Shown here: piece after piece, positions 1-64,000 of the stretch
Numbering within the stretch: the stretch's first letter is position 1
Layout of the letters: every line of letters begins with the position of its first letter
Virus record (IMG/VR): IMGVR_UViG_3300048599_000435
Span: 1 to 64,000 of that record
Source: a virus
Length of the DNA stretch: 64,000 nt
Reading direction: 5' to 3' (one strand)
Translations under genes and position numbers: made by a program
Notes under the pieces: generated by a model
What the model was told of the DNA's origin: nothing
Databases searched by the model: none
What the model saw: the letters and a program-made list of their open reading frames with translations, nothing else

Positions 1-2
1 TG

Positions 3-611
3 ACGCGGGAGGAGCAGCTTCATGCCGGCCTGATGCCGGGACTTCGACTGGTCGGCTGGGACCACGATGTCGTCTGCTACTCGCCGGAAGAGACGTGGCC
101 GAGTGTGACGCGGATCGACGTGACGTTCCGTCGCGGGTTCATCGACCGCATCGCCTGCCCGTTCGACTGGTGGTATGGCGACGGCGGGTTCGGCCGGCAA
201 ATCGTCTCCCGCCACCCCGTGTTGTTCGTCTCCGCCACCGACCGGGTGTGCGACACTAGCGGGTCCATTCAAAGAGACCCGTCGGCACCGGTTTCCGAAG
301 ACGAAATGGAAAGGCGATTTCGGAGAATGGACAGGGCCACGAACTTTCGAGAGATGAACGCCGCGATTGCCGCCGATACCCAGTTCCGTTTGTCCTGGGC
401 CACCTGGCGGTGGACGGCCACGCAGTACGGGATGAGGTGTTGGATGCCGAAGGAGGTCATTCGTCTGATGGACGGTCACTCCGAAGACCACTTCCTGGTG
501 GACGACGACGTGGTCGAATGGAAGAGGTACAGGTCGATGGCTGCCGCCGAGTCGGCCCTGTCGCGGGCACTGATCGCATGGGCGAGGGGGTCGCATGGAC
601 ATGGACACTGA
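3..611 (+). CDS. TIGR02996-family paralog, C-terminal part (5' end upstream of window)
   Basis: Frame is open from the window edge. RRGFIDRIACPFDWW and C-terminal ALSRALIAWAR motifs are shared with the full-length paralogs. Confidence 0.6.
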   Translation, partial: TREEQLHAGLMPGLRLVGWDHDVVCYSPEETWPSVTRIDVTFRRGFIDRIACPFDWWYGDGGFGRQIVSRHPVLFVSATDRVCDTSGSIQRDPSAPVSEDEMERRFRRMDRATNFREMNAAIAADTQFRLSWATWRWTATQYGMRCWMPKEVIRLMDGHSEDHFLVDDDVVEWKRYRSMAAAESALSRALIAWARGSHGHGH

Positions 612-1362
612 CACGCGCGACGCCCTGATGGCGGCGATCCTGGCGAACCCGGAGGCGGACCTGCCGAGGCTCGTGTACGCGGATTTTCTGCAAGAGAACA
701 ATGCCAAGCCGCACACGGAGCGGTTCATCCGGTCGCAGATCGACGGGCAGGTGATGCCTAGTGTGTCGCTCGTCATGCTGATGGATTACGAACCGCTTCT
801 GGGGTGTATGCCCCATCAGACGAAGAGAGTGAGCCGCCCCGGCGAGGCCGTCGTCTCGACACCGAACGGCCTCCAACTTGTCTTCCGCCGTGGGCTTCTC
901 GACGAGGTCCGCTGCACGCTCGGCTGGTGGATGGGAAACCGATGTCCGCACTGCACCGATGGACGGTTCGGATTCCCACCGCCGGACGAGCGGGATTGCC
1001 CTGTGTGTGGCGGCACAGGGTTCACAACCACAGCCAACGGACCGAAAGCCAACGGACCGAAAGTGATGGCCGCCCACCCGGTCACGAAGGTGGTCGTCAA
1101 CTTCCTTACGCCGCAGCACTACTTTCGTCCTTTCTACGACCCGCCGGTGGACGTGTGGGGGTGGCTGCCGAACCGGTCGCCGGCGTTGGCGAATAGCGTC
1201 CACGGGCAGGAGCATTACATTCCGCCAGAGGTCCATGACAGGCTGTCGGGTGGCGAGGTCCGTGGCGATTGGGTCGATTATCCGACGAGGGAGTTGGCGG
1301 TGTCGGCCCTGTCGGACGCCCTGATCCGGTGGGCCAAGGAGTGGAACGATGGCCGAGACTAG
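595..1362 (+). CDS. TIGR02996 domain-containing protein (family paralog)
   Basis: N-terminal DLPRLVYADFLQEN, RRGLLDEVRCTLGWW, CPHC and CPVCGGTG zinc motifs, ANGPK, HPVTKVV, ALSDALIRWAK. Confidence 0.75.
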   Translation: MDMDTDTRDALMAAILANPEADLPRLVYADFLQENNAKPHTERFIRSQIDGQVMPSVSLVMLMDYEPLLGCMPHQTKRVSRPGEAVVSTPNGLQLVFRRGLLDEVRCTLGWWMGNRCPHCTDGRFGFPPPDERDCPVCGGTGFTTTANGPKANGPKVMAAHPVTKVVVNFLTPQHYFRPFYDPPVDVWGWLPNRSPALANSVHGQEHYIPPEVHDRLSGGEVRGDWVDYPTRELAVSALSDALIRWAKEWNDGRD

Positions 1363-1900
1363 CAAGGCATTCGCCCGGCGGGTGCGGGACGGGTTCTTCG
1401 AGAAGTTCGTGCCGCTCGACCGGCCGGGGATCGACATCGGGTGCGGAAACGATCCGATCAACCAGGTGTTCAAGCAGTACGACCACATCTTCGGCTGCGG
1501 CGACGCCACGCATTGCAGCAACCTGCCGGACAACGCTTTCTGGCACGTCCATGTTTCCCACCTGATTGAGCATCTGGCCGACCCGTGGTCCGGGGTTCGC
1601 AACTGGTACAGGATCACGGCACCAGGCGGCTTCCTCTGTATCTTCGCGCCGCATCGCGACCTGTATGAAAAGCGTAAGACGCTGCCAAGTCGGTGGAACG
1701 GCGACCACAAGTGGTTTTTCCTTCCGGACGACGACGAGCCGCCGCACACGCTCGGCCTGCGGAAGTTGATCCGCGAGCAGATCCCGGCCGGCGAGTTGAT
1801 CTACCTGAAAGTTTGCGACGAGGGCTGGGTGGACCTCGGTCCGGACGTGCACAGTTGCGGCGAGTACAGCATCGAGGCGGTTATCAGGAAGCCCAAGTAG
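1349..1900 (+). CDS. class I SAM-dependent methyltransferase
   Basis: Motif I IDIGCGND, then VSHLIEHLADP and ITAPGGFLCIF, as in Methyltransf_11-type enzymes. Confidence 0.7.
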   Translation: MAETSKAFARRVRDGFFEKFVPLDRPGIDIGCGNDPINQVFKQYDHIFGCGDATHCSNLPDNAFWHVHVSHLIEHLADPWSGVRNWYRITAPGGFLCIFAPHRDLYEKRKTLPSRWNGDHKWFFLPDDDEPPHTLGLRKLIREQIPAGELIYLKVCDEGWVDLGPDVHSCGEYSIEAVIRKPK

Positions 1901-1901
1901 C

Positions 1902-2696
1902 ATGGACACCGATGTTTACAACGCCCTGCTCGGGGCGATCATCGACAGCCCGGACGACGACCTGCCACGACTGGTAATGGCCGACTTCTTCGAGGAGTCC
2001 GGCTTTCCGGAGCGAGGGGAATTTATTCGCATCCAGTGTGACGAAAACCTGTTGAAGTGGAAGCGTGATCAGGATGCCACGGACTGCTCGTGGGGCGGCA
2101 CTTGCGACTGCATAGGCCACCGACTGTACCGCCGCGAGTACGCGATGTGGATGGAGTTCGGCAGAGAGTGGTTCGGCGACATGGTGTTGTGTCTGGACTT
2201 CGACGGGTTCGGCGACATGTCACCGCAGGCCGTCGCCCTTCTGGTCGACCGTGGCTTCCCACACACGGCTCGCGGACCCCTAGACTGGTGGGTTGGCGGG
2301 ACGTGTGTCGGCTGTCAGGGGAACGGGTTTCAAACCGTCGGTCGGTTTGATGGTTCGGTCGGTCCGGACAGCGGTCCGTGTCACTGGTGCGGTGGCACCG
2401 GTCGGACGCCGGCGAACGGACCGGAACTGGTGCGAAAATGGCCGCTGACGGCCGTCGTGGCGACCTGCCGGGCACCGCACCAGCATAACGTGGACGGGAT
2501 TTTCTCGTGGTTCCCGACCGAGCGGGCGAGCGGCAAAAACCCGCAGATGGTCCCGGACGACGTGTGGGCACTTATCGCGGGCGGCGAGTACAACCGGGAT
2601 TTGCACGGCGTCTCGTTCCGCGACCGGAAATCGGCCGACAAGGCCCTGTCGGACGCCCTTCTGAAGTGGGCCAGATCCCGGCCAGTAACGGCGTAG
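1902..2696 (+). CDS. TIGR02996 domain-containing protein (family paralog)
   Basis: DDDLPRLVMADFFEESG..EFIRIQC, RGFPHTARGPLDWW, CVGCQGNG and CHWCGGTG, ANGPE, ALSDALLKWAR. Confidence 0.75.
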   Translation: MDTDVYNALLGAIIDSPDDDLPRLVMADFFEESGFPERGEFIRIQCDENLLKWKRDQDATDCSWGGTCDCIGHRLYRREYAMWMEFGREWFGDMVLCLDFDGFGDMSPQAVALLVDRGFPHTARGPLDWWVGGTCVGCQGNGFQTVGRFDGSVGPDSGPCHWCGGTGRTPANGPELVRKWPLTAVVATCRAPHQHNVDGIFSWFPTERASGKNPQMVPDDVWALIAGGEYNRDLHGVSFRDRKSADKALSDALLKWARSRPVTA

Positions 2697-2730
2697 GACG
2701 GATGATTCGGCCTCCGAAGAGGCCGCCGGA

Positions 2731-3327
2731 ATGCCGTCCACCACCACGCAGACCATGTACGCCAGGTTCAGAAGGGCGTACGCGACCAACGTCGTCCTCA
2801 CGTCGTACGTCGACCGCATCGACCTGTCCGTCTCGGCGTTCGAGGCGCTGTTGGCCACCAACTCGGCCGATGGCATCCAGGACACGACCAACGGGTACAT
2901 GCGGCTGGACCCGAAGAAAGAGGAAGAGTGTCCGGACCTGATCAAGGTCAAGTTCTACGGCACGAACGGGGACAACGACACCGGCGGGTGCCGGTTCTAC
3001 GGCGTGTCCCTGTGCGAGGGCGGGTTGTTGGACGGGACGGTGGTCAAGTCGTACACGCACGTCCTTCTCGGCGACTACACGTTCGTCCTGTCGGACAACC
3101 TGACCGGGGTGGCCGACGGGGTGGTGACGGCGACCGAGTACTACGCGGACACGATCGCGGCGGTGACGGACGCGGCCAACGTGTCGGACATGATCATCTC
3201 GCCGACCGGCGACGCGCCGGCGCACCTGTGCCTGGACGTGAAGGGGTTCAAGTACATCCTGGTCGAGCCGATCTGCACCGGTGCTCAGGCGGCGACCGGG
3301 GTGAACGTCCTCGTGGCGGGGTACTGA
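2731..3327 (+). CDS. hypothetical protein (possibly virion-associated)
   Basis: 198-aa ORF of balanced composition directly upstream of the tail-fibre-like genes. Confidence 0.55.
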   Translation: MPSTTTQTMYARFRRAYATNVVLTSYVDRIDLSVSAFEALLATNSADGIQDTTNGYMRLDPKKEEECPDLIKVKFYGTNGDNDTGGCRFYGVSLCEGGLLDGTVVKSYTHVLLGDYTFVLSDNLTGVADGVVTATEYYADTIAAVTDAANVSDMIISPTGDAPAHLCLDVKGFKYILVEPICTGAQAATGVNVLVAGY

Positions 3328-3328
3328 A

Positions 3329-3496
3329 GTGCTCCGCAAACGGATCAACCGAATCCTGAGAATCTGTCGGATGGGCCGCGTGGCCGGCGGTGCGCCGACG
3401 CCGGGGCCGCCGTCCGGCAGCGGCCTGCTGTTGGAGGGGGCGGCCGTCGCCTTCCTCCTGCTCGAAGACGGTTCCTTCCTGCTGCTGGAGGGCTGA
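3329..3496 (+). CDS. small hypothetical protein with LLLEG/LLLEDG repeats
   Basis: Not in the ORF track (under 60 aa). GTG at 3329, or ATG at 3371. Ends GSGLLLEGAAVAFLLLEDGSFLLLEG, and its stop lies 1 nt before the next ATG. Confidence 0.3.
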   Translation: MLRKRINRILRICRMGRVAGGAPTPGPPSGSGLLLEGAAVAFLLLEDGSFLLLEG

Positions 3497-3497
3497 G

Positions 3498-4499
3498 ATG
3501 CCCGACTCGAAGCTGTCCGGCCTGACGGCCCTGACGGCCGCCGGCGTGGCCGCCATCGACCTGATGCTCGTCTCGGACATGAGCGTCCCAGAGTCGAAAA
3601 AGATGACTATGGACACGGTCCTCGACGGCCTGCTGCGGGTGGCGGCGGCGGCCGACTGCGTGCTGACGGTGGACGCCACGAACGGCAAGCTGGTCGTCCG
3701 GCAGCGTGGCGGCACTCCTGGCACGGACGAGTTGCAGATCAGCCACGACGGGACTGTTGGGATCGTTGAATGCAAGGAAGGATTCTTGTCCATCCGTTCG
3801 CCGGGTACTGACAACACAAATTGTGTGAACATCCAAACGGCGGCGGGAAATGCGGTTGGTGCAGTGGTCGTTGGGCTGGGTAATAGCGGCGGCGTGGCTT
3901 TATCCGCATTCGGGGCTGCGCCGGCGAACGGTATCGATCTGGGAGCGGACGCCGTCGTCGCCTGGGGTCCGGGTAGTCCACTAAGTGGCACCCAAGACAC
4001 GGCAATGATCCGCAAGGCCGCGAACGTCGCCGGCATGGATACGGGCGACTGGTTCCAGCAGACGGGTCGCAGCCGCGTCAACACCGCCTCGCCCGTCACG
4101 AACGCGACGGACACGATGGCGGCGATCACGGGCCTGTCCGCGACGCTCATCGCCGGCCGCAAGTACGCCGGGACGCTCACGCTTTTCGTGAGTACGGATC
4201 AGGCGGCAGAGGGCGTCAAGTTCGACTTCGACGGTGGGGCGGGGACCATGACCGCCTTCAACGCGGCCGTCACGTCCAACGTGCAGGGGGCGACGGCGGG
4301 TGTCACGGTCTCGGCCGCACTCGCCACGGACATCACCTTCACCGCCTTGAACGGCACCGGCGTCAACTGCTTCGTCATCTCGTTCGACCTTGTGTGCAAC
4401 GCGGCTGGCACGTTCATCCCCCGCTTCAGTCAGGTCGCTCACGCCAGCGGCACCGCGACCATCGTGGCCGCTAATCTCTCGCTCGACGATTATCCGTAA
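3498..4499 (+). CDS. tail fibre-like protein
   Basis: Trimmed to the ATG at 3498. N-terminus MPDSKLSGLTALTAAGVAAIDLMLVSDMSVPESKKMTMDTV resembles phage fibre N-termini; the rest is Gly/Ala/Thr-rich. Confidence 0.6.
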   Translation: MPDSKLSGLTALTAAGVAAIDLMLVSDMSVPESKKMTMDTVLDGLLRVAAAADCVLTVDATNGKLVVRQRGGTPGTDELQISHDGTVGIVECKEGFLSIRSPGTDNTNCVNIQTAAGNAVGAVVVGLGNSGGVALSAFGAAPANGIDLGADAVVAWGPGSPLSGTQDTAMIRKAANVAGMDTGDWFQQTGRSRVNTASPVTNATDTMAAITGLSATLIAGRKYAGTLTLFVSTDQAAEGVKFDFDGGAGTMTAFNAAVTSNVQGATAGVTVSAALATDITFTALNGTGVNCFVISFDLVCNAAGTFIPRFSQVAHASGTATIVAANLSLDDYP

Positions 4500-4513
4500 C
4501 TCCAAGGACTTTT

Positions 4514-6073
4514 ATGACCGAAACCGAACTGCGTGACGCTCTGGCTGTGACAACGCCCGGCCTCTATGGGCCGACGGGTCCGCCGGTGTATCTGCCGGCG
4601 GGGACGATTTACCTAACCCAACCGCTGGTGATCTCGAACCGCGCCCACTGCAAGCTGGTTGGTGCTGGGCGGTTTGCCACGCAGATCGTCGGCACCGTCG
4701 TGTTCGAGCAGTGCCTGGAATGCCACGTCGAAGGGATGACGATCAACGGTGCCGGCGGCGAGGTGGGGCTGTCGATCCGAAACGCGGCGACGCCCCCGAA
4801 CTGGCCGATCAGCAGCGACAACCGGATCAAGGACGTGTCCGTGGTTAACGCGGTCAACGGCATCTTCATCGACAGCCGTTTGCGAGATGCGAATAACGAG
4901 TTCCACCTGTTTGAGAATGTGCAGGTGTCCAACTGCGTGGAGGCCGGGTTCAGGATCTGGGGCAGCCAGTGTCACCGGATTCAGTTCCGCCGGTGTAACG
5001 CGATGTCGTGCAAGTGGGGTCTGTACGCCGAACGGGGGAACTACTGGCACTGGACGGACGGGCAATGTACCGGCAACGACGTGGATTTCGTGGTCGGGTC
5101 GTTCTGGGTGGAGACGTTGATTGACCGGCACCGGAGTGAGGGCAGTAAGTCGCTGTACCTGACGTCGGGCGAGTGGAGTCCGATGAGCGTGACGTTCCGC
5201 AACATCACCTGGGATGGGTTGCCGGTGCCGGGCGGGGCGGACACGGTGAACGTCCAGAGCAACGGGCCGATCCGGTTCGAGTCGGTGCAGTTGAGCGGCA
5301 CCAACGGCGTCACCCCGTCCGTGACCGTGTTCGACCACGACCCCGGATCGGTGGACATTGCTGGCCTGACGATCACGACATATTCTCCGCCCGAGAACGA
5401 CACCAAGCAGAAGCCGGTGCGGGTCGCCGGGCACCTGCAATTGCGGGAGTTCGGCGTCAGCGAGCGGATTCTGCCCATCGGTGGTGGCAACATCGAGCGG
5501 CAGATTATCATTCGGCCGCCCGACGACGTGATGCGAGGTCGCATTCCGCTGGTCGTGCCGCGAGAGTCGTACGCTTACGGCTACTACTACGACCGCGTGC
5601 CGAGTCCGTTGCCGCTGGCCGCGACGCAGGGAAGTCGGTCGTTCGCGGTGGCGTTCACAGTGACGTTCGACGCGGTGACGCACAACCACCACATGCTCGT
5701 GGCGAACGGGGTCGGCTTCCGCATCTTGAACTACCCGGACAAGTGGCAGTGGCGGGCCGAGTGGACGGGTGGGTCGATTGACGACCCGACGGTTGAAGCC
5801 GGCGTGCCGTACCGGGTGGCGGTGTCCATCGACCGCGACACGAGATCCGGACTGTTCCGGGTCGGGGCGACCGTGATTCCGACGGACATCCAGGCGTTCG
5901 GCACGCAGCAGGACATCGACAACTCGCTCCGCACGTCCGACTGGTCCTGGGCTACGGAACTGTGGAGCGTCGGCTCGCAGGGCAACCCCGGCGGCGGTCG
6001 GTTCGCGGGGTCGATCACGGACGCCTACTGCTGGGACCGCTCGTTGTCGGCCGAGGAAATTGCCGTGGCGTGA
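4514..6073 (+). CDS. tailspike/receptor-binding-like protein (beta-helix plus LamG-like C-terminal domain)
   Basis: Pectate-lyase-like N-terminal repeats (LPAGTIYLTQPLVISN..). C-terminus FAGSITDAYCWDRSLSAEEIA is typical of LamG/concanavalin-like domains. Confidence 0.6.
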   Translation: MTETELRDALAVTTPGLYGPTGPPVYLPAGTIYLTQPLVISNRAHCKLVGAGRFATQIVGTVVFEQCLECHVEGMTINGAGGEVGLSIRNAATPPNWPISSDNRIKDVSVVNAVNGIFIDSRLRDANNEFHLFENVQVSNCVEAGFRIWGSQCHRIQFRRCNAMSCKWGLYAERGNYWHWTDGQCTGNDVDFVVGSFWVETLIDRHRSEGSKSLYLTSGEWSPMSVTFRNITWDGLPVPGGADTVNVQSNGPIRFESVQLSGTNGVTPSVTVFDHDPGSVDIAGLTITTYSPPENDTKQKPVRVAGHLQLREFGVSERILPIGGGNIERQIIIRPPDDVMRGRIPLVVPRESYAYGYYYDRVPSPLPLAATQGSRSFAVAFTVTFDAVTHNHHMLVANGVGFRILNYPDKWQWRAEWTGGSIDDPTVEAGVPYRVAVSIDRDTRSGLFRVGATVIPTDIQAFGTQQDIDNSLRTSDWSWATELWSVGSQGNPGGGRFAGSITDAYCWDRSLSAEEIAVA

Positions 6074-6178
6074 ACCGGGTCCACACCGCGAGCCGTCGTC
6101 GGGAGTGTTGACGGACCTTCCGGCGGCGACAAACGGCTTGCCCTCGTCCGGTCGCGAGAGTGGGGACGACCGGGAGAG

Positions 6179-6207
6179 CCGACTGGGTAACACCGGTCGG
6201 TTTTTTT
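6179..6207 (+). terminator. rho-independent terminator after the tailspike-like gene
   Basis: CCGACTGG..CCGGTCGG hairpin followed by a T7 run. Confidence 0.6.
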
Positions 6208-6217
6208 CTGTGTTCTC

Positions 6218-6247
6218 TTGACGGAACCGGTAGCAGTTCTCTAATAT
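6218..6247 (+). promoter_or_regulatory. sigma70-like promoter
   Basis: TTGACG, 18-nt spacer, TAATAT. Confidence 0.45.
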
Positions 6248-6253
6248 GACAAA

Positions 6254-6439
6254 GCAAAGTCAACGGCGGGAGTAGCTACCCGACGGTCGGCCTGAAATCG
6301 TCATTCTGGGAGTTGAGGCCCAGAGTGGGGGAAGTAAGGCCGACAGACCTTGCTTCCTTCGTCGGCCTCAACCCCAATGACTCACAAACTACTACGCCCG
6401 CTGCACTCCGTTTGGGACGCAGCGGGCGTTTTCGTTTTC
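6254..6439 (+). ncRNA. candidate ~185-nt structured small RNA
   Basis: Lies between the promoter at 6218 and the terminator at 6395. No convincing ORF. The 3' strand GTCGGCCTCAAC can pair with either of two upstream segments. Confidence 0.35.
6395..6439 (+). terminator. rho-independent terminator
   Basis: Perfect 10-bp stem CGCCCGCTGC/GCAGCGGGCG, then TTTTCGTTTTC. Confidence 0.6.
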
Positions 6440-6551
6440 GGAGGTCGTCATGCCTAGGCGACCGAAGTGGGTGAGAAGGTACAGGAAGAAGCTGAAGGTC
6501 GAAAGGCGAGGTGATACGGCGGAAGATCGCCCGTAAGAGGGGTGATGGCGA

Positions 6552-7517
6552 ATGAAAGTCCGTCACGGCATTCCGTGCGTTCCGCGAACGGTCGCCAAGA
6601 GGGAATACCTCCGGCGTCGGGCGGCGGCGCGCCTGCCGGGACAGTCGAACTCGGCCAACAGCCGACTCTACAAGTTGTGCGAGCGGCTGCCGGACGATCA
6701 GGTCCGGGAGGCCGTGCTGCGGTCGATGCCGAGCAGGTCGATGCCGCTGTCGAAGTGCGTCCGGCGGCTGGCTCGGTCGCTCAAGTGTATCGACCGGACG
6801 GTCGCGGCGGGCGACTACGCGGCCGTCGTATCGGAGTGGCTGAAGGTGGCCTGTCCGGGCGGCGCGGTAGGCGTCTGGCCGCAGTTCGTCCGTGCCTACG
6901 AAGACGCGGACGGGAACAGCCCGAGGAGTTTTGTCGTTCCCATCAGCGCGCAGATCGAGAAGGAGGGGTTGACGGGTGAATCGGCGGTCTGCCGGGCGGC
7001 GCATCTGATGGCCCGTCGGTTCGGCCGGCGGGTGTACATCTCGGCGCGCGTCATGGCGGAATGCACGGGCCTTTCCAAAAGTGCCTGTGCGGCGTGGTTC
7101 AACCGGTTGCTGAAGAGGAACGTGATTCGGCTGGTCGTGAAGGGCGAGGCGTCTCCGTTCGACCGGCTAGCGACGGTGTTCGACGTGTCCGGCCTGTTTT
7201 CCGTCGGCGACGCGGCGGCCGAGAAGGCCGGCGGGGAGCGAGACGGGTCTTCCCGAGCCACCGACGCGGACATCCGGTCGGCTTCACCATTCAATGGACC
7301 TCATCGACCCGAGCCAGCGATGCCGGAAGTAGACGTTCGGCAGAAGCAGGAAAGGCATTTAGGTATTACCTGTGTCCAGCCTCTAGGAAACAAGGGAAAT
7401 GAACCTCCTGACGACGGCCCGGACTGGTCACTTCCGATGACTCCGGGACAGCAGGCGGCGATGGACGCGAGGGAAAAGAGGCTGGAGATGATGAAAGAAA
7501 CATCGGACCCGTGGTGA
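6552..7517 (+). CDS. putative winged-helix/HTH DNA-binding protein
   Basis: 321 aa with G/C-rich third codon positions. ISARVMAECTGLSKSACAAWFNRLLKRNVIRLV looks like an HTH. Confidence 0.55.
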   Translation: MKVRHGIPCVPRTVAKREYLRRRAAARLPGQSNSANSRLYKLCERLPDDQVREAVLRSMPSRSMPLSKCVRRLARSLKCIDRTVAAGDYAAVVSEWLKVACPGGAVGVWPQFVRAYEDADGNSPRSFVVPISAQIEKEGLTGESAVCRAAHLMARRFGRRVYISARVMAECTGLSKSACAAWFNRLLKRNVIRLVVKGEASPFDRLATVFDVSGLFSVGDAAAEKAGGERDGSSRATDADIRSASPFNGPHRPEPAMPEVDVRQKQERHLGITCVQPLGNKGNEPPDDGPDWSLPMTPGQQAAMDAREKRLEMMKETSDPW

Positions 7518-7575
7518 GTGTCGGGTGAGCCTGTGCGGTCATTTCGTGGAGGGGAGTAGCCGGTAGTCTGAGTCC

Positions 7576-8316
7576 ATGCGATCCAACCTCCCCACAGCAT
7601 TGTCAATCTATGCCCAGTGGGGAGCAATTTGCACCCAGTATTTATACTATCGCGCCTACCCAAACCCAAACCAAGACGGTAGTCCCGGCACGCTGCCCAA
7701 CTTGACGGGTGCCACGTTCGTCGCGTCGCTTCTTGACATGTTCGACGGGTCGGTGTCGGCGGTGCCGAACCTGGCGAGTTATCTGACCGGCGGCACGGGC
7801 GGAACGGTCACTCTTTCAATTCCTGCCTCCATAGTTAATGCGATCCCGGCTGGGACGTACCGCTACAAAATCGCTATGGCGTACGGCAGCGTGCCGTTGT
7901 CGCCGACGTGGGACGGACCATTCCTCGTAAACGGGTTGGCCCCGACCGTGATCATTCTGCCACCGGGCGTCGGCGGTGCCACGACCGACAATCCGGGCTT
8001 CGGGGTCCAGATCACCGAAGAGGTGGTCGAGGATGGTGTGCACCCGCTGATCACCTGGAACCCGACGCCGTTCTACCTGACCGAGATGCGGCTGTTGCAG
8101 ACGGCATCCGGCTCGGTGACGGTGACGGTCAATCAGAACGGGACGGCGATCCCTGGGTGGACGAACATCGTGGCGACGACGACGCCTCAGACGGTCGCGC
8201 CGACGACTTCGCCGGTGCTGGTGACGGTCGGGGACAGCCTTTCCGTAACATATTCGGCCAACTCGGCGGCCCTGAGCCTGCAAGCGACTCTCTCCGGCTC
8301 TGCCTATTCGGGCTGA
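7576..8316 (+). CDS. hypothetical protein (fibre/structural-like, Thr/Ser/Gly-rich)
   Basis: 246-aa ORF of plausible composition, with beta-rich Thr/Val repeats. Confidence 0.55.
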   Translation: MRSNLPTALSIYAQWGAICTQYLYYRAYPNPNQDGSPGTLPNLTGATFVASLLDMFDGSVSAVPNLASYLTGGTGGTVTLSIPASIVNAIPAGTYRYKIAMAYGSVPLSPTWDGPFLVNGLAPTVIILPPGVGGATTDNPGFGVQITEEVVEDGVHPLITWNPTPFYLTEMRLLQTASGSVTVTVNQNGTAIPGWTNIVATTTPQTVAPTTSPVLVTVGDSLSVTYSANSAALSLQATLSGSAYSG

Positions 8317-8377
8317 GTCGGCGTTGGGGACATAATATCGCCTCCCGGACACGTTTTCCGTTCCGACTGAGGCGCAG

Positions 8378-8467
8378 ATGGCCCTGACGACCGGAACTTT
8401 GACGGTCGCCAACGGCTCCGTGACGCTTGTCAAGCGGCCCGAGGCGGCCCGAGGAGGGCTTTCTTAA
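8378..8467 (+). CDS. 29-aa ORF (possible fibre N-terminal remnant)
   Basis: MALTTGTLTVANGSVTLV.. Its TAA overlaps the next ATG (TAATG). Confidence 0.25.
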   Translation: MALTTGTLTVANGSVTLVKRPEAARGGLS

Positions 8468-8946
8468 TGAACAACACCGACAACGGGGCGATCACGGAGG
8501 GCGGTGTGTGGGGCGGTGTCGCCGCCGCGATGGGCGGTGCCGTCCGCGCCATTCAGTCCCCTTCCGTTACCAAGCGGCAGTTCTGGACGACGGTGGTGAC
8601 GGCGACGTTTTTCGGGGTGGTGACCGGCTTCATCGTTATGTGGCTGTACTCGGACCGGGTGCCGCCGCACCTGGCCGCGTGTGCCGGGGCGGGGGTGGGC
8701 CTGTTCGTGTCTGAACTGATGAAGCTGCTGATGAAGGTTATGCAACGGGCGAGCGACCGATTGATCGACGGCGTGGACGCGAGACTGGACGCGGCCGGTT
8801 GGAAGGCGAACTCGCAGACCAAGACGGACATCAAATCGGATGTTAAACCGAGTCCGTCTGCGGTTTTGCAGGTTCCGCCGCCGCCGGCCGGAGGTGCAAA
8901 TGGATCCGACCCCACCGGACCGACCGACCGACCCGTCCGGCAGTGA
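8467..8946 (+). CDS. holin-like membrane protein
   Basis: Two or three predicted transmembrane helices (TTVVTATFFGVVTGFIVMWLY, ACAGAGVGLFVSELMKLLM) and a charged tail. Confidence 0.5.
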   Translation: MNNTDNGAITEGGVWGGVAAAMGGAVRAIQSPSVTKRQFWTTVVTATFFGVVTGFIVMWLYSDRVPPHLAACAGAGVGLFVSELMKLLMKVMQRASDRLIDGVDARLDAAGWKANSQTKTDIKSDVKPSPSAVLQVPPPPAGGANGSDPTGPTDRPVRQ

Positions 8947-9109
8947 CGGGTGGGGCGACCCGTCCAAGTTCCTGCTGGCGATGTTCCTTTGGGTGTCGGC
9001 GATGGTGGGGACGTGGCAGGGGTGCGAGGCGAGGCACGACCGGCGGCGGATCGACGAGCAGTTGCGGGAGATCAAGGCGCTCATCGAGGCGAAGCAGAGT
9101 TCAAAATGA
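8900..9109 (+). CDS. small single-pass membrane protein
   Basis: Trimmed to the ATG at 8900, preceded by GGAGG. Transmembrane segment FLLAMFLWVSAMVGTW, then a coiled C-terminus. Confidence 0.45.
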   Translation: MDPTPPDRPTDPSGSDGWGDPSKFLLAMFLWVSAMVGTWQGCEARHDRRRIDEQLREIKALIEAKQSSK

Positions 9110-9491
9110 CGGCCCCCGGCACGCGGCTGATCCGCCGCTTGGCGTCGCTTCGGAAGGCGGCGTGCCCTTCAACGATGAACGGGGCGGTGTCCTTCCACTC
9201 CGGCGGTTTGGTGAAGTGGATTTCGTAGTATGGTGGCCCGGCGGGCGGTGAGGTCGGGTGGTACAGCCAGACGAGCGGGTCGGATGTCGGCGTGGGGCGG
9301 TGGGTGAAGGCGACGGACACGAGGTGCGGTTTGGCCCCGGCGGCGACGGCCTTGGGCAGGTCGTACACGGGCCAGGCGACGGCCTTCTCGGCCCCGGCGG
9401 CGGGACGGCCAGGTTGGAAGTCGGTTGTCATCAGGGCACCGATGAACACGACACACACGGCGAGGGACAGTCGATGAAGCCAGCGGACCAT
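9081..9491 (-). CDS. secreted or membrane-anchored hypothetical protein
   Basis: N-terminal signal/anchor LSLAVCVVFIGALM. Third codon positions are G/C-rich when read codon by codon. Confidence 0.6.
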   Translation of the reverse strand: MVRWLHRLSLAVCVVFIGALMTTDFQPGRPAAGAEKAVAWPVYDLPKAVAAGAKPHLVSVAFTHRPTPTSDPLVWLYHPTSPPAGPPYYEIHFTKPPEWKDTAPFIVEGHAAFRSDAKRRISRVPGAVILNSASPR

Positions 9492-9806
9492 GTGGCGGAC
9501 CCAGTGGGTGACGGCGCGGCCGATATCCCCCCGAAGGACTGCTGCTGCGACGCGCCGTTCCCGAGTCCGTGTACGGACGGGTCGCAGTACGTCCAGGTGT
9601 GGCCGTGCGTCGAGGGGGTGAAGGGCGACTGCTCGTGGTTCGACCTGTCGAGCCTGACTTTCGCCCCTACACCGGCAGCGGCGGCGGCCAAGAAGCCGTG
9701 CGGCGGCGGGGCGAACGCCTTCTCGGTGATGCAGGAGGCGGTGGCCAAGGGGTTCGGCCTTGATGACTTGAAGAAACTCGCGGTCACGTTGGACAAGTTG
9801 AAGTAG
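9474..9806 (+). CDS. Cys-rich small protein
   Basis: G/C-rich third codon positions; CCCDAPFPSPC..C..C. Start is uncertain (ATG 9474 or GTG 9492). Confidence 0.5.
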   Translation: MKPADHVADPVGDGAADIPPKDCCCDAPFPSPCTDGSQYVQVWPCVEGVKGDCSWFDLSSLTFAPTPAAAAAKKPCGGGANAFSVMQEAVAKGFGLDDLKKLAVTLDKLK

Positions 9807-9903
9807 TCGATGTCTTGTCCCGCATCGCCGGGTAGCTTATTGTAGCCGACGGAAATGTCGAAAGTCGCGGCCGATTTCCGGTACTGCTTTATAATATTGC
9901 AGA

Positions 9904-9927
9904 CCGGCCGTGCGGTGGAAGTCACGG
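9904..9927 (+). promoter_or_regulatory. conserved 25-nt motif, copy 1
   Basis: CCGGCCGTGCGGTGGAAGTCACGG, 32 nt before the ATG at 9960. Confidence 0.5.
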
Positions 9928-9959
9928 GTGTCAACTCGACTCGTAGAGAGGCAGCCAGT

Positions 9960-10592
9960 ATGAAGTGGTCTACGGTGTGGGTTCTGTCGGCGGCGACATT
10001 CTGCGGGGCGGCTCCACCTGTCGTCACGTTGCCGTCCGAGGTGCCGGGCGAAGTAGCCGCTTTCGTGGTGGTACAGGCGAAGGTCGATGGTGCCAAGGCG
10101 GTCAAGTTTCTCCCGCTCGACGCCGGTCTTTCGGTGTTCCCATCGGGTCTCCTCAGCGATCAGACCGTGACGGTGGTGGTGGCCCAGCGGCCGGGTCGAT
10201 ACCGGGTGTTGGCGTACGCCGGCAACGCCGACGGCGCGTCCGAACCGGTGACGACGACGGTCGTGATCGGTGGTGCCGTTCAGCCGCCGCCGATTGATCC
10301 GCCGCCGGTGACGGGCGGGAAGAAGTTCTTCCTTATCGTTCGGGCACCGGGTCCGATCCAGCCGGCATTCGAGAAGGTGCTGAACCTGCCGGCATGGAAG
10401 GACTTGAAGAATCAGGGGCATCTGATGAAGGACGTGCCGGCGAACGAGTTGCCGATGAACGTGAAAATGCCGCCCGTTCTGCCGAGTCTGTTGGCGTTCA
10501 GCGTAGCTGCCGATGGGAAATCGATGAGCAGTGTGGGCGACCCACAACCGGTTCCGCAATCCGATGACGCCATCCGAGGGCTTATCAAGTGA
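9960..10592 (+). CDS. secreted hypothetical protein
   Basis: Trimmed to MKWSTVWVLSAATFCGAAPP (signal peptide). Confidence 0.6.
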   Translation: MKWSTVWVLSAATFCGAAPPVVTLPSEVPGEVAAFVVVQAKVDGAKAVKFLPLDAGLSVFPSGLLSDQTVTVVVAQRPGRYRVLAYAGNADGASEPVTTTVVIGGAVQPPPIDPPPVTGGKKFFLIVRAPGPIQPAFEKVLNLPAWKDLKNQGHLMKDVPANELPMNVKMPPVLPSLLAFSVAADGKSMSSVGDPQPVPQSDDAIRGLIK

Positions 10593-11545
10593 GTGAGCAA
10601 CAGGACAGTCAGACGCTCCCCGACTACCGCCTGCCGGACGACCTGATCATCAGCGGCATCCGCGAGGCGGCGGCTCCGGGCAACTGGGGTATCGAGGCGT
10701 GCAAGATAGCCGACTTGCGTGCCGTCGGCGGTGACGGAGAAGGCGAGGTGGTGGCTGTGCTGGACACGGGGGCGACGGTTGACCATCCGGAGTTCGTCGG
10801 CCGGTGGCACGCGACGCCGATGTCGTTCGTGCCGGGCGAGTCGTATCAGGACGGTCACGGTCACGGCACTCACTGCCTCGGCAGTGCCGCCGGATCCACC
10901 CCCGGCATCGGTGTGGCGAACAGGGCCAAGTTGTTGGCCGGCAAGTGCCTGAGCAATCAGGGGAGCGGACTCGACTCGTGGATCTACAACTCGGTGAAAT
11001 GGGCGTGGGAGAGCGGGGCGACGGTCATCTCCCTGTCCATCGGCGGCGGCGGGTACTCGGCCCAGATGGACTCGCTGTTCAAGCAGGTGACGGCGTCCGG
11101 GTGTGTGATCGTGGCGGCGTCTGGCAATGAGCGGCAGCAGGGCGGACAGACGACGTATCCTGGCCGATACGAGTCGGCGTTGGCGGTGGCGGCGGTGGAC
11201 AGCAACGGCAAGTTCGCCTCGTTCAGCAACCCCGGTCAGACGGTTGAGACACTGGCGATCGCGGCCCCCGGCGTCGGCATCTGGTCGGCGATGCCCGGCG
11301 GAGGCTACCAGCAGATGTCGGGCACGAGCATGGCGACGCCGTTCGTGGCCGGTGTCATCGCCGCGTACCAGTCGGCTCGGGTGAAGGCCGGCCTGCCGAG
11401 GATGCCGGGGGCGAACATCCGGACGGTGTTCCGTGGGTACGCGATCGATGCCGGTGCGACGGGCATCGACCGGGACTACGGGTCCGGGCTGATCTCCGGT
11501 GCTGCTCTGGCCCGAACGCTGGTTCAAGTTCCGGAAGTGAAGTAA
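10589..11545 (+). CDS. S8 family (subtilisin-like) serine peptidase
   Basis: Catalytic triad contexts VAVLDTGA, HGHGTHC and SGTSMATPFVAG. Confidence 0.85.
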   Translation: MSEQQDSQTLPDYRLPDDLIISGIREAAAPGNWGIEACKIADLRAVGGDGEGEVVAVLDTGATVDHPEFVGRWHATPMSFVPGESYQDGHGHGTHCLGSAAGSTPGIGVANRAKLLAGKCLSNQGSGLDSWIYNSVKWAWESGATVISLSIGGGGYSAQMDSLFKQVTASGCVIVAASGNERQQGGQTTYPGRYESALAVAAVDSNGKFASFSNPGQTVETLAIAAPGVGIWSAMPGGGYQQMSGTSMATPFVAGVIAAYQSARVKAGLPRMPGANIRTVFRGYAIDAGATGIDRDYGSGLISGAALARTLVQVPEVK

Positions 11546-11561
11546 CAACTGAGAGGTGGAC

Positions 11562-11846
11562 ATGGGCTGGTTCCGTTCGTCGGAAGAGAAGGTCTTGGAC
11601 CGGATTCTCGACTCGTGCGACGACGCGCACTGCGACCACCAGGTCGGGACGACGGTCATGTTCGGCCGTCGGCCGTCGGGGACGATGCGGCAGGTGGTCC
11701 GCGAGCTTCGGGCCGGCGGCATGAGCGTGACGGAAATAATCGCCCTGGTGGTTGCGATTTTCGACCTGATACAGAAAATTGGACCCATCGTCGATGAGAT
11801 CGTTAAGCGAATCAGAGAGCGTCGGCTGGCGAGTTTCGGCGACTGA
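11562..11846 (+). CDS. hypothetical protein
   Basis: ATG at 11562 (GTG at 11556 also possible). Hydrophobic C-terminal helix IIALVVAIFDLI. Confidence 0.5.
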   Translation: MGWFRSSEEKVLDRILDSCDDAHCDHQVGTTVMFGRRPSGTMRQVVRELRAGGMSVTEIIALVVAIFDLIQKIGPIVDEIVKRIRERRLASFGD

Positions 11847-11855
11847 GGTGTGTTA

Positions 11856-11880
11856 CCGGCCGTGCGGGGTAAGTCACGGA
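11856..11880 (+). promoter_or_regulatory. conserved 25-nt motif, copy 2
   Basis: CCGGCCGTGCGGGGTAAGTCACGGA, 23 nt before the ATG at 11904. Confidence 0.5.
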
Positions 11881-11903
11881 CAGTGCCCGATTGCGAGGTG
11901 CCG

Positions 11904-12197
11904 ATGCGGATCCTCGACCTGTGGGCGACGCAGCCGGTGTCGAAGAGGCGGATGCGTCAGTTCGACCTGGGTGTCGAGGACGACGGGTTGCCGCCGGTGC
12001 TGGTGGCCCTGTGTCCGGACGGCGAGTACGAGGTCCGGGACGGGCACCACCGGCTCGCGTACTACCGCCTTCAGGGCAAGGAAAAACTGGACGACGGCGA
12101 GTACTTCGTGATCCACGTTGACGAGTGTCGTCGCCGGCTTGGTCGGATCGACGAGGTGATAGAGTGGAACGGCCTGTTTGAGGCGGTGAAATCCTGA
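11904..12197 (+). CDS. ParB-like nuclease domain protein
   Basis: YEVRDGHHRLAYY core motif of ParB/Srx-type N-terminal domains. Confidence 0.6.
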   Translation: MRILDLWATQPVSKRRMRQFDLGVEDDGLPPVLVALCPDGEYEVRDGHHRLAYYRLQGKEKLDDGEYFVIHVDECRRRLGRIDEVIEWNGLFEAVKS

Positions 12198-12218
12198 CCG
12201 TGCGGGATAAGACACGGA
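12196..12218 (+). promoter_or_regulatory. conserved motif, copy 3
   Basis: GACCGTGCGGGATAAGACACGGA, directly after the stop at 12197. Confidence 0.45.
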
Positions 12219-12283
12219 TAGAGTGGCCCTGCCGGCTGGCGAACCGGAGATGATGGATCGGTCTGAAAACCAAGGAGGTTGGG

Positions 12284-12640
12284 ATGTTGAAGCAGACGTT
12301 TCTGGCGGTGGCCGCCGTGGCGATTTCGGCGGGTGTGGCGGACGCCCAGTTCACCTACCCGGTGTCGGGCGGACAGCAGGTGTGTACGGCCGCCGGGTGT
12401 CGGCCCGTTCAGACGGCCGTGACGGCGGCGCACAACGCGGTCGTGAACACGGCCGAGGCGGTTCGTGGGGTGTGGACGGACCCGACGGTGAGTCCGTGGC
12501 ACGTCCAGTCGCCGGCGGTGATTACCCAGCGGATGGCGGCCCCGGTCGTCGGCGGCCACGTCACGTTCACGCCGGGTCAGCCGGTTCGCAACGTGTTGCG
12601 GGTGGTGAAGGGTGTCGTGGCCGGCGTCGTGGCGAAGTAG
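12284..12640 (+). CDS. secreted hypothetical protein
   Basis: Signal peptide MLKQTFLAVAAVAISAGVADA; AGGAGG-like RBS. Confidence 0.6.
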   Translation: MLKQTFLAVAAVAISAGVADAQFTYPVSGGQQVCTAAGCRPVQTAVTAAHNAVVNTAEAVRGVWTDPTVSPWHVQSPAVITQRMAAPVVGGHVTFTPGQPVRNVLRVVKGVVAGVVAK

Positions 12641-12715
12641 TGACGGAAATCCCGAGCCGGCGGGTCGAGACCGGCGTGAGTCGCCAGTGGCTGCGGTCGT
12701 CACCGGAGGGTGGGC

Positions 12716-12958
12716 ATGGGCAGTCGCAAGCGTGGCGGTGAGCGTCGGCCGTCGGAGGGGTCGGCGGTGGTGTCGAGGGAGTTCGGCCCGTGCCTGGTGC
12801 TGGTTCATTTGCGGACGGGCGTGGTCCGGGTGGTCGAGACGGACGAGGTCGGGGCGGCGGACCGCAACGAGGCGACCGGGTGGGCGATCCGCCAGTTGGT
12901 CGCCGCCGGCCTGCCGGTGAACAGCCCGCTCACCCTGCGGGACGCCATGTGGGGCTGA
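12716..12958 (+). CDS. hypothetical protein
   Basis: ATG at 12716, 6 nt after GGAGG. Confidence 0.45.
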   Translation: MGSRKRGGERRPSEGSAVVSREFGPCLVLVHLRTGVVRVVETDEVGAADRNEATGWAIRQLVAAGLPVNSPLTLRDAMWG

Positions 12959-12959
12959 C

Positions 12960-12984
12960 CCGGCCGTGCGGGTGAATGCGCGGA
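12960..12984 (+). promoter_or_regulatory. conserved motif, copy 4
   Basis: CCGGCCGTGCGGGTGAATGCGCGGA, 16 nt before the ATG at 13001. The stem keeps pairing through a U-G wobble. Confidence 0.45.
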
Positions 12985-13000
12985 CACCGACTACAAGATC

Positions 13001-13354
13001 ATGAAAACCGTCTTCTCGCCGATGGACGATTTCGATTCAAGGCGCGAGATTTTTCGGCAACTCCACTCGCTTTCGCCGGCCGACCGGATCGTCGTCCTGC
13101 GGCACTTTTGCGACATGGTGAACGCGGGCGGCAGTGGGGTGAAACCGAAGCGGGCGATGATGGAGTCGGTGTGGAACGCCTACCGGTCGGACGCCTGGGA
13201 CCGGCGGCTGACGAGTGAGATCTACTGCGACCTGTGGCTGCTGGTGACGCAGTACAAGCTGTGCCCGATCAGGCTCGGTGTCGTCCTGGAGCGGTGGGCG
13301 CGGTTACCGAAGTCTATACCGCCGTTGCCGGCCCGGCCGCCTCGACCTCGGTGA
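13001..13354 (+). CDS. hypothetical protein
   Basis: 117-aa ORF of balanced composition. Confidence 0.55.
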   Translation: MKTVFSPMDDFDSRREIFRQLHSLSPADRIVVLRHFCDMVNAGGSGVKPKRAMMESVWNAYRSDAWDRRLTSEIYCDLWLLVTQYKLCPIRLGVVLERWARLPKSIPPLPARPPRPR

Positions 13355-14408
13355 AGTCGAGGGATCGTTCGGCGGCCCGCCGTTCCCGCCGTTTCTGCCC
13401 TTCCTTCTTGGCCCCTTTCACCCGCCGGGCCTCGCACGCCTTGCACTTCAGTGTGCGGCCGTTGTTCTTGTTGGCCTTCTTGCCGAAGTGGACGAGCAGT
13501 TCCTTTTCCTGTCCGCACCCGGCGCACCGCTGGGTGGGTCGGACGCCGCCGGCGCGGAGGATCATGATCTCGACGCACTCGGCCGACCCGAACGTCTCGG
13601 CCCGGCCGTCGCGGTAGACGGTGAGCAGGACGGGCACGGCCAGGCTCTGTTCCTCCTCGCGGCCCTTGCCGTGTTTACCCTCGGCGGGGGCGGCGGCCTT
13701 GACCTTCTCGTCGTCGGCGTCGAGGTCAACGACCCGCTGGATCCAGACGGAGTCGGCCCCGGCGATGACGGCCCGGAGGACGGACAGGACGAGGCGGTGG
13801 TCGCGGACGAGGTTGTGCTTGGGGCGGTCGAGGTAGGACTGGCGGTCCTCGGCGGACATCCCCTGGAGGTCGTCGGCGTGCTGGCCGAGGTCGTCCGGGT
13901 GTTTCTCTTCGGGGTTCAGTTTGAAGTGGGCGCGGACTTCTTTCTTGGTCGGCGTCTTGACCCGCTCGGCGGCGGCGATCTCTTTGGCGATGGCGGCGGT
14001 GACGCGAGACCCTTTGGCGGTCAGCAGGGCCAGCTTGCGGGTCTCCTCGCTGACGCGCGGCTCGGACAGGATGTACAGGGCGGTGGCGTCGAAGCGGGTC
14101 AGGTCGGCGTCCTTGAACGCCTCCCACACGTTGATCATTTTGTACGCGGTGGCCCGTCCGAAGGCGAATTCGAGATCGACCCAGGCGCAGAACCCGTCGG
14201 GCAGCATCTGGCGGACGGCGTGCAGGTGGCAGCCCATGTGGCGGATGCCGTCGGCGACGGTGCGGGACAGGTTGCGGATCCACTGGGCGCGTTCGCGGAC
14301 CTCCCTGGCGACGGCCGGCTTCAGTTTCGCGTAGTCGAAGGCGGCCCTGACGACCATTCCGGCGTCCGTCTCGACTTCGGCCAACTCGTCGAGTTCCGGT
14401 TCCCGCAT
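13314..14408 (-). CDS. DUF3102-like protein with C-terminal zinc ribbon
   Basis: Trimmed to MREPELDEL. GCHLHAVRQMLPDGFCAWVDLEFAFGRATAYKMINV resembles DUF3102. C-terminal CAGCG..CKAC. Confidence 0.55.
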   Translation of the reverse strand: MREPELDELAEVETDAGMVVRAAFDYAKLKPAVAREVRERAQWIRNLSRTVADGIRHMGCHLHAVRQMLPDGFCAWVDLEFAFGRATAYKMINVWEAFKDADLTRFDATALYILSEPRVSEETRKLALLTAKGSRVTAAIAKEIAAAERVKTPTKKEVRAHFKLNPEEKHPDDLGQHADDLQGMSAEDRQSYLDRPKHNLVRDHRLVLSVLRAVIAGADSVWIQRVVDLDADDEKVKAAAPAEGKHGKGREEEQSLAVPVLLTVYRDGRAETFGSAECVEIMILRAGGVRPTQRCAGCGQEKELLVHFGKKANKNNGRTLKCKACEARRVKGAKKEGQKRRERRAAERSLDFTEVEAAGPATAV

Positions 14409-14506
14409 TTTGTCGCTCCTGGGATTGCAATTCGGTCGCCGGCCGGTCACACTCCGCCTATCTTACTACCCGGATCTCCTTTTCCGCAAACTGTCGGGGC
14501 GTACAG

Positions 14507-14746
14507 ATGCCGGAAGAAGACCGAGTTTCGCGTCTGGACGTCGAGCGGCGGCGGTTCGGCGGCACCGTCGTCTCCGTGAGCACGCACAGCGGCTCGATTT
14601 CGGTGTCCGGTCCGCTGCTGGACAACTTCAACCTCGATCTTGCGGTCGAGTGGGCGTCCCACGTCCTCAACGGGTGGGACTTTCCGGCCGACCGGTGGCA
14701 GGCCCGACGGCGGATCATCGAGGCGAATCGCGGAATTACAAAATAA
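14507..14746 (+). CDS. hypothetical protein
   Basis: 79-aa ORF preferred over the Arg-rich overlapping frame starting at 14410. Confidence 0.4.
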   Translation: MPEEDRVSRLDVERRRFGGTVVSVSTHSGSISVSGPLLDNFNLDLAVEWASHVLNGWDFPADRWQARRRIIEANRGITK

Positions 14747-14749
14747 TTG

Positions 14750-14777
14750 TTGCCACCCGTTCGGGACACAGTAGAAT
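14750..14777 (+). promoter_or_regulatory. sigma70-like promoter of the TTGCAT-CCCnnnnGGG family (plus-strand copy)
   Basis: TTGCCA-CCCGTTCGGGACACAG-TAGAAT with a 16-nt spacer. Confidence 0.45.
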
Positions 14778-14805
14778 AATTGCAGAACTCGCGTCGAGGA
14801 AGGCG

Positions 14806-15261
14806 ATGTTGAAGCTGACCTTTTCTGGTGACGGTGAGGTGTTGGGATCGACCAACGAGTGGCGTGACCGGCCAAAAAAGGTGATGGCGACTGTTCAGCC
14901 GCCGAGGAAGGCGCGGGACCGGTCGGAGAAGTACTGTGCGACGTGCTTACGTATCCGAGTGTACGGGGTTTCGACCTGTCTGCCGTGTCTGACTCGGATG
15001 GGCACATCGGTGGCGGCGACGGTGCTGGTGTACCCGCACGCGGTCGGTTACCGGGTGCAGGTGTCGAACCTGAAGAAGATCGTGGCGGAGATTCGCAAGT
15101 ACGGGGTGGAGCCGCCGGCGAGGTGGTGCGAGGTGGCGGACGGGCGGACGGGTAGGCCGAAGAAGAAAACGACGCCGATGAGCCGTGATGCGCGGGCTGT
15201 GACCGGGGCGACGGCGGTGTTCGTCCGGGACGGGCGACACCGGCTGGCACCGGACGGATGA
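14806..15261 (+). CDS. hypothetical protein with CxxC..CxxC motif
   Basis: Trimmed to the ATG at 14806, after GAGGAAGG. Contains CATCLRIRVYGVSTCLPC. Confidence 0.5.
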   Translation: MLKLTFSGDGEVLGSTNEWRDRPKKVMATVQPPRKARDRSEKYCATCLRIRVYGVSTCLPCLTRMGTSVAATVLVYPHAVGYRVQVSNLKKIVAEIRKYGVEPPARWCEVADGRTGRPKKKTTPMSRDARAVTGATAVFVRDGRHRLAPDG

Positions 15262-15264
15262 CTC

Positions 15265-15289
15265 CCGGCCGTGCGGGACAAGACGCGGA
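15265..15289 (+). promoter_or_regulatory. conserved motif, copy 5
   Basis: CCGGCCGTGCGGGACAAGACGCGGA, 18 nt before the ATG at 15308. Confidence 0.45.
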
Positions 15290-15307
15290 AGAATCAGGAG
15301 ACGCGCC

Positions 15308-15664
15308 ATGAAGGTCCAGAAGTACAACCTTGGAAAAACAGAAAGCTACAAGGAAAGGGTGGCGGTGGTCGTTTCCGGTGACGGGATCGCCTCGGACGAG
15401 ATCCTGACGATCACGACGCGGGCGGGGCAGAAGACGACGACGGTGACGTATGCGGTGGACTACGACCGTGACCGTCCGTACCTGTTGGCCCACTTGAGGC
15501 CGCTGGGACGAGAGGCGTCGGATGGTGGCCCGTACTGGGTGGCGTGTAAGGACGGCAAGTGGACGTGCAACTGTCGCGGTTTTAGGCCGAATCAGGACAT
15601 CGGCTGCAAGCATTGCGACGCCGTTAAGTCGATGGAGGGGATACTGAAATCGGAGGTGCCGTGA
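15308..15664 (+). CDS. SWIM zinc-finger protein
   Basis: CNCRGFRPNQDIGCKHC matches the CxCxnCxH SWIM signature. Confidence 0.7.
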   Translation: MKVQKYNLGKTESYKERVAVVVSGDGIASDEILTITTRAGQKTTTVTYAVDYDRDRPYLLAHLRPLGREASDGGPYWVACKDGKWTCNCRGFRPNQDIGCKHCDAVKSMEGILKSEVP

Positions 15665-15891
15665 TGCCGACCCTGAAGGTGTACTGTCGGCGGTTCAAGA
15701 CGGGTGTGGCCGACGTGGTGTTCGATGGGGACGCGGAGTCGGAGGCGGGCAAGAACTGGGTCGAGAAGGTAGCGGCGTTCAGGGCGCGAACGGTACGCAG
15801 TATGGGGCCGGCGGCGTATCAGCGGTGGTGGTGTGAGGTGGACGGCGTGCGTCAGGAAACTTCAGAGTCAGACAAGGGAGGTGAGGGGTGA
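15664..15891 (+). CDS. hypothetical protein
   Basis: Its ATG overlaps the upstream TGA. Confidence 0.45.
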   Translation: MPTLKVYCRRFKTGVADVVFDGDAESEAGKNWVEKVAAFRARTVRSMGPAAYQRWWCEVDGVRQETSESDKGGEG

Positions 15892-16706
15892 GCGACGAGA
15901 AAGACGACCTGTGGGACAAGATCGCGGCGTGGCTGGCGGAGCCGTTCGAGCCAAGACAAGTCAAGTGGTTGCCGAAGGTGGTACGGCAGGACAGTGCCCT
16001 CGGTATGCCGTACGTCGATAGCCGGACGGTGATGGACCGGTTGGACGCCGTGCTGGGGATGGAGAACTGGCAGGACAGCTACGACTTCCTGCCGGATCGG
16101 GCGGTGATGTGCCGGCTGGCGGTCCGACTGCCGGGGACGGCCGAGTGGATCACCAAGAGCGACGTGGGCACGGAGAGCGAGCAGCCGGACCAGGGGGACC
16201 GGTCGAAGTCGGCCGTGAGTGACGCCCTGAAGCGGGCGGCCGTTCACTGGGGTGTGGCTCGGTATCTCTACCGCGTTCCCAGCGTGTGGGCCAGGTACGA
16301 TGCGAAGAAGAAGCAGTTCTCCGAGATCCCCCAGTTGCCGGCGTGGGCGTTGCCGGGGTTCGGGGCGAGGAAGGAGGAGTCGAAGGCGGCGTCCAAACCG
16401 GGTGCCACCGGTCAAGCTGGCAACCCAGCGCCACACCCTGTCAGCCCGGCCGAAGGGCAGAAGGCGTACGACCAGTTCGTGCGGCAGATCAAGGCGGTCG
16501 CCGGCGACGCCGAGTGGCAGTCGGTGGCCGGGGCGATCAAGGCGGTGGTTCAGGCGGGCGGCGGCGGCATGACGCCGGCCCACGTCCAGGGCCTGCGGGA
16601 CGCCCTGGCGGCGCGGTGGGACGACATGCACCCGAAGGCGGACGACGAGGTCGGCGAGGACGACTCGGCGGGCGACGGGGACGACGTTTCGGACGTGCCG
16701 TACTAA
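15888..16706 (+). CDS. Rad52/Rad22-type single-strand annealing protein
   Basis: YVDSRTVMDRLDAVLGMENWQ and KSAVSDALKRAAVHWGVARYLY. The GTG start overlaps the upstream stop. Confidence 0.7.
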   Translation: MSDEKDDLWDKIAAWLAEPFEPRQVKWLPKVVRQDSALGMPYVDSRTVMDRLDAVLGMENWQDSYDFLPDRAVMCRLAVRLPGTAEWITKSDVGTESEQPDQGDRSKSAVSDALKRAAVHWGVARYLYRVPSVWARYDAKKKQFSEIPQLPAWALPGFGARKEESKAASKPGATGQAGNPAPHPVSPAEGQKAYDQFVRQIKAVAGDAEWQSVAGAIKAVVQAGGGGMTPAHVQGLRDALAARWDDMHPKADDEVGEDDSAGDGDDVSDVPY

Positions 16707-16724
16707 CCGACAGGAGGTCAGGCC

Positions 16725-19460
16725 GTGGCCGTGATCGAGGACCGAAAGTACCAGACCGACGCCCTCGACATGGTGTCGGCCGAGTGGCGGAAGGGCAAAA
16801 AGCGGGTCGTCCTCGTCATGCCCTGTGGGGCCGGCAAGGCGACGTGCGCGGCCCTGAGCGTGCGGAAGGCGGCGGCCAACGGCAAACGGTCGGTGATCCT
16901 CGTCCACCGGCGGAACCTCGTCAAGCAGTTGTGCGAGCGGATGGGCGAGTTCGGCATCCGGTACGCGCCGGTGATGAGCCAGATGCCGAAGGAGCCGTGG
17001 GCCGTCGCCGACCCGAACCCGCAGTGCTGGGTGTGCAGCAAGGACACGCTGATCTCGTGGATGGAGCACGGCCGGTGGGATCCCAGGATACAAGCCGATC
17101 TTTGTTTCACTGACGAGTGCGTCGTCGGCGAAACCAAGGTGATGACCGATGTTGGCGAAGTCAGGATTGACCAAGTGGAGGAACTGGGATGTCAGTACGT
17201 TCTGAGCCAGGGTCCGTACGGACCGAGAATGAAGAGGATTCTGCGATTCCTTCGGCAGGGGTCGAAGGCGTGCATGAAGATCGAGACGGTATCGGGACTG
17301 TCATTGACATGCACGCCGAACCACCCGGTGTGGACGCAGAGGGGATGGGTGGAAGCGGCTCAGATATCGACTACGGACCTGATACTCGCTACTGCCGATG
17401 CGGGTGCGGGGTTCGCGCGTGGAGGAACAAGTACAGAAGATACTACAACTTCCTGCCTGGGCACAAGCGGCCAAGGACCGATGAGCAGAAGGCTGCCAAG
17501 CTCGTCAAGATACGCGCCCAGTACGACGCCCTGTGCGCCGAAGAGAGATACTGTGAGTGCGGGTGCGGCGGCCGGCTCAGCATCGTCGGCGGGACGTTCG
17601 AGGCGTACTTGCGAATGCGAAAGGGGTATTACGCTCGGTACTTGCCGTTGCATCAGAACAGGCCGAAGAACTGGCAGTTGGTTCTCACCGAGTCCGAGAG
17701 ATCTGCGATTCTCGGTACTCTCATCGGCGACGGAAGTCTCGTGTGGCCGCATGGAACTAGTGAGTCGCCCCGACTGGCATTTAATCACTCCGTCAAGCAG
17801 AGGGAGTGGGTCGATCACAAGGTGTCGGTGCTATCCAGACTCGACTTTACGGTTCGAGAGTTCTCAAACGAGGCCGGGTACGGTGGGCCGATCATCGGAT
17901 CGGCATCGTCTTGCCTGCCATGCCTCGTGCCTCTGTACGATATGTGCTATCGGGACGGCAAAAAGTGTGTCACCGAACAGTGGCTCGATGCACTCGGGCC
18001 GATCGGCATGGCCTGGTGGATCGGTGACGATGGCAGTTGTGCCGTCAGTGGGATGCAGTTGCACACCGAGGGTTTTCACCCCGACCAGGTCGAACTCATT
18101 GCCGAATGGATCGGCAAGAAGTACGGCTCGTGCCGGGTCAATCTGGCCAAGAAGAAGGACGGAAGGCAGTACCGGACTATCTATATGCGGGCCGAGTCGA
18201 AACGGGCAATTTACCACGCCGTGCGAGACTTCGTGCCCAAGTGCATGGAGTACAAGCTGGCAGCGTGTGTCAAAAGTATCAAGTGCGGAAGACGGCCTCA
18301 CTTACGACATAGAAGTTGAGGAAGACCACAACTTCTACGCCAGCGGGATTCTGGTTCACAACTGTCATAGAGGGGACCAGCAGAAATATTCACAACTGTT
18401 AAAATCTTGTCCGGCCCAGTACCACCTCGGGCTGACGGCGACGCCGGTGCGGCCGGACGGGTCGGGCCTCGGGTCGAAGAACTGGGACTCGCTGGTGGTC
18501 GGGGCGACGCTGAAGGGTCTGATCGCGGACGGGCGGCTGGTGCCGGCGCGGATTTACGAGCCGCCGGGACTCAGGAAGCGTCGCCTTGAGGGCGGCAAGG
18601 TGAAGCCGTCGGGCGACCCGATCGAGTTCTGGATGAGGTACGCGAGGGGAAAGCGGACGATCGCGTTCCTGCCCAGCGTGGCGACGGCGAACGACCTGGC
18701 CGACAGGTTCCGGGCGGCCGGCGTGCCGTCGGCGGTGCTGAGTGCCAAGTCGGAGGACGAGGAGCGGACGGCCGTGTTGGCGAAGCTGAAGGCCGGCGAG
18801 GTGATGTGGCTGGCGAACGTCGATCTGTTCACGGAGGGGATGGACTGCCCGGAGATCGAGGCGTGTCAGATCATGCGGAAGTGGGACTCGCTGTGGGCGC
18901 TCATCCAGGGTGCCGGACGGGCGTTCCGGACCGCCCCGTGGGTCGGCAAGACGGAGGCGGTGATCCTCGACCACACGGCGGCCACCAGTTTCCACGGCTA
19001 CCCGGCGGTCGAGCCGGACTGGCGGCTGGACGAGTCGGGGGCCGAGTTCGCGGCCCGGCACCGGGCCAAGGTGGAGCGGGAGTTAAAGGATCCGGCCGAC
19101 TGTAGACGGTGCGGGGCGGTGTTCGCGGGGACGAAGAAGTGTCCGTACTGCGGGGAGCCGATCCCGGTGAGCAATAAAAAAGTGGCTCTGGAGTTCGACA
19201 CCGAGGGGCTGGCCCCGGCCGGCGCGAAGGCGGCCAAGGCGGTCAGCAAGGAGCAGAAGGCGTGGGACCGAATTCTGTGGTGGGCGCGGCACCGGGGGAT
19301 GAGTTGCGGGGCCGCGTTCATGCGGTTCAAGCGGGACACGAAGAAGACGCCGCAGGAGGCGGGGGTGCGGCCCCTGTTCGGCTTCCAGCAGCGGGACGTG
19401 CCGGTGGGGGAGGCGGAGGAGGCCATGCGGGCACCGTCGCGGACATCGTGGCGCGGATGA
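16725..19460 (+). CDS. SF2 DEAD/DEAH-box helicase precursor, interrupted by an intein in motif II
   Basis: PCGAGKAT (motif I), FTDE|C..HN|CH (motif II), LGLTATP, QGAGRAFR, C-terminal CRRCG..CPYCG. Confidence 0.8.
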   Translation: MAVIEDRKYQTDALDMVSAEWRKGKKRVVLVMPCGAGKATCAALSVRKAAANGKRSVILVHRRNLVKQLCERMGEFGIRYAPVMSQMPKEPWAVADPNPQCWVCSKDTLISWMEHGRWDPRIQADLCFTDECVVGETKVMTDVGEVRIDQVEELGCQYVLSQGPYGPRMKRILRFLRQGSKACMKIETVSGLSLTCTPNHPVWTQRGWVEAAQISTTDLILATADAGAGFARGGTSTEDTTTSCLGTSGQGPMSRRLPSSSRYAPSTTPCAPKRDTVSAGAAAGSASSAGRSRRTCECERGITLGTCRCIRTGRRTGSWFSPSPRDLRFSVLSSATEVSCGRMELVSRPDWHLITPSSRGSGSITRCRCYPDSTLRFESSQTRPGTVGRSSDRHRLACHASCLCTICAIGTAKSVSPNSGSMHSGRSAWPGGSVTMAVVPSVGCSCTPRVFTPTRSNSLPNGSARSTARAGSIWPRRRTEGSTGLSICGPSRNGQFTTPCETSCPSAWSTSWQRVSKVSSAEDGLTYDIEVEEDHNFYASGILVHNCHRGDQQKYSQLLKSCPAQYHLGLTATPVRPDGSGLGSKNWDSLVVGATLKGLIADGRLVPARIYEPPGLRKRRLEGGKVKPSGDPIEFWMRYARGKRTIAFLPSVATANDLADRFRAAGVPSAVLSAKSEDEERTAVLAKLKAGEVMWLANVDLFTEGMDCPEIEACQIMRKWDSLWALIQGAGRAFRTAPWVGKTEAVILDHTAATSFHGYPAVEPDWRLDESGAEFAARHRAKVERELKDPADCRRCGAVFAGTKKCPYCGEPIPVSNKKVALEFDTEGLAPAGAKAAKAVSKEQKAWDRILWWARHRGMSCGAAFMRFKRDTKKTPQEAGVRPLFGFQQRDVPVGEAEEAMRAPSRTSWRG
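17118..18362 (+). mobile_element. intein (415 codons) inserted in the helicase DExH box
   Basis: Block A CVVGETKVMT, block B TCTPNHPVWT, blocks F/G LTYDIEVEEDHNFYASGILVHN followed by the +1 Cys. Confidence 0.75.
17345..18319 (+). CDS. LAGLIDADG homing endonuclease domain/ORF in an alternative frame inside the intein
   Basis: The frame of ORF 17189..18319 has LAGLIDADG motifs ILGTLIGDGSL and AWWIGDDGS, two CxCGCG..GH repeats, and G/C-rich third codon positions. Start is uncertain. Confidence 0.6.
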   Translation: MGGSGSDIDYGPDTRYCRCGCGVRAWRNKYRRYYNFLPGHKRPRTDEQKAAKLVKIRAQYDALCAEERYCECGCGGRLSIVGGTFEAYLRMRKGYYARYLPLHQNRPKNWQLVLTESERSAILGTLIGDGSLVWPHGTSESPRLAFNHSVKQREWVDHKVSVLSRLDFTVREFSNEAGYGGPIIGSASSCLPCLVPLYDMCYRDGKKCVTEQWLDALGPIGMAWWIGDDGSCAVSGMQLHTEGFHPDQVELIAEWIGKKYGSCRVNLAKKKDGRQYRTIYMRAESKRAIYHAVRDFVPKCMEYKLAACVKSIKCGRRPHLRHRS

Positions 19461-19783
19461 CGGCGGCCGGGTTCCGGCTGGAGGAGACGGGTCGCGGGGT
19501 GAAGTTCGTCCGCACGGTGGCCGGGCCGACGTCGCTGACGCCCGAGTTGACGGCCGCCCTGCGGGCCTGTGCGGCGATGGTGAAGTCGATCCAGGCGGGC
19601 GACGTGGACGCGGTCCCGGCGGCGTGCCGGTGCGACACGAAGTGTTTCCGGTGCGGCGGCCTGGTGACCTGGCAGGCGTTCGCCGAGGGCGTCCCGGACC
19701 GCGTCTGTGGGGGGACTGACGATGGCCCGTGCCCGTTCCGCGAGGGTTACGCGAGAGATTCCCGAGCGGGTGACGGCGGGTAG
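19457..19783 (+). CDS. hypothetical Cys-rich protein
   Basis: Its ATG overlaps the helicase stop (ATGA). Confidence 0.45.
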   Translation: MTAAGFRLEETGRGVKFVRTVAGPTSLTPELTAALRACAAMVKSIQAGDVDAVPAACRCDTKCFRCGGLVTWQAFAEGVPDRVCGGTDDGPCPFREGYARDSRAGDGG

Positions 19784-20636
19784 GCCGTGCCCGCTGTGCG
19801 GCCGGGTCCGCTGGTGCTGCTACTACTCCAACGGCGACGTCCTGTGTACCAGCCTGTGGTCCGACCGGCCGGCGTCGACGGGGTGGATCCACAAGGCGCG
19901 AACGGGAAAGGAGTCGGACATGTCGGACCGGCGGGCGGCGGAGGCGGACGAGCGGCGGCGGGTGGGCGCGATGATCCGGGCCGGCATCAAGGGCACCCGC
20001 GACTCGGACCTGGACGGGCTGGCCGGATCGCTCGGGTTGCCGGCGGCGGCCGTGTACGGCCTCGACGGGGTGTTCCTCGGGTCGGACAAGGGCGGTCAGT
20101 ACTTCGGTTTTCCGATGCGGTCGCCGGACCCGTCGGCGGACGGCTCCTGGGGGTGGTGCGGGTTCTCGCGGCGGTACGGGCGTGAGAAGAAGACGCTCGG
20201 CCGGGCGGGCCTGTTCCTGCCGGTGGCGCAGCCGGCCGGGCAGGTGCTGTACGTCGTGGAGGGGGCGAGTGACGTGGCGGCGATGGTCCACGCCGGATTG
20301 CCGGCGGTCGGTAGGCCGTCGAACATCGCCGGGTCGGAGTTGATCGACCTGTACGTCCGCACGCACCCCGATGGGTCGGGCCGCAAGGTGGTGGTGGTGG
20401 TGGCCGAGAACGACGAGAAGCCGTCGGGCTTGGCACCTGGGCTGTCCGGCGCGGTGGCGGTGGCCGACCGGGTGCGGGCCAGTCTGGCGTTTCACAAGGT
20501 GCCGCTGCCGGTATTCGTGCGGCGGATGCCGGGGGTGGTGAAAGACCCCAGGGAGTGGTTCAAGCATAATGGGTTCAACGAGGTGTCCGTCCGGTCGCTG
20601 GTGAGCAGCCTGACTTCGGCGATCAAACTCAGTTGA
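19722..20636 (+). CDS. Toprim domain protein (primase-like) with N-terminal zinc motif
   Basis: CPLCG..C, YVVEGASDVAAM, VVVVAENDEK..G..GA. Confidence 0.55.
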   Translation: MARARSARVTREIPERVTAGRPCPLCGRVRWCCYYSNGDVLCTSLWSDRPASTGWIHKARTGKESDMSDRRAAEADERRRVGAMIRAGIKGTRDSDLDGLAGSLGLPAAAVYGLDGVFLGSDKGGQYFGFPMRSPDPSADGSWGWCGFSRRYGREKKTLGRAGLFLPVAQPAGQVLYVVEGASDVAAMVHAGLPAVGRPSNIAGSELIDLYVRTHPDGSGRKVVVVVAENDEKPSGLAPGLSGAVAVADRVRASLAFHKVPLPVFVRRMPGVVKDPREWFKHNGFNEVSVRSLVSSLTSAIKLS

Positions 20637-20643
20637 GGCAGAC

Positions 20644-21039
20644 ATGAGGCACGAGTTTCAGTGCCGGCCGGCGGACGAGTCGTACCGGGACGGGTCGAAC
20701 ACGGAAACGGTCGTCGTCACCGTGAGCGATCATTTCGCGGTGACGGTGGCCGCCGCCGTGGCCGCCGAGGACTTCTGGTCCGCCCGGTGTCACCGTCGGG
20801 CCGAGTATTTCGACGCGGACGTGCAGGTTCTGGTCGGCGACCGGTGGCACACGTTCGAGGTGCTGGTCCGCAGCGAGCCGACGTTCCACGCGAGGGTCAA
20901 GAAGGGCGTCCCGCCGGAGTGGAAGGACGTGTCCTGCGAGCAGTGCGGTGATCCGTTCAAGGCCGGGACGACGGCGATCATCTGTCCGAGGTGCGAAGAG
21001 AACATTCGACTCGAAAGGGAGGGAGAAGATGGACAGTGA
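20644..21039 (+). CDS. hypothetical protein with C-terminal zinc ribbon
   Basis: CEQCG..CPRC. Confidence 0.5.
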   Translation: MRHEFQCRPADESYRDGSNTETVVVTVSDHFAVTVAAAVAAEDFWSARCHRRAEYFDADVQVLVGDRWHTFEVLVRSEPTFHARVKKGVPPEWKDVSCEQCGDPFKAGTTAIICPRCEENIRLEREGEDGQ

Positions 21040-21361
21040 AGTGGCAGAGGCCGGCCACCCGCCGACGAGCGTGGAGTGGTCGGTGGACCTCGACCGGTTC
21101 GAGGTGTTCCGGCTGGACGTGGAGTTGATCCGGCAGGTGCAGAACGGGTTCCAAATATCGGTCGGGCAGACGGGCGGGAAGGGGTACTCGCTCATCCGGA
21201 CGGCGATGATCCGTCGGGGCAGTCGGTCGCGGATGTTCTGGGTGGCCAAGAATAAAACGGCGTGCGTGGTCCTGTGCCGCGATGACATCGCCAATCTGGC
21301 GGCCGGCCAGGCGCTGGTGTTCGAGGGCGACGGGGCCGTATTCGTACTGGGGGGCAGGTGA
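21029..21361 (+). CDS. hypothetical protein
   Basis: Trimmed to the ATG at 21029, after GGGAGGGAG. Confidence 0.5.
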   Translation: MDSEVAEAGHPPTSVEWSVDLDRFEVFRLDVELIRQVQNGFQISVGQTGGKGYSLIRTAMIRRGSRSRMFWVAKNKTACVVLCRDDIANLAAGQALVFEGDGAVFVLGGR

Positions 21362-21921
21362 TGGGACGCGAGGTGAAGATGGTGCCTCCGAACTGGGAGC
21401 ACCCGAAGCTGAACGTTTTCCGGCCGTTCCCGAACATGCGGTACGAGTCGGAGTACGTTCCGATGTACGACCGCTCGCTGGAGAAGGCGTGGCTGGACTG
21501 GCAGGCGGAGTACGCGAAGTGGGTCGATGTGGGGCACGACGAAGTGATCGCCGAGATGGCCGAGTCGGGTCGGGCCGGCGAGTACCCCAAGTCGGAGCCG
21601 TACCGGTCTTTCTGCAAGTGGCACGGGCCACCCCCGAACCCACACCGATACCGGCCGGAGTGGCGGGACGAGGACCGGACGTGGTATCAGGTCTGGTCGA
21701 CCGTGTCGGAGGGGACGCCCGTAACGCCGCCGTTCGCCACCGAAGGCGAACTGATCGACTACCTCACCACGCGCGGCGACTTCCGGGACCGGGCGGAGGC
21801 CGAACGGTTCGTGAAGGGGCGGTGGGCACCGAGCATGGTAGTGACGGCCACTCCGGCCGGGTCTACCGTCGAGTTTCCGCGTGACGTCGGACTTTTCAAG
21901 GGGGAAGACGATGCCGAGTGA
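21361..21921 (+). CDS. hypothetical protein
   Basis: TGATG overlap with the upstream gene; Trp-rich, balanced composition. Confidence 0.55.
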   Translation: MGREVKMVPPNWEHPKLNVFRPFPNMRYESEYVPMYDRSLEKAWLDWQAEYAKWVDVGHDEVIAEMAESGRAGEYPKSEPYRSFCKWHGPPPNPHRYRPEWRDEDRTWYQVWSTVSEGTPVTPPFATEGELIDYLTTRGDFRDRAEAERFVKGRWAPSMVVTATPAGSTVEFPRDVGLFKGEDDAE

Positions 21922-22888
21922 CGCCATCGACTGTCTGATCACACACAAGGACTGTGCCGACGGGTTCTGCTGCTTCTGGCAGGTGAAAAAGGCGTTCCCG
22001 GACGTGGAAGTGCTGTTCGCCAACTACGGCGACCTGCTGCCGGACGCGGGTTGGTACGACGGGAAGCGAGTCCTGATCGCCGACTTCAGTTACCCGCCTG
22101 AGCAGATGGCGGTGATCGCCGCGAAGGCCAAGTCGGTGGTCTGCCTTGACCATCATCGCTCTGCCATTCGCAAGTGGGACGGTCAGTCGGTCGTGCTGGC
22201 CGCCGATGGGGCACCGGACGGGTACGGCAGGTGGAGCACGAACGTGGAGTGGCGGTTCGACGAGAAGAAGTCGGGGGCGATGCTGGTGTGGGAGTGTCTG
22301 AACCAGGACAAGAAGGACCAGCCACGGCTGGTCCCGTGGCTGGTGAGGTTCGTTCAAGATCGAGATTTGTGGAAATGGGAACTGCCAGACTCGCGGGCGA
22401 TCAGCGCGTACATCGCGTCGGTGCCGAAGACGATGGAGGCGTGGGACGCTCTTGATGTCGAGTTCCAGACGGAAGATGGGCTGAAAGCGGCAGCCAAAAT
22501 CGGCGGTGCCATCCTGCGGACGAACGAGCAGTACATCGATGGCATCGTGATAAAGTCGTCCTACTGGTCTTTCGCCGAAGGTGAAATGGTTTCGATCATG
22601 AACACCACGCACTTGTACTCGGAGGTCGGCGAGCGGATGTCGAAAGGGGTTCCGTTCAGCGTGACCTACTGGGACGACAGGCAGCGTGGCGTCCGTAAGT
22701 GGTCGCTGCGGTCGCAGAAGGACGGCGGCACGGACGTGTCGATGGTGGCCGAGCAGTTGGGGGGCGGTGGCCATCCGAACGCTGCCGGGTTCCAGTCGTC
22801 GGTCGGCGAGCCGTTCGAGGCGACGATGTATAGGGTCGGCGAGGCGTACAAGTCAGTCAAGTCAGGCAAGAAACCGGGAGGGGAGTGA
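21911..22888 (+). CDS. DHH family phosphoesterase (RecJ/NrnA-like)
   Basis: DCADG, LIADFS, CLDHH and DHHA1-type GGGGHPNAAGF motifs. Confidence 0.8.
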   Translation: MPSDAIDCLITHKDCADGFCCFWQVKKAFPDVEVLFANYGDLLPDAGWYDGKRVLIADFSYPPEQMAVIAAKAKSVVCLDHHRSAIRKWDGQSVVLAADGAPDGYGRWSTNVEWRFDEKKSGAMLVWECLNQDKKDQPRLVPWLVRFVQDRDLWKWELPDSRAISAYIASVPKTMEAWDALDVEFQTEDGLKAAAKIGGAILRTNEQYIDGIVIKSSYWSFAEGEMVSIMNTTHLYSEVGERMSKGVPFSVTYWDDRQRGVRKWSLRSQKDGGTDVSMVAEQLGGGGHPNAAGFQSSVGEPFEATMYRVGEAYKSVKSGKKPGGE

Positions 22889-23964
22889 TGGGATTCCTGA
22901 AGGGGGCGGTGACGTGCCGGCGGTACACTGTCGAGGGTGGCGAGTTGGCGGGCGACGTGGACCTGTCGGAGATGGTCCAGAAACTGTCCAAGCGGTCGTT
23001 CCACAAGCCGATCTCGCTGGAGGCGGACGGCGGGTATCCGCACTACGGGTGGTGCGGGAACGCGGACCCGGCGGACGACCGGTTCGATGGCGAGTTGATG
23101 GTGCGGGGGCCGTTCGTCTGCTTCTCGCTGCGGGTGACGAAGCTGGTCATCCCGCAGGCGGAGGTGGCGGCGCGTGCCCGGCAGGAGTTGGAGGCGATGG
23201 CCCTGGGTCGGCCGGCCCGGCCGCAGGACCGGCGGGACGCGGCCAGGATCGCCAAGGAGGCGATGGCCGAGGAGGCGCGGGCGACCGGCAAGTGGCTGAA
23301 GAAGGCGGTCGTCCCGTGCTGCTACGATTCGGAGCGGCGTCACCTGTGGCTGGGCACGCACTCGCACTCGGTCGAGGCCGGGTTCGCGGCCCTGGTCATG
23401 GACTCGTTCGGGTCGGCGGTCAAGGTGATCGACCTGGTGTCGAACTTCGGCGAGGCGTGTCCGCCGGGGCCGGTGGCCGACTGGCTGGGGGACGCGGAGG
23501 CGGCGAACGGGTGGGGGAACGTGTGGGCGGCGGAGGCGGTCCGGCGGGGGGCCGACGAGTCGGTGCCGCTGGACACGTCGTTCGACTGGCCGAGCGAAGG
23601 GGCGGTCGTGAAGCTGGTGCCGAGGCGGACGCTGACGGTGCGGTGCCCGCTGGGGCAGAAGGGGCTGGACCGGTTCGACCACGAGTTGCCGTACCAGGTG
23701 CCGGAGTTGACCGACGCCTTCCGCGACGGCAAGCGGCCGACGGTGATGGGACTGGACTTCTCGGGCGATCTGGGCACCGGCGAGGACGTGCTGGTCCCGT
23801 TCTCGTTCGTCCCGCACCTGCTGGCCGTGTCGGCGGCCGGGATCCCGAAGTCGGACGCCAAGTCGAGGGCGGAGGGCGAGTTGGACCGGCTGTACCGGAC
23901 GCGGCGGTTCCTCGATCTGGTCGACGGGGTGGTCGTCGGGTACGCCCGGAGGCATTTGTCGTAG
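22888..23964 (+). CDS. RdgC-like recombination-associated protein (tentative)
   Basis: Size, the N-terminal MGFLKGAVTCRRYTV pattern, and the recombination-gene context. Confidence 0.4.
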   Translation: MGFLKGAVTCRRYTVEGGELAGDVDLSEMVQKLSKRSFHKPISLEADGGYPHYGWCGNADPADDRFDGELMVRGPFVCFSLRVTKLVIPQAEVAARARQELEAMALGRPARPQDRRDAARIAKEAMAEEARATGKWLKKAVVPCCYDSERRHLWLGTHSHSVEAGFAALVMDSFGSAVKVIDLVSNFGEACPPGPVADWLGDAEAANGWGNVWAAEAVRRGADESVPLDTSFDWPSEGAVVKLVPRRTLTVRCPLGQKGLDRFDHELPYQVPELTDAFRDGKRPTVMGLDFSGDLGTGEDVLVPFSFVPHLLAVSAAGIPKSDAKSRAEGELDRLYRTRRFLDLVDGVVVGYARRHLS

Positions 23965-23965
23965 A

Positions 23966-24286
23966 ATGGCCAAAGCGGTGCTGCCCAAGTGTGTGAACGC
24001 CGAGTGCGGTCGGCCGGTGACACTGGACGGCCTCCGGGGACTGTGCGTCCACTGCTACGTCGATCCGGAGATTCGCGACCGGACGGCCGTCCGAGGTCTG
24101 CTGGCGGAGGGGAAGCCGAAGAAGGCGAAGGGGATGAAGAAGCCGAAGCGGAAGGAGAAGCCGCTGCCGCCGCCGACGGACGTGCCGCCGGGGCCGGACC
24201 GGGTGGAGGTGCTGGAGGCCAGGGTGAAGGGCGGGTATGCTTTATGGCACCCGCTGGACGCGACCGGCGACAGCCGGCAGTGGTAG
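23966..24286 (+). CDS. hypothetical zinc-ribbon/basic protein
   Basis: CVNAECG..CVHC followed by a Lys-rich linker. Confidence 0.5.
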   Translation: MAKAVLPKCVNAECGRPVTLDGLRGLCVHCYVDPEIRDRTAVRGLLAEGKPKKAKGMKKPKRKEKPLPPPTDVPPGPDRVEVLEARVKGGYALWHPLDATGDSRQW

Positions 24287-24423
24287 CCGGCCGTGCGGCC
24301 AAAGTCACGGACGCGGGATGTAAGGACCACGAGGCGGTTTTGATTAACCAGGCCGTGCTGGTAAAGTCACGGACGCAATTTGCGATGCATATGTTTTCCA
24401 GGCCGTGCTGGTCAAGACACGGA
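24287..24423 (+). promoter_or_regulatory. three tandem copies of the conserved 25-nt motif
   Basis: Copies at 24287-24311, 24348-24373 and 24398-24423 (GGCCGTGCKGG..AAGWCACGGA). Confidence 0.5.
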
Positions 24424-24439
24424 CCCAGGAGATGATGCC

Positions 24440-24598
24440 ATGCCGGCCGTAGACCGCGAGTACGACTTGAAGAAGCTGATGCGTCGGTGGGCAACGACCG
24501 GCAACGGGCACACCTGCTGTCTGGCTTGTCGGGGGCGGCGGTGGAAGCGGCACATGCCGCGATGCGACCGGTACAAAACCGAGAGAAAGGGGAGGTGA
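24440..24598 (+). CDS. small Cys-rich protein
   Basis: ATG lies 8 nt after AGGAG; contains CCLAC..C. Confidence 0.4.
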   Translation: MPAVDREYDLKKLMRRWATTGNGHTCCLACRGRRWKRHMPRCDRYKTERKGR

Positions 24599-24601
24599 GT
24601 T

Positions 24602-24970
24602 GTGGGTCATTTCATACTGGCCGACGACGGCGAGACGGCGATCCCGTGTGACGTGATGGAGTGGGCCGAGTGGGTGGGGTCTAGGACACCGGAGTCGGTC
24701 GGCGGCGGCGGCTGGAGTACGCGGACGGAGGTGCTTGGCCGCACCGTTTCGACGGTGTTTCTTGGCCTGAACCACGGGTTTGGGGGCGGACCGCCGCTGT
24801 TGTGGGAGACGATGGTGTTCGGCGGCGGGTCGTGGTCTGAGGAGTTTTACGAGAGGCACTCGACCAAGGCGGAGGCCCTGGCGTGTCACAGACGGGTGGT
24901 GGCGAGGTTGGAGGCGGAGTCCGATCCAGTCCCGACGGTCGTGGAGGTGGGCGGTGGCCAAGAAAGCTAA
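24602..24970 (+). CDS. hypothetical protein
   Basis: GTG start; 122-aa ORF of balanced composition. Confidence 0.5.
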   Translation: MGHFILADDGETAIPCDVMEWAEWVGSRTPESVGGGGWSTRTEVLGRTVSTVFLGLNHGFGGGPPLLWETMVFGGGSWSEEFYERHSTKAEALACHRRVVARLEAESDPVPTVVEVGGGQES

Positions 24971-25403
24971 AGAGCCGAGGCCGGCGGTGTCAGACCGGTT
25001 CCGCTCGGCGTGCCGGGTGCTAGCCTGGCAACTGAGCCAGCCGATGAAAGACGTGCTGGCCGCTATGGACGAATTCAAGTCGTCCATCGGGGTCGGCGTG
25101 GACGCGGCCGAGTGGGACGGGAGTCGAGAGATCCTGAAGGGGGTTGGCAACGGCTGGGACTTGATCAGTTGGTACATGGAAGAGTGCCTGCGGATTGCCA
25201 AACACGGGGAGGCGGAAAGTGGAACTGATCGACGTGCTGGGGAACGTGCCGAACCGGACGGTGCGGTGCCTAGACAAGGGGTCGGTGAGTCTGATCGACT
25301 GTATGCCGAGGATGGTGCCGGCGGACCAGAGGACGGCGGACTTTCGGGTGGCGGAGGCGGCGCGGGCGTCGTTCAACCGGTTCGAGCCGGCGGCGAAGAA
25401 TGA
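24954..25403 (+). CDS. hypothetical protein (extent uncertain)
   Basis: GTG at 24954. The 5' half looks coding, but the 3' half overlaps thyX and third-position G/C content drops there. Confidence 0.3.
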   Translation: MAKKAKEPRPAVSDRFRSACRVLAWQLSQPMKDVLAAMDEFKSSIGVGVDAAEWDGSREILKGVGNGWDLISWYMEECLRIAKHGEAESGTDRRAGERAEPDGAVPRQGVGESDRLYAEDGAGGPEDGGLSGGGGGAGVVQPVRAGGEE

Positions 25404-26106
25404 GGAACTGATCAGGTTCTTGATCCGGGAGAGGCACACGGTTCCGGTCGAGCACGTCAAGTTCACCTTTCACGCCAAGGCACCGGTGTACGTCGTCCGC
25501 CAGTGGGACAAGAACCGGACGGCCGCAAAGTCCGAGGCGAGCGGCAGATACGTCGAGTTCAAGGACGAGTTCCACGAGGTGACGGCCGAGCAGGTGCGGC
25601 GGCAGGCGACGGACAACAAGCAGGGCAGTGCCGGCGTGCTGGGCGGCGACGTGGCCGAGGAGTTCGCGGCCCGCAGCCGGATGGGGCCGATGCTGGCGCA
25701 CGAGCACTACACCGTCCACGTCCGTGACGGTGTGGCGAAGGAGCAGGCGAGGATGCTGCTCACGCTGAACCTATACACTCAGTTCTACTGGACGATCGAC
25801 CTACACAACCTGTTGAACCACTTCCTGGCGCTGCGGTGCGACGGCCACGCCCAGGAGGAGATCCGGGTGTACGCGAACGCGGTGCTGGACCTGATCCGGC
25901 CGATCGTGCCCGCGACCGTCGGGGCGTGGGAGGACTACCACCCGCTGCGGGGCGGGTTGCTGTTGAGCCGGATGGAGGTGGAGCACCTGAAGGCGATGCT
26001 GGGGTCGTCGGGTCTGTCAAGCGGTGATCTGGCTGGCGTCGGAAAGCGTGAAAACGGCGAGTGGCTGGCCAAGGCGACCCGGATCGGCCTTCGTGGAGGT
26101 GAGTGA
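25219..26106 (+). CDS. thyX: FAD-dependent thymidylate synthase ThyX
   Basis: ThyX signature region VVRQWDKNRTAAKSEASGRYV and a C-terminal ARMLL..LRCDGHAQEEIR block. GTG start after GGAGG. Confidence 0.8.
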   Translation: MELIDVLGNVPNRTVRCLDKGSVSLIDCMPRMVPADQRTADFRVAEAARASFNRFEPAAKNEELIRFLIRERHTVPVEHVKFTFHAKAPVYVVRQWDKNRTAAKSEASGRYVEFKDEFHEVTAEQVRRQATDNKQGSAGVLGGDVAEEFAARSRMGPMLAHEHYTVHVRDGVAKEQARMLLTLNLYTQFYWTIDLHNLLNHFLALRCDGHAQEEIRVYANAVLDLIRPIVPATVGAWEDYHPLRGGLLLSRMEVEHLKAMLGSSGLSSGDLAGVGKRENGEWLAKATRIGLRGGE

Positions 26107-26789
26107 TGTCCGAGGACGAGCGGGCGCTGCTCAACACGGTGATCGCGTACCCGGCCGATGACGTGCCGAGGTTGGTGTACGCGGACTACCTCGAAGAGAC
26201 GGCGACGCGGTCGATGTGCGAGGCGTGCGACGGGACAGGTGTCATCGAGTCCGGCCAGGGCCGGCAGAAGGTGTGTGCGGCCTGCACGCTCGGGTACGTC
26301 AGTGACGGCCGGGCGGAGCGGGCCGAGTTCATTCGCGTCGGCTGTGAGTTGGCGTCGATGGGGTTTCCGGGTCCACTCTCGATGGCGGTGGCACGCACGG
26401 CGGCGGCGAGCAAGCATACGGACATGGACCCGCTTGTCCCGAGCCAGGTGCTGTCGTTCCGGCTGGCCGAGTTGTTCGTCCAGTGGAGCGAGTCGTGGGG
26501 CGACAGTCCGGGGTATACGCTGTGGTCGCGGGGGTTCGTTGACGAGGTGCGGTGTGACGAGAGGTGGTGGTACGGGATGCCGTGCGGCCGGTGCTCGGCA
26601 AGTGGTGACACCGGGCTGATGTTTTACAAGGCGTGTGCCAGTTGCGATAACGGATACGTTGGCGACCACGGGACGAGAATCGTCAGTGTCCATCCTGTCA
26701 GGAGAGTGGTATTTCCAAGCGGTCTGATGGAACTTGGCAAGAGGGCGATTGACGCGGCCCGTTACCGATGCCGAATGGTGGGCGATTAA
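26106..26789 (+). CDS. TIGR02996 domain-containing protein (family paralog)
   Basis: DDVPRLVYADYLEE, AEFIRVGCEL, RGFVDEVRCDERWW. Confidence 0.7.
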   Translation: MSEDERALLNTVIAYPADDVPRLVYADYLEETATRSMCEACDGTGVIESGQGRQKVCAACTLGYVSDGRAERAEFIRVGCELASMGFPGPLSMAVARTAAASKHTDMDPLVPSQVLSFRLAELFVQWSESWGDSPGYTLWSRGFVDEVRCDERWWYGMPCGRCSASGDTGLMFYKACASCDNGYVGDHGTRIVSVHPVRRVVFPSGLMELGKRAIDAARYRCRMVGD

Positions 26790-27286
26790 TGGGTTTAGAC
26801 CCGCGATGGCTGGCGGTGATCGAGGGCGGCACGGCGGCCGTCACCGTAGGTCCGTCGGCCGTCGTTCCCGGCGAGCCGCAGGACTCGGTGACAATCTCCG
26901 TCCCGCCGTCGGTCAACAACTTGTATTTGACAGCGAAAACTGGGCGGAGGGTGTTGACGCCGTCTGGTCGGGCGTGGAAGGACGAGGCGGTGATAAAACT
27001 GAAGGCGATGCGGAAGCCGGAGAGGTATCCGGTGACGGTCCACTGGACGATCAACGAGTGGGTGAGGGTGAACCGAGACGGGGCGAACACGGAGAAGGCC
27101 CTGGTCGATTGTATGGTCGAGGCGGGGATATTGGCAGCGGACGACGTGCGACACATCGTAGGCGAGACGTGGAGTTACCGGCCGGTGGAGGGCGGAGTCG
27201 GCGTGACGGTATGGTGGGAATATGCGGAAGAGACGGCTGAGAAACCAAAAACGGCCCGCAGGAGGAAGACAGGTGGAACCGATTGA
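26789..27286 (+). CDS. rusA: RusA family crossover junction endodeoxyribonuclease
   Basis: VPPSVNNLY, GRRVLTPSGRAWKDE, DGANTEKALVDCMVEAGILADD. Confidence 0.75.
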   Translation: MGLDPRWLAVIEGGTAAVTVGPSAVVPGEPQDSVTISVPPSVNNLYLTAKTGRRVLTPSGRAWKDEAVIKLKAMRKPERYPVTVHWTINEWVRVNRDGANTEKALVDCMVEAGILAADDVRHIVGETWSYRPVEGGVGVTVWWEYAEETAEKPKTARRRKTGGTD

Positions 27287-27545
27287 GTTCGTGCCTTTGC
27301 CGCCCAGAATGACGGACTTGTCTGGCCACAAGTCCGGGAGAATTACGATTCTCGGGTACGCAGGCAAGTCGGGCAGAAACGCCATGACGCTGTCTGTCGG
27401 AAGCGTGTCGATGACACTACCCGAGTGGTCCGAGAAAACCGGCATTGCGGAGCCTACTATCCGCGCCAGGATCAAGAACGGATGGAGTCCTGAGCGGGTT
27501 GTTGGAACTCCTACCAGAAAGGGCAATTACCGCCGAAAGAAATAA
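27273..27545 (+). CDS. small DNA-binding protein (homing-endonuclease-associated HTH-like)
   Basis: GTG after AGGAGG. MTLPEWSEKTGIAEPTIRARIKNGWSPERVV motif. Confidence 0.45.
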   Translation: MEPIEFVPLPPRMTDLSGHKSGRITILGYAGKSGRNAMTLSVGSVSMTLPEWSEKTGIAEPTIRARIKNGWSPERVVGTPTRKGNYRRKK

Positions 27546-27555
27546 GAAGAGTGAA

Positions 27556-27699
27556 GTGATTCCCGACGACAAGGTGGGGTGCGTGCGGGGCGGGAGTGAC
27601 GACTACCAACCGTTCGTCGGCGGTGTCGGGGTGCGGGTCTGGCTGGAAGAGGTGGAGCCGGCGGCAGTTAAACCGAAACCGAAGAGGAAGAAGAGATGA
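27556..27699 (+). pseudogene. RusA C-terminal remnant
   Basis: DDKVGCVRGGSDDYQPFVGGVGVRVWLEEVEP..KPKRKK aligns with the RusA tail DDVRHIVGETWSYRPVEGGVGVTVWWEYAEE..KTARRRK. Confidence 0.4.
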
Positions 27700-28058
27700 G
27701 CCGGGCCAGGAAGTTGCACGCTCGGTCGAGTGAGATTCCTCTTGTCATGCCGGTGAAGTTGCAAGCCAGGATCATGAAGGTCGTGGCAAAACGGTCTCTC
27801 TCACTCCGTCGCAACTCATTCTGGAGACCGAGACTGCGTTTCTTGGTGCTGAAGTGCGGTGACGTGCAGTTCGTGATTGAAGGAACTTCGGAGGTGGTCA
27901 ATTTCTCTCCCGTTTCGATTTGTCGTGAGTGTGGAGTCGATGTGCCGCTCAAATCGGGAACGCCGATCGGGATCGTCTGCGACTACCTGGCGGACAACGG
28001 ACACTTCGGGTCTGTCCTGCATGAACTGCTGATGCTGATCCGCGACAGCCAGAATTAG
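27696..28058 (+). CDS. hypothetical protein (lower-GC gene)
   Basis: 120-aa ORF with an ATGA overlap upstream. GC is visibly lower than in the flanks. Confidence 0.5.
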   Translation: MSRARKLHARSSEIPLVMPVKLQARIMKVVAKRSLSLRRNSFWRPRLRFLVLKCGDVQFVIEGTSEVVNFSPVSICRECGVDVPLKSGTPIGIVCDYLADNGHFGSVLHELLMLIRDSQN

Positions 28059-28114
28059 TCCGGCGTGGGGGTTAGAGTGGTCTGACTGCTCCGACCCCCG
28101 ACGAGGTTGACGAC

Positions 28115-28486
28115 ATGGGCCTCAAGACCGGCACGCTGGGTTCCGCGACGGATGCCGTCACGCTCCAGAAACCGAGTACAGATTCGTTCTGCCTCGTCAC
28201 CGTCACCGGCACGTTCACCGGGCTGGCGTTCACCGTCGAGGGGGCGATCGGTTCTGGCACCGATACTCCCAGCGCCTACGCCCCCGTCAGTTTTGTCAAC
28301 AGAGCGCTGTTCGCCCGTGACGTTGACGACGCCCTGTCCTCGCTGTCCACCTCGCAGACGCTGGAGATCAACGGGTCCGGCCTGAAATGGCTTCGGGTTC
28401 GCGCCACGGCCTGGTCCAGCGGGACGGCCGACGTGACCATCTACTCGGACGACGTGACCCCGCTGACGCAGCTTGGTGGCGGCTAA
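28115..28486 (+). CDS. hypothetical protein
   Basis: 123 aa, Thr/Ser/Gly-rich. Last gene of the plus-strand block. Confidence 0.5.
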   Translation: MGLKTGTLGSATDAVTLQKPSTDSFCLVTVTGTFTGLAFTVEGAIGSGTDTPSAYAPVSFVNRALFARDVDDALSSLSTSQTLEINGSGLKWLRVRATAWSSGTADVTIYSDDVTPLTQLGGG

Positions 28487-28505
28487 CCCGCGAACGTGCT
28501 GCCCA

Positions 28506-28532
28506 GTGCCAGTCTTTTCCTGCTGGCCCAGG
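28506..28532 (-). repeat. solitary CRISPR-repeat unit (SRU-a)
   Basis: 27 nt identical to the hairpin-containing 3' part of the array repeat, in the same orientation as the array. Confidence 0.6.
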
Positions 28533-28581
28533 AATCACCGGCCGGTCTCGCCTACCGATTGGCGGGATCGGCTTTCTGTCG

Positions 28582-29343
28582 TTACCGCAATGCCGCGTAC
28601 TCCATCGCCATTCGCAGGTCGCCATCCACTCGCCTGTAGACCTCGTCGTCCAGTTCTCGCTGGGTTGGTGTCGGCCGCTCGAACAGGTCGCCCCAGATCT
28701 CGGGCGGCAGTTCTTCCAATGAACAATTCCTGGTCGGAAATACGATAAATAGGTCAGCGAGTCTGTGGTCAGTAATCCTAATGTCCGTCGGCCGCATGGG
28801 CCACGAAACGTAGACGGGCGAGTCCGGCTCGTTCCACCGGCCGACGTGGAACGTCAGTTCCACATGCCTGTCTTCGTCTGTGGAGTACAGCGGCACCGGT
28901 TGCTGCACTTTGTACGGGCACACGATGGTGGTTTCGAGATCGCGAGACTCCGGGCGACGGAACACGACGAATGGTTCTCTTCGGTGCCGTCCGTCCATCT
29001 CTCTTGGCACGCACCTGACCTGCGGGAACAGGCGACCGGACGAACCTTTCAATCGGGAAAACTCAGGCGTATTCAGAGCGATAGCAGCCACACCAATCGG
29101 CGTCAGGTGTTTCAGTGATTGCTGTAGATTACCGGCGAATGCGTTGTTGAACGGGTGGAAGCTGACGAAGCGTGAGCGGATCATGCTCTTGGCCGTCTCG
29201 GTGTCTTCCGCCTTTCGCAGGCATTCGGCGAACGCCTCGTAGCCTTCCTCTTGGAAGTAGTCGGCGGCCACGAGCCAGGTCAGTCGGTTCGGGTTCTGGT
29301 CGATGCCGCGCAGCCACGACCGGATGTTGCTGTGGTCGATCAC
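28582..29343 (-). CDS. hypothetical protein with TIGR02996-like N-terminus
   Basis: LTWLVAADYFQEEGYE. GTGA overlap with the upstream gene. Confidence 0.55.
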   Translation of the reverse strand: MIDHSNIRSWLRGIDQNPNRLTWLVAADYFQEEGYEAFAECLRKAEDTETAKSMIRSRFVSFHPFNNAFAGNLQQSLKHLTPIGVAAIALNTPEFSRLKGSSGRLFPQVRCVPREMDGRHRREPFVVFRRPESRDLETTIVCPYKVQQPVPLYSTDEDRHVELTFHVGRWNEPDSPVYVSWPMRPTDIRITDHRLADLFIVFPTRNCSLEELPPEIWGDLFERPTPTQRELDDEVYRRVDGDLRMAMEYAALR

Positions 29344-29726
29344 TGGTGGCCCTCGGCGTCTGTCTTCATTTCAGCCATCGCCTCGTCCCGCTGGCGAACT
29401 CGAAAGGCAACGGCTTTGGCGAACATTTCGTCGACTCGCCGTCTGGTTTCGGGGCCACGGGTGGCGGAACCGGCCATGATTTCCAGTTTGGCGGACTCGA
29501 TTCCTTCTAGGACTGACACGGCCTGTTTGTATCGGTCCTCGGCCGGCCACTTGGCCATCAGTTCGTAGCGGAACCTGGTCGCCTCTTGCATGTCGGTCAG
29601 GTCCATCTGCATTCCCAGTCGGCAGAACCCGTCTTCGGTTTCCGGATCGTCGTCTCTGCCGGCCAAATCGTTGGCCATCGAGATTTCTATCAGTCGCTTG
29701 TACTCGTCCATTTGCTCTTGGGTCAC
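29340..29726 (-). CDS. hypothetical protein
   Basis: 128 aa, acidic, with an RBS-like GAGGG upstream. Confidence 0.5.
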   Translation of the reverse strand: MTQEQMDEYKRLIEISMANDLAGRDDDPETEDGFCRLGMQMDLTDMQEATRFRYELMAKWPAEDRYKQAVSVLEGIESAKLEIMAGSATRGPETRRRVDEMFAKAVAFRVRQRDEAMAEMKTDAEGHQ

Positions 29727-29735
29727 TGGTGGCCC

Positions 29736-30122
29736 TCATGCGGCGAAGATGTCGTCGAGGTCTGGGTTGTGTCGGTCGTCGCCGCTGGCGGGCACTTTCA
29801 GGACCGCGTCGGCCTCGGCGACAATGCGTTCCACGGCCCGGCGGGAGCACGTCCGGATCTGGTCCTTGTCGTCGGCCCCGACGAGCATGGCGGCGAGCAG
29901 GGCCGGCTCCAGGTCGATGCCGGCGGCGAACCAGCCGTCGCCCAGGTCGAGCCAGCCGTCCCACCACGCCGGCAGCGGTCGGGCAATCACATCCGCCGGA
30001 ATGCGGGCGTCGTGCCGGCACTGGCCGGGCCGGAACGGCTCGCGGTGCATCAGCCCGGCTAGAACCGGCACCCCGTCCTCGATTAACTGGTAAACCACGG
30101 CGATTGCCGGTCGGTCATCCAT
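29736..30122 (-). CDS. hypothetical protein
   Basis: 128-aa ORF of balanced composition. Confidence 0.5.
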   Translation of the reverse strand: MDDRPAIAVVYQLIEDGVPVLAGLMHREPFRPGQCRHDARIPADVIARPLPAWWDGWLDLGDGWFAAGIDLEPALLAAMLVGADDKDQIRTCSRRAVERIVAEADAVLKVPASGDDRHNPDLDDIFAA

Positions 30123-30125
30123 TGT

Positions 30126-30332
30126 CTACTCTCCGTTCTTGACGACGGGAATGATGCACGCCAGCCGGCTCTGGGTGCCGGTGACGTGGTCCGGCTCCTC
30201 GATGATTCCGTGGTGCAGGTCCAAGACCACGTCGTACAGTTCCTCGCCGATCTTGACCTTCACCGGCGTATCGCCGCCGATGTAGATGCGGCGGGCGAGT
30301 TCCTGGATCAGTTCGGTCGTTTTCATCGTCAT
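30126..30332 (-). CDS. hypothetical protein
   Basis: 68 aa; ATGA overlap with the upstream gene. Confidence 0.5.
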   Translation of the reverse strand: MTMKTTELIQELARRIYIGGDTPVKVKIGEELYDVVLDLHHGIIEEPDHVTGTQSRLACIIPVVKNGE

Positions 30333-30616
30333 GCCTTTCCTCCAGTTCTTTCGGCGTGCAGCCGGTCGGCCACGGCCCCGACGGCGGCGACCAAGGCGGA
30401 CACGTCGATGTCCAGCACGCGGGCCGTCTCCGCCAGCACGGTGGCCGGCGGCACCCGCTGTCCGAGGTAGTACCGGTTGACCGTGTTCACGGGCCGGCCG
30501 ATCCGCCGGGCCACCCGGTAGGCGGTCGTGTCCCGGTCGGCCATCAGGCGGCCGACGACGGTGCCGAACGCCTCGGCCCAGTCGCGGTCCCGGTCGTCGC
30601 TGCCGTCACGCACCAT
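30329..30616 (-). CDS. XRE-family HTH transcriptional regulator
   Basis: Trimmed to the ATG at 30616, after GGAGG. TTAYRVARRIGRPVNTVNRYYLGQRVP HTH. Confidence 0.65.
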   Translation of the reverse strand: MVRDGSDDRDRDWAEAFGTVVGRLMADRDTTAYRVARRIGRPVNTVNRYYLGQRVPPATVLAETARVLDIDVSALVAAVGAVADRLHAERTGGKA

Positions 30617-31769
30617 CTCGGTCACCTCCGGGCGGCCGGGCCAGCGCCTTGAAGGCGTAGCACAGGTCGCCACTGAACACGCCGATCGAGTCGGGGGCCG
30701 CCGCGTCGACGGCCAGTTCGACCAACCCGCCACCGAACTCGGCCGCCGCCCCGGTCACGTCTCGTAGGACGTCACCGGCGACCGCGAACGGCCGGCACTC
30801 GCCGTCGCACGGGACGTCGGCCGTCGTCTCCCCGTCGTCGCCGACCCCGGTCAGCGCCAGCCGGCCGCCGCCGACCCGCACCTCCATGCGGGCCACCCTC
30901 CTGTCCATCGCCAAGGCCGCCATCTTCACCGCCCGCGACAGGCCGGCGGCGTCGGCCACGAACCGGTTCGGCAGCGGCGAGACGGCCCGCAGCACCTGGG
31001 CGAACGGCGGCGGCCGGCTGGCACTGACCGGGCACCGGACCCACCACCCGTCGCCGTCGAGTCGCGCCCCGCAGGTGTACCCGTCGGGGCCGGCCAGGAC
31101 GCGGACGGCTACCGGCCCGGCGTCCAGGAAGGACATCATCAGGTCCGCCGCCGAGGCCGGGACCGGGGCCGCCAGTTGCGGGCCGTCGAACCGGGCCGCC
31201 ACGGCGAACACCTTCTTGTCCGTCGCCGCCGCCATCAGCCGGCCGGGGCCGCCGTCGTCGTCCGGGGTGGCGAACAGGACGACCGCCGCCGCGTGCATGG
31301 CCGACAGGTTCTCTTCAGTCCACACCCCGCAGGCCAGGCCGGTCGCCCCGATCAGCCGCCGGACGGTCGCCGCGTCCGTCGTCACCGTCGCCCGCACCCG
31401 GTCGTCGGCCGGCCACCGCCACGGGTGGGAGTCCGGGTCGAAGGCGGTTTTCGCCCGGTACGCCGGCGTGGTGTTCATTGCCGGCAGGCCGCCCAGGCAC
31501 GTCACCTCGACTCGGCCGAGCCGGGTCTCCTTGACGCACGCCACCGCGTCCTTGGAGAGCAGTGTGACGCCGCCCTCGCCGATGTCGGCCGGCACGGTCA
31601 GGCCGACCGTCGCCTCGGCCGAGCCGGCGACCAGTTCCACCGCCCCGGCCGCCGCGTCGGCCCGCACCAGCACCCGGCCCAGGACCGGGTTGACGGGCCG
31701 CGCCGGCAACGCCTTGGCGGCCAGCGCCAGCGCGGCGGCGAACGCCTTCCTGTCTATCTCGAACCTCAT
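30606..31769 (-). CDS. DNA polymerase III beta sliding-clamp-like protein
   Basis: Trimmed to MRFEIDRKAFAAALALAAKALPARPVNPVLGRVLVRA, a DnaN-like N-terminal pattern; 387 aa. Confidence 0.55.
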   Translation of the reverse strand: MRFEIDRKAFAAALALAAKALPARPVNPVLGRVLVRADAAAGAVELVAGSAEATVGLTVPADIGEGGVTLLSKDAVACVKETRLGRVEVTCLGGLPAMNTTPAYRAKTAFDPDSHPWRWPADDRVRATVTTDAATVRRLIGATGLACGVWTEENLSAMHAAAVVLFATPDDDGGPGRLMAAATDKKVFAVAARFDGPQLAAPVPASAADLMMSFLDAGPVAVRVLAGPDGYTCGARLDGDGWWVRCPVSASRPPPFAQVLRAVSPLPNRFVADAAGLSRAVKMAALAMDRRVARMEVRVGGGRLALTGVGDDGETTADVPCDGECRPFAVAGDVLRDVTGAAAEFGGGLVELAVDAAAPDSIGVFSGDLCYAFKALARPPGGDRDGA

Positions 31770-32530
31770 ACCGTTCCTCGCTGTGCTAGCAACTTCGACG
31801 CCCACCTGATCGCCGCCCGTGACAGATCCCACTCCGCGTCGGCCCGACTGGGGTACGAGTACCCGTGTTGTATGTGAGTGCCGGCTTGAAGCTCGGCGTG
31901 CAACTCTCTGGGTATGTACCGGCCGCCGTACTCGCTGTCCGCCCACCACCACTCGAATCCTGGGCCACGATGCTGTCTTCTCTGGTACAGCGTCGTCGGG
32001 TTGCAGTCGGCGAATTCCACGGTCTCCACCGGCTGGTGCCACACCAGTGCTGCCGCCATCGGCGGAACCTTGCCAGTCCCCTGGCAGTTCCAGCACCTGT
32101 GGCCGTCGGCCAGACTGCCCATGTACTTCTGCCCGTTGCACACCGGGCAAGTTTCGCCGATCCACTGGCGACACGTCGTCCGCACCTTGCTCACGAACCC
32201 GCGATCCCAGTAGCAAATCGTACCTTCCCGGTTTGGCGTCGGCGTCATTCCCACGCTGGAACACCGCCAGCCGCCTCGCGAATCATCCGTCAGGTACGGC
32301 ACTCGCAACTCGGTAACGACCACTTCGGCCAACTCGTGCATTCTGCACAGCAGTTTCTTCTCTCGACTGCCGGCCCCGTACTCGACGCCGAGTCGGATCC
32401 ACTCCGCGTATTCCGCCTTGCCGTTCTCTTCCAGGTAGTCGGCCGTCACTAGCCGGTGCAGGTCGGACCTCGGGTTGTCCCGCATCCCCCGCAGGAGGGC
32501 CTGATACCCGTCGCTGTCCCACACGCTCAC
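31766..32530 (-). CDS. TIGR02996 domain-containing protein (family paralog)
   Basis: GTGA-coupled start. HRLVTADYLEENGKAEYAEWIRL, RGFVSKVRTTCRQW, CPVCNG and CWNCQGTG. Confidence 0.7.
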   Translation of the reverse strand: MSVWDSDGYQALLRGMRDNPRSDLHRLVTADYLEENGKAEYAEWIRLGVEYGAGSREKKLLCRMHELAEVVVTELRVPYLTDDSRGGWRCSSVGMTPTPNREGTICYWDRGFVSKVRTTCRQWIGETCPVCNGQKYMGSLADGHRCWNCQGTGKVPPMAAALVWHQPVETVEFADCNPTTLYQRRQHRGPGFEWWWADSEYGGRYIPRELHAELQAGTHIQHGYSYPSRADAEWDLSRAAIRWASKLLAQRGTV

Positions 32531-33303
32531 GCGACATCCTCCGGCGGGTCCAGCCACTCGTCGGCGCTCTCGCGGATCACGGCCCAGTCGCCGATCTCGT
32601 CGCCAGACCAATCCACGTCGTCCAGGTCAACCCACTCCGCCTCACCGAACGGCTTGCCGATTTCTTCGCACGCCTGTTGTGGTCTGCCGAACAGGTGCGA
32701 CAGCAGTCCGCGATACGCCTCGGGCACGTTGTCCGGCTCGTCCTGCTCGTCCGGATCGTCCGACCAGTAAGTGTACCTTTCCATCCGCCGTAATCGGTTC
32801 ACGAGATCGGTGGCGAACACCCGCCAGTCGGTGTGGCACTGTGGGCCTTTCTCCCAATCGCCGTCCTCCCAGTACTGCATCGACCCGTCGGCGAACAGGA
32901 TGATCTGCTTGGTGTCGTGGTTGCCGAACGTCTCGGTCGAGGACGGGTTCAGGACGTCGACTTCCAGTTCCGAGTAGCACCACGAGCAGACCGCGTCCGG
33001 CACCAGGTCGCACGCATCCAGTCGCTCCCGGTCCCAGTCGCTGGGCAGCAGTTCGGCCAGCGACACCTTGAGGCCGAAGCCGGGTATGTACTCACGCCAT
33101 AGGCTCCGCAGCCGATCCGGCGTCACGGCCGTCCCCGCCGCCAGTCGTTCAAGTTCGAACTTGGCCAGCCCGACCGTCCGGCACCGCTCGGCCATCCGCT
33201 CCTCGCCGGCCTCCTGTAAGGCGTCGGCCAGGACCAGTCGAACGGCGTCGTTTTCGAGCGTGGCGGCGGCCAGCACCCGCACGTCTTCCGGCACGTCCGT
33301 CAT
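32527..33303 (-). CDS. hypothetical acidic protein
   Basis: Trimmed to the ATG at 33303; the track's N-terminal 111 aa are a translation of the CRISPR array. Confidence 0.6.
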   Translation of the reverse strand: MTDVPEDVRVLAAATLENDAVRLVLADALQEAGEERMAERCRTVGLAKFELERLAAGTAVTPDRLRSLWREYIPGFGLKVSLAELLPSDWDRERLDACDLVPDAVCSWCYSELEVDVLNPSSTETFGNHDTKQIILFADGSMQYWEDGDWEKGPQCHTDWRVFATDLVNRLRRMERYTYWSDDPDEQDEPDNVPEAYRGLLSHLFGRPQQACEEIGKPFGEAEWVDLDDVDWSGDEIGDWAVIRESADEWLDPPEDVA

Positions 33304-33371
33304 GGTGTCCTCCAGATACAGTTTATCACTGACCGTGTGGGCCGCAAGGTCGATAAAGCCTTCCAGTCGGG

Positions 33372-33848
33372 GTGCCAGTCTTTTCCTGCTGGCCCAGGTT
33401 GTTTGATACGCACGTGAGCCTCGGCACCCCGCCGAACTCGTCCGTGTGCCAGTCTTTTCCTGCTGGCCCAGGTTGTTTGACATGTCGGCGGGTGTCGGGA
33501 CGGTGGATATCGGGCCGGGGTGCCAGTCTTTTCCTGCTGGCCCAGGTTGTTTGATTGCGGCGCGTGAGCGTGGCCCAGTTGCCACCCAGGGCGTGCCAGT
33601 CTTTACCTGCTGGCCCAGGTTATTTGACGGTGTCACTTGGCACCGCCATTTTCGAGCCAGCGGTTGTGCCAGTCTTTTCCTGCCGGCCCAGGTTGTTTGA
33701 CGACTAGTGTCAGTAGCCCAGTGGCGTGGGCCAAGTCGCGTGCCAGTCTTTTCCTGCTGGCCCAGGCTGTTTGATGCTCAGGTTGTTTGACGTCGGTCTT
33801 GCGGATTCTGGGGGTGCCAGTATTTTCCTGCTGGCCCAGGTTGTTTGA
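33372..33848 (-). CRISPR. CRISPR array, 7 repeats (35-36 nt) with 38-39-nt spacers
   Basis: Repeats start at 33372, 33446, 33520, 33593, 33666, 33740 and 33814. Minus-strand repeat is TCAAACAACCTGGGCCAGCAGGAAAAGACTGGCAC, with a 3' hairpin GCCAG-N10-CTGGC. Confidence 0.85.
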
Positions 33849-33873
33849 TAGCAAAGGTCATAAACTATTACTG

Positions 33874-35703
33874 CTACACACTTTGCGGTATCGTCTGCGA
33901 GAGGGTCGCCTTCCGCCTCGGCTTGAGCAACGTCTTCTTCGGCTTCTTTTTCGTAACCGCTTGCCCAGCCTGGTCGTCAGGCGGGCGAGTGGGGTCGTCG
34001 GTATCGCCGTCATCGGGCCGCTCGGCGAGCATGGTCAGCAGGTTCAGGGCGGCGTTCTCGTCCTGATCCCACTCCGCGCCGCACGCCGTGCAGGTGTGGG
34101 TCAGGCGGCTGCGGTCGAACGTCTGGTCGGACCAGCAGGCGTGGCACCGGGAGGTGGTGCCGTGCGGGGCGAACTCGGCGACCGGGCAGCGGCCGTTCAT
34201 CCGCAGGCATTGTAGGAGCAGGCCGACGGCCGCCGCCCGCATGTACTCCTTCCTCGCCCGCGTCGGGTTGTCCTCTTCCGGCCGGTCGTCCCTGGCCATC
34301 CGGGCGACGGCCAGTTTCTCCACCGCCAGCCGGCCGTACCGACCGCCCATCTCGGCGGCGAACTTGCGGTAGACGTCCAGCCGGCGACGGATCGCCCGCC
34401 GGCCGCACGACACGAACGCCATCTCCAGTCGCACGTCCGCGTCCCGCCACTCCAGTAACTCGTTGTGGCGTGGCGCGATGTCGGCATCTTGTCCCGTGCC
34501 GTCGGGCGTCGTCAGTTCGTCCCACCGGGTCAACAGCGTGTGCAGCCGGTTGTACCCGCGCCACTGGCGGACAGTGGTGGTTGCCTCAAGGAACGCCTCC
34601 GGCAGCGACTCTCGCGAAGCGTCGATCCAGTCGGCCAGCCGGTCCCGCTCGGCGTTGAACAGCCGGTCCCGCTCGGCCTGGGCCTCCTCGCGGCGGGTCC
34701 ACAGGGCGAGCAGGTCGGGCGGCAGTGTCAGTTCGCCCCGGCCGCCCCGGTCGTCGGCCCAGCAGGCGACCCGGAGCGAGCCGTCCGGCCGCAGCCGCCA
34801 GCCGACGTCGATCCCGCACTTGCCGTCCTTGTCCTCGACGGGTCGGTCCGGCACGGAGACGACGAACTGGACTGACCAGTCGTCGTAGGCGGTCGGCGGC
34901 TCGTCCCGCCGCTTGCGGGTGTGCCACCCCTGCCGGCGAACCAGGTGTACCCACTTGACGGTGCCGCCTTCGGGCAGCGGCCGGTGCGCCTTCACCCGCA
35001 GCGTCGTCCAGACCGGACGCCCCCGGTCGGACGCCAGCCGCAGGTGAACCAGTTTGACGTTCGGGTGGCCGGGGATCGACTCGATCCGGACGCGGGTGTC
35101 CTCGCCGGCGTACACGTCGGCGGCCGACAGGCCGTTCTGGATCTGGGCGGACAGTCGGCCGTCGCGGTCCCAGCGGCGGAAGCGGACGGGGCCGAACGGT
35201 GTGGATGATGCCGCCCGTTCGGCCGCTTCGGCGAGGGCCAGCTTGGTCCCCCACCAGACGGCCGAGGCGTTGTACGCGGCCTTCTGCCGGGCGAAGTGGG
35301 CGGCCGTCTCGGCCTTCTGAGCGGCCTTCCATGCCGGCGTGGCGTGCAGGGCCTTCATGGCGGCCGACCGGGCCGCGTAGGCCAGTTTCAGTTTTGCCCT
35401 GGCGTCGAGGACGGCCATGCGGAGGTCTTCCGACGCCACCTCGGCCCGCTCGCGGCCCTTGTACGCCTGCACCTCGGCGACGGCCGCGTCCCGTTCGGCT
35501 TCCAGTCGGGACACGACCGCGTCGGCCTCGGCCAGTTCCGGCGACATGGCCCGGCGGATCGCGTCCAGGTTGGCCCGCTTCAGGTTCTCCAGTTCGACCA
35601 GCCCGTTGTAGTACCGGTGGGCCGAGTACATCCAGTCAGCCAGCCGCCGCTCTTGGTCGGCCGACATCCGATAGACGTGAAATGCGAACACTTTGGTAGG
35701 CAC
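33874..35703 (-). CDS. TnpB/Cas12-like RuvC nuclease (compact type V effector candidate, 609 aa)
   Basis: RuvC-I KCGIDVGWR, RuvC-II RLAVEKL, zinc finger CHAC..CTAC, RuvC-III DQDENAALNLL. TnpB-like N-terminus FAFHVYRMSADQERRL..YYNGLVE. The array starts 25 nt after its stop. Confidence 0.8.
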   Translation of the reverse strand: MPTKVFAFHVYRMSADQERRLADWMYSAHRYYNGLVELENLKRANLDAIRRAMSPELAEADAVVSRLEAERDAAVAEVQAYKGRERAEVASEDLRMAVLDARAKLKLAYAARSAAMKALHATPAWKAAQKAETAAHFARQKAAYNASAVWWGTKLALAEAAERAASSTPFGPVRFRRWDRDGRLSAQIQNGLSAADVYAGEDTRVRIESIPGHPNVKLVHLRLASDRGRPVWTTLRVKAHRPLPEGGTVKWVHLVRRQGWHTRKRRDEPPTAYDDWSVQFVVSVPDRPVEDKDGKCGIDVGWRLRPDGSLRVACWADDRGGRGELTLPPDLLALWTRREEAQAERDRLFNAERDRLADWIDASRESLPEAFLEATTTVRQWRGYNRLHTLLTRWDELTTPDGTGQDADIAPRHNELLEWRDADVRLEMAFVSCGRRAIRRRLDVYRKFAAEMGGRYGRLAVEKLAVARMARDDRPEEDNPTRARKEYMRAAAVGLLLQCLRMNGRCPVAEFAPHGTTSRCHACWSDQTFDRSRLTHTCTACGAEWDQDENAALNLLTMLAERPDDGDTDDPTRPPDDQAGQAVTKKKPKKTLLKPRRKATLSQTIPQSV

Positions 35704-35737
35704 TGGTTGATCCTTTGACTGGTGGCTGTGGATGCAG

Positions 35738-35762
35738 TCCGTGTCTTGCCCCGCACGGCCGG
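35738..35762 (-). promoter_or_regulatory. conserved 25-nt motif, copy in the cas12-like leader
   Basis: CCGGCCGTGCGGGGCAAGACACGGA, 34 nt before the GTG at 35703. Confidence 0.5.
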
Positions 35763-35789
35763 GTGTGTCAGCGGACCGGCACCAGATGA

Positions 35790-35887
35790 GTGCCAGTCTT
35801 TACCTGCTGGCCCAGGCTGTTCTGCCCTGGACGTGTGTCCGACCCACGGCACTTGCCGGTCTTCACCTGCCGGCCCAGGTGTCTTTA
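35790..35887 (-). CRISPR. promoter-proximal mini-array (2 degenerate repeats, one 28-nt spacer)
   Basis: Repeats at 35853-35887 and 35790-35824. The upstream one keeps the hairpin through a compensatory A-T to G-C change. Confidence 0.55.
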
Positions 35888-35892
35888 GCTGT

Positions 35893-35920
35893 ATTATACA
35901 CGTCTCCAATCGGGATGCAA
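35893..35920 (-). promoter_or_regulatory. sigma70-like promoter P1 (drives the mini-array, the cas12-like gene and the array)
   Basis: TTGCAT-CCCGATTGGAGACGTG-TATAAT with a 16-nt spacer. Confidence 0.6.
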
Positions 35921-35968
35921 GTCAAATGTCGTCACATTCACCCGGCACGTCGCCCCTGGACGAGCGTG

Positions 35969-36487
35969 TCATTGGTCGTCCCCGGCCGTGGTCATCGCGA
36001 TGGCGATCAGCCGCCGCTGGGCCGCCGGTCGCCTCATGACGGCGGCGAGCAATTGTTCCAGGGTTGCGGCGGCGAGTTTGGCGTCGGCGGTCTCGGTGGT
36101 CATGGCCTCGTCGAGGATCTGCTTGGCTCGCTGCTTGCTGACGCCCAGGGTGGCGGCCAGGTCGGCCCCGCACCCGCCGGCGGCGGCCACGGCGGCGACG
36201 GCCGCCTTCCGCCTGTCGGGGTCGAACCACCCCCGGCGGCGGTGACGGCTACAGGCCGGGTTCTCGCACAGCCGGCGGGTCTTATTCCTGTCGAACGCCT
36301 TCAGTTTGGCGGGCGTGACGAGGCCGACCTGGTCGGCGTGGCAGGTGTCACACCGGACGGCCCACAGGTATGAGCCGACGTCGCTCCTCTCGGCCGTCGG
36401 CCCGATCAGGGTGTACCCGCCGATCGACTTGCCCCGGTAGGTTTCCGTCGTGTACGGGCCGGTCAGGTGCCCCTTGGTGCGTCCCAT
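35969..36487 (-). CDS. putative DNA-binding protein
   Basis: CENPACSRH zinc-like motif plus an HTH-like ATLGVSKQRAKQILDEA. Confidence 0.5.
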   Translation of the reverse strand: MGRTKGHLTGPYTTETYRGKSIGGYTLIGPTAERSDVGSYLWAVRCDTCHADQVGLVTPAKLKAFDRNKTRRLCENPACSRHRRRGWFDPDRRKAAVAAVAAAGGCGADLAATLGVSKQRAKQILDEAMTTETADAKLAAATLEQLLAAVMRRPAAQRRLIAIAMTTAGDDQ

Positions 36488-36667
36488 TCAGTCGGCCCTC
36501 CCCGGTTCTACTTCGGTGTACAGTTTGAACCACACCACGTTCCCCGTCTCGTCCCGGCACTCGGCCTCTTTCTTGCCCTTCCGCAGCACGGTCCACAGGT
36601 TCTTGTCGCCGGGCCGGCGGAAGGTGTCGTTCTTTTTTAGGTCGGCCAGCGTCTTCACGGATGTCAT
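36488..36667 (-). CDS. hypothetical protein (59 aa, not in ORF track)
   Basis: MTSVKTLADLKKNDTFRRPGDKNLW... with G/C-rich third codon positions. ATGA overlap upstream, and its TGA abuts the next ATG. Confidence 0.5.
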   Translation of the reverse strand: MTSVKTLADLKKNDTFRRPGDKNLWTVLRKGKKEAECRDETGNVVWFKLYTEVEPGRAD

Positions 36668-36750
36668 TCGTCCTCGTCCTCCTCCTCGGTGGGTTCCAGG
36701 TCCGTCTCGTCGAACTCCGGGTCTTCGTCGTCGTCGAACGGGTCACGCAT
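36664..36750 (-). CDS. 28-aa acidic micro-ORF
   Basis: MRDPFDDDEDPEFDETDLEPTEEEDEDE. Its start overlaps the stop of the upstream gene. Confidence 0.3.
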   Translation of the reverse strand: MRDPFDDDEDPEFDETDLEPTEEEDEDE

Positions 36751-37126
36751 TGTCGTCCTCCTCGGGGTGAAGTTTACACGGGTCCGTCAGCCAGTCGTCC
36801 CGCTGCTCCGGGGTGGCCGCCACCCACCGGCTCAGCAGCCCCATCCGCTCCTTGATGGTCCCCCAAAAACTTTGGGCTTCGTTGACGATGAGCCAATCCT
36901 CGTTGATAGCACAGTTCGCCTGACTCTTCTTGTTTGACCTCCACGGCCAGTACCCGTCGCTTCCCATGCCGTCGTTGACCCCCACCTGGCCGTTCTCGGC
37001 CAGCCACGCCAGCGGCTCCCATCGCGGGTCGCCACGCTCTTGCAGGAAGTCGGCGAACGCGCTCATCGTGACCGTGCAGTTCGGGTTCGCCGTCATCGCC
37101 GCCACCCAGTCGGCTTCCTCCATCAT
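36743..37126 (-). CDS. short TIGR02996-like protein
   Basis: MSAFADFLQERGDPRWEPLAWLAENG. Confidence 0.6.
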   Translation of the reverse strand: MMEEADWVAAMTANPNCTVTMSAFADFLQERGDPRWEPLAWLAENGQVGVNDGMGSDGYWPWRSNKKSQANCAINEDWLIVNEAQSFWGTIKERMGLLSRWVAATPEQRDDWLTDPCKLHPEEDDNA

Positions 37127-37181
37127 GTGGTCGTCCTCGGGGGCGGGGAGTGGGCGGTCCTCCCCGGATGTCGCTCGCCGG

Positions 37182-37598
37182 TTACGGGGCGTTGTCGCCC
37201 AGGTAGACGCGGAACGTGACCGGGTCTTGGTTGAAGTTGTTCTTGACGCCGGGGTAGGCGCTGTTGCCGGGCACCCACGCCTTCTCCGGCATGGCCCACG
37301 AGGTGCCGCCGGGCACGATCAGGTACGCGCGGACGAACCACTCGGTGCTCTGCGGGTTGGCCCGGCTGAGCAGCGCCCACGACTCCGACCCGTCCGGGTG
37401 CGTCTCGCTGAACTCGTGCCGGGTGCCGGCGTCGTTGCTGCTGACCAGCATGACCCGCCGGCCGACGGCGTCGGTGCCGCCGTTCCACTCGACCTCGACC
37501 CAGAACGGGGCCGGCAGGGCGGGGGCCGCGTCGCCCGGCAGGCAGGCCGCGATCGCCGCCGTCACCGCCATGACCGCCACCGCAATCGTCTTCGTCAT
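37182..37598 (-). CDS. putative lipoprotein
   Basis: Trimmed to MTKTIAVAVMAVTAAIAAC (a lipobox-like signal). Confidence 0.6.
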   Translation of the reverse strand: MTKTIAVAVMAVTAAIAACLPGDAAPALPAPFWVEVEWNGGTDAVGRRVMLVSSNDAGTRHEFSETHPDGSESWALLSRANPQSTEWFVRAYLIVPGGTSWAMPEKAWVPGNSAYPGVKNNFNQDPVTFRVYLGDNAP

Positions 37599-37831
37599 CG
37601 GGAGTCCTCGGAGTGTGTGCCGGCGGGATCGCCGGGTGCCGCCACGACGGGGTCGCGGTTCGACCCCGCCTGTTCCTGTTTTGTATCGCCTTCCCCGTCC
37701 GCCCGCCCGCCCCGGAGTTGTTCCAGTCGCTTCGTCAGGGCGGCGATGTACTTCTCGTTGCCGCACCCTTCAGCCGTGCGGAGGGCCTGTTCCAGCCCCG
37801 CTATCACCTCGGCCCGTTCCTCGACTGTCAT
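37595..37831 (-). CDS. hypothetical protein
   Basis: Trimmed to an ATGA-coupled ATG. Confidence 0.5.
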   Translation of the reverse strand: MTVEERAEVIAGLEQALRTAEGCGNEKYIAALTKRLEQLRGGRADGEGDTKQEQAGSNRDPVVAAPGDPAGTHSEDSR

Positions 37832-38256
37832 GATTGCACCTTGGATACTTGTGTAACCCGCTTGGCCGGCGCGTCGGCGTCCTCGATCCATACGGTCATC
37901 TTCGCGTCGATCAGGTGGGCGACCGGGACGCCGAAGAACTCGTCGATCTTGGTGGCCCATTCGGCGATCTTCTTCTTGCTGATGCGACTACCTTCTTGCA
38001 GGTTGATGCGTCCTCCTCTGGCATAACTGAGGCATCGCCACTCCCGGTCGCCATCACTTACGAGCAGGATGTTGCCGGGAACGTAGTGCTTTCCACGATT
38101 GTTGTAGGTGCCGCCTGGGACGATCCACATCTCCATGTCGCCGTACTTGACCAGCACCCGCGTCGGCGGACTGCCCCGCCGGTCGATGCCAGGGTGCGGG
38201 TGCGTGCTGGCGTGTCGGGTCATCTGGCTGAGCACTCGGGTCACGACCTTCTTCAT
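37828..38256 (-). CDS. hypothetical protein
   Basis: 142-aa ORF of balanced composition. Confidence 0.55.
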   Translation of the reverse strand: MKKVVTRVLSQMTRHASTHPHPGIDRRGSPPTRVLVKYGDMEMWIVPGGTYNNRGKHYVPGNILLVSDGDREWRCLSYARGGRINLQEGSRISKKKIAEWATKIDEFFGVPVAHLIDAKMTVWIEDADAPAKRVTQVSKVQS

Positions 38257-38381
38257 CACTTGTCCCCCACGAGTTTGTTGACCGCATCGGTCAGGAATGG
38301 GCTGTGCTGTTCACAGCACGCCTGTTGCTCGTGCCGGTATTGACCTGCTGGCCCAGGCCGTGGAGTACGATCCTGATTCAT
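38256..38381 (-). CDS. 41-aa micro-ORF containing a CRISPR-repeat-like sequence
   Basis: Starts 2 nt after the upstream stop and ends overlapping the next start. Its RPGPAGQY stretch is encoded by the repeat-like unit. Confidence 0.3.
   Translation of the reverse strand: MNQDRTPRPGPAGQYRHEQQACCEQHSPFLTDAVNKLVGDK
38331..38364 (-). repeat. degenerate solitary CRISPR-repeat unit (SRU-b)
   Basis: Plus-strand GTGCCgGTatTgaCCTGCTGGCCCAGGccGTgGA compared with the array repeat. Confidence 0.5.
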
Positions 38382-38382
38382 G

Positions 38383-38796
38383 TCACTCCCCTGGAAAGAG
38401 GATGAACGTGCCGCCCAGGACCGGCGACGGGCGGCACCAGATCCCCGGCAGCCGACCGTCGGCCACCACCCACGCCGGGAGTGGGTGCGGCGTGTGGGCA
38501 CACCGGCTGCCGATCCCTCGCAGCGGCACACTGTTTGCCAGCAGGCCGTCGATCACGTCCCACTCGCCCGCGTCCAGGTGCAGCAGGTGCTCGCCCTCGA
38601 ACCGGGCGGCCCTGCCGTTGTTGTCGCCCTCGCCATCGTCGGCACTCTCGTCGTCCGGGTCGGTCATGCACTCGGCCCACCAGTCGCGGATGTCGTCGAT
38701 GTCGGCGGCGGGTTGGTCGGCGGTTTGACTCGTCGGCATGTCAGGTTCCTTTGGTCGTTGTCGTTGGTCACTCGTGGTAGAAGGCCGTCGCGTCAC
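38383..38796 (-). CDS. hypothetical acidic protein
   Basis: GTGA-coupled start at 38796; ATG at 38739 is an alternative. Confidence 0.5.
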   Translation of the reverse strand: MTRRPSTTSDQRQRPKEPDMPTSQTADQPAADIDDIRDWWAECMTDPDDESADDGEGDNNGRAARFEGEHLLHLDAGEWDVIDGLLANSVPLRGIGSRCAHTPHPLPAWVVADGRLPGIWCRPSPVLGGTFILFPGE

Positions 38797-39077
38797 GGCC
38801 CCAGGTTGGTGTCGGTGCCGGACAGCGAGTCGAGGAACAGGTCGGCCTGCGTGGGCGTGGCCGTCTCCGGCTTTGACAGCCTGCGAAAGAATACCAGCAT
38901 GAACGACATCAGTTTTTCGTGGGCGACGGCCCCGGCGGAGTAGGCGGCCTGGAGTTTGTCGTGGTCACGCAACAAGTCACACCACTTAAGCCGTTCGACG
39001 TTTTTCGCGGCGGCCTGGAAATCGGCGTCCAGCCTGCGGAACTCGGCCATCTCTTCCGGCGTCACTTCGACTCGCAT
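38793..39077 (-). CDS. hypothetical protein
   Basis: TGATG-coupled ATG. Confidence 0.5.
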   Translation of the reverse strand: MRVEVTPEEMAEFRRLDADFQAAAKNVERLKWCDLLRDHDKLQAAYSAGAVAHEKLMSFMLVFFRRLSKPETATPTQADLFLDSLSGTDTNLGP

Positions 39078-39310
39078 CAGTCGTCCCCCTTGGCGGCTTG
39101 AACGAGGCGGTTGATCTTGATCACGGTGTTGGTGATCAGTTTGGCCAACTCGTCCCAGTTCTCCAACTCGGCCCCCTGGCCGTCGATGACAGCCCCGTCC
39201 GTGTTGACGCTGATGCCGTGCCAAGTGACTTCGTCAACGCTTTCCAAGGTCAGTTCGTCTTCCACGTCGTCCTCCTCTTCGGTGTCTCGGGTTTCCCAGT
39301 TCGGTAGCAT
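39077..39310 (-). CDS. hypothetical acidic protein
   Basis: TGATG-coupled ATG. Confidence 0.5.
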   Translation of the reverse strand: MLPNWETRDTEEEDDVEDELTLESVDEVTWHGISVNTDGAVIDGQGAELENWDELAKLITNTVIKINRLVQAAKGDD

Positions 39311-39582
39311 CACTTGCCCTCCGTTGTTTCGTCCACGTCGATCAGGCTTGGCATCAGTTGTCGCAGGTCGAAGCCGATGTCCGAGTTGAGCGTCAGGGCG
39401 ATGTCGTTCATCTTCCACGCCCTCTTGAGTTGCTGCACGACATGGGACTGTTCGCCGATCACGTCGGCCAGAAGCTTGGTGGCCCACTCCAGAAGCGAGG
39501 CGGTGTCGGACAGGCACGCCTGCTGTCCGTCCAAGTTGTCCAGAATCTTGGCCAGCAGGTCGGCGGCGGTCTCGGTCGGCAT
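39310..39582 (-). CDS. hypothetical protein
   Basis: TGATG-coupled ATG. Confidence 0.5.
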   Translation of the reverse strand: MPTETAADLLAKILDNLDGQQACLSDTASLLEWATKLLADVIGEQSHVVQQLKRAWKMNDIALTLNSDIGFDLRQLMPSLIDVDETTEGK

Positions 39583-39971
39583 CACTTGGCCTCCGGGTCG
39601 AGTACGGCCAGCCACTCGGCCGGCACCTGTTCGCGGCTCACTTCGGTGCAGGCGGCGAACTCGCTGCCGCAGATCCAGTCGGTGATGACCGATGACAGGT
39701 CGCCGGTCCTGCGGGCGAACCGGCACATGTGGTTGTGGCCGTTGTCCACTAATCCGGTGTCGTACAGGTAGCCGCCGACCTTCTCGCGGAAGTAGCGTGG
39801 CGTCTGCCGGCGGAAGCGGACCTCCACGTCTTTCGTCTTGCAGTCGTAGGCGTCGGCCAGTTGGTTTCCCGCCCCGTCGTTCAGTGTGGCGCGGAGGGTG
39901 ACGTAGGGGCCGATGAGGTCGGTCCCCTCCGGCACCTCGAACTCGATCTCCACGGTGGCCCGGACGATCAT
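39582..39971 (-). CDS. hypothetical protein
   Basis: 129 aa; ATGA overlap upstream. Confidence 0.55.
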   Translation of the reverse strand: MIVRATVEIEFEVPEGTDLIGPYVTLRATLNDGAGNQLADAYDCKTKDVEVRFRRQTPRYFREKVGGYLYDTGLVDNGHNHMCRFARRTGDLSSVITDWICGSEFAACTEVSREQVPAEWLAVLDPEAK

Positions 39972-40519
39972 GACTGGTTATCCTCAGCCTTCATTTCGAT
40001 GATCTCCTCCATAGCCGCGAGGTCTTCGCCGATGGCGATGTTGTCGAGCAGGACTTGCTCGAACGAATCGCCGCCCAGGAACTCGTCCCCGGCGTACAGG
40101 GCGTCGGCCAGTTCGCGGCGATCCCAGCCCAGCCGCTCGGCCAGTTCCGCCACCCGCCGCACGTCGTCCGTGTCTGCCAGTTCGTACCGCAGGCTCCGGC
40201 ACGCCGATTCAAAATGGCCCAGCCACGAGGACACCACTTCGTTCGCCTTCCCACCCGCCCCGTGCCGCCCTTCATACCCGTCCGTCGAGTCGAGCAGGAA
40301 TCGGGCGATTGTCTGGGTTGCGAGATAGAAGTCGCCGCCCTTCGCCCGCGTTTCGGCCATCTCCCGTTTCAGGATTTCTCGCACTTCGTCGATGGTCATT
40401 CCGCTGTCCTCCGGTGTTGTGTCCCACTTGTTCCGCCGCTTGGCCACGGCCGTCGGCCACAGTTCCGGCGGCGTGCTCCAGCCGGGGCCGCTGTACTCGA
40501 CGTTGTTCAAGGTGGCCAT
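39968..40519 (-). CDS. hypothetical protein
   Basis: 183-aa ORF of balanced composition. Confidence 0.6.
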   Translation of the reverse strand: MATLNNVEYSGPGWSTPPELWPTAVAKRRNKWDTTPEDSGMTIDEVREILKREMAETRAKGGDFYLATQTIARFLLDSTDGYEGRHGAGGKANEVVSSWLGHFESACRSLRYELADTDDVRRVAELAERLGWDRRELADALYAGDEFLGGDSFEQVLLDNIAIGEDLAAMEEIIEMKAEDNQS

Positions 40520-40520
40520 G

Positions 40521-41012
40521 TCACTCGTCCTGTACCGGGATGAACACTTCGTAGACGACGTCGCCCGTATGGGTTCCGGCCACGCACCCCCACTTCTGCC
40601 GGTGCATGGTTAGTGGCTGGCCCGGCTCAGGCAGGTCCGGCAGACGGCACGTCACTTCCGCCCATCCGCCGCCCCGCCCGCAAAGCTGGATCGTCGTGCC
40701 GAACGTGTTGAAGGCGTGCCCCGGCCGGGCGAGGCGGACGGCGACCACGTTGACCCCCGGCCGGCCGAACGCCACCTCGACCGATTCCACCAGCGGACGG
40801 TCGGGGTCACCCTCGGTAATCTTGAACATTGCCTTTCTGGTGTCCGCCGCTTCTTGCTGCTCGGCTTCGTTCAGTGCGTTCCACGCCTGGGCGATCCGTT
40901 CGGCGGTCTCGTCGGGCATGTTGGTGTCGGTGATGTCGAGTATCCGCCGTCGCGGGTGACTCGCCTCGGTGATGAAGTCGCCGTCGATGATCCAGTTTCG
41001 GTGTCTGCTCAC
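40521..41012 (-). CDS. hypothetical protein
   Basis: 163 aa; GTGA-coupled start. Confidence 0.6.
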   Translation of the reverse strand: MSRHRNWIIDGDFITEASHPRRRILDITDTNMPDETAERIAQAWNALNEAEQQEAADTRKAMFKITEGDPDRPLVESVEVAFGRPGVNVVAVRLARPGHAFNTFGTTIQLCGRGGGWAEVTCRLPDLPEPGQPLTMHRQKWGCVAGTHTGDVVYEVFIPVQDE

Positions 41013-41200
41013 TTCTTCGCCTCCCGTGCTTCCTTGATGGCCGCCGCCCCGAGTTTCGCGAGGAACTGGTTCAATTCTTCTCTGGCCTGGTCGAGCCGTT
41101 CGTCCAGCGGGTGGTAGTGCGTGTTGTAGTCATGCAACGCCTTCCGCAGGGCCGCGTCGAGGCGGTCGTACTCGGCCAGTTGTTCCTGATTGACGGTCAT
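41009..41200 (-). CDS. hypothetical coiled-coil protein
   Basis: TGATG-coupled ATG. Confidence 0.5.
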   Translation of the reverse strand: MTVNQEQLAEYDRLDAALRKALHDYNTHYHPLDERLDQAREELNQFLAKLGAAAIKEAREAKK

Positions 41201-41367
41201 CACTTGGCACCCCCGATGAGCAGGATGTAGGCGGCGATGGCGAGCAGGCCGACAAGGTTAAGGACGGCGTACCAGTCTTGTCCTGCTGGCCCAGGTTGTT
41301 CGATGACTGTGGCACTCACGGCCGGGTGCGGCCGGTCCTCGAAGTCGGGCAGGTCTTCGTCTTGCAT
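41200..41367 (-). CDS. 55-aa membrane micro-protein containing a CRISPR-repeat-like sequence
   Basis: ATG lies 8 nt after GGAGG. C-terminal transmembrane helix VLNLVGLLAIAAYILLIGG. Its EQPGPAGQDWY stretch is encoded by the repeat-like unit. Confidence 0.35.
   Translation of the reverse strand: MQDEDLPDFEDRPHPAVSATVIEQPGPAGQDWYAVLNLVGLLAIAAYILLIGGAK
41269..41303 (-). repeat. solitary CRISPR-repeat unit (SRU-c)
   Basis: Plus-strand GTaCCAGTCTTgTCCTGCTGGCCCAGGTTGTTcGA: 32 of 35 positions match the array repeat. Confidence 0.55.
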
Positions 41368-41442
41368 CCGTCTGTCCTCCGTTTGGGGCAAGAGGGGAGT
41401 AAACTGCTACTCCCCTCGGCGTCGGTCGGATCACTCGTCGTC

Positions 41443-42408
41443 TTAGACCGGGCCGGTGTAGCCGTAGATGATGTCGTTCCCGTCGGCCCACGGCGGGCAG
41501 CACAGGACCGCGTACCCGGTCGTCGTTTCGCCGTCCTCGTCGTCGGCCGTCCAGTACACCAGGCCGACCGTGTCGCGGTCGCTGTCCGGGACCATCGCCT
41601 TGGCGGTCTCGAACAGTTCGACGGCTTCGACCGGCGGGTTGCGGGGTTCCTTCCAGCCCGGCAGGTTCGACCCGTCGAACTGCCAGCCGGGGTACTCGGC
41701 GGCCAGCCGCTCGTCGTGGTAGACGGCCTTGCACTCCCACCCGTTCGCCACGCACGCCCTAAGGCGGTCGCTGCCGTTCGCCTCGGCCCACGCCGCCACC
41801 TCCTTCGCCTCGCGGTCGGCATCGGCCTGACGCTCGGCCTTCGACGCCGCGTCCCGTTCGGCCGCCAGTCGCTTCCGCTCGGCCTCTTCAAGCTCTTTGG
41901 CCTTTTCCTTGGCGGCGGCCTCGCCTTTGAAGTGGGCCGTCTGCACGCCGAGTTCGGCCATCAGCGCGGCGACGTCGGCGGCACCGGCCGACCCGTCGGT
42001 GAACGGCCGCAGCAGGTCGGCCGGCACCATGAACCCGGCGGTCGACCCGTGCCCAAATTCGCCGGGTCGACTGTTCAGGTTCCCGGAACACCAGTAGGTG
42101 AACTCGTAACAGCCGCCCTTCGTGCCGGTCTTCACCACGAGGTCGGCGTCGTCGTTGAGCATCCAGAACAGTGCCCGGCAGATCGGCTCGTCGGAGTCGG
42201 CCGCGTACTTCACCCGCACCTCTCTGGTGGGGGCCGGCGGCAGCCCGTGGGCCACGCGGAAGTCCACGGCGGCGAGGCCGTCGGCCGGGCAGTCTTTGAC
42301 CTTCAAGCTGATGTCGATGTCCACTTTGAACACGGTCCGTACTCCTGGCACCACCTCGGTGCCGTTCACCCCGTCGGCCGGCGGACCTCCCGCCGTTGCT
42401 CGACCCAC
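41443..42408 (-). CDS. hypothetical protein (central coiled coil)
   Basis: About 310 aa. Start is uncertain (GTG at 42408, or GTG at 42369 coupled to a 24-aa leader ORF). Confidence 0.55.
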   Translation of the reverse strand: MGRATAGGPPADGVNGTEVVPGVRTVFKVDIDISLKVKDCPADGLAAVDFRVAHGLPPAPTREVRVKYAADSDEPICRALFWMLNDDADLVVKTGTKGGCYEFTYWCSGNLNSRPGEFGHGSTAGFMVPADLLRPFTDGSAGAADVAALMAELGVQTAHFKGEAAAKEKAKELEEAERKRLAAERDAASKAERQADADREAKEVAAWAEANGSDRLRACVANGWECKAVYHDERLAAEYPGWQFDGSNLPGWKEPRNPPVEAVELFETAKAMVPDSDRDTVGLVYWTADDEDGETTTGYAVLCCPPWADGNDIIYGYTGPV

Positions 42409-42511
42409 GCCGCGTGAAGGCCGGGTGTGTGGTGGGTCATTCCGTCGTCACTGTCCTCCGCTTGGGGTAGTTGGTACTATTCACTGATCCAGCCAGCGAG
42501 GTCGTCCTGCC

Positions 42512-42988
42512 ATGAGAATCGCCAACCCGTCCGAGACCGGCCACCCGTTCGGCCCCCGCGTCGGTGTACCGCTTGACATGTTCGACAGCGAGGCAGTGGC
42601 GCGGAGGGAGGCGGAGGCAGACGAACGGTACGGTTCAAGTTCGGCCGTGATCCCCGGCGTGCGTTTCGAGGACGGGCACCCGCTCGACCTCCGCACGCCG
42701 GCGGATCTCGGCGTGGTGCGGCACGCGGTCTCGGCCGGCTGGGGGGTGCGGCCGGAGATGAAGAAGGTGGTGGTGGACACCATGATGACGATCCTCAAGG
42801 ACGCGGACATGGCCCGCGACAAGATCAACGCGGCCAAGGTGTTAGTCGCCGCCGACCGGATCGACCAGAAGCAGGCCGGCGGCGGCACCACGGTCAACGT
42901 CGGTGTGAACGTGGATGTCAAGTCGATGACGACCGAAGACCTGGCGAAGATGCTGGCCCAGATCGAGGCGGAAGAGTCCGGGTCGTAG
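42512..42988 (+). CDS. hypothetical protein (lone plus-strand gene in the minus block)
   Basis: Third codon positions are strongly G/C-rich when read codon by codon. The overlapping minus-strand ORF 42481..43161 is Ser/Arg/Thr-rich junk. Confidence 0.6.
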   Translation: MRIANPSETGHPFGPRVGVPLDMFDSEAVARREAEADERYGSSSAVIPGVRFEDGHPLDLRTPADLGVVRHAVSAGWGVRPEMKKVVVDTMMTILKDADMARDKINAAKVLVAADRIDQKQAGGGTTVNVGVNVDVKSMTTEDLAKMLAQIEAEESGS

Positions 42989-42992
42989 TCGT

Positions 42993-43199
42993 TCAGCGGT
43001 ACAGGAACTCGCCCGGTTCCATCCTGTAAATCCGGACGATGGGTCCGACGCCGCTGCCGTGCGGCCTGGCGAGGTGCCGGTCGCAGGCGGCGGTCGCCCT
43101 CTTCTCGGTTTTGTAGTGGCCGATCACGCGGGCCGTCGGACCAACCTGGACCACGGTCCATCGCGTTTCGTCGGTCGGGTTACTGGTTAACTTCTTCAT
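42993..43199 (-). CDS. hypothetical protein
   Basis: 68 aa with G/C-rich third codon positions. Confidence 0.55.
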   Translation of the reverse strand: MKKLTSNPTDETRWTVVQVGPTARVIGHYKTEKRATAACDRHLARPHGSGVGPIVRIYRMEPGEFLYR

Positions 43200-43217
43200 T
43201 GGTCGTTCCTCGGTTGG

Positions 43218-43769
43218 TTATTCTTTGGGCAGGTCGGCGTCGTCGATTTCGTAGAAGTAGTGGGCGGCGTCCTTAATCTTGCAGATCAGTTCTCGCCACT
43301 GTTTGGTGTCGCTCAGGGCGTGGTGGCAGTCGATGACCGACTTGGCCATCTGAGCGGCCAGTTCCGGGTACTCCAGGGCGTCTTCGATATCCGGGCATTC
43401 GACGTACACCTCGGACTCGGAAGACCAGTCGCCGATGATGTACTCGCCGCCGCCGATGTCCCGGTAGACGGCCTGCCCGTTGTTGTCTTGGCCTTCCCAC
43501 GGTTCGGTTCGCAGGACGCGGCCGTCGTCGGCGTCCACATAGGCGGTGGCCCCGCCGCTGAACGCCTCGCGGCTCCACTCGCTGACGCCGTACTGCTTGC
43601 TCCAGCCGGTGCCTGGTCCGCTGGTGGCGAACGCCGGGCCGACGATGCCGGAGGCAACGGTGTATGAGTTCTCGCAGAACTTGTGGATGGCTTTCTCGAC
43701 GCTGCTGGCCCGGACGACATCTGACAGGTCGATGACGACGGTGGCTTTCTGCTTGGCGGTCGTGCTCAT
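43218..43769 (-). CDS. hypothetical protein
   Basis: 183 aa; first gene after promoter P2. Confidence 0.6.
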   Translation of the reverse strand: MSTTAKQKATVVIDLSDVVRASSVEKAIHKFCENSYTVASGIVGPAFATSGPGTGWSKQYGVSEWSREAFSGGATAYVDADDGRVLRTEPWEGQDNNGQAVYRDIGGGEYIIGDWSSESEVYVECPDIEDALEYPELAAQMAKSVIDCHHALSDTKQWRELICKIKDAAHYFYEIDDADLPKE

Positions 43770-43794
43770 GTCTGGCCCTCAGTGGTACGGGGTA

Positions 43795-43822
43795 GTTATA
43801 CACTACTCCATTTGGGAGTCAA
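43795..43822 (-). promoter_or_regulatory. sigma70-like promoter P2
   Basis: TTGACT-CCCAAATGGAGTAGTG-TATAAC. Confidence 0.55.
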
Positions 43823-43825
43823 CCA

Positions 43826-44065
43826 CTATTTCAGTAATTCCTTGATGGCGGACAGCTTCTTCATCGCGTCGTTGGCTTCTTCCTGAGCGGACAGGTAGTC
43901 GCCGTGTGCCTTGTCGTGCAGGGCTTGCAGGGCGTCGGCGACGGCTTCCTGGTGGGTGGCGGCGTGGTCCTGGAGTTCCGGGGTGTCGTCGATGACGCCG
44001 CCGACCTGCCAGTGCCACCGCTCGTCGGCCGGGTGGCTGGGGAGGTAGTCGAGGGTGATTCGCAT
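43826..44065 (-). CDS. hypothetical protein
   Basis: 79-aa ORF of balanced composition. Confidence 0.55.
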   Translation of the reverse strand: MRITLDYLPSHPADERWHWQVGGVIDDTPELQDHAATHQEAVADALQALHDKAHGDYLSAQEEANDAMKKLSAIKELLK

Positions 44066-44067
44066 GT

Positions 44068-44247
44068 CTACCTCTTGGGGTGGTTGCGGTGTTCGTAGTC
44101 GCGGCGGGCGCGGTGTCGGATCAGTTTGCCGTTGTACTCAATCAGGTGTTCGCCGAGGCAGTTGTAGGTGTACAGGGCGTCGGCGACGGACTTGCGGGAC
44201 GGTCGGCCGGCGTGGTGTTCGGGCCGGGTCTTGGTGGCGGGAGTCAC
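44068..44247 (-). CDS. hypothetical basic protein (59 aa, not in ORF track)
   Basis: GTGA-coupled start; G/C-rich third codon positions. Confidence 0.5.
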   Translation of the reverse strand: MTPATKTRPEHHAGRPSRKSVADALYTYNCLGEHLIEYNGKLIRHRARRDYEHRNHPKR

Positions 44248-44495
44248 TTGGTGTCCTTGTTTTTGGTGCCGAGCAGGGTATCGATGTCAACAATTTCTTT
44301 GGTCACGCGATCCCGTTCGGCGTCGATGACTTCGCGGCGACTCATGCGGGAGTCGATGTGTCTGAGCAGGGCCATCCGGACGGCACCGGCGGCGGTCTCG
44401 TGGTCGCCTTCCTTGCAGGTGTCGCCGGGCGGGTTGGTGCGGTAGGTGGTGTGCCCGGACTCGCTGTCGATGTACAGGACGACTTCGATCTGCAT
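44244..44495 (-). CDS. hypothetical protein
   Basis: TGATG-coupled ATG. Confidence 0.55.
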   Translation of the reverse strand: MQIEVVLYIDSESGHTTYRTNPPGDTCKEGDHETAAGAVRMALLRHIDSRMSRREVIDAERDRVTKEIVDIDTLLGTKNKDTK

Positions 44496-44836
44496 CACTG
44501 GCTCTCCTTGAGGGATTCGAGGGCGGCGTCGTACAGGGCTTGGTACGTCGGGTACTTGCCGGCCCAACTCTGGTAGTCGGGGTGCGGCTGGTTGTGCGGG
44601 GCGACTTCGGCCAATTGGTCGCCCCGGAAGCAGGCAGAGCATTTCATCATCCGGCCGAAGATGTAATCCGAGTGCCAGCCGGTGACGCCGTCCCAGTTGG
44701 TCGTACTGACGAACGGTTTGATGTCGTCCTCGGTCTTGTCGGCGTTGAAGTGGAGGAAGCCGAGGCCGACGGGCCGGCTGGCCTGGTACGCGAGCCACTG
44801 CATCCGCAGGGCGATCCGTTCGGGGGTGTGGGTCAT
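44495..44836 (-). CDS. hypothetical protein
   Basis: 113-aa ORF of balanced composition. Confidence 0.6.
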   Translation of the reverse strand: MTHTPERIALRMQWLAYQASRPVGLGFLHFNADKTEDDIKPFVSTTNWDGVTGWHSDYIFGRMMKCSACFRGDQLAEVAPHNQPHPDYQSWAGKYPTYQALYDAALESLKESQ

Positions 44837-44899
44837 TGGTCGTCCCTCGGATGGTTGGCGTCTTTTGTCGGTCTTGCCCGGCCGACTCCGGGTGTGGGT

Positions 44900-45016
44900 T
44901 CAGAACCCGTACTTGGCGAAGGCCCGGTCAACCCAGGCGTCGGCGTGCGGGCGGCGGTTGCGGTACTGGCCGCTCTTGCAGAAGTAGGCGGCGACGAGGT
45001 CTTGCAGGGAAGGCAT
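44900..45016 (-). CDS. 38-aa micro-ORF
   Basis: ATG lies 8 nt after GGAG; G/C-rich third codon positions. Confidence 0.3.
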   Translation of the reverse strand: MPSLQDLVAAYFCKSGQYRNRRPHADAWVDRAFAKYGF

Positions 45017-45036
45017 GTGGAGTCTCCGGTTCGTGG

Positions 45037-45300
45037 TTAGGTGAGCAGGTGGCGGTTGGCTTTGAGGTACGCGATGACGTTCTCGGTGCCGGGGTATCCG
45101 TCGTCTTCCGACGTGTACCCTTCGCCGGGGTGGATGAACTCCCAGATGTCATCTTCGGCGTCACGGGCCATGTCGAAGTGCGGTGTCCCGTCGATGACCG
45201 ACCCCACGCCGTAGGCCAGCACTTTGCCGACGGCCAGCGAGATCAGGTCGGTGTCGCCGTCGCAGTAGACGGTCACGAGGTCGAGCTCGGCAACAGTCAT
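45037..45300 (-). CDS. hypothetical acidic protein
   Basis: 87-aa ORF. Confidence 0.55.
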   Translation of the reverse strand: MTVAELDLVTVYCDGDTDLISLAVGKVLAYGVGSVIDGTPHFDMARDAEDDIWEFIHPGEGYTSEDDGYPGTENVIAYLKANRHLLT

Positions 45301-45303
45301 GGC

Positions 45304-45516
45304 TTACTCCTTGGTGGGTTCGGCCGGCGTGCTGCGGGCGGTCAGCAGGCAGGCGGCGATTCGGCCGGTGCGGGTGAAGTAGTACTGGTGGCCCATGCCG
45401 ACGTTGGCCGGGTTGCCGGCAGCCGGTGCGGCGCGGGCCAGCCCCCACACGCCGCCGGCCCGTTCGATGTTCGCCCGGCATCCGGGGCACGTCACCCGCT
45501 CGTTTCGGTCGCTCAT
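45304..45516 (-). CDS. hypothetical protein with CxxC motif
   Basis: Trimmed to MSDRNERVTCPGC. Confidence 0.5.
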   Translation of the reverse strand: MSDRNERVTCPGCRANIERAGGVWGLARAAPAAGNPANVGMGHQYYFTRTGRIAACLLTARSTPAEPTKE

Positions 45517-45518
45517 CG

Positions 45519-45749
45519 CTATCTCCGGGTGTGTGTGTCGAGGCCGGTTTCCCGGCGGTACAGGTCGATGGTTTCGTCTAGGTCGTCCAGGATCGATTCC
45601 AGCGACTCGCGATAGTCGTCCGTGTCCGCGTCGGCTAGGCACTCGTCGAGGTAGGTGCCGATCAATGTGGCGGCCGAGTCGCCCCGGAACGCCCGCATGG
45701 TCTTGGCGATGGCGTCGGTGAGTGCCGTCAGGGTCGGGTCGGTGGTCAT
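45519..45749 (-). CDS. hypothetical acidic protein
   Basis: ATGA-coupled ATG. Confidence 0.5.
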   Translation of the reverse strand: MTTDPTLTALTDAIAKTMRAFRGDSAATLIGTYLDECLADADTDDYRESLESILDDLDETIDLYRRETGLDTHTRR

Positions 45750-45958
45750 TCGTCGTCCTCCACGTCGATGAGGTCGATGGTGGTGTACGCGGTGCCGTGG
45801 AGGTAGTTCTTGAGGGCGACGAGGCTGGAGAAGATGTGGTCTCCGGGGTCGTTGCCCTCGGCGTACCTCTCTTCGCAGTCCCGCTGTTCGTCGTCCCACA
45901 TGTAGTCAAGCACTCGGCCGATGGCCGTGGCAATGGCCGGGTCGATGTCTTCGGTCAT
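45746..45958 (-). CDS. hypothetical acidic protein
   Basis: ATGA-coupled ATG. The track's N-terminal 235 aa are Arg/Pro-rich read-through. Confidence 0.5.
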   Translation of the reverse strand: MTEDIDPAIATAIGRVLDYMWDDEQRDCEERYAEGNDPGDHIFSSLVALKNYLHGTAYTTIDLIDVEDDE

Positions 45959-46374
45959 GGCTGACCCTCGGTGGTGTCTGGTCGGACGGGGCGGACGTTG
46001 TTGGACAGGTGGAAGTCGAAGTAGAACCACGCATCTTCGGCGGTCGTGTCGCCGGCCGTGGGCGGGTGGCAGTTGAGCTTGCCGGTGAACGGGTTGGCAC
46101 CGTGGATGTCGGCGAACAGGCGGTTGCGGGGGTCGCCGGATCGCCACGGCTCGTAGGCAGATTCCCGCTCGAAGCGGCAGGTTAGGTACGGGTGCTCCGT
46201 GATCTCCACGCGGACGGTGACGGGACAGCCCCACTCGGTCGGCGCTTCGTAGCCGTCGCCGTACCCGTCGGTGAAGCGGGTGAATCCGAGGTCGGACATC
46301 ATCTGCGGCACCATCGCGGCCAGCCGCTTGCGTTCGGCCGCCTTCATGTGTGGCCGGGTCTTGGTCTTGGTCAT
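45955..46374 (-). CDS. hypothetical protein
   Basis: 139-aa ORF of balanced composition. Confidence 0.6.
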   Translation of the reverse strand: MTKTKTRPHMKAAERKRLAAMVPQMMSDLGFTRFTDGYGDGYEAPTEWGCPVTVRVEITEHPYLTCRFERESAYEPWRSGDPRNRLFADIHGANPFTGKLNCHPPTAGDTTAEDAWFYFDFHLSNNVRPVRPDTTEGQP

Positions 46375-46403
46375 TGGTTTTCCTCGGTGGTTTCTGGTGT
46401 TGG

Positions 46404-46712
46404 TTACTTATCGGCGGTGGCGGATAGCAGGTCGAGGAACGGCTTCTCGTCCCTCGCTCCGGTCGTCGCCAGTTCCCAGCCGCGTTCGAGTAGCCAGTCG
46501 TAGGCGACGAGGGCTTGCGTGTTGTCGGCGATCCAGACGAGTGTGCCGCTGGGCCACGCGGAATCGCCTTCCACGTCGAAGGCGCGGAATTCGTCCGGGA
46601 ACTTCGTGTGATCGGCGTCGTCGTCCCCAGAAGAGAACGACCACACGGTTTTGTTTTCCGCAACGCCCACGAGGGTGGCGCTTTCGTAAAGAATCACTCT
46701 GAACCTGTTCAC
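46404..46712 (-). CDS. hypothetical protein (paralog of 50021..50317)
   Basis: GTGA-coupled start. Shares IADNTQALVAYDWLLERGWEL with the other copy. Confidence 0.55.
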   Translation of the reverse strand: MNRFRVILYESATLVGVAENKTVWSFSSGDDDADHTKFPDEFRAFDVEGDSAWPSGTLVWIADNTQALVAYDWLLERGWELATTGARDEKPFLDLLSATADK

Positions 46713-47005
46713 GGCTGGCCCTCGGTGTCGGGTAGTTGCATCGGGTGGAACTGCTGGCGGTCGATGAACGAGTCGTCCCACATGCGGCCCTTGGTGCTGG
46801 TCGTGCCGATGCCGCCGGGCCGGTCGAAGTAGCCGAGTTCGTGGCCGTCGGCGTCCCAGAAGTACACGAGTCCGAGGAACGGGTCGGGCCGGTCGATGCC
46901 GTTGTGGTCCCTCTTCTGGTAGACAGCCACGCTCTGGCGGACGGCCCCCAGGTTCAGGAAGGTAATGAGGGTGTTGCGGGGCACGTCGAACGGGTTGTTC
47001 AGCAC
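46709..47005 (-). CDS. hypothetical protein
   Basis: 98-aa ORF. Confidence 0.55.
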   Translation of the reverse strand: MLNNPFDVPRNTLITFLNLGAVRQSVAVYQKRDHNGIDRPDPFLGLVYFWDADGHELGYFDRPGGIGTTSTKGRMWDDSFIDRQQFHPMQLPDTEGQP

Positions 47006-47015
47006 GGATCGGCCC

Positions 47016-47291
47016 TCACTTGTGGTACGCGCGGTAGTTGTCGATCAGGTCGCGGGCGGCTTCGGCCACCGGCGTGCCGACGGATTGGCAGGTAAGCTGG
47101 ACGGTGTAGTTGTCGATGTCGTCGATGCCGCCGTGCCAGAGGAGCCAGACGCCATCGGGTTTGACGAGTCGGAAGCGGACGTAATACCGCTTCATGAACT
47201 TGGCGGCGTCCAGGGCGGCGACGATGGCCGGCAGCAGGTCGTCTGTACTCGGCAGCTTGTCCGGGTCACAGGACAGTGGTATCTCGGTCAT
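47016..47291 (-). CDS. hypothetical protein
   Basis: Trimmed to MTEIPLSCD. Confidence 0.55.
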   Translation of the reverse strand: MTEIPLSCDPDKLPSTDDLLPAIVAALDAAKFMKRYYVRFRLVKPDGVWLLWHGGIDDIDNYTVQLTCQSVGTPVAEAARDLIDNYRAYHK

Positions 47292-47295
47292 CGGT

Positions 47296-48015
47296 CTAGT
47301 CCTCTTGGTTGGCGGCGACACGCTGCAACGTGCCGTCCATGATGAGCGTCTGGCCGCAACACTGACGACCGAACCACGCGCCATACACGTTGTCTAGCAC
47401 GACTTCGCCGATCTCGCGTAGTTGTTCGCAGAACCACGGGGTGACGCGGAACCACTGGAACACTTCGGCGTCCTCGGCGTCCTCGGCGTTGTCCCGCACG
47501 GCGTTGCGCCAGTCGTCCAGGCCGTCGATGTCGCCGTCGTCGATCATCTCGATGAGCCTGGACTTCGCCGATTCAATGGTGTGTTCGGCCTTCAGGTCTT
47601 CGTCGGTGCAGTCGATGGCTTCAAGCAGTTCGTCTAGGCTCATGGCGAACGGGTTAGGCACGGGCGGTTCGCAGGTCGCACCGTTGTCCTCAAGCCACTC
47701 GCTGCACTGTTCGAGATCCCAGTCGGACGGATCGACGCAAAGGTTCTCCACCTCATCCCAGGTGAACCCGTCGAAGGAGTTCGACAGCAGTTCGTCAACG
47801 AGTGCCGAGTCGCAGCACAGGATTTCGTCGTCGAGGTACTGCTTGGCCCGGAGTTCGATGCGGATCGCCTTCGCGTCCTCGGCACTGGCCGGGGTGCCTT
47901 CCGTGTCGTCGTACCCGTTGTGGGTGCGGAGGTCCGGGCCGTGCGGGTCGCCGCTGTAGTACAGAGTCTTGCCGCCGGGCCAGCACTGGAGAGAGGTCGG
48001 GTGTCGTTCGGTCAT
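47296..48015 (-). CDS. hypothetical acidic protein
   Basis: 239 aa, Asp/Glu-rich. Confidence 0.6.
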   Translation of the reverse strand: MTERHPTSLQCWPGGKTLYYSGDPHGPDLRTHNGYDDTEGTPASAEDAKAIRIELRAKQYLDDEILCCDSALVDELLSNSFDGFTWDEVENLCVDPSDWDLEQCSEWLEDNGATCEPPVPNPFAMSLDELLEAIDCTDEDLKAEHTIESAKSRLIEMIDDGDIDGLDDWRNAVRDNAEDAEDAEVFQWFRVTPWFCEQLREIGEVVLDNVYGAWFGRQCCGQTLIMDGTLQRVAANQED

Positions 48016-48019
48016 GGCA

Positions 48020-48202
48020 TCACTCCGGGTTGTGGGTGGTCGGGTTGAGGCGGACGACGTAGAACTCGCCCCGGTCGTCGTCGTCCGGGAACCGATCGTC
48101 GAGGAACGCGGTGGCCTCTTCCGGGGTGGAGAATAGGGCGTCGGGGAACGGCCGCTTGCCGGCCCAATCTTCGATACCCCACACTTCGCAGGTGTCGGTC
48201 AT
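48020..48202 (-). CDS. hypothetical protein
   Basis: 60-aa ORF. Confidence 0.5.
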   Translation of the reverse strand: MTDTCEVWGIEDWAGKRPFPDALFSTPEEATAFLDDRFPDDDDRGEFYVVRLNPTTHNPE

Positions 48203-48211
48203 GGATTGGCC

Positions 48212-48499
48212 TCAGTTGGTGGTTTTGTGCCAGACGGATTCCACGGACAGGTACGGCTTGCCGAACTGTGGGTGTTCGGGGTTGTCGCCGTGGTACAGGA
48301 AGGACAGTTTCGACACGTCGGCACGGAACACCTTCGCGGCGTCGTACATGGTGGCCCGCGCGTCGTCGTCGGCCGGCGTGAGTTCGTAGGTGAAGAACCC
48401 GCCGGTCGCGGGGTGTCCGGCGGTGCAGCGGGCCACGTCTACCGTCAGGCGGTAGCGGTCGGCGATGCGTTGTACGTCGGGGTGGATTCGTTCGGTCAT
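48212..48499 (-). CDS. hypothetical protein
   Basis: 95 aa; first gene after promoter P3. Confidence 0.55.
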   Translation of the reverse strand: MTERIHPDVQRIADRYRLTVDVARCTAGHPATGGFFTYELTPADDDARATMYDAAKVFRADVSKLSFLYHGDNPEHPQFGKPYLSVESVWHKTTN

Positions 48500-48532
48500 G
48501 GCTTGCCCTCGGTGGTAGGTGATACGGGATAC

Positions 48533-48560
48533 TATATACTATACCCCGTGCGGGATGCAA
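48533..48560 (-). promoter_or_regulatory. sigma70-like promoter P3
   Basis: TTGCAT-CCCGCACGGGGTATAG-TATATA. Confidence 0.55.
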
Positions 48561-48591
48561 GACTAGTTTAGCAGATTCCGCCGGCCACGAA

Positions 48592-48999
48592 TCAGGTGTA
48601 GTCTTCCGGGAAGTACTTCCGGCAGAGTCTATCTTTGTGGTCGGCATCGGTCGGGCACTTGATAGTTACCATCTGGCCGGTTCCGTCATAGATGGTCGCG
48701 CCGAGGATGACGGTTTTGCCGTCGTGGTCGGTGAACAACTGAATGTGTGGTTCCCAAATGCCGTTCAACTCCCTCGTCGTCTCGACTTTGATTCCTTCGC
48801 TGGCGAGGATGAAGGCCAGTTCTTCGCCGTGCATCTGGTTCCGTTCGGTGAGTCGGTCGGCGACACAGGCTATGCAGACGAGAGAGCCGGTGTCCTTGAA
48901 CGCGGCGACGTGCGCCAGTTCTTCGGACGTTAGCCGTGTCGCGTCGGCCAGTTGTGATGCCGGTGTCATCTTGATTCGTCGGCGTCTGGTTGCGGTCAT
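48592..48999 (-). CDS. hypothetical protein
   Basis: TAATG-coupled ATG. Confidence 0.55.
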   Translation of the reverse strand: MTATRRRRIKMTPASQLADATRLTSEELAHVAAFKDTGSLVCIACVADRLTERNQMHGEELAFILASEGIKVETTRELNGIWEPHIQLFTDHDGKTVILGATIYDGTGQMVTIKCPTDADHKDRLCRKYFPEDYT

Positions 49000-49727
49000 T
49001 AGCACACCCCGCCGGTGACGAGTTGGTGCGTCTGGGAACTCTTCTGGCGTCGGCGTTCCAGTTCGGCGGCAATCTCATCGTCGGTGAACTCGGCGAGCGT
49101 GACGCGGGCGACGGTGCGTTTGACTTCGGGCGGGTCGATGAGTCCGAAGTAGGCGGCGATGCGTTCGACCAGCTTGGCCTTCGGGCCGGAGACGGGCAGG
49201 GCGGTATCGTCTTCGCTCATGCCGTCGTTGAGGGCTTCCACGACGTTCCGAAGGGTCGGCTTGTCGAGTGCGTCCTTGCTGGTGCCGGCTGGCAGTTGGT
49301 CGGCCAGTTCCGCGAGACGCTTCAAGGTGGCGGTGCGGTCGATGGTGGTGAAGTCGGTAGCGTGCGGTTCCAGGTCGCCGAGGAAGGCTAGGGTCTCGGT
49401 GAACACGGCGGCCGGGTCCGGCTTGGGTTTCTTCTCCGGCTTCGCCTTGACGGGCTTCGCGGGTTTGGCTTCCGTCTGGCCGCCGAGTTCGACCCACTGG
49501 CAGAACCGTTCGATCAACAGGGCTTTGGGTGCGGCCTTGCCGTCCTTGCTCTTGCTCACCCCGTCGGGCATGAGGTCGCGCAGGTCCGAGACTGGCAGGG
49601 CTTCGAGCGTGGCGGCGACCTGCCCTTGCTGGCCGACGAAGGCGGTCGGGTTGTCGCGGTAGGCGGTGGCTTGGGCGAACGCTTGGCGGCCGGCGGATCG
49701 CCTAGATGGTTTGGCGGTCGTGGTCAT
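48999..49727 (-). CDS. hypothetical protein (Lys/Pro-rich linker)
   Basis: Trimmed to MTTTAKPSRR. Confidence 0.55.
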   Translation of the reverse strand: MTTTAKPSRRSAGRQAFAQATAYRDNPTAFVGQQGQVAATLEALPVSDLRDLMPDGVSKSKDGKAAPKALLIERFCQWVELGGQTEAKPAKPVKAKPEKKPKPDPAAVFTETLAFLGDLEPHATDFTTIDRTATLKRLAELADQLPAGTSKDALDKPTLRNVVEALNDGMSEDDTALPVSGPKAKLVERIAAYFGLIDPPEVKRTVARVTLAEFTDDEIAAELERRRQKSSQTHQLVTGGVC

Positions 49728-49773
49728 GGTCGTGGTCCTGGTATGGGGTGTCGGGTATCTGGGGTGCGACCGG

Positions 49774-49995
<222 letters not shown>

Positions 49996-50020
49996 GGCTT
50001 GCTCCGGGTTGTTGGGTCGG

Positions 50021-50317
50021 TCACTTGCTGGCGGTGGCGTTCATGAGGTCAATGAACGCGAGTCGTTGCGGGTTGTCCGTTTCGGTGTCGAGTTCCCAGC
50101 CGTGTTCTAGCAGGTAGTCGTAGGCTACCAGGGCTTGCGTGTTGTCGGTGATGTATACCACGGTGTCACATTCGGCGGTGTCGGTGTGATCGAAGGCCAA
50201 GAACTCGACCGGGAAGGTTAGCCCTTTGTAGCGGCTCACGATGTCGATGTAGAACGACCAAGCCGGCTCATCGAGTACGGCGAACTCTTTCTTGAAGGCC
50301 ACGCGGAACGGTTTCAT
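50021..50317 (-). CDS. hypothetical protein (paralog of 46404..46712)
   Basis: ITDNTQALVAYDYLLEHGWEL. Confidence 0.55.
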   Translation of the reverse strand: MKPFRVAFKKEFAVLDEPAWSFYIDIVSRYKGLTFPVEFLAFDHTDTAECDTVVYITDNTQALVAYDYLLEHGWELDTETDNPQRLAFIDLMNATASK

Positions 50318-50345
50318 CGGCGTCTACCTCTTGTGGTTTGGTGAT

Positions 50346-50396
50346 TGGACGGGTACGGAGTCGAACCGCACGCACTCCCCGCTTTCTGGGAGTGCG
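50346..50396 (-). other. tRNA-like 3' fragment (T-arm plus acceptor 3' strand, preceded by an 8-bp hairpin)
   Basis: Minus strand reads TGCGG-TTCGACT-CCGTA-CCCGTCC-A. No matching 5' acceptor strand or D-arm was found. Confidence 0.3.
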
Positions 50397-50420
50397 GCAC
50401 CTTGCCCCGGCCGGGTGTTG

Positions 50421-50645
50421 CTAGACGGTGGCTTCCACCACGCATTCGGGCGGTACGGTGCCGACCACATCGAACACGGGGAGGGCGGTGTCGATTATGT
50501 CTTCCCCGTCCGGGTGCGGGAAGAACACCGTGTCGTATTGCGGCTGGCGGACGCCGTAAGCGGTGTGCCGGAGGATGATGTATACGCTTCCGGCATCCAG
50601 CTTGTGTTGGGAGGCGTACCGGCCGTAGGTGCAGCGGACTTTCAC
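50421..50645 (-). CDS. hypothetical protein
   Basis: 74-aa ORF. Confidence 0.5.
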   Translation of the reverse strand: MKVRCTYGRYASQHKLDAGSVYIILRHTAYGVRQPQYDTVFFPHPDGEDIIDTALPVFDVVGTVPPECVVEATV

Positions 50646-50723
50646 GGGAGTCTCCGGTTGGTTTTGGGTGACAGGTCTATGCTTCTCCGTGCTGGCGATG
50701 ACCGGGAATCCGACCCGGCGTTG

Positions 50724-51404
50724 CTAGGCGGTCGGCAGCGGATTACCGCCGGCCTTGATGTGTTGGGCGTACTTGAACGCCGTCACCGTGTGGAGTCGGA
50801 CGTAGGTTCCGGCGGGACTGGCGAGAGCGGGAACTTCCTTGACAGTCTCGATGCGCTCACCCCGCACCTTGCGTTCCGTCCGCTCGCGTTCCATTTGCGG
50901 CACGCTGCCGGCCGCAATCAGTTGTTCGACGAACTTGTGATACGGCATCGCTTCGCCGTTGTACCGGACGTAGGACGTGAGTGCGGCTTTGGCTTTGGCC
51001 CGCGCCATCGGGGTTGCGTCGGCCATGAACCCGCCCAGGCTCATGCGTTCCGCTTCCCGTTCGGCTTCCTGTTTCCGTGCGGCTTCCGCTTCGGCGAGTG
51101 CGGCGGCTTCCCGGTCGGCGGCTTTCTGTTGTGCGTACTGTTCTCCCAGGAACCGTTCCAGCACTTCCAACGACGCGCGAACACCTTTGGGCAGGGCGAT
51201 TCCGGTGCGGTCGGCGAACAGGCGTCGGCGGGCTTTGTTGTCCGGCACGTCCAGCCCGGCGGACAGTAACGCCGGGTCGCGGTCCCGAATCATCCGGCAC
51301 AGGTCGGCGAACTGAGACGCGAGACGTTCGCGGTGCGGGTGTCCGGGCGGAATGGCTTGCCCGCTGGCCGTCTCGATTGCGGCAATGTAGTCGTCGGCTG
51401 TCAT
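50724..51404 (-). CDS. hypothetical protein (central coiled coil)
   Basis: 226-aa ORF of balanced composition. Confidence 0.6.
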   Translation of the reverse strand: MTADDYIAAIETASGQAIPPGHPHRERLASQFADLCRMIRDRDPALLSAGLDVPDNKARRRLFADRTGIALPKGVRASLEVLERFLGEQYAQQKAADREAAALAEAEAARKQEAEREAERMSLGGFMADATPMARAKAKAALTSYVRYNGEAMPYHKFVEQLIAAGSVPQMERERTERKVRGERIETVKEVPALASPAGTYVRLHTVTAFKYAQHIKAGGNPLPTA

Positions 51405-51437
51405 GGTCTCGGTTCCTTGCGTGGGTGTGCGGGGTAT

Positions 51438-51629
51438 TCAGCCGTAAACTAGGTAGTGGGCTTTCTTCTCGCCGGACAGTACGCGGCCGACGGCGGCGCG
51501 GAGTTCGTCGCGGTTGCGGCGGATGAATTCACGCTTTGGCAGTCTGGATTGACGCCACCAACGGTAAAGCCCTTCGTCGTTATCGACCCACTGTTCTAAG
51601 TCTTTCAAGGTGAGCGTTCGGCTTCGCAT
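51438..51629 (-). CDS. hypothetical protein
   Basis: 63 aa; first gene after promoter P4. Confidence 0.5.
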   Translation of the reverse strand: MRSRTLTLKDLEQWVDNDEGLYRWWRQSRLPKREFIRRNRDELRAAVGRVLSGEKKAHYLVYG

Positions 51630-51656
51630 CGGTCTTCCCTCTGGTGTGGTGTCGGT

Positions 51657-51684
51657 AGTCTATCACTGCCCATGCGGGATGCAA
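51657..51684 (-). promoter_or_regulatory. sigma70-like promoter P4
   Basis: TTGCAT-CCCGCATGGGCAGTGA-TAGACT. Confidence 0.5.
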
Positions 51685-51686
51685 GG

Positions 51687-51854
51687 CTAGACAACCTTAA
51701 CAACTACGGCATGGAAGTAGGTGCGGTTCCGCATGAGGTCGGTAGCGGTGTTGAGTGCGGTTGCCATGCTTTCGCACCAGGTGTAGACGGTTCCGGGCAG
51801 GGTGCCGAATCCGTTGGGGGATTCCCAGACGATGACGGCGAAGTTACCGAACAT
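51687..51854 (-). CDS. hypothetical protein (55 aa, not in ORF track)
   Basis: MFGNFAVIVWESPNGFGTLPG... with G/C-rich third codon positions. Confidence 0.45.
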   Translation of the reverse strand: MFGNFAVIVWESPNGFGTLPGTVYTWCESMATALNTATDLMRNRTYFHAVVVKVV

Positions 51855-51882
51855 GGGTTGTACTCGGTTGGGTGGTTCGGAG

Positions 51883-52380
51883 TTAGCAGAAGTCCAGGGC
51901 GGATACGGCCGGCGGTTCGTCGGGGTAGTCGGCGGCTTCTTCCTCTCCGTCTTCGTCGTCGGTCGGTTCCGGCATAGGTCGGCCGTCCTGGACGTTGCAA
52001 CCGCAAGAGTGGCACCGCGTCAGCGTCCAGCCGTCCGGGTGACACGGGGTGAACTCGGAACAGTTGCCGCACCGGACTTCGTTGTCCCGTTCGGCTTTCT
52101 CCGATTCGAGTTCTTCAACCCATCCGCCCCACGATTGGACGGAGAACCCGTCAACGTCGGAGTAGGTCATGGTGGGGGTGTAGCTGTCCCCGACGTTGAC
52201 GTAGAGGAGCGTCCGGCCGCACTCGGTCACGCTCTCGACACCGCACCCGTTCATCAGGACGTTGGCGGCGTTCAGGATGCCGCGAGCGTAGACGGTTGTG
52301 CTGTCTTCGATTTCCCCGCAATGGGACACCATTTTGTAGCACGCTTCGGCGAGTTCTGTTGCGGTCGGCATGGTCGGCAC
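51883..52380 (-). CDS. hypothetical Cys-rich protein
   Basis: 165 aa; contains CGNC..C..CHSCGC. Confidence 0.6.
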   Translation of the reverse strand: MPTMPTATELAEACYKMVSHCGEIEDSTTVYARGILNAANVLMNGCGVESVTECGRTLLYVNVGDSYTPTMTYSDVDGFSVQSWGGWVEELESEKAERDNEVRCGNCSEFTPCHPDGWTLTRCHSCGCNVQDGRPMPEPTDDEDGEEEAADYPDEPPAVSALDFC

Positions 52381-52472
52381 CTCGGAAGGGTTGTGCGGTC
52401 GGGTGATCGGTCAGTGTCGCGGCCGGTATTGCGACCGGGAGGGCTAGGCTTCTCCTACCGGCGCCAGTGGTG

Positions 52473-52943
52473 TTACTTGTCATCCAGGCTGGCGTAAAGT
52501 GGCGAAGTGTAGTCGGCCAGTTGGTCAACCCAATCCGCGTACTCGGTTCCGCCGTTGCGGGAATCGGTGTCCGTTTCGTCGCCTTCCGGTTCGTCATCGG
52601 TCGGTTCGTATTCCGGGTAGCTGGACAGGCGGGCGACGTCGATGTGGTAGGCGGCAACGGCGTCTGGGTCGGCAATGTCGTACAGGTACGCGGTCGTGCA
52701 GTGGTCGGCACCGGGCGAGTTGTAGTTGCCGAAGGAACCGCCGATGAGAACGAGATAGGTCTTCCCGTCGCTTCCGGTGGCAAGGCGGTCGGATCGAATC
52801 CAGAACTCGCCCTCAAGCTGGCCGTCACCGTACTCGGATTGGTTGATGTAGTTGGCGCGGTCCATGTTCAGCATGTCGTCGGCCCAGCCGAATAGGTTCA
52901 ACTGGCGGTGTTCGTGCAGGCCGATTTCGTGGGTCGCGTTCAT
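52473..52943 (-). CDS. hypothetical acidic protein
   Basis: 156 aa; first gene after promoter P5. Confidence 0.6.
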   Translation of the reverse strand: MNATHEIGLHEHRQLNLFGWADDMLNMDRANYINQSEYGDGQLEGEFWIRSDRLATGSDGKTYLVLIGGSFGNYNSPGADHCTTAYLYDIADPDAVAAYHIDVARLSSYPEYEPTDDEPEGDETDTDSRNGGTEYADWVDQLADYTSPLYASLDDK

Positions 52944-52998
52944 GGGGAACTCCGGGAAGGTTGTAGGCTTCTAACTCTTGTGGGTTGTCGATGGGGGT

Positions 52999-53026
52999 AT
53001 CATACACTACCCCATGCGGGATTCAA
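52999..53026 (-). promoter_or_regulatory. sigma70-like promoter P5
   Basis: TTGAAT-CCCGCATGGGGTAGTG-TATGAT. Confidence 0.55.
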
Positions 53027-53029
53027 TGC

Positions 53030-53287
53030 TCAGTTGTCGAACGTGGTCGCAAGGGGACCGTTGGGGTTGTCGAGTTCCATCGCTTGCTGTTCTCGCATCC
53101 GGCGTTGCATCTCGGAACGGAGTTGTTCCCAGAGCGTTGCCCATGAGGGAAGGCAGGCGTAGAGCGTAGGCCGGTCGATGCCGAAGGACGTACCGCCGGC
53201 GTAGGCGCGTTCGATGTGTGACCACACGCGGCAGTAGGCGCGAGTCAGTTGGTTGTCGGTGAGGCCGGATAGCTGGTAGGTCGGCAC
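53030..53287 (-). CDS. hypothetical protein
   Basis: Trimmed to a GTG 7 nt after GGAG. Confidence 0.5.
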   Translation of the reverse strand: MPTYQLSGLTDNQLTRAYCRVWSHIERAYAGGTSFGIDRPTLYACLPSWATLWEQLRSEMQRRMREQQAMELDNPNGPLATTFDN

Positions 53288-53322
53288 GGTCGTTCTCCGG
53301 TGTGTGGTGCGGGATGGTAGGG

Positions 53323-53634
53323 TTAGGCGTTCTGATTCGTGTAGGCCGTGAACGTGAACCCGTCGGCCGATCCGTCCTGCCGGTTGTGAGAAACGTACCC
53401 TTTGGTCCGCTTGCCGGAGATGACCGCGACGGCCGGAATGGTCGTGTAGGTGTCGGGGATGCCGCACCGGACGACGCGACGTTTCCCGTCCTGGCATTCG
53501 ACGTAGGCGCGGCGTGTGAGTCCGCCCTTCGGGTAGGCGAGTTCTTCCGCTTCTACCCATGTGCCGTTGCCGCCCATCATGTGGACTACCGGCATCCCGT
53601 AGAAGCGATGGTCACGCGGTGTAGGAAGTTTCAC
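53323..53634 (-). CDS. hypothetical protein
   Basis: Trimmed to a GTG 6 nt after GGAG; the track's ATG lies inside the -10 box of promoter P6. Confidence 0.5.
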   Translation of the reverse strand: MKLPTPRDHRFYGMPVVHMMGGNGTWVEAEELAYPKGGLTRRAYVECQDGKRRVVRCGIPDTYTTIPAVAVISGKRTKGYVSHNRQDGSADGFTFTAYTNQNA

Positions 53635-53665
53635 GATGTTCTCCGTTGGGTGGTAGGACACGGGT

Positions 53666-53693
53666 AGCATACACTAACCCGTGTGGGATGCAA
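53666..53693 (-). promoter_or_regulatory. sigma70-like promoter P6
   Basis: TTGCAT-CCCACACGGGTTAGTG-TATGCT. Confidence 0.55.
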
Positions 53694-53695
53694 TC

Positions 53696-53983
53696 TCAGA
53701 CGATGGAATCGCAGAACTGGCGGAGTTTGGCGGACAACTCGGAACCGGCGCACGGCATGAACCCGTCTTCCGATTCCAGGTTGTCCCGGATTTCCCATGC
53801 GACGTGTTCCGGCACGGTATAGGTGACGTCGCAGTATCCCCATGCGTCGGCGGTGTCGAGTTCCATGACGGCATCGCCCCGGATGGTCAGTATGTCGAGT
53901 AGCTTGCGGCCCCAATAGTAGCGGTCGCCGATCCATTCCATCGCTTCCCGTTCGGACTTCGTAAGCGTGAGCGTGTACGGCAT
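53696..53983 (-). CDS. hypothetical protein
   Basis: 95-aa ORF of balanced composition. Confidence 0.55.
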   Translation of the reverse strand: MPYTLTLTKSEREAMEWIGDRYYWGRKLLDILTIRGDAVMELDTADAWGYCDVTYTVPEHVAWEIRDNLESEDGFMPCAGSELSAKLRQFCDSIV

Positions 53984-54340
53984 GGCAGTGCACTCCGGAA
54001 GGGTAGGTAGGTCAGAACAGAGCTATCCGCCCCGGAATCGCACCGGGGAAAGCGTGTGGCCGTTCGCAGCAATGCCGGATAGTGTGGCCGTCTGTCGAAC
54101 GGCCGGGATGATTTGGGTAGCCTTGTCCGGTTAGGCTACGAACCGTTCCCCATCCAATCGAGCCGGGGACTAGCTCAGCCGAGTTGTCAAAGATCGGTGA
54201 ACCCCGCGTCACTGCCGGGGAGCGGTCCCATTCACGCAAGGGACGGGCAGGGCACTTACGGCACCCACACGGGCGGATCAAAGCTACCGCCATACTGTCG
54301 TTGCACCAACACGGCATCCCCAACAGGCAGGACACCGAAA

Positions 54341-54365
54341 GGCCGGCGGGCGGAATCGAACCGCC
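54341..54365 (-). other. tRNA-like 3' fragment (T-arm plus acceptor 3' strand)
   Basis: Minus strand reads GGCGG-TTCGATT-CCGCC-CGCCGGC-C. No 5' acceptor partner was found. Confidence 0.3.
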
Positions 54366-54388
54366 TACCCACTACCGGTCAGCCGGAA

Positions 54389-54619
54389 TCATCCATCATA
54401 CGGGGCGAAACTAGGAACCGCCATGAACGTGTGGCCCATGTGCTTTTCGATGTACGCCTCAACCTCATGCGATTCGTCCACCGTGAACGTCGCACGGTCG
54501 GAGATGTGACGCGACAGCCGCCAAAACGTCGGCCCGTTGCTCCGGGCGATAACGTACACGCATTCGCTGCCACCACGCTCATACACGTCGATGATCATCC
54601 GAAGGCTGCTTTCTTCCAT
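54389..54619 (-). CDS. hypothetical protein
   Basis: Trimmed to MEESSLRMIIDVYERGG. Confidence 0.45.
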   Translation of the reverse strand: MEESSLRMIIDVYERGGSECVYVIARSNGPTFWRLSRHISDRATFTVDESHEVEAYIEKHMGHTFMAVPSFAPYDG

Positions 54620-54699
54620 CGCTGGCACTCCGAAGGGGTGAAGGAACCGCAAGCAGATACGGATGTCCGCTCGCACCACCGAACTTGAACCGTACTATC

Positions 54700-54727
54700 A
54701 CCTTATCACATCCCAAATGGGACGCAA
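54700..54727 (-). promoter_or_regulatory. weaker promoter P7 of the same family
   Basis: TTGCGT-CCCATTTGGGATGTGA-TAAGGT. Confidence 0.35.
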
Positions 54728-54737
54728 GGTGAAGGGA

Positions 54738-54902
54738 TCAATCAACCGTCGAGAGGAAAGAGTAACGGATGAAACGGCGGAACCATGCGGTTTGCTGACG
54801 GTACTGACGGGTAAAGGAACAGAGGTCGGAACAGTGGTTCCAGGAAACGGAACGGAAAGCAACGGTGAGGTCATGGGTGAGGAAGTCAGTGGCGATGGTC
54901 AT
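54738..54902 (-). CDS. 54-aa ORF (not in ORF track)
   Basis: ATG after AGGGA. C-ending codons are preferred over those of the overlapping plus-strand ORF 54663..54938. Confidence 0.35.
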   Translation of the reverse strand: MTIATDFLTHDLTVAFRSVSWNHCSDLCSFTRQYRQQTAWFRRFIRYSFLSTVD

Positions 54903-54953
54903 GGACGTGTCCCTTGTGTGTTGTCGTGTGGCGTGTGACGCATCGACACCGTT

Positions 54954-54981
54954 AATCTAACAGGTCCACACCGGGAGTCAA
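54954..54981 (-). promoter_or_regulatory. sigma70-like promoter P8
   Basis: TTGACT-CCCGGTGTGGACCTGT-TAGATT. Confidence 0.5.
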
Positions 54982-55171
54982 GGCAACCGTTCTGATTCTG
55001 GCCATGCCCGCCTAGCTTGGCCGGACTAGGGGAGGGAACGCGCCTGCGTGCGTACCCGCCTAGTGGCCTCCGCATGTCCGGAACCTGGACGTCGGCACCT
55101 GACGCTCCTGCCTGGTTTCCCTGCGCCCATTTCGCCGACAGGGAGAAGGTCGAGGGAGGGGACCAGTCCCA

Positions 55172-55247
55172 CTCTCTATTTTGCAAAAGTTTTTACATAT
55201 GACCTATACCAGTCTCCCTCTCTATTTTGCAAAAAATTTAGCATATG
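55172..55247. repeat. two direct ~30-nt AT-rich repeats, each containing the palindrome TTTTGCAAAA
   Basis: CTCTCTATTTTGCAAAAgtTTTtaCATATG at 55172 and CTCTCTATTTTGCAAAAaaTTTagCATATG at 55218, 46 nt apart. Confidence 0.5.
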
Positions 55248-55438
55248 GCTGGCAACCATCATGACATGGGGTTGCCACCAGATCGCATAGGATTGCGTCT
55301 GATGCGTTTTGGGCTAAATGAGGCGTGGAGTCCACATGGCACTGAGATCGTGCACTGGAGGTCAAGCCATGCGACGTGGCGTAACTTGTTTGGCGTGCTA
55401 GTTTTGCGGGAAGCGTTTAGCGGTCATTTGGCTGACGG

Positions 55439-56131
55439 CTAGTCCTGTTTTCCGATGGCAACGAACTCTTCGTAGTCCTTTCTCAAGAAGGTCTTTCCGA
55501 CAATGGATCGTGTCCAGCCTTTCTTGAGTGGCCATTGCACTCCGAGTACTCGGAGTTGTCTGGCTGAGTGTCTTCCTGTTTTTCGTGCCGCAGCGACGAA
55601 CATGTCGTGAGTGATGGTGACGGTATCTTCCGGCAGTACTGTTTGAAGCTTGGCGAGTCGATCCAGTTCTTCGGCCTCCTGTCTGACTTGCCACATCGGC
55701 TTTTCGTGTGAGTAGGTTGGCGGAGGGAGTTGGTGCGTTTGGCTGACGTGGTCGATGTATTTCTGGGCCTGTTCCATCCCGATGACCAGATCGACTGGCA
55801 GTCCGAATCTGGTGTAGTCTCGGGCCTGTCCTGCCCCGGTGGCTTGTCCTTTCTTTCTCGGCTTCTTGACCTCGATCAGGCGGGAGGCAACTCCATCCTG
55901 AACAACGACCAAGTCGAACCTAGCTGTCCGGCAACACGTCCCGATTTCCCCTCGCACTTCGATTCCGAGAGACTTCAGGCTCATGTACAGGAAGGCGTGA
56001 ATCTCGAATTCTGTAATCGGCGAGTTCACGCGGATTTTGTGAATTCTCTGTTCTGTCGTCTTTCCTTCTAGGCTGGCTCTCTTCCTGGCCGCTCTCAGTT
56101 TTCTCAATTCAGCATTGGTCGGCATTTGCAC
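55439..56131 (-). CDS. PD-(D/E)xK-type nuclease-like protein (low-GC gene)
   Basis: RFDLVVVQDGVASRLIEVKK matches a D..ExK core. GC is clearly lower than in the neighbouring genes. Confidence 0.5.
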   Translation of the reverse strand: MQMPTNAELRKLRAARKRASLEGKTTEQRIHKIRVNSPITEFEIHAFLYMSLKSLGIEVRGEIGTCCRTARFDLVVVQDGVASRLIEVKKPRKKGQATGAGQARDYTRFGLPVDLVIGMEQAQKYIDHVSQTHQLPPPTYSHEKPMWQVRQEAEELDRLAKLQTVLPEDTVTITHDMFVAAARKTGRHSARQLRVLGVQWPLKKGWTRSIVGKTFLRKDYEEFVAIGKQD

Positions 56132-56182
56132 CTCGCACTTCGGTCTCCCTGTCTTGTTGGACGCTACCGGTCACGCTTTTGT

Positions 56183-56569
56183 TCACTCTTTCGCTGCGAT
56201 TGCTTGGGAAAACGTCTCCCGTCGCCACGCATCTCTGGTCGCCTGGTTTGCTTGCTCCCACGCCTCGGCGAGTTGCACCCGTGTCCGTGCGATCCCGATC
56301 TTCCACATCGACCTGATGGAATCCGCCCTGGCGAACCACCGGCCGCACACCCAGTCGAGGTCGCCTGTCTTTGTCTCTATCGACCAGTACGAGAAGGTGG
56401 TCACGCCGTCGTTTCTGATCGTGCCGACCTTGCCCGCCTCGCCCAAGAGCCGCATCGCTTCCGCCGCCCCCGGCTTACCCTGTTCCTCCAGCCAGTCGGC
56501 GACGATCAGCATGAGCACGGTGTTGCCCGGCTCGGCGTCCATCGCGGCGACCCAGTCTTCGAGGTCCAT
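56183..56569 (-). CDS. short TIGR02996-like protein
   Basis: TGATG-coupled ATG. LMLIVADWLEEQGKPGAAEAMRLL. Confidence 0.6.
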   Translation of the reverse strand: MDLEDWVAAMDAEPGNTVLMLIVADWLEEQGKPGAAEAMRLLGEAGKVGTIRNDGVTTFSYWSIETKTGDLDWVCGRWFARADSIRSMWKIGIARTRVQLAEAWEQANQATRDAWRRETFSQAIAAKE

Positions 56570-56868
56570 CACTCGACCACCCCCAGTGTCTGACGTCCCC
56601 ACGCCTCTTCAGTCTCGAACCACAATTCCCTGCCCGACACAATCGGCCATTCCTCGTACTCGCCTTCCGTCATGCACACGGACACCGTCCGCCATTCGTC
56701 GTCGTACCGGTACGTCACGCCCGGCGTCAACTCGTCCCGGCTGAACATCTCGGCCACCTCCCGCAGCCACTCCGCCTCCCGCCCACGGTCCGCGAGAATG
56801 ACCGTCCAGGCCGTGTCGACGGACCCGTGAACGCCGACCCGACATGCCATCATCGTTGTCAGATTCAC
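56569..56868 (-). CDS. hypothetical protein
   Basis: 99-aa ORF. Confidence 0.55.
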   Translation of the reverse strand: MNLTTMMACRVGVHGSVDTAWTVILADRGREAEWLREVAEMFSRDELTPGVTYRYDDEWRTVSVCMTEGEYEEWPIVSGRELWFETEEAWGRQTLGVVE

Positions 56869-56942
56869 ATCAAGCCCTCCTGGTGCCGTCCGGGTGCCGG
56901 GCGATGGCGGCCTCGGCGTCGGCTACCGTGTGGGTCACTTGC

Positions 56943-57248
56943 TCAGTCCTCCCCCAGGCGGTGTGCCTTCATCGCCTCGTATCTGGCCAGAACCTTCTCG
57001 GCCGCACACACGCGGCACGACGGGTAGCACGAGTCTCGGCCTTCGTGGTCGTACCCGGATATCATGTCACTCACGAACCGCAGCAGGGCCGGCGAGCAGG
57101 CGAACAGCATCGCCCGCTCGGTGGCCACGGCCGGGTCCTCGGTCGGCTCGATGACGGCCAGACAGTTCCCGTCGGCGTCCCACACCTGGGCAACGAAGCA
57201 GTGGCCCGGCCGACCCTTCTGCTCGCTGAACTTCCACTCGCCATTCAT
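56943..57248 (-). CDS. hypothetical Cys-containing protein
   Basis: ATGA-coupled ATG. The track's N-terminal 194 aa are Arg/Gly-rich read-through. Confidence 0.5.
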   Translation of the reverse strand: MNGEWKFSEQKGRPGHCFVAQVWDADGNCLAVIEPTEDPAVATERAMLFACSPALLRFVSDMISGYDHEGRDSCYPSCRVCAAEKVLARYEAMKAHRLGED

Positions 57249-58033
57249 TCCGTTACCTCCCAGGTGATCGGCGGCAGCCCGGCCCGTTCGCGGGCGATGT
57301 CCACCAGGGCACGGCTCAGGGCGGTCTCGGCGGCCTCGCGGGAACGGTATCGCTTTGCCCGGTCTCGCACCGACCACGGCGGCAAGAGGCCGTCGTCGGG
57401 CAGCCTCTCCCAGATTTCGTCGGGGATGGCGTGGCCGTCTGTTCGTGTGGTCGGATTCGACAGCCGCACCCACAGCCACCACGGGCTGACCGTTCCGCCG
57501 AGTCCGCGAAACGGCTTCCGATCCGTCACCACCACCCGCGTCACCGGGTGCCGGGCCACCACCTCGGCCCCGTGGCCGGGGGTCGTGCCGGTGCCCTTGC
57601 ATCGACAGTGCCGGACCAAGTTCGCCGCCCGCAACTGAGAATCGCACCGCCCGCACTCCTCCCCCAGCCACCAGCCGAGCGGACACCGGACCTCCTCGAC
57701 GAACCCGTTGCGGAGAAACGCCAGTCTTGCGTTTTCTTGGTAGGCCGTCGCCCATACCGCCGGAGAGACGGTGATGATGCCGACCGCGTACAGGTCGCCG
57801 GCCCACCGCTCGGCGTTGTGGCGGTGCCACAGTCGATGCGCATCCTCGTGCCGAATGCCGCCAGGGTCGCAGTCCAGCCGAATGAACTCCGCCCGCTCCC
57901 CCTCGCCGATCTCGTCCAGGCGGTCGGCCAACACCAGCCGGGGCCTCAGGTCGAACGGGTACTCTACGACCGCCCGGAGCAGCCCGTCGGCGGTGTCGTC
58001 CGCGTGGTGCCTGACCGATTCAGTCGCGGTCAT
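57245..58033 (-). CDS. TIGR02996 domain-containing protein (family paralog)
   Basis: RPRLVLADRLDEIGEGERAEFIRLDC, NGFVEEVRCPLGWW, CGRC..CRCKGTGTTPG, HPVTRVVVTD, ALSRALVDIARE. Confidence 0.7.
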   Translation of the reverse strand: MTATESVRHHADDTADGLLRAVVEYPFDLRPRLVLADRLDEIGEGERAEFIRLDCDPGGIRHEDAHRLWHRHNAERWAGDLYAVGIITVSPAVWATAYQENARLAFLRNGFVEEVRCPLGWWLGEECGRCDSQLRAANLVRHCRCKGTGTTPGHGAEVVARHPVTRVVVTDRKPFRGLGGTVSPWWLWVRLSNPTTRTDGHAIPDEIWERLPDDGLLPPWSVRDRAKRYRSREAAETALSRALVDIARERAGLPPITWEVTE

Positions 58034-58260
58034 TGCAGCCCCCGGATCGTCTTGGCCGCGTCCCACAGGGCAGAAGCGGCGGCAGTGCGGGTCGCATCGG
58101 CCGGCTTGGAAATCAACGAGACGGCTTCCGCCTCGCACGCCTTCGCGCACCGTTCCCGCTCCCGACAGAGAAGTTCATCCACCACCTCGTGGGACGAGTC
58201 GTCCGGCGGGCCGATGTATTTATGTAACTCTTCCACCGTCCACTCGCTCAGCGGTTTCAT
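58030..58260 (-). CDS. hypothetical protein
   Basis: ATGA-coupled ATG. Confidence 0.5.
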   Translation of the reverse strand: MKPLSEWTVEELHKYIGPPDDSSHEVVDELLCRERERCAKACEAEAVSLISKPADATRTAAASALWDAAKTIRGLQ

Positions 58261-58580
58261 TCCAGGCACTCCGGTGGAACGCACACTGACTGAAGGATCT
58301 GCCGCCTCAGAGACTCGACCTGCTCGACAATGTCCGACACCGGGCCGTCCCACCTGACCGGAACCACCGCCGGTGCCGGCTGGACGATCTGCTCCGCCGC
58401 GTCCAGCCACGCCTGGGCCGCCGTGTTGCCGCGACCGTAGTAATTGCCTGGCCGACGATACCGGTAGGCGACCTCCCAGCTTCGCCGATCCGGCGTGCCG
58501 CACGGGTGTCGCCGGTAACAGATCGCCATCGGATCGACGGACAGGAGGGACGCCTTCGCGTCACTCGGCACGTCGGTCAT
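58257..58580 (-). CDS. hypothetical protein
   Basis: ATGA-coupled ATG. Confidence 0.5.
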   Translation of the reverse strand: MTDVPSDAKASLLSVDPMAICYRRHPCGTPDRRSWEVAYRYRRPGNYYGRGNTAAQAWLDAAEQIVQPAPAVVPVRWDGPVSDIVEQVESLRRQILQSVCVPPECLE

Positions 58581-58804
58581 TCGACCTCCCGTGGCGGAAC
58601 CCACCCGCACCACGCACAGGATCCGGTCGAGACCGCCGGTGCCCAGTTCTCCCGGCCGCAGCGGCCGCACTTCTGAAGGTAAACCGTGTCCCGGACCGAG
58701 AACCCGATGTACCGGCCGTCGTGGTACATGGGAACACCCTTTTCGTCGTCGGCCTTGCCGCCCTGGTTGCCGTCCGCACCGACCTCGGCCTTGTCAGTAG
58801 CCAT
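58577..58804 (-). CDS. hypothetical zinc-ribbon protein
   Basis: CGRCG..CAWCG. Confidence 0.55.
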   Translation of the reverse strand: MATDKAEVGADGNQGGKADDEKGVPMYHDGRYIGFSVRDTVYLQKCGRCGRENWAPAVSTGSCAWCGWVPPREVE

Positions 58805-58991
58805 CACGCCTCCAGTCCTCGGAACACGCTCTCGTGCCAGTGTTAGCCTGCCGGCCTAGGCTTTCCGACCGCCACTTCCGTCTCGCCATGTGCCACCGCA
58901 TAGCGCTGGCGAACCACTCCCACCGGCCGCCAAACTCGCCCAGGCGATCCGCAAGAACGCAACCACCGAAAGTGACGGCCGGACGGCTCAT
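58794..58991 (-). pseudogene. truncated paralog of the C-terminal domain of 61725..62405
   Basis: LADRLGEFGGRWEWFASAMRWHM aligns with LADRLDEVGEKWKWVSYAFRWCM. The reading frame then runs into SRU-d. Confidence 0.3.
58834..58866 (-). repeat. degenerate solitary CRISPR-repeat unit (SRU-d)
   Basis: Plus-strand GTGCCAGTgTTagCCTGCcGGCCtAGGcTTTcc. The hairpin is kept with one G-U pair. Confidence 0.45.
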
Positions 58992-59064
58992 GGCCGGGTT
59001 CGAGCCGACACCTTCAGTGGTTAGAATCCCGACGGACTACCTTTATCCAACGACAGCGATCGAG

Positions 59065-59415
59065 TTACCGGCCGTAAACCTCGTCGTCTTTGAGGACCAC
59101 CGGCGGCTCGGCAGCGGGTCCATAGGAAACCTTGCCGGTTTCAGGGTCACGCCGCCCGACACCACCTTTCGGGGCGTAGAACGGCACGCCAAGTCCGGTG
59201 TCCACGACCGTTCCGTTCTCGTCGGATCTGCCGCTGCCGACAGATTGCGGCCGGCACACCTCGGCCTTGATCGCCGCCACGTCGGCCGCCATCGCGTCGA
59301 CCGTCGCCTTGACCTTCTCCAGAACCTCGTGCGTGCCGTTGATGCCGCACGCCACCGCCTCGATGGTCGCCACCTTCTCCAGGATCTCGTTCAGTTTGTC
59401 GACTGCCGTCGCCAT
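59065..59415 (-). CDS. hypothetical coiled-coil protein
   Basis: 116-aa ORF. Confidence 0.55.
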   Translation of the reverse strand: MATAVDKLNEILEKVATIEAVACGINGTHEVLEKVKATVDAMAADVAAIKAEVCRPQSVGSGRSDENGTVVDTGLGVPFYAPKGGVGRRDPETGKVSYGPAAEPPVVLKDDEVYGR

Positions 59416-59473
59416 GCCTTTCCCTCCGGTGTTCGCGTCTATTCTAGACCGTCATCGGCCGGCCGCCCGACAG

Positions 59474-60289
59474 TCACCTTTCTCCTCGCGGCGTATACCG
59501 GACCCAGCAGTCGCGGCACACCCAAATCAGATTGCGGTCTTCCCCGTGCCGAATGCCGCCGTACACTTGCGACCGATCGAGGTCCGACAGGACGACAGCC
59601 TTGCAGCACGGACACCGGTCGTCAGGCATGGTGATCCGTCCCACCGTGAGTTGGTAACCGCCGGCCCGCCAGATGGAGGCGGCCACCTCGCCGTCGTGCC
59701 CGGCCTCGACGGCCAGTCCGACAACCGGCTTCGGCCCCGGCTTACCGTTCGGGTTCAGGGCCGCCCACTCGGTCGCCCGGCCCCACAGGTACGAGAAGTT
59801 CTCCTGCGTCTCGATCAGGTAGTCGATCAGCCCGTGGACGCCGGAGTCCGGCGATTCGACCACGGCCGCCCCGAACGCCTTCAGTTCCGGCGTCAGCCGG
59901 TCGCCGACCCAGAACATCGTGCTCTCCGCCCACCCGCTGCCCCACAGCCGCACCTTCAGTTCGACGCACTCCCAATCGAAGTCGGGGCCGTACCCCATCA
60001 CCGCCTCGACCTTGCCGTACGCCCCGCACGGGTTCTTGACACCAGCCTGCTCGGTTCGGGTCGCCACCATCGCCCGCAGGTAAGGCAGAAGATCTACGCG
60101 GGTGTGGTTAACGGAAACAGCACGGCCCTGGTAGCACCGCACGTCCAGAAACCACTGGCCAACGGACGACTTGAGTCTCGGCGGCGGCACCCGCCCGCTC
60201 AAGATCGTCACGCCCGTGTCCGGCTTCTCCTCCCTGGTCAGGTCCGGACACACCTTTCGCAGGATCCGCTCCGCCTCGTCGGTCGTCAT
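59474..60289 (-). CDS. hypothetical protein
   Basis: ATGA-coupled ATG; 271 aa; C-terminal CPCC..CRDC. Confidence 0.6.
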   Translation of the reverse strand: MTTDEAERILRKVCPDLTREEKPDTGVTILSGRVPPPRLKSSVGQWFLDVRCYQGRAVSVNHTRVDLLPYLRAMVATRTEQAGVKNPCGAYGKVEAVMGYGPDFDWECVELKVRLWGSGWAESTMFWVGDRLTPELKAFGAAVVESPDSGVHGLIDYLIETQENFSYLWGRATEWAALNPNGKPGPKPVVGLAVEAGHDGEVAASIWRAGGYQLTVGRITMPDDRCPCCKAVVLSDLDRSQVYGGIRHGEDRNLIWVCRDCWVRYTPRGER

Positions 60290-60618
60290 AGTCGCCCCGT
60301 GTTCTCGGTGCCGGTGATGCCGTCCATCGTCATGGAAGCGTCGACGTATGCGTCGCGAATCGCCCACCCGCCGATGGCCGCGATCGCCGTCGCCTCGGCC
60401 ACGACCATCTGGTATTTCCCGCGTCCGATGAACGCGGACGGGTCGTCCACGATCTGGTCGGCCGCGTAGTCCCAGCCCCGCTCCCGGAGCCAGTCGGACA
60501 TGACCGGGGCCGGCAGCGCGGCCACCGCCTCCGGCGACCACCCGGCCCGCCGGAACAACTCGCAGATCTCCCAGAAGAACAGGTGACTGCGGTCGAAATC
60601 GCTCTCGTCGGTCGTCAT
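60286..60618 (-). CDS. hypothetical protein
   Basis: ATGA-coupled ATG. Confidence 0.55.
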   Translation of the reverse strand: MTTDESDFDRSHLFFWEICELFRRAGWSPEAVAALPAPVMSDWLRERGWDYAADQIVDDPSAFIGRGKYQMVVAEATAIAAIGGWAIRDAYVDASMTMDGITGTENTGRL

Positions 60619-61049
60619 GACAACCCTCCGGCGGCCCGGTGTCTGCCGAAGCACTGCGGCGAACAGAACCGGTAGCCGGCCCGCTTGCACTTCCGCCGGC
60701 ACCGCTCGCACCGGCCCGCCTTCGGCCGTTCGGCCAGCGGCACCCCGGCCAGCGGCGAGACGTACCCGGCGGCGTGCTTGGTCGCCCACGACTTGGCCGC
60801 CATGCACGCCCGGCACCGGAACCCGTGCCCCTCCCGCAGACTCGTGCCCCTGGACCGCACCTCGGCCCCGCACCCGCACCGCACCAGCCAGTACATGCCC
60901 TGCCGGTTGCCGACCCTCGTGACCGACAGGCCGGCCGGCCCGACGACCACCCCGTCCCCGTCCGGCTGCCGCACCCCGGTCATGTCCTTGACGTACCCCG
61001 GCAGCAGCGGGTTCGTCGGGTGCCGGTACACTTTCTTGGCCTTCTTCAC
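60615..61049 (-). CDS. multi-Cys zinc-binding protein
   Basis: GTGA-coupled start. Contains CGCG..CRAC and CERC..C..C. Confidence 0.55.
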   Translation of the reverse strand: MKKAKKVYRHPTNPLLPGYVKDMTGVRQPDGDGVVVGPAGLSVTRVGNRQGMYWLVRCGCGAEVRSRGTSLREGHGFRCRACMAAKSWATKHAAGYVSPLAGVPLAERPKAGRCERCRRKCKRAGYRFCSPQCFGRHRAAGGLS

Positions 61050-61342
61050 CGGATCGACTCCTCGTAAGCCTTCCTGTGGCCTGGGTTTATGATCCACGAC
61101 ATAACGAACTTCTCCCGGATCAGCGGCGTCGTGATCGGCGGCGTTACGACCCGTAGGTACAGCTTCGCCGCCTCGTACCACGCCCCCTTCGTCGGGAACC
61201 CGTTCTTGTACCGGTCGATCAGGAGCAGGTACGGCTCCCACCTGGGGTCACCGTTCTCCTGCAACCAGTCCGCGTACGCCGACAGCGTCTTGACGCAGTG
61301 GGGGAACTGTCGCAGGAGGTCCCGCCAGGCGGCCTCGTCCAT
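61046..61342 (-). CDS. short TIGR02996-like protein
   Basis: LSAYADWLQENGDPRWEPYLLL. Confidence 0.6.
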   Translation of the reverse strand: MDEAAWRDLLRQFPHCVKTLSAYADWLQENGDPRWEPYLLLIDRYKNGFPTKGAWYEAAKLYLRVVTPPITTPLIREKFVMSWIINPGHRKAYEESIR

Positions 61343-61728
61343 CACGGGCCGTCCTCCGCCAGTTGCGACTCGCTGAAGATGTGCAGGACGCCGTCCGCGT
61401 TCTCGACGACGTACCGCACCTTGCCGGACAACTTCTCGAAGGCGGCCACGACGACGCCCCGGAACGTGTAGTCGCCGCCGCCCTTGACCACCTTCTGGCC
61501 CCGCCGGAACTTGCCTAGGCCGAGTTCCCTGACGGCCGCCTCGTACGCCGCCATCGCCCCCTCGCGGGTGGCGAACGTCTTGCCATTCCACTCCGGGTTC
61601 GGCTCGATCAGCCGGAACAGCTTCTCCGGCAGGTAGTTGGAATACCCCGGCGAACTGGCCTTCGACGTGAACCACAGCCAGCAGCCGTCCCGACCTTTCG
61701 GCTCCCTCGGCAGTTCCAGTTCTATCAC
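61342..61728 (-). CDS. hypothetical protein
   Basis: GTGA-coupled start. Confidence 0.55.
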   Translation of the reverse strand: MIELELPREPKGRDGCWLWFTSKASSPGYSNYLPEKLFRLIEPNPEWNGKTFATREGAMAAYEAAVRELGLGKFRRGQKVVKGGGDYTFRGVVVAAFEKLSGKVRYVVENADGVLHIFSESQLAEDGP

Positions 61729-62405
61729 AGGGCCACCTCCTCGTGCAAGCGGCGGATCGCCTCGGCCAGTCCCAGGTACGCGGCCAACTGCGTCGGGTAA
61801 CTGATCAGGACCGACTCCCCAGTCGTGGCGAACAGACCTGGCGGTAGCACCGTCCACTTCCGGTGGTCACTGGCGTGCCACCACCACTCGCCGCCGTTCG
61901 AGGTGCGATACGGGAACTTGTCGTTCTTCATGCACCAGCGGAAGGCGTACGACACCCACTTCCACTTCTCCCCGACCTCGTCCAAGCGGTCGGCCAGCAC
62001 GCCCTTGGCAAGCCCGTCACTGGGCCGGCTCTCGACGGTGCGGAACAGCCCGTCGGCCGTCTCGTCGCCGAAGCCCTTGGCCCGGTCGAACGCGAACTCG
62101 TCGGCCGTCACGACTCCCACCGCCGGCGACGGTTTGATAACGGCGGAAACGCGGTCGGCGTAAAAATCGGCGAACGACGCCGCCGCCGGCCCGTCTTTCA
62201 GTCGCCTTCGTCGCACGGCCCGGTTCCGGACCTCGGCCAGGACCGACCCGGTGTAGCACCCGGCGGCGACGGACCAGAACAGGATCCACGACGGGTCCGA
62301 CCACGCCATCGACGCGAGGTAGACCAGCAGCGACAGGACGGCCACATACGCCATCGAGGCAAAGTCGCCGGCCACCGTCCGGGCCGCCATCGTCAACTCA
62401 CGCAT
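61725..62405 (-). CDS. membrane protein with two N-terminal transmembrane helices
   Basis: Transmembrane helices FASMAYVAVLSLLVYLA and ILFWSVAAGCYTGSVLA. The C-terminal domain is shared with the remnant at 58794. Confidence 0.6.
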   Translation of the reverse strand: MRELTMAARTVAGDFASMAYVAVLSLLVYLASMAWSDPSWILFWSVAAGCYTGSVLAEVRNRAVRRRRLKDGPAAASFADFYADRVSAVIKPSPAVGVVTADEFAFDRAKGFGDETADGLFRTVESRPSDGLAKGVLADRLDEVGEKWKWVSYAFRWCMKNDKFPYRTSNGGEWWWHASDHRKWTVLPPGLFATTGESVLISYPTQLAAYLGLAEAIRRLHEEVAL

Positions 62406-62616
62406 CGGGCTTCCCCCTCGCTTTAATTCTGGCGCGGGCATCGGCCTTGGCCATCCTGACCCTAGCCATCTCGGACGCCCTACAGGATCTGGACAGCCCG
62501 CCCGGCCTGAACCACTGCCTGTAGAACTCGGCCACCGGATGTTCCACCTGGCAGTTGGCACAGAACTTCACTAGGCCGACGCCGTCCAGGACGATCACCG
62601 GGGTGTCAGCGTGCAT
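62398..62616 (-). CDS. hypothetical protein
   Basis: 72 aa; contains CANC. Confidence 0.5.
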   Translation of the reverse strand: MHADTPVIVLDGVGLVKFCANCQVEHPVAEFYRQWFRPGGLSRSCRASEMARVRMAKADARARIKARGKPDA

Positions 62617-62917
62617 CCGCCGCCCTCCGCAGGTCTTCGGTTCGCGCCGCCATCATGTCGGCCGCGTTCGTCATCGCCACGGCCGCCGTCCGCTGGGCGT
62701 GCGCCTCCCGGTCGTCGGTTATCGACACCGCCCGGCGGGCCAGGTCGTCGCCGTTCTGCCGCAGCCAGTCGGCCACCTGCTCCCGCTCCTCGACCACCCG
62801 CCGCAGGACGACCGGGTCGCCGTCCTCGCACCGGCACTGGTGGAAGACGCGGTCCAGCAGCAGGTAGACGACGCCTACCAGCACCGCCGCGTACCCCAAG
62901 AACTCCCACTCGCCCAT
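62606..62917 (-). CDS. single-pass membrane protein
   Basis: TGATG-coupled ATG. Transmembrane segment FLGYAAVLVGVVYLLL. Confidence 0.5.
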   Translation of the reverse strand: MGEWEFLGYAAVLVGVVYLLLDRVFHQCRCEDGDPVVLRRVVEEREQVADWLRQNGDDLARRAVSITDDREAHAQRTAAVAMTNAADMMAARTEDLRRAADAR

Positions 62918-63180
62918 CAGGACACCTCCGGGGCCGACAGTTTCTCCAGCAGCCACTCCAGGCCGGACAACTGACGCCGAAGCTCCGTCGCGTCGTCGCT
63001 CGGCGCTATCTCGCCCATCAGGGGGAAGCCGCCCTCGTACCGCACCTGCCGGGCCAGCGCCTCGATGTCCTTGCGGAGGGCCGCCACCGCCTCGGCCGAC
63101 GGCGACGCCGACCCTTTCATTACGGCCCACGCCGCGTACCGCCGCTGCACGCACGCATCGATCAGGTCGAGCACTGTCAC
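62917..63180 (-). CDS. hypothetical protein
   Basis: GTGA-coupled start. Confidence 0.5.
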   Translation of the reverse strand: MTVLDLIDACVQRRYAAWAVMKGSASPSAEAVAALRKDIEALARQVRYEGGFPLMGEIAPSDDATELRRQLSGLEWLLEKLSAPEVS

Positions 63181-63971
63181 TTCGCGGCCTCCTTTCTGGC
63201 CCAGTCGAGCAGGACATCGGACACGGCCTCGCCGATCTCACCACTGTCGTCGAACGGGAGGCGGAGGCGGTCGTCCGGGTCGAAGGCACGCAACTCGCTC
63301 AGCGGACGCCACTCGACAACGTCCTCGTTGTAACCTGTTGTCGTACGGGAGAATCCGACGTGGATCATGAACACCCACCCGTCGTTGTCGGTCAGCGTCA
63401 GCTTCGTCACCGGGTGGTCGCGGACGACCTTCGGTCCGTTAGCCGTACCACGGCCGGTCCCATGACAGTTGCGGCACTTCCTGTACAAGTTCTTGTGCCC
63501 GGAGTACACCACCTCTTCTCCCTCTCCGCCGCACGACCGGCACGTCGGGCCGACCCACCAGTCGAGCGGGCACTTCACCTCGTCGATGAACCCACGATGC
63601 AGGCGGAACGCCCGTGGCTCATCCCGGAACGTGTGGAACGACGGCTGGACCACGAACCCATCCGTCTCGTACCGGCCGCCGAAACAGCCGAAGTCCCAGA
63701 CGCCGACTACACTGGCCCACAGTTCGCCGGCCCTACACGCCAGTGAACACCGTGCGCACCCGTAGCCACCGATTAGGCTTCGGCAGGTGTCGCAGCACTT
63801 GTCCGTGTTGGCTGCCTCGATCTGGGTGCGGATAAACTCGGCGTACGTCGGCTCGCCGTTCTCTTCCAGGTAGTCGGCCAGAACCAGTCGCGGTACGTCC
63901 TCCGTCGGGTGGTCCAGCACCGTCCGGCACAGCGCCCGGTACTCGTCCGTGTCGGTCACTTTCACCGGCAC
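63177..63971 (-). CDS. TIGR02996 domain-containing protein (family paralog)
   Basis: EDVPRLVLADYLEENGEPTYAEFIRTQ, RGFIDEVKCPLDWW, CRSCGGEG and CRNCHGTGRGTANGPK, HPVTKLTLTD. Confidence 0.75.
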   Translation of the reverse strand: MPVKVTDTDEYRALCRTVLDHPTEDVPRLVLADYLEENGEPTYAEFIRTQIEAANTDKCCDTCRSLIGGYGCARCSLACRAGELWASVVGVWDFGCFGGRYETDGFVVQPSFHTFRDEPRAFRLHRGFIDEVKCPLDWWVGPTCRSCGGEGEEVVYSGHKNLYRKCRNCHGTGRGTANGPKVVRDHPVTKLTLTDNDGWVFMIHVGFSRTTTGYNEDVVEWRPLSELRAFDPDDRLRLPFDDSGEIGEAVSDVLLDWARKEAAK

Positions 63972-64000
63972 ACCCCCTGTAGGCCGAACGTCGCCATCGC

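Follow-up and report, generated by a model that had tools for sequence, protein, structure and literature searches.

The point at which the plus- and minus-strand gene blocks of this phage converge carries a 27-nt element at 28506-28532 on the minus strand, and our analysis showed that selection maintains this element as a copy of the Cas12m crRNA scaffold. The initial annotation had presented it as a solitary repeat; it turned out to be one of about 16 units dispersed through the window, i.e., the whole stretch of 64,000 nucleotides that was analyzed. Our sequence-based analysis points to a possible further role of the phage's Cas12m, a DNA-binding enzyme, on transcripts of the phage itself. 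The convergence point is made up of the following features:

28115..28486, plus strand: conserved 123-aa gene, beta-sandwich with YomS/XepA-like fold, 71-84% identity in six other lineages
28487..28505, minus strand: 19-nt flanking 'guide' (TGGGCAGCACGTTCGCGGG), intergenic, from the unit to the stop of 28115-28486, not conserved among lineages
28506..28532, minus strand: solitary repeat unit, 27-nt Cas12m crRNA scaffold, identical to the array consensus, covariance model score 35.4 bits
28540..28573, plus strand: hairpin of 13 bp, then TTCTGTCGTT; intrinsic terminator of the 123-aa gene
28582..29343, minus strand: last gene of the minus-strand operon, non-homologous to the gene at that position in relatives

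In plus-strand coordinates the unit reads GTGCCAGTCTTTTCCTGCTGGCCCAGG and is identical at 27 of 27 positions to the consensus core of the array repeats (33372, 33446, 33520, and 33740); none was expected by chance (expectation 0 in 100 dinucleotide shuffles), and the lone array-repeat copy in array orientation that had been noted initially is thus real. It lies on the minus strand, 4.8 kb from the array and outside it. Read on the minus strand, the array repeat consists of GTCAAACAA followed by CCTGGGCCAGCAGGAAAAGACTGGCAC. The convergence unit comprises only the 27-nt 3' part, the 9 nt on its 5' side (CCGGTGATT) being unrelated to the repeat. Within these 27 nt the pseudoknot is present, with stem I (CCT/AGG), stem II (GCCAG/CTGGC), and the 3' AC. 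As a near-identical copy of the cognate array repeat that lies outside the array and has kept the effector-binding scaffold, the element qualifies as a solitary repeat unit. The A-rich 5' flank (..AACAA) of the array repeats and of most other units is missing at the convergence unit of the window, and cutting there may therefore be poor.

The unit is separated by 49 nt, which are filled by the hairpin, from the TAA (28582-28584) of the last minus-strand gene and by 19 nt from the TAA of the plus-strand gene 28115-28486, and the distances to both flanking stops given in the initial annotation were correct. The unit does not itself have the GC-rich hairpin with U tract of an intrinsic terminator: the sequence after it is TGGGCAGC on the minus strand and, on the plus strand, AATCACC. 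The neighboring hairpin does qualify as an intrinsic terminator on the plus strand. Its z value is -2.8 on the plus strand, where it has 13 pairs and a tail rich in T, versus -0.35 on the minus strand, where three G.U pairs turn into mismatches and weaken the structure. Judging by the bias and the T-rich tail, the hairpin serves above all as terminator for the 123-aa gene, and the plus-strand bias recurs in the related lineage L014. The convergence unit accordingly sits antisense inside the 3' untranslated region of the 123-aa gene, and RNA from the cas strand reaches it by read-through. In L003, a syntenic JGI contig, the hairpin upstream of the unit is a perfect 20-bp stem, which may stop most cas-strand transcripts short of the unit. 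As to the function of the 123-aa protein, the YomS/XepA-like beta-sandwich fold was all that was obtained, with no mechanistic lead.

The array and its effector are encoded upstream on the same strand:

33372..33849, minus strand: CRISPR array, 7 repeats of 36 nt, period 73-74
33874..35703, minus strand: cas12m, 609 aa, GTG start, RuvC motifs D-E-D
35737..35879, minus strand: three scaffold-like units (35853-79, 35790-816, 35737-63) forming the 5' leader of cas12m
35893..35920, minus strand: promoter TTGCAT-N16-TATAAT, 13 nt upstream of the first cas12m-leader unit

The ORF 33874-35703 matched Cas12u1 in PADLOC (1e-72), PDB entry 23vw ("DNA-binding protein Cas12m"; 5e-39, residues 18-558), and the Cas12m2 structures 8hio/8hhl; TnpB matches were also listed. 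The Cas12-like enzyme proposed initially was thus borne out and, judged by homology, is specifically a Cas12m of type V-M, a family of non-cutting DNA-binding effectors. In line with this type, the Cas12m-homologous effector has an adjacent array, whose repeats begin 24 nt downstream of cas12m, and the repeat ends at its 3' side in a stem-plus-pseudoknot scaffold. The pseudoknot is supported by covariation and agrees with the published architecture (PMC10442227). Cas12m enzymes bind DNA without cleaving it, at sites flanked by a T- or C-rich PAM (PMC11013384; PAM also PMC10442227), including published D-E-D enzymes, which still leave dsDNA uncut (PMC11013384), and silence via DNA binding (PMC11013384, PMC10442227). 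They work with a single crRNA and no tracrRNA (PMC11013384) and mature their pre-crRNA by a cut upstream of the scaffold, the exact site and mechanism of which is not settled in these two studies (PMC11013384, PMC10442227). In the structure, the scaffold forms a stem and a pseudoknot, no order is seen at repeat positions -36 to -30 (the 5' 7 nt), and the guide-target heteroduplex spans 17 bp (PMC10442227). The disorder of the 5' repeat nucleotides indicates that the 27 nt kept in the convergence unit are the protein-bound part.

Several further observations were made around this locus. Promoters of the TTGCAT-N16-TATAAT-like family occur on the minus strand of the window at 35920, 43822, 48560, 51684, 53026, 53693, and 54727, and in L003 at 12379. 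Their spacer opens with a conserved CCCG...GGG palindrome, which may be an operator common to early promoters. The flank 35713-35736, on the 3' side of unit 35737-35763, opens with TGCATCC, the -35 box core of this family; the match covers 7 nt only and is a weak lead to autoregulation or early-promoter targeting. One array spacer (33776-33813) is irregular, in that its 22 nt of unique sequence run into the truncated start of a repeat (GTCAAACAACCTGAGC). The stretch 54000-56000, beside the cluster of early-type promoters, has a GC content of 0.57 versus about 0.65 elsewhere and few confident ORFs, and is possibly a regulatory or origin region.

Absence or lack of conservation in relatives, which the initial annotation had named as a result that would refute it, was looked for in relatives of the 123-aa gene obtained by protein search (a search of IMG/VR for the gene gave none), and the unit withstood this check. 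In 7 of 7 lineages carrying the gene a unit is present on the opposite strand, 14-21 nt past the stop (19 nt in the window, 15 nt in L023, 19 nt in L027, 14 nt in L018, 21 nt in L003, 20 nt in L025, and 19 nt in L014). The sequence of these 14-21 nt is not conserved among the lineages: between L014 and L027, for example, the guide is identical at 13 of 19 positions and the unit at 25 of 27. The cas-strand gene adjoining the unit is also non-homologous between lineages, and the 123-aa gene is the fixed partner. The Cas12m of L003 is 57% identical to that of the window, and its array repeat (GTCACACAA followed by CCTCGTGGCGTAGGTCAACACGCCAAC) differs from the window's; its convergence point carries a copy of L003's own repeat with 1 mismatch. 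L023, the closest relative, has the window-type repeat and the remaining lineages have the L003 type. Wherever the array is known (window, L003, and the terminal repeat of L014), the convergence unit corresponds to the lineage's own repeat. Between the two repeat types, 4 of the 5 pairs of stem II are compensatory, with both sides changed, and the G.U pairs in the units of L023 and L018 form only on the cas strand. The unit was seen in independent assemblies from JGI, Logan, and ENA. Several Logan contigs end in or just past the convergence unit (L018-L022, L025, L026) or at the first array repeat (L014-L016), and breaks at repeats of at least 31 nt are expected of a k=31 assembly; L020 is a palindromic assembly artefact centered on the hairpin.

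Units elsewhere were sought by scans that allowed mismatches, by a descriptor of the structure, and by a covariance model. With a threshold of 21 bits, the latter picked out 23 units in the window, of which 7 belong to the array and 16 are dispersed (about 16-17 outside the array); the next site scored 16.8 bits and noise lay at 15 or below. By sequence search, extra copies were found at 35790 (1 mismatch), 41269 (2), 38331 (4), and 35853 and 58834 (5 each). Outside the array, the convergence point, and the cas12m leader, the listed units are:

9806..9832, minus strand: second-class unit (other stem II), the sole unit off-strand to its block
11855..11881, plus strand: second-class unit, 8 nt past the stop of 11556-11846
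12193..12219, plus strand: second-class unit at a gene boundary
12959..12985, plus strand: second-class unit, starting right after TGA 12958 and finishing 15 nt ahead of ATG 13001
15264..15290, plus strand: second-class unit, 17 nt ahead of ATG 15308
16398..16424, plus strand: second-class unit-like sequence within ORF 15888-16706
24348..24424, plus strand: two tandem second-class units (24348-74, 24398-424), 15 nt ahead of a conserved small gene (ATG 24440)
34480..34506, minus strand: unit-like sequence within the cas12m coding region, 33.2 bits
38331..38357, minus strand: array-type unit, 4 mismatches, intergenic
41269..41295, minus strand: array-type unit, 2 mismatches, within a 63-codon ORF
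44865..44891, minus strand: weaker unit, 16.8 bits, 28 nt ahead of ATG 44836
58834..58860, minus strand: unit with 5 mismatches, stem held by G.U

All but one of the 16 dispersed units lie on the sense strand of their own operon, and most of them between genes. Plus-strand units all occur in the plus gene block and minus-strand units in the minus block, 9806 excepted. Several begin 0-8 nt past a stop or finish 15-33 nt ahead of a start, as does 35737 at 33 nt. Second-class units have the stems CCGTG/CACGG and share geometry, loop, and 3' AC with the array type. Relatives carry equivalent unit classes at homologous places, and the position before the small gene upstream of thyX is kept in the window, L014, and L018. 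Across 34 distinct units, 99.3% of the pseudoknot cells are paired, a percentage that is inflated as about 9 of the units came from the descriptor that requires pairing, and double changes occur at 6 of 8 pairs; the covariation score was 0.715 versus 0.19 for shuffled and at most 0.16 for slid alignments. The comparison between the repeat types is independent of the pairing descriptor. In the window, no Rfam family reached its gathering score. The idea that every unit follows a hairpin was rejected: upstream folding energy is not unusual overall, and the association is restricted to the convergence units and a few others.

Some units form peculiar local arrangements. A third, weaker second-class unit at 24286-24312 (plus strand) precedes the tandem pair, so that 24286-24424 holds three tandem units with periods of ~61 and 50 nt, a cluster resembling a mini-array ahead of the conserved 52-53-codon gene upstream of thyX. 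In L003, 13181-13281 is a two-unit mini-array just ahead of a DnaN-like gene, and its single 'spacer' is a GC-rich hairpin (GCGCACGCC..GGCGTGCGC); L014 retains one unit (13485) at this spot. The units within ORFs (34480-34506, 41269-41295, 16398-16424, 38331-38357; L003 15252; L014 10872) share one frame, P-x-G-x-G-Q-(D). They retain the rare codons GGA and CAA, also within cas12m, suggesting selection on the nucleic acid and not on the protein.

A similar organization was found in a 176-kb phage from IMG/VR whose Cas12m is only 31% identical. This phage has a repeat of its own, with two arrays and five or more solitary units. At a convergence point there is one unit per converging transcript, each after a terminator hairpin, and the two units share one 40-bp spacer. 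The second array of this phage has 6 repeats of a variant type (L007 3647-4057 / L011), and several of its solitary units (L012 1489, 3529, 4859; L007 4518) are preceded by a common hairpin, CCGCCCGTACGGGCGG. One spacer of this phage, when searched in IMG/VR, gave self matches only.

To account for these findings, we tentatively favor the view that the units are Cas12m recognition and processing sites on operon RNA and that the junction unit captures transcripts reading through the opposing terminator. On this account the units would act in cis and on RNA. Minus-strand transcripts that pass the hairpin 28540-28573, which is weak on that strand, would arrive at the unit, where Cas12m would bind and cut. 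After the cut, the operon mRNA would have a defined 3' end closed by a hairpin, and the RNA beyond it, which would otherwise lie antisense to the 123-aa gene, would be freed. The freed piece would stay on Cas12m as a short crRNA-like RNA with a guide of roughly 17-20 nt, which could not bind its own locus for want of a PAM. The flanking 'spacer' would then be a by-product, which would explain its free drift. Several points count for this reading: the unit matches the array repeat of a Cas12m beyond chance, keeps its place in 7 of 7 lineages, and co-varies with the lineage's own repeat; the pseudoknot is supported by covariation, and the G.U pairs of L023 and L018 form on the cas strand only; the guide drifts; the hairpin is stronger on the plus strand; the kept scaffold is the ordered part only, repeat nucleotides -36 to -30 being disordered in Cas12m; the units form a family on the sense strand at gene boundaries; the distant phage shows a hairpin-then-unit layout at a convergence point; and there is a precedent in a phage type V system, in which a single repeat with 18 nt yields a crRNA (10.64898/2026.04.20.719267). 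Against it count the 20-bp stem of L003, the missing A-rich 5' flank, and the restriction of the hairpin to a few units; in addition, what stays constant beside the unit is the 123-aa gene, on the opposite strand, which would fit a role in the 3' untranslated region of that gene. Of the initial annotation's suggestion that the hairpin or unit ends the minus-strand operon as a site of processing or termination, the processing part hence survives as the reading that we tentatively prefer, while the strong adjoining hairpin is mainly the terminator of the opposing gene. A broader and rather unlikely version is that Cas12m would be a genome-wide regulator of the phage's own expression, with the ~16 units at conserved gene boundaries providing self-templated guides or handles to cut, cap, or sequester RNA or to roadblock DNA, and the convergence unit serving as an insulator.

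Alternatively, the unit may give rise to a trans-acting crRNA-like RNA whose guide (TGGGCAGCACGTTCGCG) would send Cas12m to matching or partly matching DNA elsewhere and silence it, with possible sites in the host, in the part of the phage outside the window, or in a competitor, and with the crlRNAs of other CRISPR types as a model. Cas12m does silence by DNA binding (PMC11013384, PMC10442227), solitary units beside cas12a and mini-arrays with regulatory guides are known, a single repeat gives a working crRNA in the phage type V system cited above, and the units upstream of cas12m in the window and L003 occupy the classic autoregulatory position. However, no second target with up to 3 mismatches was found in the 64-kb window for 13 guides (7 array repeats and 6 dispersed units), and none that was convincing in related loci, a search confined to phage sequence and covering all but ~46 kb of this genome. 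Likewise, in the window and related loci no pseudo-spacer matching a promoter next to a PAM was found. Each of the seven lineages keeps the unit but has a different convergence guide, which argues against a conserved target in trans. Overall, we consider this explanation unlikely. The initial annotation had also taken the adjoining spacer to be antisense to the 3' end of gene 28115-28486; this applies from nt 20 onward, but the first 19 nt, roughly the 17 nt paired by Cas12m, are intergenic. One candidate match of the convergence guide, nt 11-25 (GTTCGCGGGTTAGCC; window 28496-28482), was rejected since its 15 of 15 identities include no seed and lie within chance after multiple testing; the matching sequence is the start of the 248-aa gene after the array (L003 12444-12458, L014 14231-14245). 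Among the array spacers, 33702-33739 (guide GCGACTTGGCCCACGCC...) matches L003 8894-8917 at 22 of 24 positions and at 16 of the first 17; the matched site is a second-class scaffold unit with the flank CTG. By this match, one phage appears to target an element that its relative carries in multiple copies, with CTG as a candidate PAM.

It is less likely still that the unit acts as a self-templated DNA roadblock, i.e., that its RNA returns Cas12m to the adjacent DNA and blocks polymerase from both directions, as an insulator at the junction and as an attenuator at intercistronic units. This would account for the unconserved guide, since guide and target are one DNA, for the 14-21-nt gap to the stop, about one 17-bp footprint, and for the inverted pair with a single 40-bp spacer in the distant phage, and self-binding would be non-lethal because Cas12m leaves DNA uncut (PMC11013384). 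However, the PAM position would be taken by the repeat's own 3' end (CAC, AAC, or GAC), whereas known Cas12m PAMs are T- or C-rich and the sole candidate protospacer here is flanked by CTG. If Cas12m accepted the repeat end as a PAM, it would also bind every spacer of the array itself.

A role of the plus strand, in which the scaffold complement in the 3' untranslated region of the 123-aa gene would act as an anti-repeat to the crRNA or pre-crRNA or as a plain untranslated structure, appears very unlikely. The unit is tied to the 123-aa stop in 7 of 7 lineages while the cas-strand neighbor varies, and as the adjacent hairpin is the terminator of this gene, the plus-strand mRNA must hold the 27-nt complement. 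On the plus strand, however, the G.U pairs of L023 and L018 become A.C mismatches. Moreover, the other dispersed units are sense to their own operon (9806 excepted), the boundary of the unit is that of the protein-bound scaffold and not of the whole repeat, and Cas12m systems have no tracrRNA (PMC11013384).

We consider it equally doubtful that the units are decoys which soak up Cas12m, be it the phage's own, the host's, or that of a rival with this repeat, and thereby tune or block the effector as Racr does. Solitary phage units act in this way in other systems (PMC10651486; Cracr preprint), and there are many copies per genome. Yet in three repeat families the units match the phage's own array. 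Neither repeat type was found in an array in any bacterial genome among 185,579 sequenced species, and decoys have no need of conserved positions at gene boundaries. The convergence unit also differs from Racr in that its repeat is the phage's own and in that no promoter-like site of its own was found in 28000-36600, the span that contains it. The window repeat was absent from the viral, metagenome, and genome collections and the L003 repeat from metagenome contigs; a megablast of 27-37 kb against a phage database gave no match. The lone genome match of the L003-type repeat, in Chitinibacter tainanensis (L024 5693-5715), lies in a tail-fibre-like coding region (..GGAGQNAN..) and is probably due to chance; its motif is QQGGGAGQNANKIYLGW, and the repeat in frame 1 translates to a similar G-x-G-Q peptide.

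That the unit is a neutral remnant or chance sequence, such as an orphan repeat decayed after recombination with the array, would fit the missing 5' 9 nt but is negligible in view of the 27/27 match with 0 expected, the equivalent place in seven lineages with diverged flanks, the co-variation with the array repeat, and the independent JGI, Logan, and ENA assemblies.

The units share properties with several known systems. crlRNAs, CreR/CreA, and the solitary units adjacent to cas12a also consist of a near-identical repeat outside the array in which the effector-binding part is kept, and here, as there, copies lie directly upstream of the effector gene. However, crlRNA-type units reside within the cas locus and have a pseudo-spacer that partly matches a promoter, whereas those described here are scattered across 49 kb or more of a phage genome, in sense orientation in both operon blocks, and one of them lies at the operon convergence. 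Racr (PMC10651486) and viral Cracr RNAs are likewise phage-carried solitary repeat units, but they mimic host repeats and hijack host Cas proteins, while here, in three repeat families, it is the phage's own Cas12m array that the units match. The mini-arrays borne by viruses in inter-virus conflict resemble the present array in being carried by a phage without nearby adaptation genes; the convergence unit differs from them in having no second repeat and a flank that matches only itself. Compact phage Cas12 enzymes with a small array, as found here, are known as Cas-phi, Cas-lambda, LalCas12r, which makes a crRNA from one repeat and 18 nt (10.64898/2026.04.20.719267), and MvCas12m, a 610-aa Cas12m of myxophage MV-1 (2026 preprint). 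Dispersed scaffold units are described in none of these reports, and the words 'solitary' and 'mini-array' are absent from the MV-1 preprint. Identity of the window Cas12m with MvCas12m was rejected, as the RuvC residues are D299/E462/D548 versus D305/E463/D555.

Two further comparisons concern the layout. In engineered designs, a Cas12a repeat is placed after an RNA-stabilizing structure in the 3' untranslated region of an mRNA, and Csy4/Cas6 sites are used to cut operon RNA. These designs share with the phage units the order of gene, stable 3' structure, repeat, and guide as well as the nuclease sites between cistrons, but they are synthetic, and a natural equivalent would be new. In the TnpB omega-RNA, the guide is the DNA flanking the scaffold, and Cas12m is a close TnpB derivative. 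Unlike in the omega-RNA system, there are no transposon ends and no TnpA here, and the scaffold comprises only 27 nt.

The roles known for solitary CRISPR repeats are those of local cas regulators or of phage decoys against host systems (decoys: PMC10651486), and dispersed, positionally conserved units for a phage's own effector appear to be undescribed. They raise the question of what role self-flanked solitary repeats have beside an effector unable to cut DNA. Should the units turn out to be Cas12m substrates, the phage would provide a natural example of a CRISPR effector that processes or insulates a virus's own transcripts, and the compact natural design of gene, hairpin, and 27-nt handle would be of interest for multiplexed expression tools.

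Follow-up and report, generated by a model that had tools for sequence, protein, structure and literature searches.

A phage-borne type V-M (Cas12m) CRISPR locus with crRNA handle-like pseudoknots outside its array, in the cas12m leader and across the phage genome

The window analysed here (64,000 nucleotides of the viral record IMGVR_UViG_3300048599_000435) carries on its minus strand a cas12m gene (33874..35703; 609 aa, GTG start) followed by a CRISPR array (33372..33848, minus strand) of seven 35-nt repeats (TCAAACAACCTGGGCCAGCAGGAAAAGACTGGCAC) and six spacers. The repeats are found at 33848-33814, 33774-33740, 33700-33666, 33627-33593, 33554-33520, 33480-33446 and 33406-33372, i.e., with a period of 73-74 nt, the first of them beginning 25 nt past the stop codon of the gene, and the six spacers (38-39 nt) are all unique. 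A preliminary description of this locus had reported the open reading frame, its RuvC-I, RuvC-II, RuvC-III and zinc finger motifs in the right order and the geometry of the array, all of which we recovered. The RuvC triad consists of D299 (RuvC-I, GIDVGWR), E462 (RuvC-II, LAVEKL) and D548 (RuvC-III, DQDENAA), and the CCCC zinc finger is intact (C520/C523/C538/C541). We prefer the GTG start over a 597-aa version beginning at an ATG because the N-terminus that it yields, MPTKV, is common to relatives.

Upstream of the gene there is a promoter-like motif, TTGACTTGCATCCCGATTGGAGACGTGTATAAT (35893..35925, minus strand), with a -35 element TTGCAT (35920-35915), a 16-nt spacer and a -10 element TATAAT (35898-35893). 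A sigma70-like promoter had been proposed for this locus; no canonical sigma-70 promoter was called, with TTGACT and TATAAT placed 21 nt apart, and a better fit is given by the TTGCAT-16 nt-TATAAT motif, which recurs whole upstream of other genes and in a sister phage (L001). Transcription from it would begin close to the 5' edge of the first of three handle-like units in the leader. No terminator-like site was seen across leader, gene and array (33100-36200), and the best explanation of the locus is a single operon made up of a phage promoter, a 5' leader with three handle-like units, cas12m and the seven-repeat array. Scans of ca. 45 of the larger ORFs against Pfam, PHROG and NCBIfam gave no match to cas1, cas2 or cas4, which agrees with the earlier account, where a compact type V effector is accompanied by an array but not by adaptation genes. 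The setting among small phage genes is likewise supported: the window encodes an Erf-like annealing protein, a thymidylate synthase, a DHH phosphoesterase, an endonuclease VII and many ORFans, and relatives are located on IMG/VR viral contigs and in the GenBank phage Rctr197k. As neither capsid nor terminase was matched in the 64-kb window, the label "phage" rests on this gene content and on the relatives.

By sequence, fold and repeat pseudoknot, the 609-aa protein is a full-length Cas12m (type V-M). In phmmer searches it matched PDB 23vw "Cas12m" over its full length (residues 18-558, E=4.6e-39), Cas12m2 (E=7e-12) and GoCas12m (8pm4, E=4.5e-10), and tblastn retrieved plasmids bearing MsCas12m, PpCas12m and MkCas12m. 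The predicted model (pLDDT 76) shows the Cas12m fold, i.e., WED, helical REC with a long insertion, RuvC and TNB, and Foldseek on this model, a check that the preliminary description had proposed, placed it closest to Cas12m. The best four matches were all Cas12m (TM 0.55-0.66, E 1e-25 to 2e-18; TM 0.65 for both Cas12m2 and GoCas12m), followed by Cas12f (E=5e-10), TnpB (2e-8) and CasPhi (3e-4), and Cas12a was absent from the top matches. The D-E-D residues line up with the triad D274/E429/D518 of MsCas12m, a characterised member, and a His240-Arg241 dyad, invariant in the clade, aligns with the handle-reading H269/R270 of Cas12m2. Triads of the relatives are DED or NED, which correspond to Cas12m clades 3 and 4 (PMC10442227). 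A multicopy IS200/IS605 TnpB, named in the preliminary description as one of the cases that would overturn its reading, was rejected, given that the gene is single-copy in the window, that a repeat-spacer array follows it and that TnpB models cover only the C-terminal ca. 50-130 residues, far under their cut-offs. A Cas12a or Cas12j (CasPhi) effector was rejected as well, based on the poor CasPhi match (E=3e-4, TM 0.26) and on a handle that is a pseudoknot, not a simple hairpin.

The preliminary description had suggested that this effector could belong to a virus-specific type V subtype not yet described, or else stand between TnpB and Cas12. On that view it would be an active RuvC nuclease, guided by a Cas12a/CasPhi-style hairpin crRNA, that cuts competing phages. 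The intact D-E-D triad and CCCC zinc finger would suit such a protein, and Pfam and NCBIfam alone recognise only its TnpB-like C-terminus. However, the matches that run end to end, in sequence and in fold, are to Cas12m, and TnpB, Cas12f and CasPhi follow only far behind, the family already comprises 2,868 cluster representatives and the handle is the Cas12m pseudoknot, so that we regard a new subtype or intermediate as very improbable. The nuclease part of the claim is not supported either: nuclease activity is not the default expectation, because four D-E-D Cas12m proteins examined in one study bound DNA without cutting it (PMC11013384), and changing the H-D-D triad of Cas12m2 to D-E-D did not restore cleavage (PMC10442227). 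Cleavage of DNA by a D-E-D Cas12m is nevertheless possible, and it has been considered that the D-E-D clades might yet hydrolyse DNA (PMC10442227).

The array repeat forms an H-type pseudoknot, [CCTG]g(GCCAG)[CAGG]aaaaga(CTGGC)ac. The 5-bp stem GCCAG/CTGGC followed by AC, which had been described as a hairpin 2 nt before the spacer, is present in the repeat, and the fifth repeat retains it through a G-U pair (GCCGG/CTGGC) as claimed, but this hairpin is only half of the pseudoknot and the likeness to Cas12a/CasPhi-style crRNAs was abandoned. A single pseudoknot descriptor fits all seven repeat families vs 0-1% of shuffles, and the computed features of the handle include G(-23):A(-2) and C(-1), with the conserved His-Arg pair, as in Cas12m2; the handle of the array repeat is a Cas12m/TnpB-type pseudoknot. 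No tracrRNA-like anti-repeat was detected on either strand at <=7 mismatches, a threshold at which the 27-nt repeat core gave one match in 20 shuffled windows. Since no target was identified for the array spacers, a role in silencing competitors is assigned only by analogy, and scans of sequence collections yielded no host array with a matching repeat.

The locus has the anatomy of type V-M systems with D-E-D/N-E-D effectors (MsCas12m of the Allomeiothermus silvanus plasmid pMESIL02, PDB 23vw; also MmCas12m2, 8hhl; GoCas12m, 8pm4): a protein of ca. 600 aa, homologous over its whole length and similar in fold down to the long helical REC insertion, with a D-E-D triad, a CCCC zinc finger and a His-Arg dyad reading C(-1), a ca. 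36-nt repeat with a pseudoknot ending in AC, an array directly 3' of the gene, neither tracrRNA-like anti-repeat nor adaptation genes, and residence on a mobile element. It differs from the characterised members in being only 28-30% identical to them, in its location on a phage-like genome instead of a plasmid, and in the handle-like units of its leader, gene and genome, whereas no such unit turned up within 15 kb of the M. silvanus locus. That a phage should carry such a system, implied earlier to be novel, is not supported as a novelty: the family is common on plasmids, type V-M has also been described from prophages (PMC11656645) and viral cases have been reported, i.e., V-U1/Cas12m-like effectors in a landfill virome (PMC12607003) and MvCas12m of myxophage MV-1 (10.64898/2026.09.14.751636). 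While cas12m and its array are known type V-M, the handle-like units outside the array appear to be new.

About 19 such units were recovered, three in the cas12m leader, one inside cas12m and ca. 15 across the 64 kb; the preliminary description makes no mention of them. Leader unit 1 (35853..35887, minus strand; [CCTG]g(GCCGG)[CAGG]tgaaga(CCGGC)aa) begins ca. 5 nt after the -10 element and keeps stem II by a compensatory double change. A 28-nt spacer separates it from leader unit 2 (35790..35824, minus; [CCTG]g(GCCAG)[CAGG]taaaga(CTGGC)ac), which has 30/35 identity with the array repeat. Leader unit 3 (35737..35770, minus; [CCCG]g(CCGTG)[CGGG]gcaaga(CACGG)ac) ends 33 nt upstream of the GTG start, with an RBS (AAGGA) at +22 to +26 relative to the unit. 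The unit within the cas12m coding sequence (34480..34514, minus; [CCCG]a(CGGCA)[CGGG]acaaga(TGCCG)ac) falls in a variable, low-confidence linker (residues ~397-408).

Elsewhere on the minus strand, a solitary unit with a perfect array-type core (28506..28540) is situated at the convergent junction closing the minus-strand gene block and is positionally homologous to L001 15724-15758. Further array-type units are found at 38331..38365 (within a small ORF, one stem II pair broken), at 41269..41303 (within a small membrane-protein ORF, translating ..QPGPAGQDWY..) and at a gene junction, 58834..58868, followed by an RBS (GGAGG, +21 to +25), a GTG at +27 (the called start) and an ATG at +30. Two more minus-strand units are intergenic: 44865..44899, [CCGG]a(GTCGG)[CCGG]gcaaga(CCGAC)aa, with an SD-preceded ATG at +29, and 9806..9840, [CCCG]g(CGATG)[CGGG]acaaga(CATCG)ac, the sole credible unit antisense to its gene block. 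The plus strand carries 9903..9929, [ACCG]g(CCGTG)[CGGT]ggaagt(CACGG)gt, with an SD-preceded ATG at +31; 12185..12219, [CCTG]a(CCGTG)[CGGG]ataaga(CACGG)at, at a gene junction with an ATG at +34; the intergenic units 12643..12677, [CCCG]a(GCCGG)[CGGG]tcgaga(CCGGC)gt (ATG at +39), 12959..12985, [CCCG]g(CCGTG)[CGGG]tgaatg(CGCGG)ac, and 15256..15290, [CCCG]g(CCGTG)[CGGG]acaaga(CGCGG)aa (ATG at +18); and 16398..16424, [CCGG]g(TGCCA)[CCGG]tcaagc(TGGCA)ac, within the Erf-like gene. Three tandem plus-strand units share one intergenic region (24286..24424; at 24286-24312, 24348-24374 and 24398-24424), where stem I reads GCCG/CGGC in the first and CCAG/CTGG in the other two, compensatory with respect to CCCG/CGGG, and an ATG follows the last unit at +16.

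In total the descriptor matched 27 times in the window vs 0-3 times per shuffled window. The dispersed units are predominantly intergenic (15/21, P=2e-6) and on the sense strand (18/19, P=4e-5), and start codons lie within 50 nt of 10 of 21 vs a null mean of 5.2, a modest excess (P=0.02). For 17 units (a count that leaves out two units with one broken pair each), 100% of pair cells were paired vs 74% in shuffles (0/500) and 22-49% in slid controls, with five pairs altered on both sides. Positions that the descriptor does not constrain match Cas12m2 contacts, i.e., the loop G(-9) in 12 of 13 units and the tail A(-2)C(-1) in eight of 13. Stem II is unlike that of the array repeat in 13 of the 19 units; array-type units occupy the minus-strand block and those of CCGTG/CACGG type mostly the plus-strand block. 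The sister phage L001 shows the same dispersed pattern with units matching its own repeat, and a leader unit and a block-end unit occupy homologous positions in both phages. As judged by sequence comparison of these two phages, the units vary together with the phage's own effector and array. Leader units were present in six of the 14 loci compared (beside the window and L001, also L061, L062, L064 and L009), the last unit of the leader ending 25-45 nt upstream of the cas12m start codon in all six. About half of the related loci have none, and dispersed units did not rise above background in L005, L007, L011, phage Rctr197k or the Meiothermus plasmid.

Going by published Cas12m biochemistry (PMC11013384, PMC10442227, 10.64898/2026.03.26.714355), the effector would cleave the long transcript upstream of each handle to give mature crRNAs of a ~30-nt handle and a ~17-20-nt guide, and would bind PAM-flanked dsDNA of rival phages or plasmids without cutting it, thereby blocking transcription or replication. 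We consider it probable that this is a competitor-silencing type V-M CRISPR system whose effector would additionally act on phage mRNAs, among them its own, by binding or processing them, an action that we infer solely from the anatomy of the units. Handle-like units in phage mRNAs would then offer Cas12m extra candidate sites for binding or processing; at the last leader unit it could limit translation or stability of the cas12m mRNA (autoregulation), and the remaining units, mostly in 5' UTRs, may tie further phage genes to the Cas12m level. More tentatively, and with clearly less confidence, we suggest that Cas12m might be a regulator of its own phage's gene expression, with a regulon of at least 19 handle-like pseudoknots, mostly in sense-strand 5' UTRs. 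It would bind or cleave the mRNAs concerned, and would reach that of cas12m by way of the three leader units and the one within the gene. Were this true, phage gene expression would track the level of free Cas12m, and units with different stems may set an affinity hierarchy or belong to a second partner (no second effector that could own the divergent units was found in the 64-kb window; 46 kb of the contig lie outside it). It would also represent a natural RNA-processing activity of a CRISPR effector serving post-transcriptional control of a viral genome, and show how repeat units spread and diversify in genomes without adaptation genes. Repeated structured RNA elements in phage mRNAs have precedents in the RegA and gp32 pseudoknot operators of T4 and the intergenic RNase III sites of T7, which, placed in 5' UTRs or between cistrons, link many genes to a single protein that binds or cuts RNA, its own gene included. 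The likeness is one of analogy only, with no homology, and here the predicted binder is a CRISPR effector and the operator a crRNA handle.

The dispersed units could instead be hard-wired guide RNA genes, each unit together with the next 17-20 nt forming a crRNA that directs Cas12m to DNA, either to the homologous site in related phages lacking the unit (superinfection exclusion) or to its own adjacent DNA, turning early genes off in cis as Cas12m accumulates. They do retain the complete handle with a crRNA-like 3' end, L005/L006 have a convergent unit pair around one 40-nt spacer, and a guide in sense orientation would base-pair with the template strand of the downstream gene. However, neither in the window nor in L001 do the guides after the two array-type leader units match a second site beyond chance, the flank in the phage's own DNA is CAC, GAC or AAC vs the Y/T-rich known Cas12m PAMs (10.64898/2026.03.26.714355, PMC11013384), several inter-unit "spacers" measure just 13-28 nt (leaders of the window and of L009) and at the homologous block-end site the window and L001 do not share a conserved guide region, which makes guide genes an unlikely explanation. 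Less probable still is a CreR/crlRNA-type regulator, in which the guide of a degenerate mini-array in the leader would repress the cas12m promoter at the DNA level. CreR acts through a PAM-flanked, partly complementary promoter site and such a site was not found at cas12m: within the 450 nt surrounding the promoter the leader guide matches at best 11/16, which equals the shuffled median of 10-11, and the longest seed run is 6 nt. Moreover, the leaders of L001 and L062 hold single units without a mini-array spacer, spacers in L009 measure 13-32 nt, and, unlike CreR, the cas12m units are part of the mRNA leader and lie 25-45 nt ahead of the start codon, with the element multiplied genome-wide. 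In favour of such a regulator, a degenerate repeat, a 28-nt spacer and a repeat lie directly downstream of the promoter, and the role suits a non-cutting DNA-binding effector. The mechanism is established for type V-A (10.1101/2023.03.10.532045) and SRUs upstream of cas12a are common (10.1101/2023.03.03.530964), sharing with the present locus repeat-like unit(s) between promoter and effector gene that are conserved in related loci, with effector autoregulation proposed or shown.

The units might also have no Cas12m-related function, being recombination debris, RNA anti-CRISPR decoys against a host's or competitor's type V-M system, or an independent phage RNA motif that works with another protein, e.g., in processing or as a terminator-like element, and that may even have given rise to the array. 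Phage SRUs are known to serve as decoys (PMC10651486) and repeats are prone to recombine (10.1101/2023.03.03.530964). The stems of 13 units differ from those of the array repeat, and the split of unit types between strand blocks hints at two regulons or two binding partners. Debris, however, would retain neither stems by compensatory change nor intergenic placement on the sense strand, and the nucleotides conserved in loop and tail fall on positions contacted by Cas12m2, so that we hold this explanation, too, to be unlikely. Racrs are likewise single CRISPR-repeat-like units in phage genomes, some just 3' of a promoter, but they are by definition unlinked to cas genes and mimic host repeats, whereas here ca. 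19 copies, several inside genes, share the genome with a cognate effector and array with which they co-vary, also in L001, and identification of the units as Racrs was rejected on these grounds.

Among viral Cas12m loci, MvCas12m, the landfill-virome effectors and the Rctr197k protein resemble the system described here in being phage-borne, ca. 600-620 aa long and D-E-D, with an array next to the gene, without cas1/cas2/cas4 and with spacers for which no target could be identified. They are different proteins: MvCas12m is numbered D305/E463/D555, and that of Rctr197k is 28% identical. These reports do not mention dispersed or leader units, and none were found within 20 kb in Rctr197k (GenBank KX853510), where the Cas12m relative is annotated merely as "similar to transposase" plus CRISPR.

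The compact type V locus of the preliminary description is real, in that ORF, motifs and array are all present. Its effector gene, cas12m (33874..35703, minus strand), encodes 609 aa from a GTG start, which we favour over the ATG version (597 aa) because the N-terminus MPTKV is common to the relatives and the 609-aa product. All the RuvC motifs described earlier were found (D299 in GIDVGWR, E462 in LAVEKL, and D548 in DQDENAA), as was the zinc finger (ligands C520/C523/C538/C541). Pfam and NCBIfam detect a TnpB-like C-terminus only, and the protein had therefore been read as a possible intermediate. A search against solved structures aligned it end to end (residues 18-558) with PDB 23vw, a "CRISPR-associated DNA-binding protein Cas12m" (E=4.6e-39), and also retrieved Cas12m2 (E=7e-12) and GoCas12m (8pm4, E=4.5e-10). 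The four best structural matches of the AlphaFold model (pLDDT 76) are again Cas12m2 and GoCas12m (TM about 0.65, E down to 1e-25), followed after a gap by Cas12f (5e-10), TnpB (2e-8), and CasPhi (3e-4). The family itself is large, i.e., 2,868 cluster representatives in an exhaustive profile-free search (1,033 at E<=1e-30), mostly full-length at 540-640 aa, and tblastn matches in a plasmid collection include the replicons carrying the characterised MsCas12m, PpCas12m, and MkCas12m. Sequence, fold, and family size thus all place the protein in Cas12m and the locus in type V-M, and the "undescribed virus-encoded subtype" suggested earlier was wrong. In the alignment, the triad of MsCas12m is D274/E429/D518; D274 is the residue mutated in PMC11013384, where MsCas12m showed PAM-dependent DNA binding without cutting, and the D-E-D triad of the window is therefore homologous to that of a non-cutting DNA binder. 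DED and NED triads are those of Cas12m clades 3 and 4 (PMC10442227), and the first triad position in the relatives found is D or N. By itself, the core locus adds one member to a known family, and is of use mainly for its divergent, compact, putatively DNA-binding effector with a D-E-D triad.

The window (65% G+C) has two gene blocks, one on the plus strand (1-28.5 kb) and one, which includes cas12m, on the minus strand (28.5-64 kb). The recognisable genes, interspersed with many small ORFans, are phage-type and comprise an Erf-like annealing protein (E=7e-35), thymidylate synthase, a DHH phosphoesterase, endonuclease VII, a protease, and a weak Q-like antiterminator. No tRNAs, Rfam families, or virion hallmark genes (PHROGs, Pfam) were detected in the window. 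Given these phage-type genes and the lack of virion genes, it looks like the non-structural part of a ca. 110-kb phage genome. Relatives sit on IMG/VR viral contigs of 83-176 kb and, in one case, in the GenBank phage Rctr197k (deposited 2016), where the gene carries the annotation "similar to transposase" and an annotated CRISPR of 1.5 kb comes after it. This genome (L057, KX853510) also has a second "transposase-like" gene (467 aa, 12993-14396) with its own small CRISPR of a different repeat (14634-14888), which points to the presence of two compact RNA-guided systems in the same phage. Type V-M is plasmid-enriched and also known from some prophages (PMC11656645), viral effectors described in PMC12607003 cluster with Cas12m/V-U1 and have no adaptation genes, and a preprint claims the first phage Cas12m, MvCas12m (10.64898/2026.09.14.751636); MvCas12m differs from the proteins found here, its residue numbering being absent from all fetched relatives. 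A phage-borne V-M locus is thus of an already known kind, and this one adds to the evidence for type V-M systems in phages. Three genes on either side of the CRISPR locus (32527-33303, 31766-32611, and 36743-37126, all minus strand) contain the TIGR02996 "rpt_mate_G_obs" domain (E=2e-9 to 7e-3), and the sister phage contig L001 has a homolog at the same position; as the family is named after Gemmata obscuriglobus, this weakly supports a Planctomycetota host.

Beginning 25 nt past the cas12m stop codon (minus strand), as had been noticed, is a regular array of seven 35-nt repeats with a period of 73-74 nt and six unique spacers of 38-39 nt. On the cas12m strand the repeat reads TCAAACAACCTGGGCCAGCAGGAAAAGACTGGCAC, and its core is beyond chance (one match at <=7 mismatches in 20 shuffled windows). 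The 5-bp hairpin of the preliminary description is present, but it is only half of an H-type pseudoknot, [CCTG]g(GCCAG)[CAGG]aaaaga(CTGGC)ac, in which square brackets enclose the halves of stem I, parentheses those of stem II, and loop and tail are in lower case. One descriptor of this fold fits seven unrelated repeat sequences (those of the window, L001, L005/6, L007, L009, L011, and L002/4) with 9-10 base pairs, while shuffled versions fit in 0-1% of trials each; a MAFFT alignment of all repeat families was out of structural register and the explicit descriptor was used instead. In the Cas12m2 structure (PMC10442227), His269/Arg270 read C(-1) base-specifically, A(-2) is paired with G(-23) and -22..-17 with -8..-3, and the scaffold is stabilised by loop G(-9) and A(-11). 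C(-1), A(-2), g(-23), G(-9), and A(-11) are all present at the equivalent positions of the window repeat, and H240/R241, invariant in the clade, align with the handle-reading His-Arg dyad; the repeat is a Cas12m handle.

Pseudoknots resembling this handle (hereafter units) also occur outside the array, and it is these scattered units that matter more than the core locus. Two lie between a promoter-like motif and the cas12m start codon, i.e., leader unit 1 (35887-35853, minus strand; 26/35 identical to the array repeat, with stem II changed to GCCGG/CCGGC by a compensatory double change) and leader unit 2 (35824-35790, minus strand; 30/35). Four further array-type units, likewise on the strand of cas12m, are located at 58860, 41295, 38357, and 28532. 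Modelling the covariance of these units and applying a sequence-independent descriptor uncovered a second class that keeps the array geometry (4-1-5-0-4-6-5-2) with other stems, e.g., [CCCG]g(CCGTG)[CGGG]acaaga(CACGG)ac, [CCCG]a(CGGCA)[CGGG]acaaga(TGCCG)ac, [CCAG]g(CCGTG)[CTGG]tcaaga(CACGG)ac, and [CCGG]a(GTCGG)[CCGG]gcaaga(CCGAC)aa. To this class belong leader unit 3 (35770-35737, minus strand), which ends 33 nt ahead of the GTG start, and a unit within the cas12m coding sequence (34514-34480, minus strand), at a variable linker of the protein. The unit families are also split by gene block, array-type units occurring at 28.5-58.9 kb (minus strand) and CCGTG/CACGG-type units mostly in the plus-strand block (9.9-24.4 kb, plus strand) but also at 35763 (minus strand), which hints at two regulons or two affinity classes.

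Altogether, 27 descriptor units were found in the window vs 0-3 per shuffled window: seven make up the array, about 19 are credible as dispersed units, and a further two are probably false positives because they are antisense, inside genes, and have an atypical loop and tail. Non-array matches are concentrated in intergenic regions (15/21, with ca. 22% of the window non-coding; P=2e-6, or P=2e-4 with clusters counted once), and 18/19 units lie on the sense strand of their own gene block (P=4e-5). Start codons preceded by a Shine-Dalgarno sequence are found within 50 nt of 10/21 units, a modest excess over the null mean of 5.2 (P=0.02). Across 17 units of the window and L001 every pair cell holds a standard pair (74% in shuffles, with 0/500 as high, and 22-49% in slid controls) and five pairs are changed on both sides, a count that leaves out two units with one broken pair each and in which much of the covariation is between the two phages. 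The six solitary array-type units carry 10 of their 17 substitutions in the 6-nt loop (P=0.001). In the 13 units with a stem II unlike that of the array, loop position 5 is G in 12 (P=1e-5) and the tail is AC in eight (P=1e-7); neither is imposed by the descriptor, and both coincide with G(-9) and A(-2)C(-1) of Cas12m2.

The sister phage L001 is syntenic with the window at 42.9-27.9 kb and shows the same layout with a different repeat sequence. One of its units lies 44 nt ahead of the cas12m start, others before a DnaN-like gene, and one at the convergent junction ending the block, and all match L001's own repeat. The block-end unit is homologously placed in both phages, just past the stop codon of the same opposing gene. 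The L001 site homologous to window position 41295 has no unit. Counted outside arrays with a generalised descriptor, unit density is 0.25/kb in the window, 0.29/kb in L001, and 0.24/kb in L009 (through three units directly before cas12m), vs 0.02-0.04/kb in shuffles; L005, L007, L011, Rctr197k, and the M. silvanus plasmid do not rise above background with this descriptor. Leader units are more widespread and occur in six loci. Counted from the end of the last leader unit, the cas12m start codon is at +34 in the window (three leader units), +45 in L001 (57% Cas12m identity to the window), +40 in L061 (46%), +25 in L062 (43%; no array within 1.1 kb), +36 in L064 (37%), and +30 in L009 (28%; three units). 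In each of the six, the ribosome-binding site starts 13-31 nt past the leader unit, i.e., at or just past the ca. 17-20-nt guide held by Cas12m. The spread of the pseudoknot through a phage genome is lineage-specific, and what is conserved is the placement of at least one unit in the leader. None was found in the leaders of L063, L005, L007, L011, and L004; L063 has a palindrome at the promoter and L004 an HTH gene upstream, and these two therefore seem to use other controls. L062 combines a perfect leader unit (1206-1232) with a terminator-like hairpin after the cas12m homolog (3015-3100), and its effector may use one invariant guide, or act on no RNA but its own messenger.

Neither a canonical sigma-70 promoter nor an intrinsic terminator was called in the locus; TTGACT and TATAAT of the sigma70-like promoter proposed earlier are 21 nt apart. 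TTGCAT-16 nt-TATAAT fits as a promoter, and its extended motif (TTGACTTGCRTCCCGATTGG...TATAAT) is repeated ahead of further genes of the minus block and also follows the L001 array; given this recurrence, it is probably a phage promoter. Transcripts would then start at the edge of leader unit 1, and leader, gene, and array would form one transcription unit. More generally, a promoter-like motif, (T)TGACTTGCRTCCCGNNNGG-N6-8-TATAAT/GATAAA, precedes several minus-block genes and lies just after both arrays (window 35925-35893, with weaker copies at 54732-54713, 51689-51670, 48565-48546, and 33382-33340, all minus strand; L001 12374-12407, plus strand), and is probably a phage-specific class of early or middle promoter. 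Folding of the whole leader, by a method that is blind to pseudoknots, showed no stability beyond that of shuffled sequence (z=-0.13).

What is established here is that the protein is a Cas12m, that the repeat has the handle fold, and that the units exist, are placed as described, and co-vary. From published biochemistry (PMC11013384, PMC10442227, 10.64898/2026.03.26.714355, PMC11656645), Cas12m would cut its own transcript upstream of each handle, retain the handle with a guide of about 17 nt, and bind PAM-flanked DNA without cleavage, silencing competing mobile elements. Judging from the anatomy of the locus, we postulate that any mRNA with a recognisable handle would be bound, and probably cut, by Cas12m, so that cas12m would be under negative feedback via its leader units and its internal unit, and the remaining units would tie a set of phage genes to the Cas12m level.

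Autoregulation could also act on DNA, with leader guides directed against the cas12m promoter, for which CreR, the autoregulatory mini-array next to the cas12a promoter, offers a precedent; complementarity between the leader guides and the promoter region, however, is not above null. Binding of Cas12m to the DNA of the units themselves is argued against by their 3' ends (CAC, GAC, and AAC), which are unlike known Cas12m PAMs, the comparison being to those of other Cas12m proteins. The 13 units with divergent stems might instead be served by another protein, whose gene would lie in the part of the contig (46 kb) beyond the window; within the window, there is no second Cas12m-like gene to own them. 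If Cas12m does bind the units, a CRISPR effector would control its own synthesis and other phage genes through its guide-RNA handle. Such a strategy would take CRISPR-derived regulation beyond the targeting of promoters at the DNA level (CreR, tracr-L) to the control of mRNAs, and beyond single loci to an entire viral genome. Dispersed or leader handle units have no report for V-M, or for any phage with its cognate effector, in the literature searched. In addition, the units would amount to a natural collection of handle variants, free in their stems and fixed in their contact nucleotides, from which the RNA needs of Cas12m could be read, to the benefit of the engineering of compact Cas12m tools.

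None of the spacers yielded a target. When all spacers of the window and L001 were compared with both loci by local BLAST, the matches stayed at chance level except for spacer 2 (33739-33701), whose first 24 nt match the antisense of degenerate repeat-like units in L001, with 22/24 at 8917-8894 (E=5e-4 in this small database; 5' flank TTGCTG) and matches of 13-14 nt at 9898-9885, 13043-13029, and 15270-15257. This is a suggestive, but weak, sign of inter-phage targeting, by which one spacer could address several sites in a related phage. In viral_contigs, the 22-nt PAM-proximal parts of spacers 3-6 and of the leader spacer had 0 matches, and the 19-mer of spacer 2 had two, diverging after 19 nt, i.e., at chance level. 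Pattern scans of viral_contigs and metagenome_contigs did not find the same repeat in sister contigs or a host array; their single matches (1 and 44, respectively) are due to chance and lie inside a conserved membrane-protein gene.

Within the window array (33372-33848), the three repeats farthest from cas12m are consensus and the four nearest carry 1-2 substitutions each, the reverse of the usual degenerate repeats at the trailer end. In spacer 1 (33813-33775), 13 nt from the 5' part of the repeat (GTCAAACAACCTG) are duplicated directly before the next repeat, which looks like the remnant of a partial repeat duplication. In L011, a Pseudomonadota MAG, the spacers at 2841-2875 and 3203-3240 are near-duplicates (..ATCCGGCGGGGCCTGATATGCGT..), either because variants of one target were sampled repeatedly or because a spacer was duplicated. 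Finally, L005/L006 (two IMG/VR contigs) harbor a convergent pair of units, 5385-5413 (plus strand) and 5482-5454 (minus strand), around a single 40-nt spacer 4.6 kb upstream of cas12m, from which transcription of either strand would yield guides against both strands of one target.
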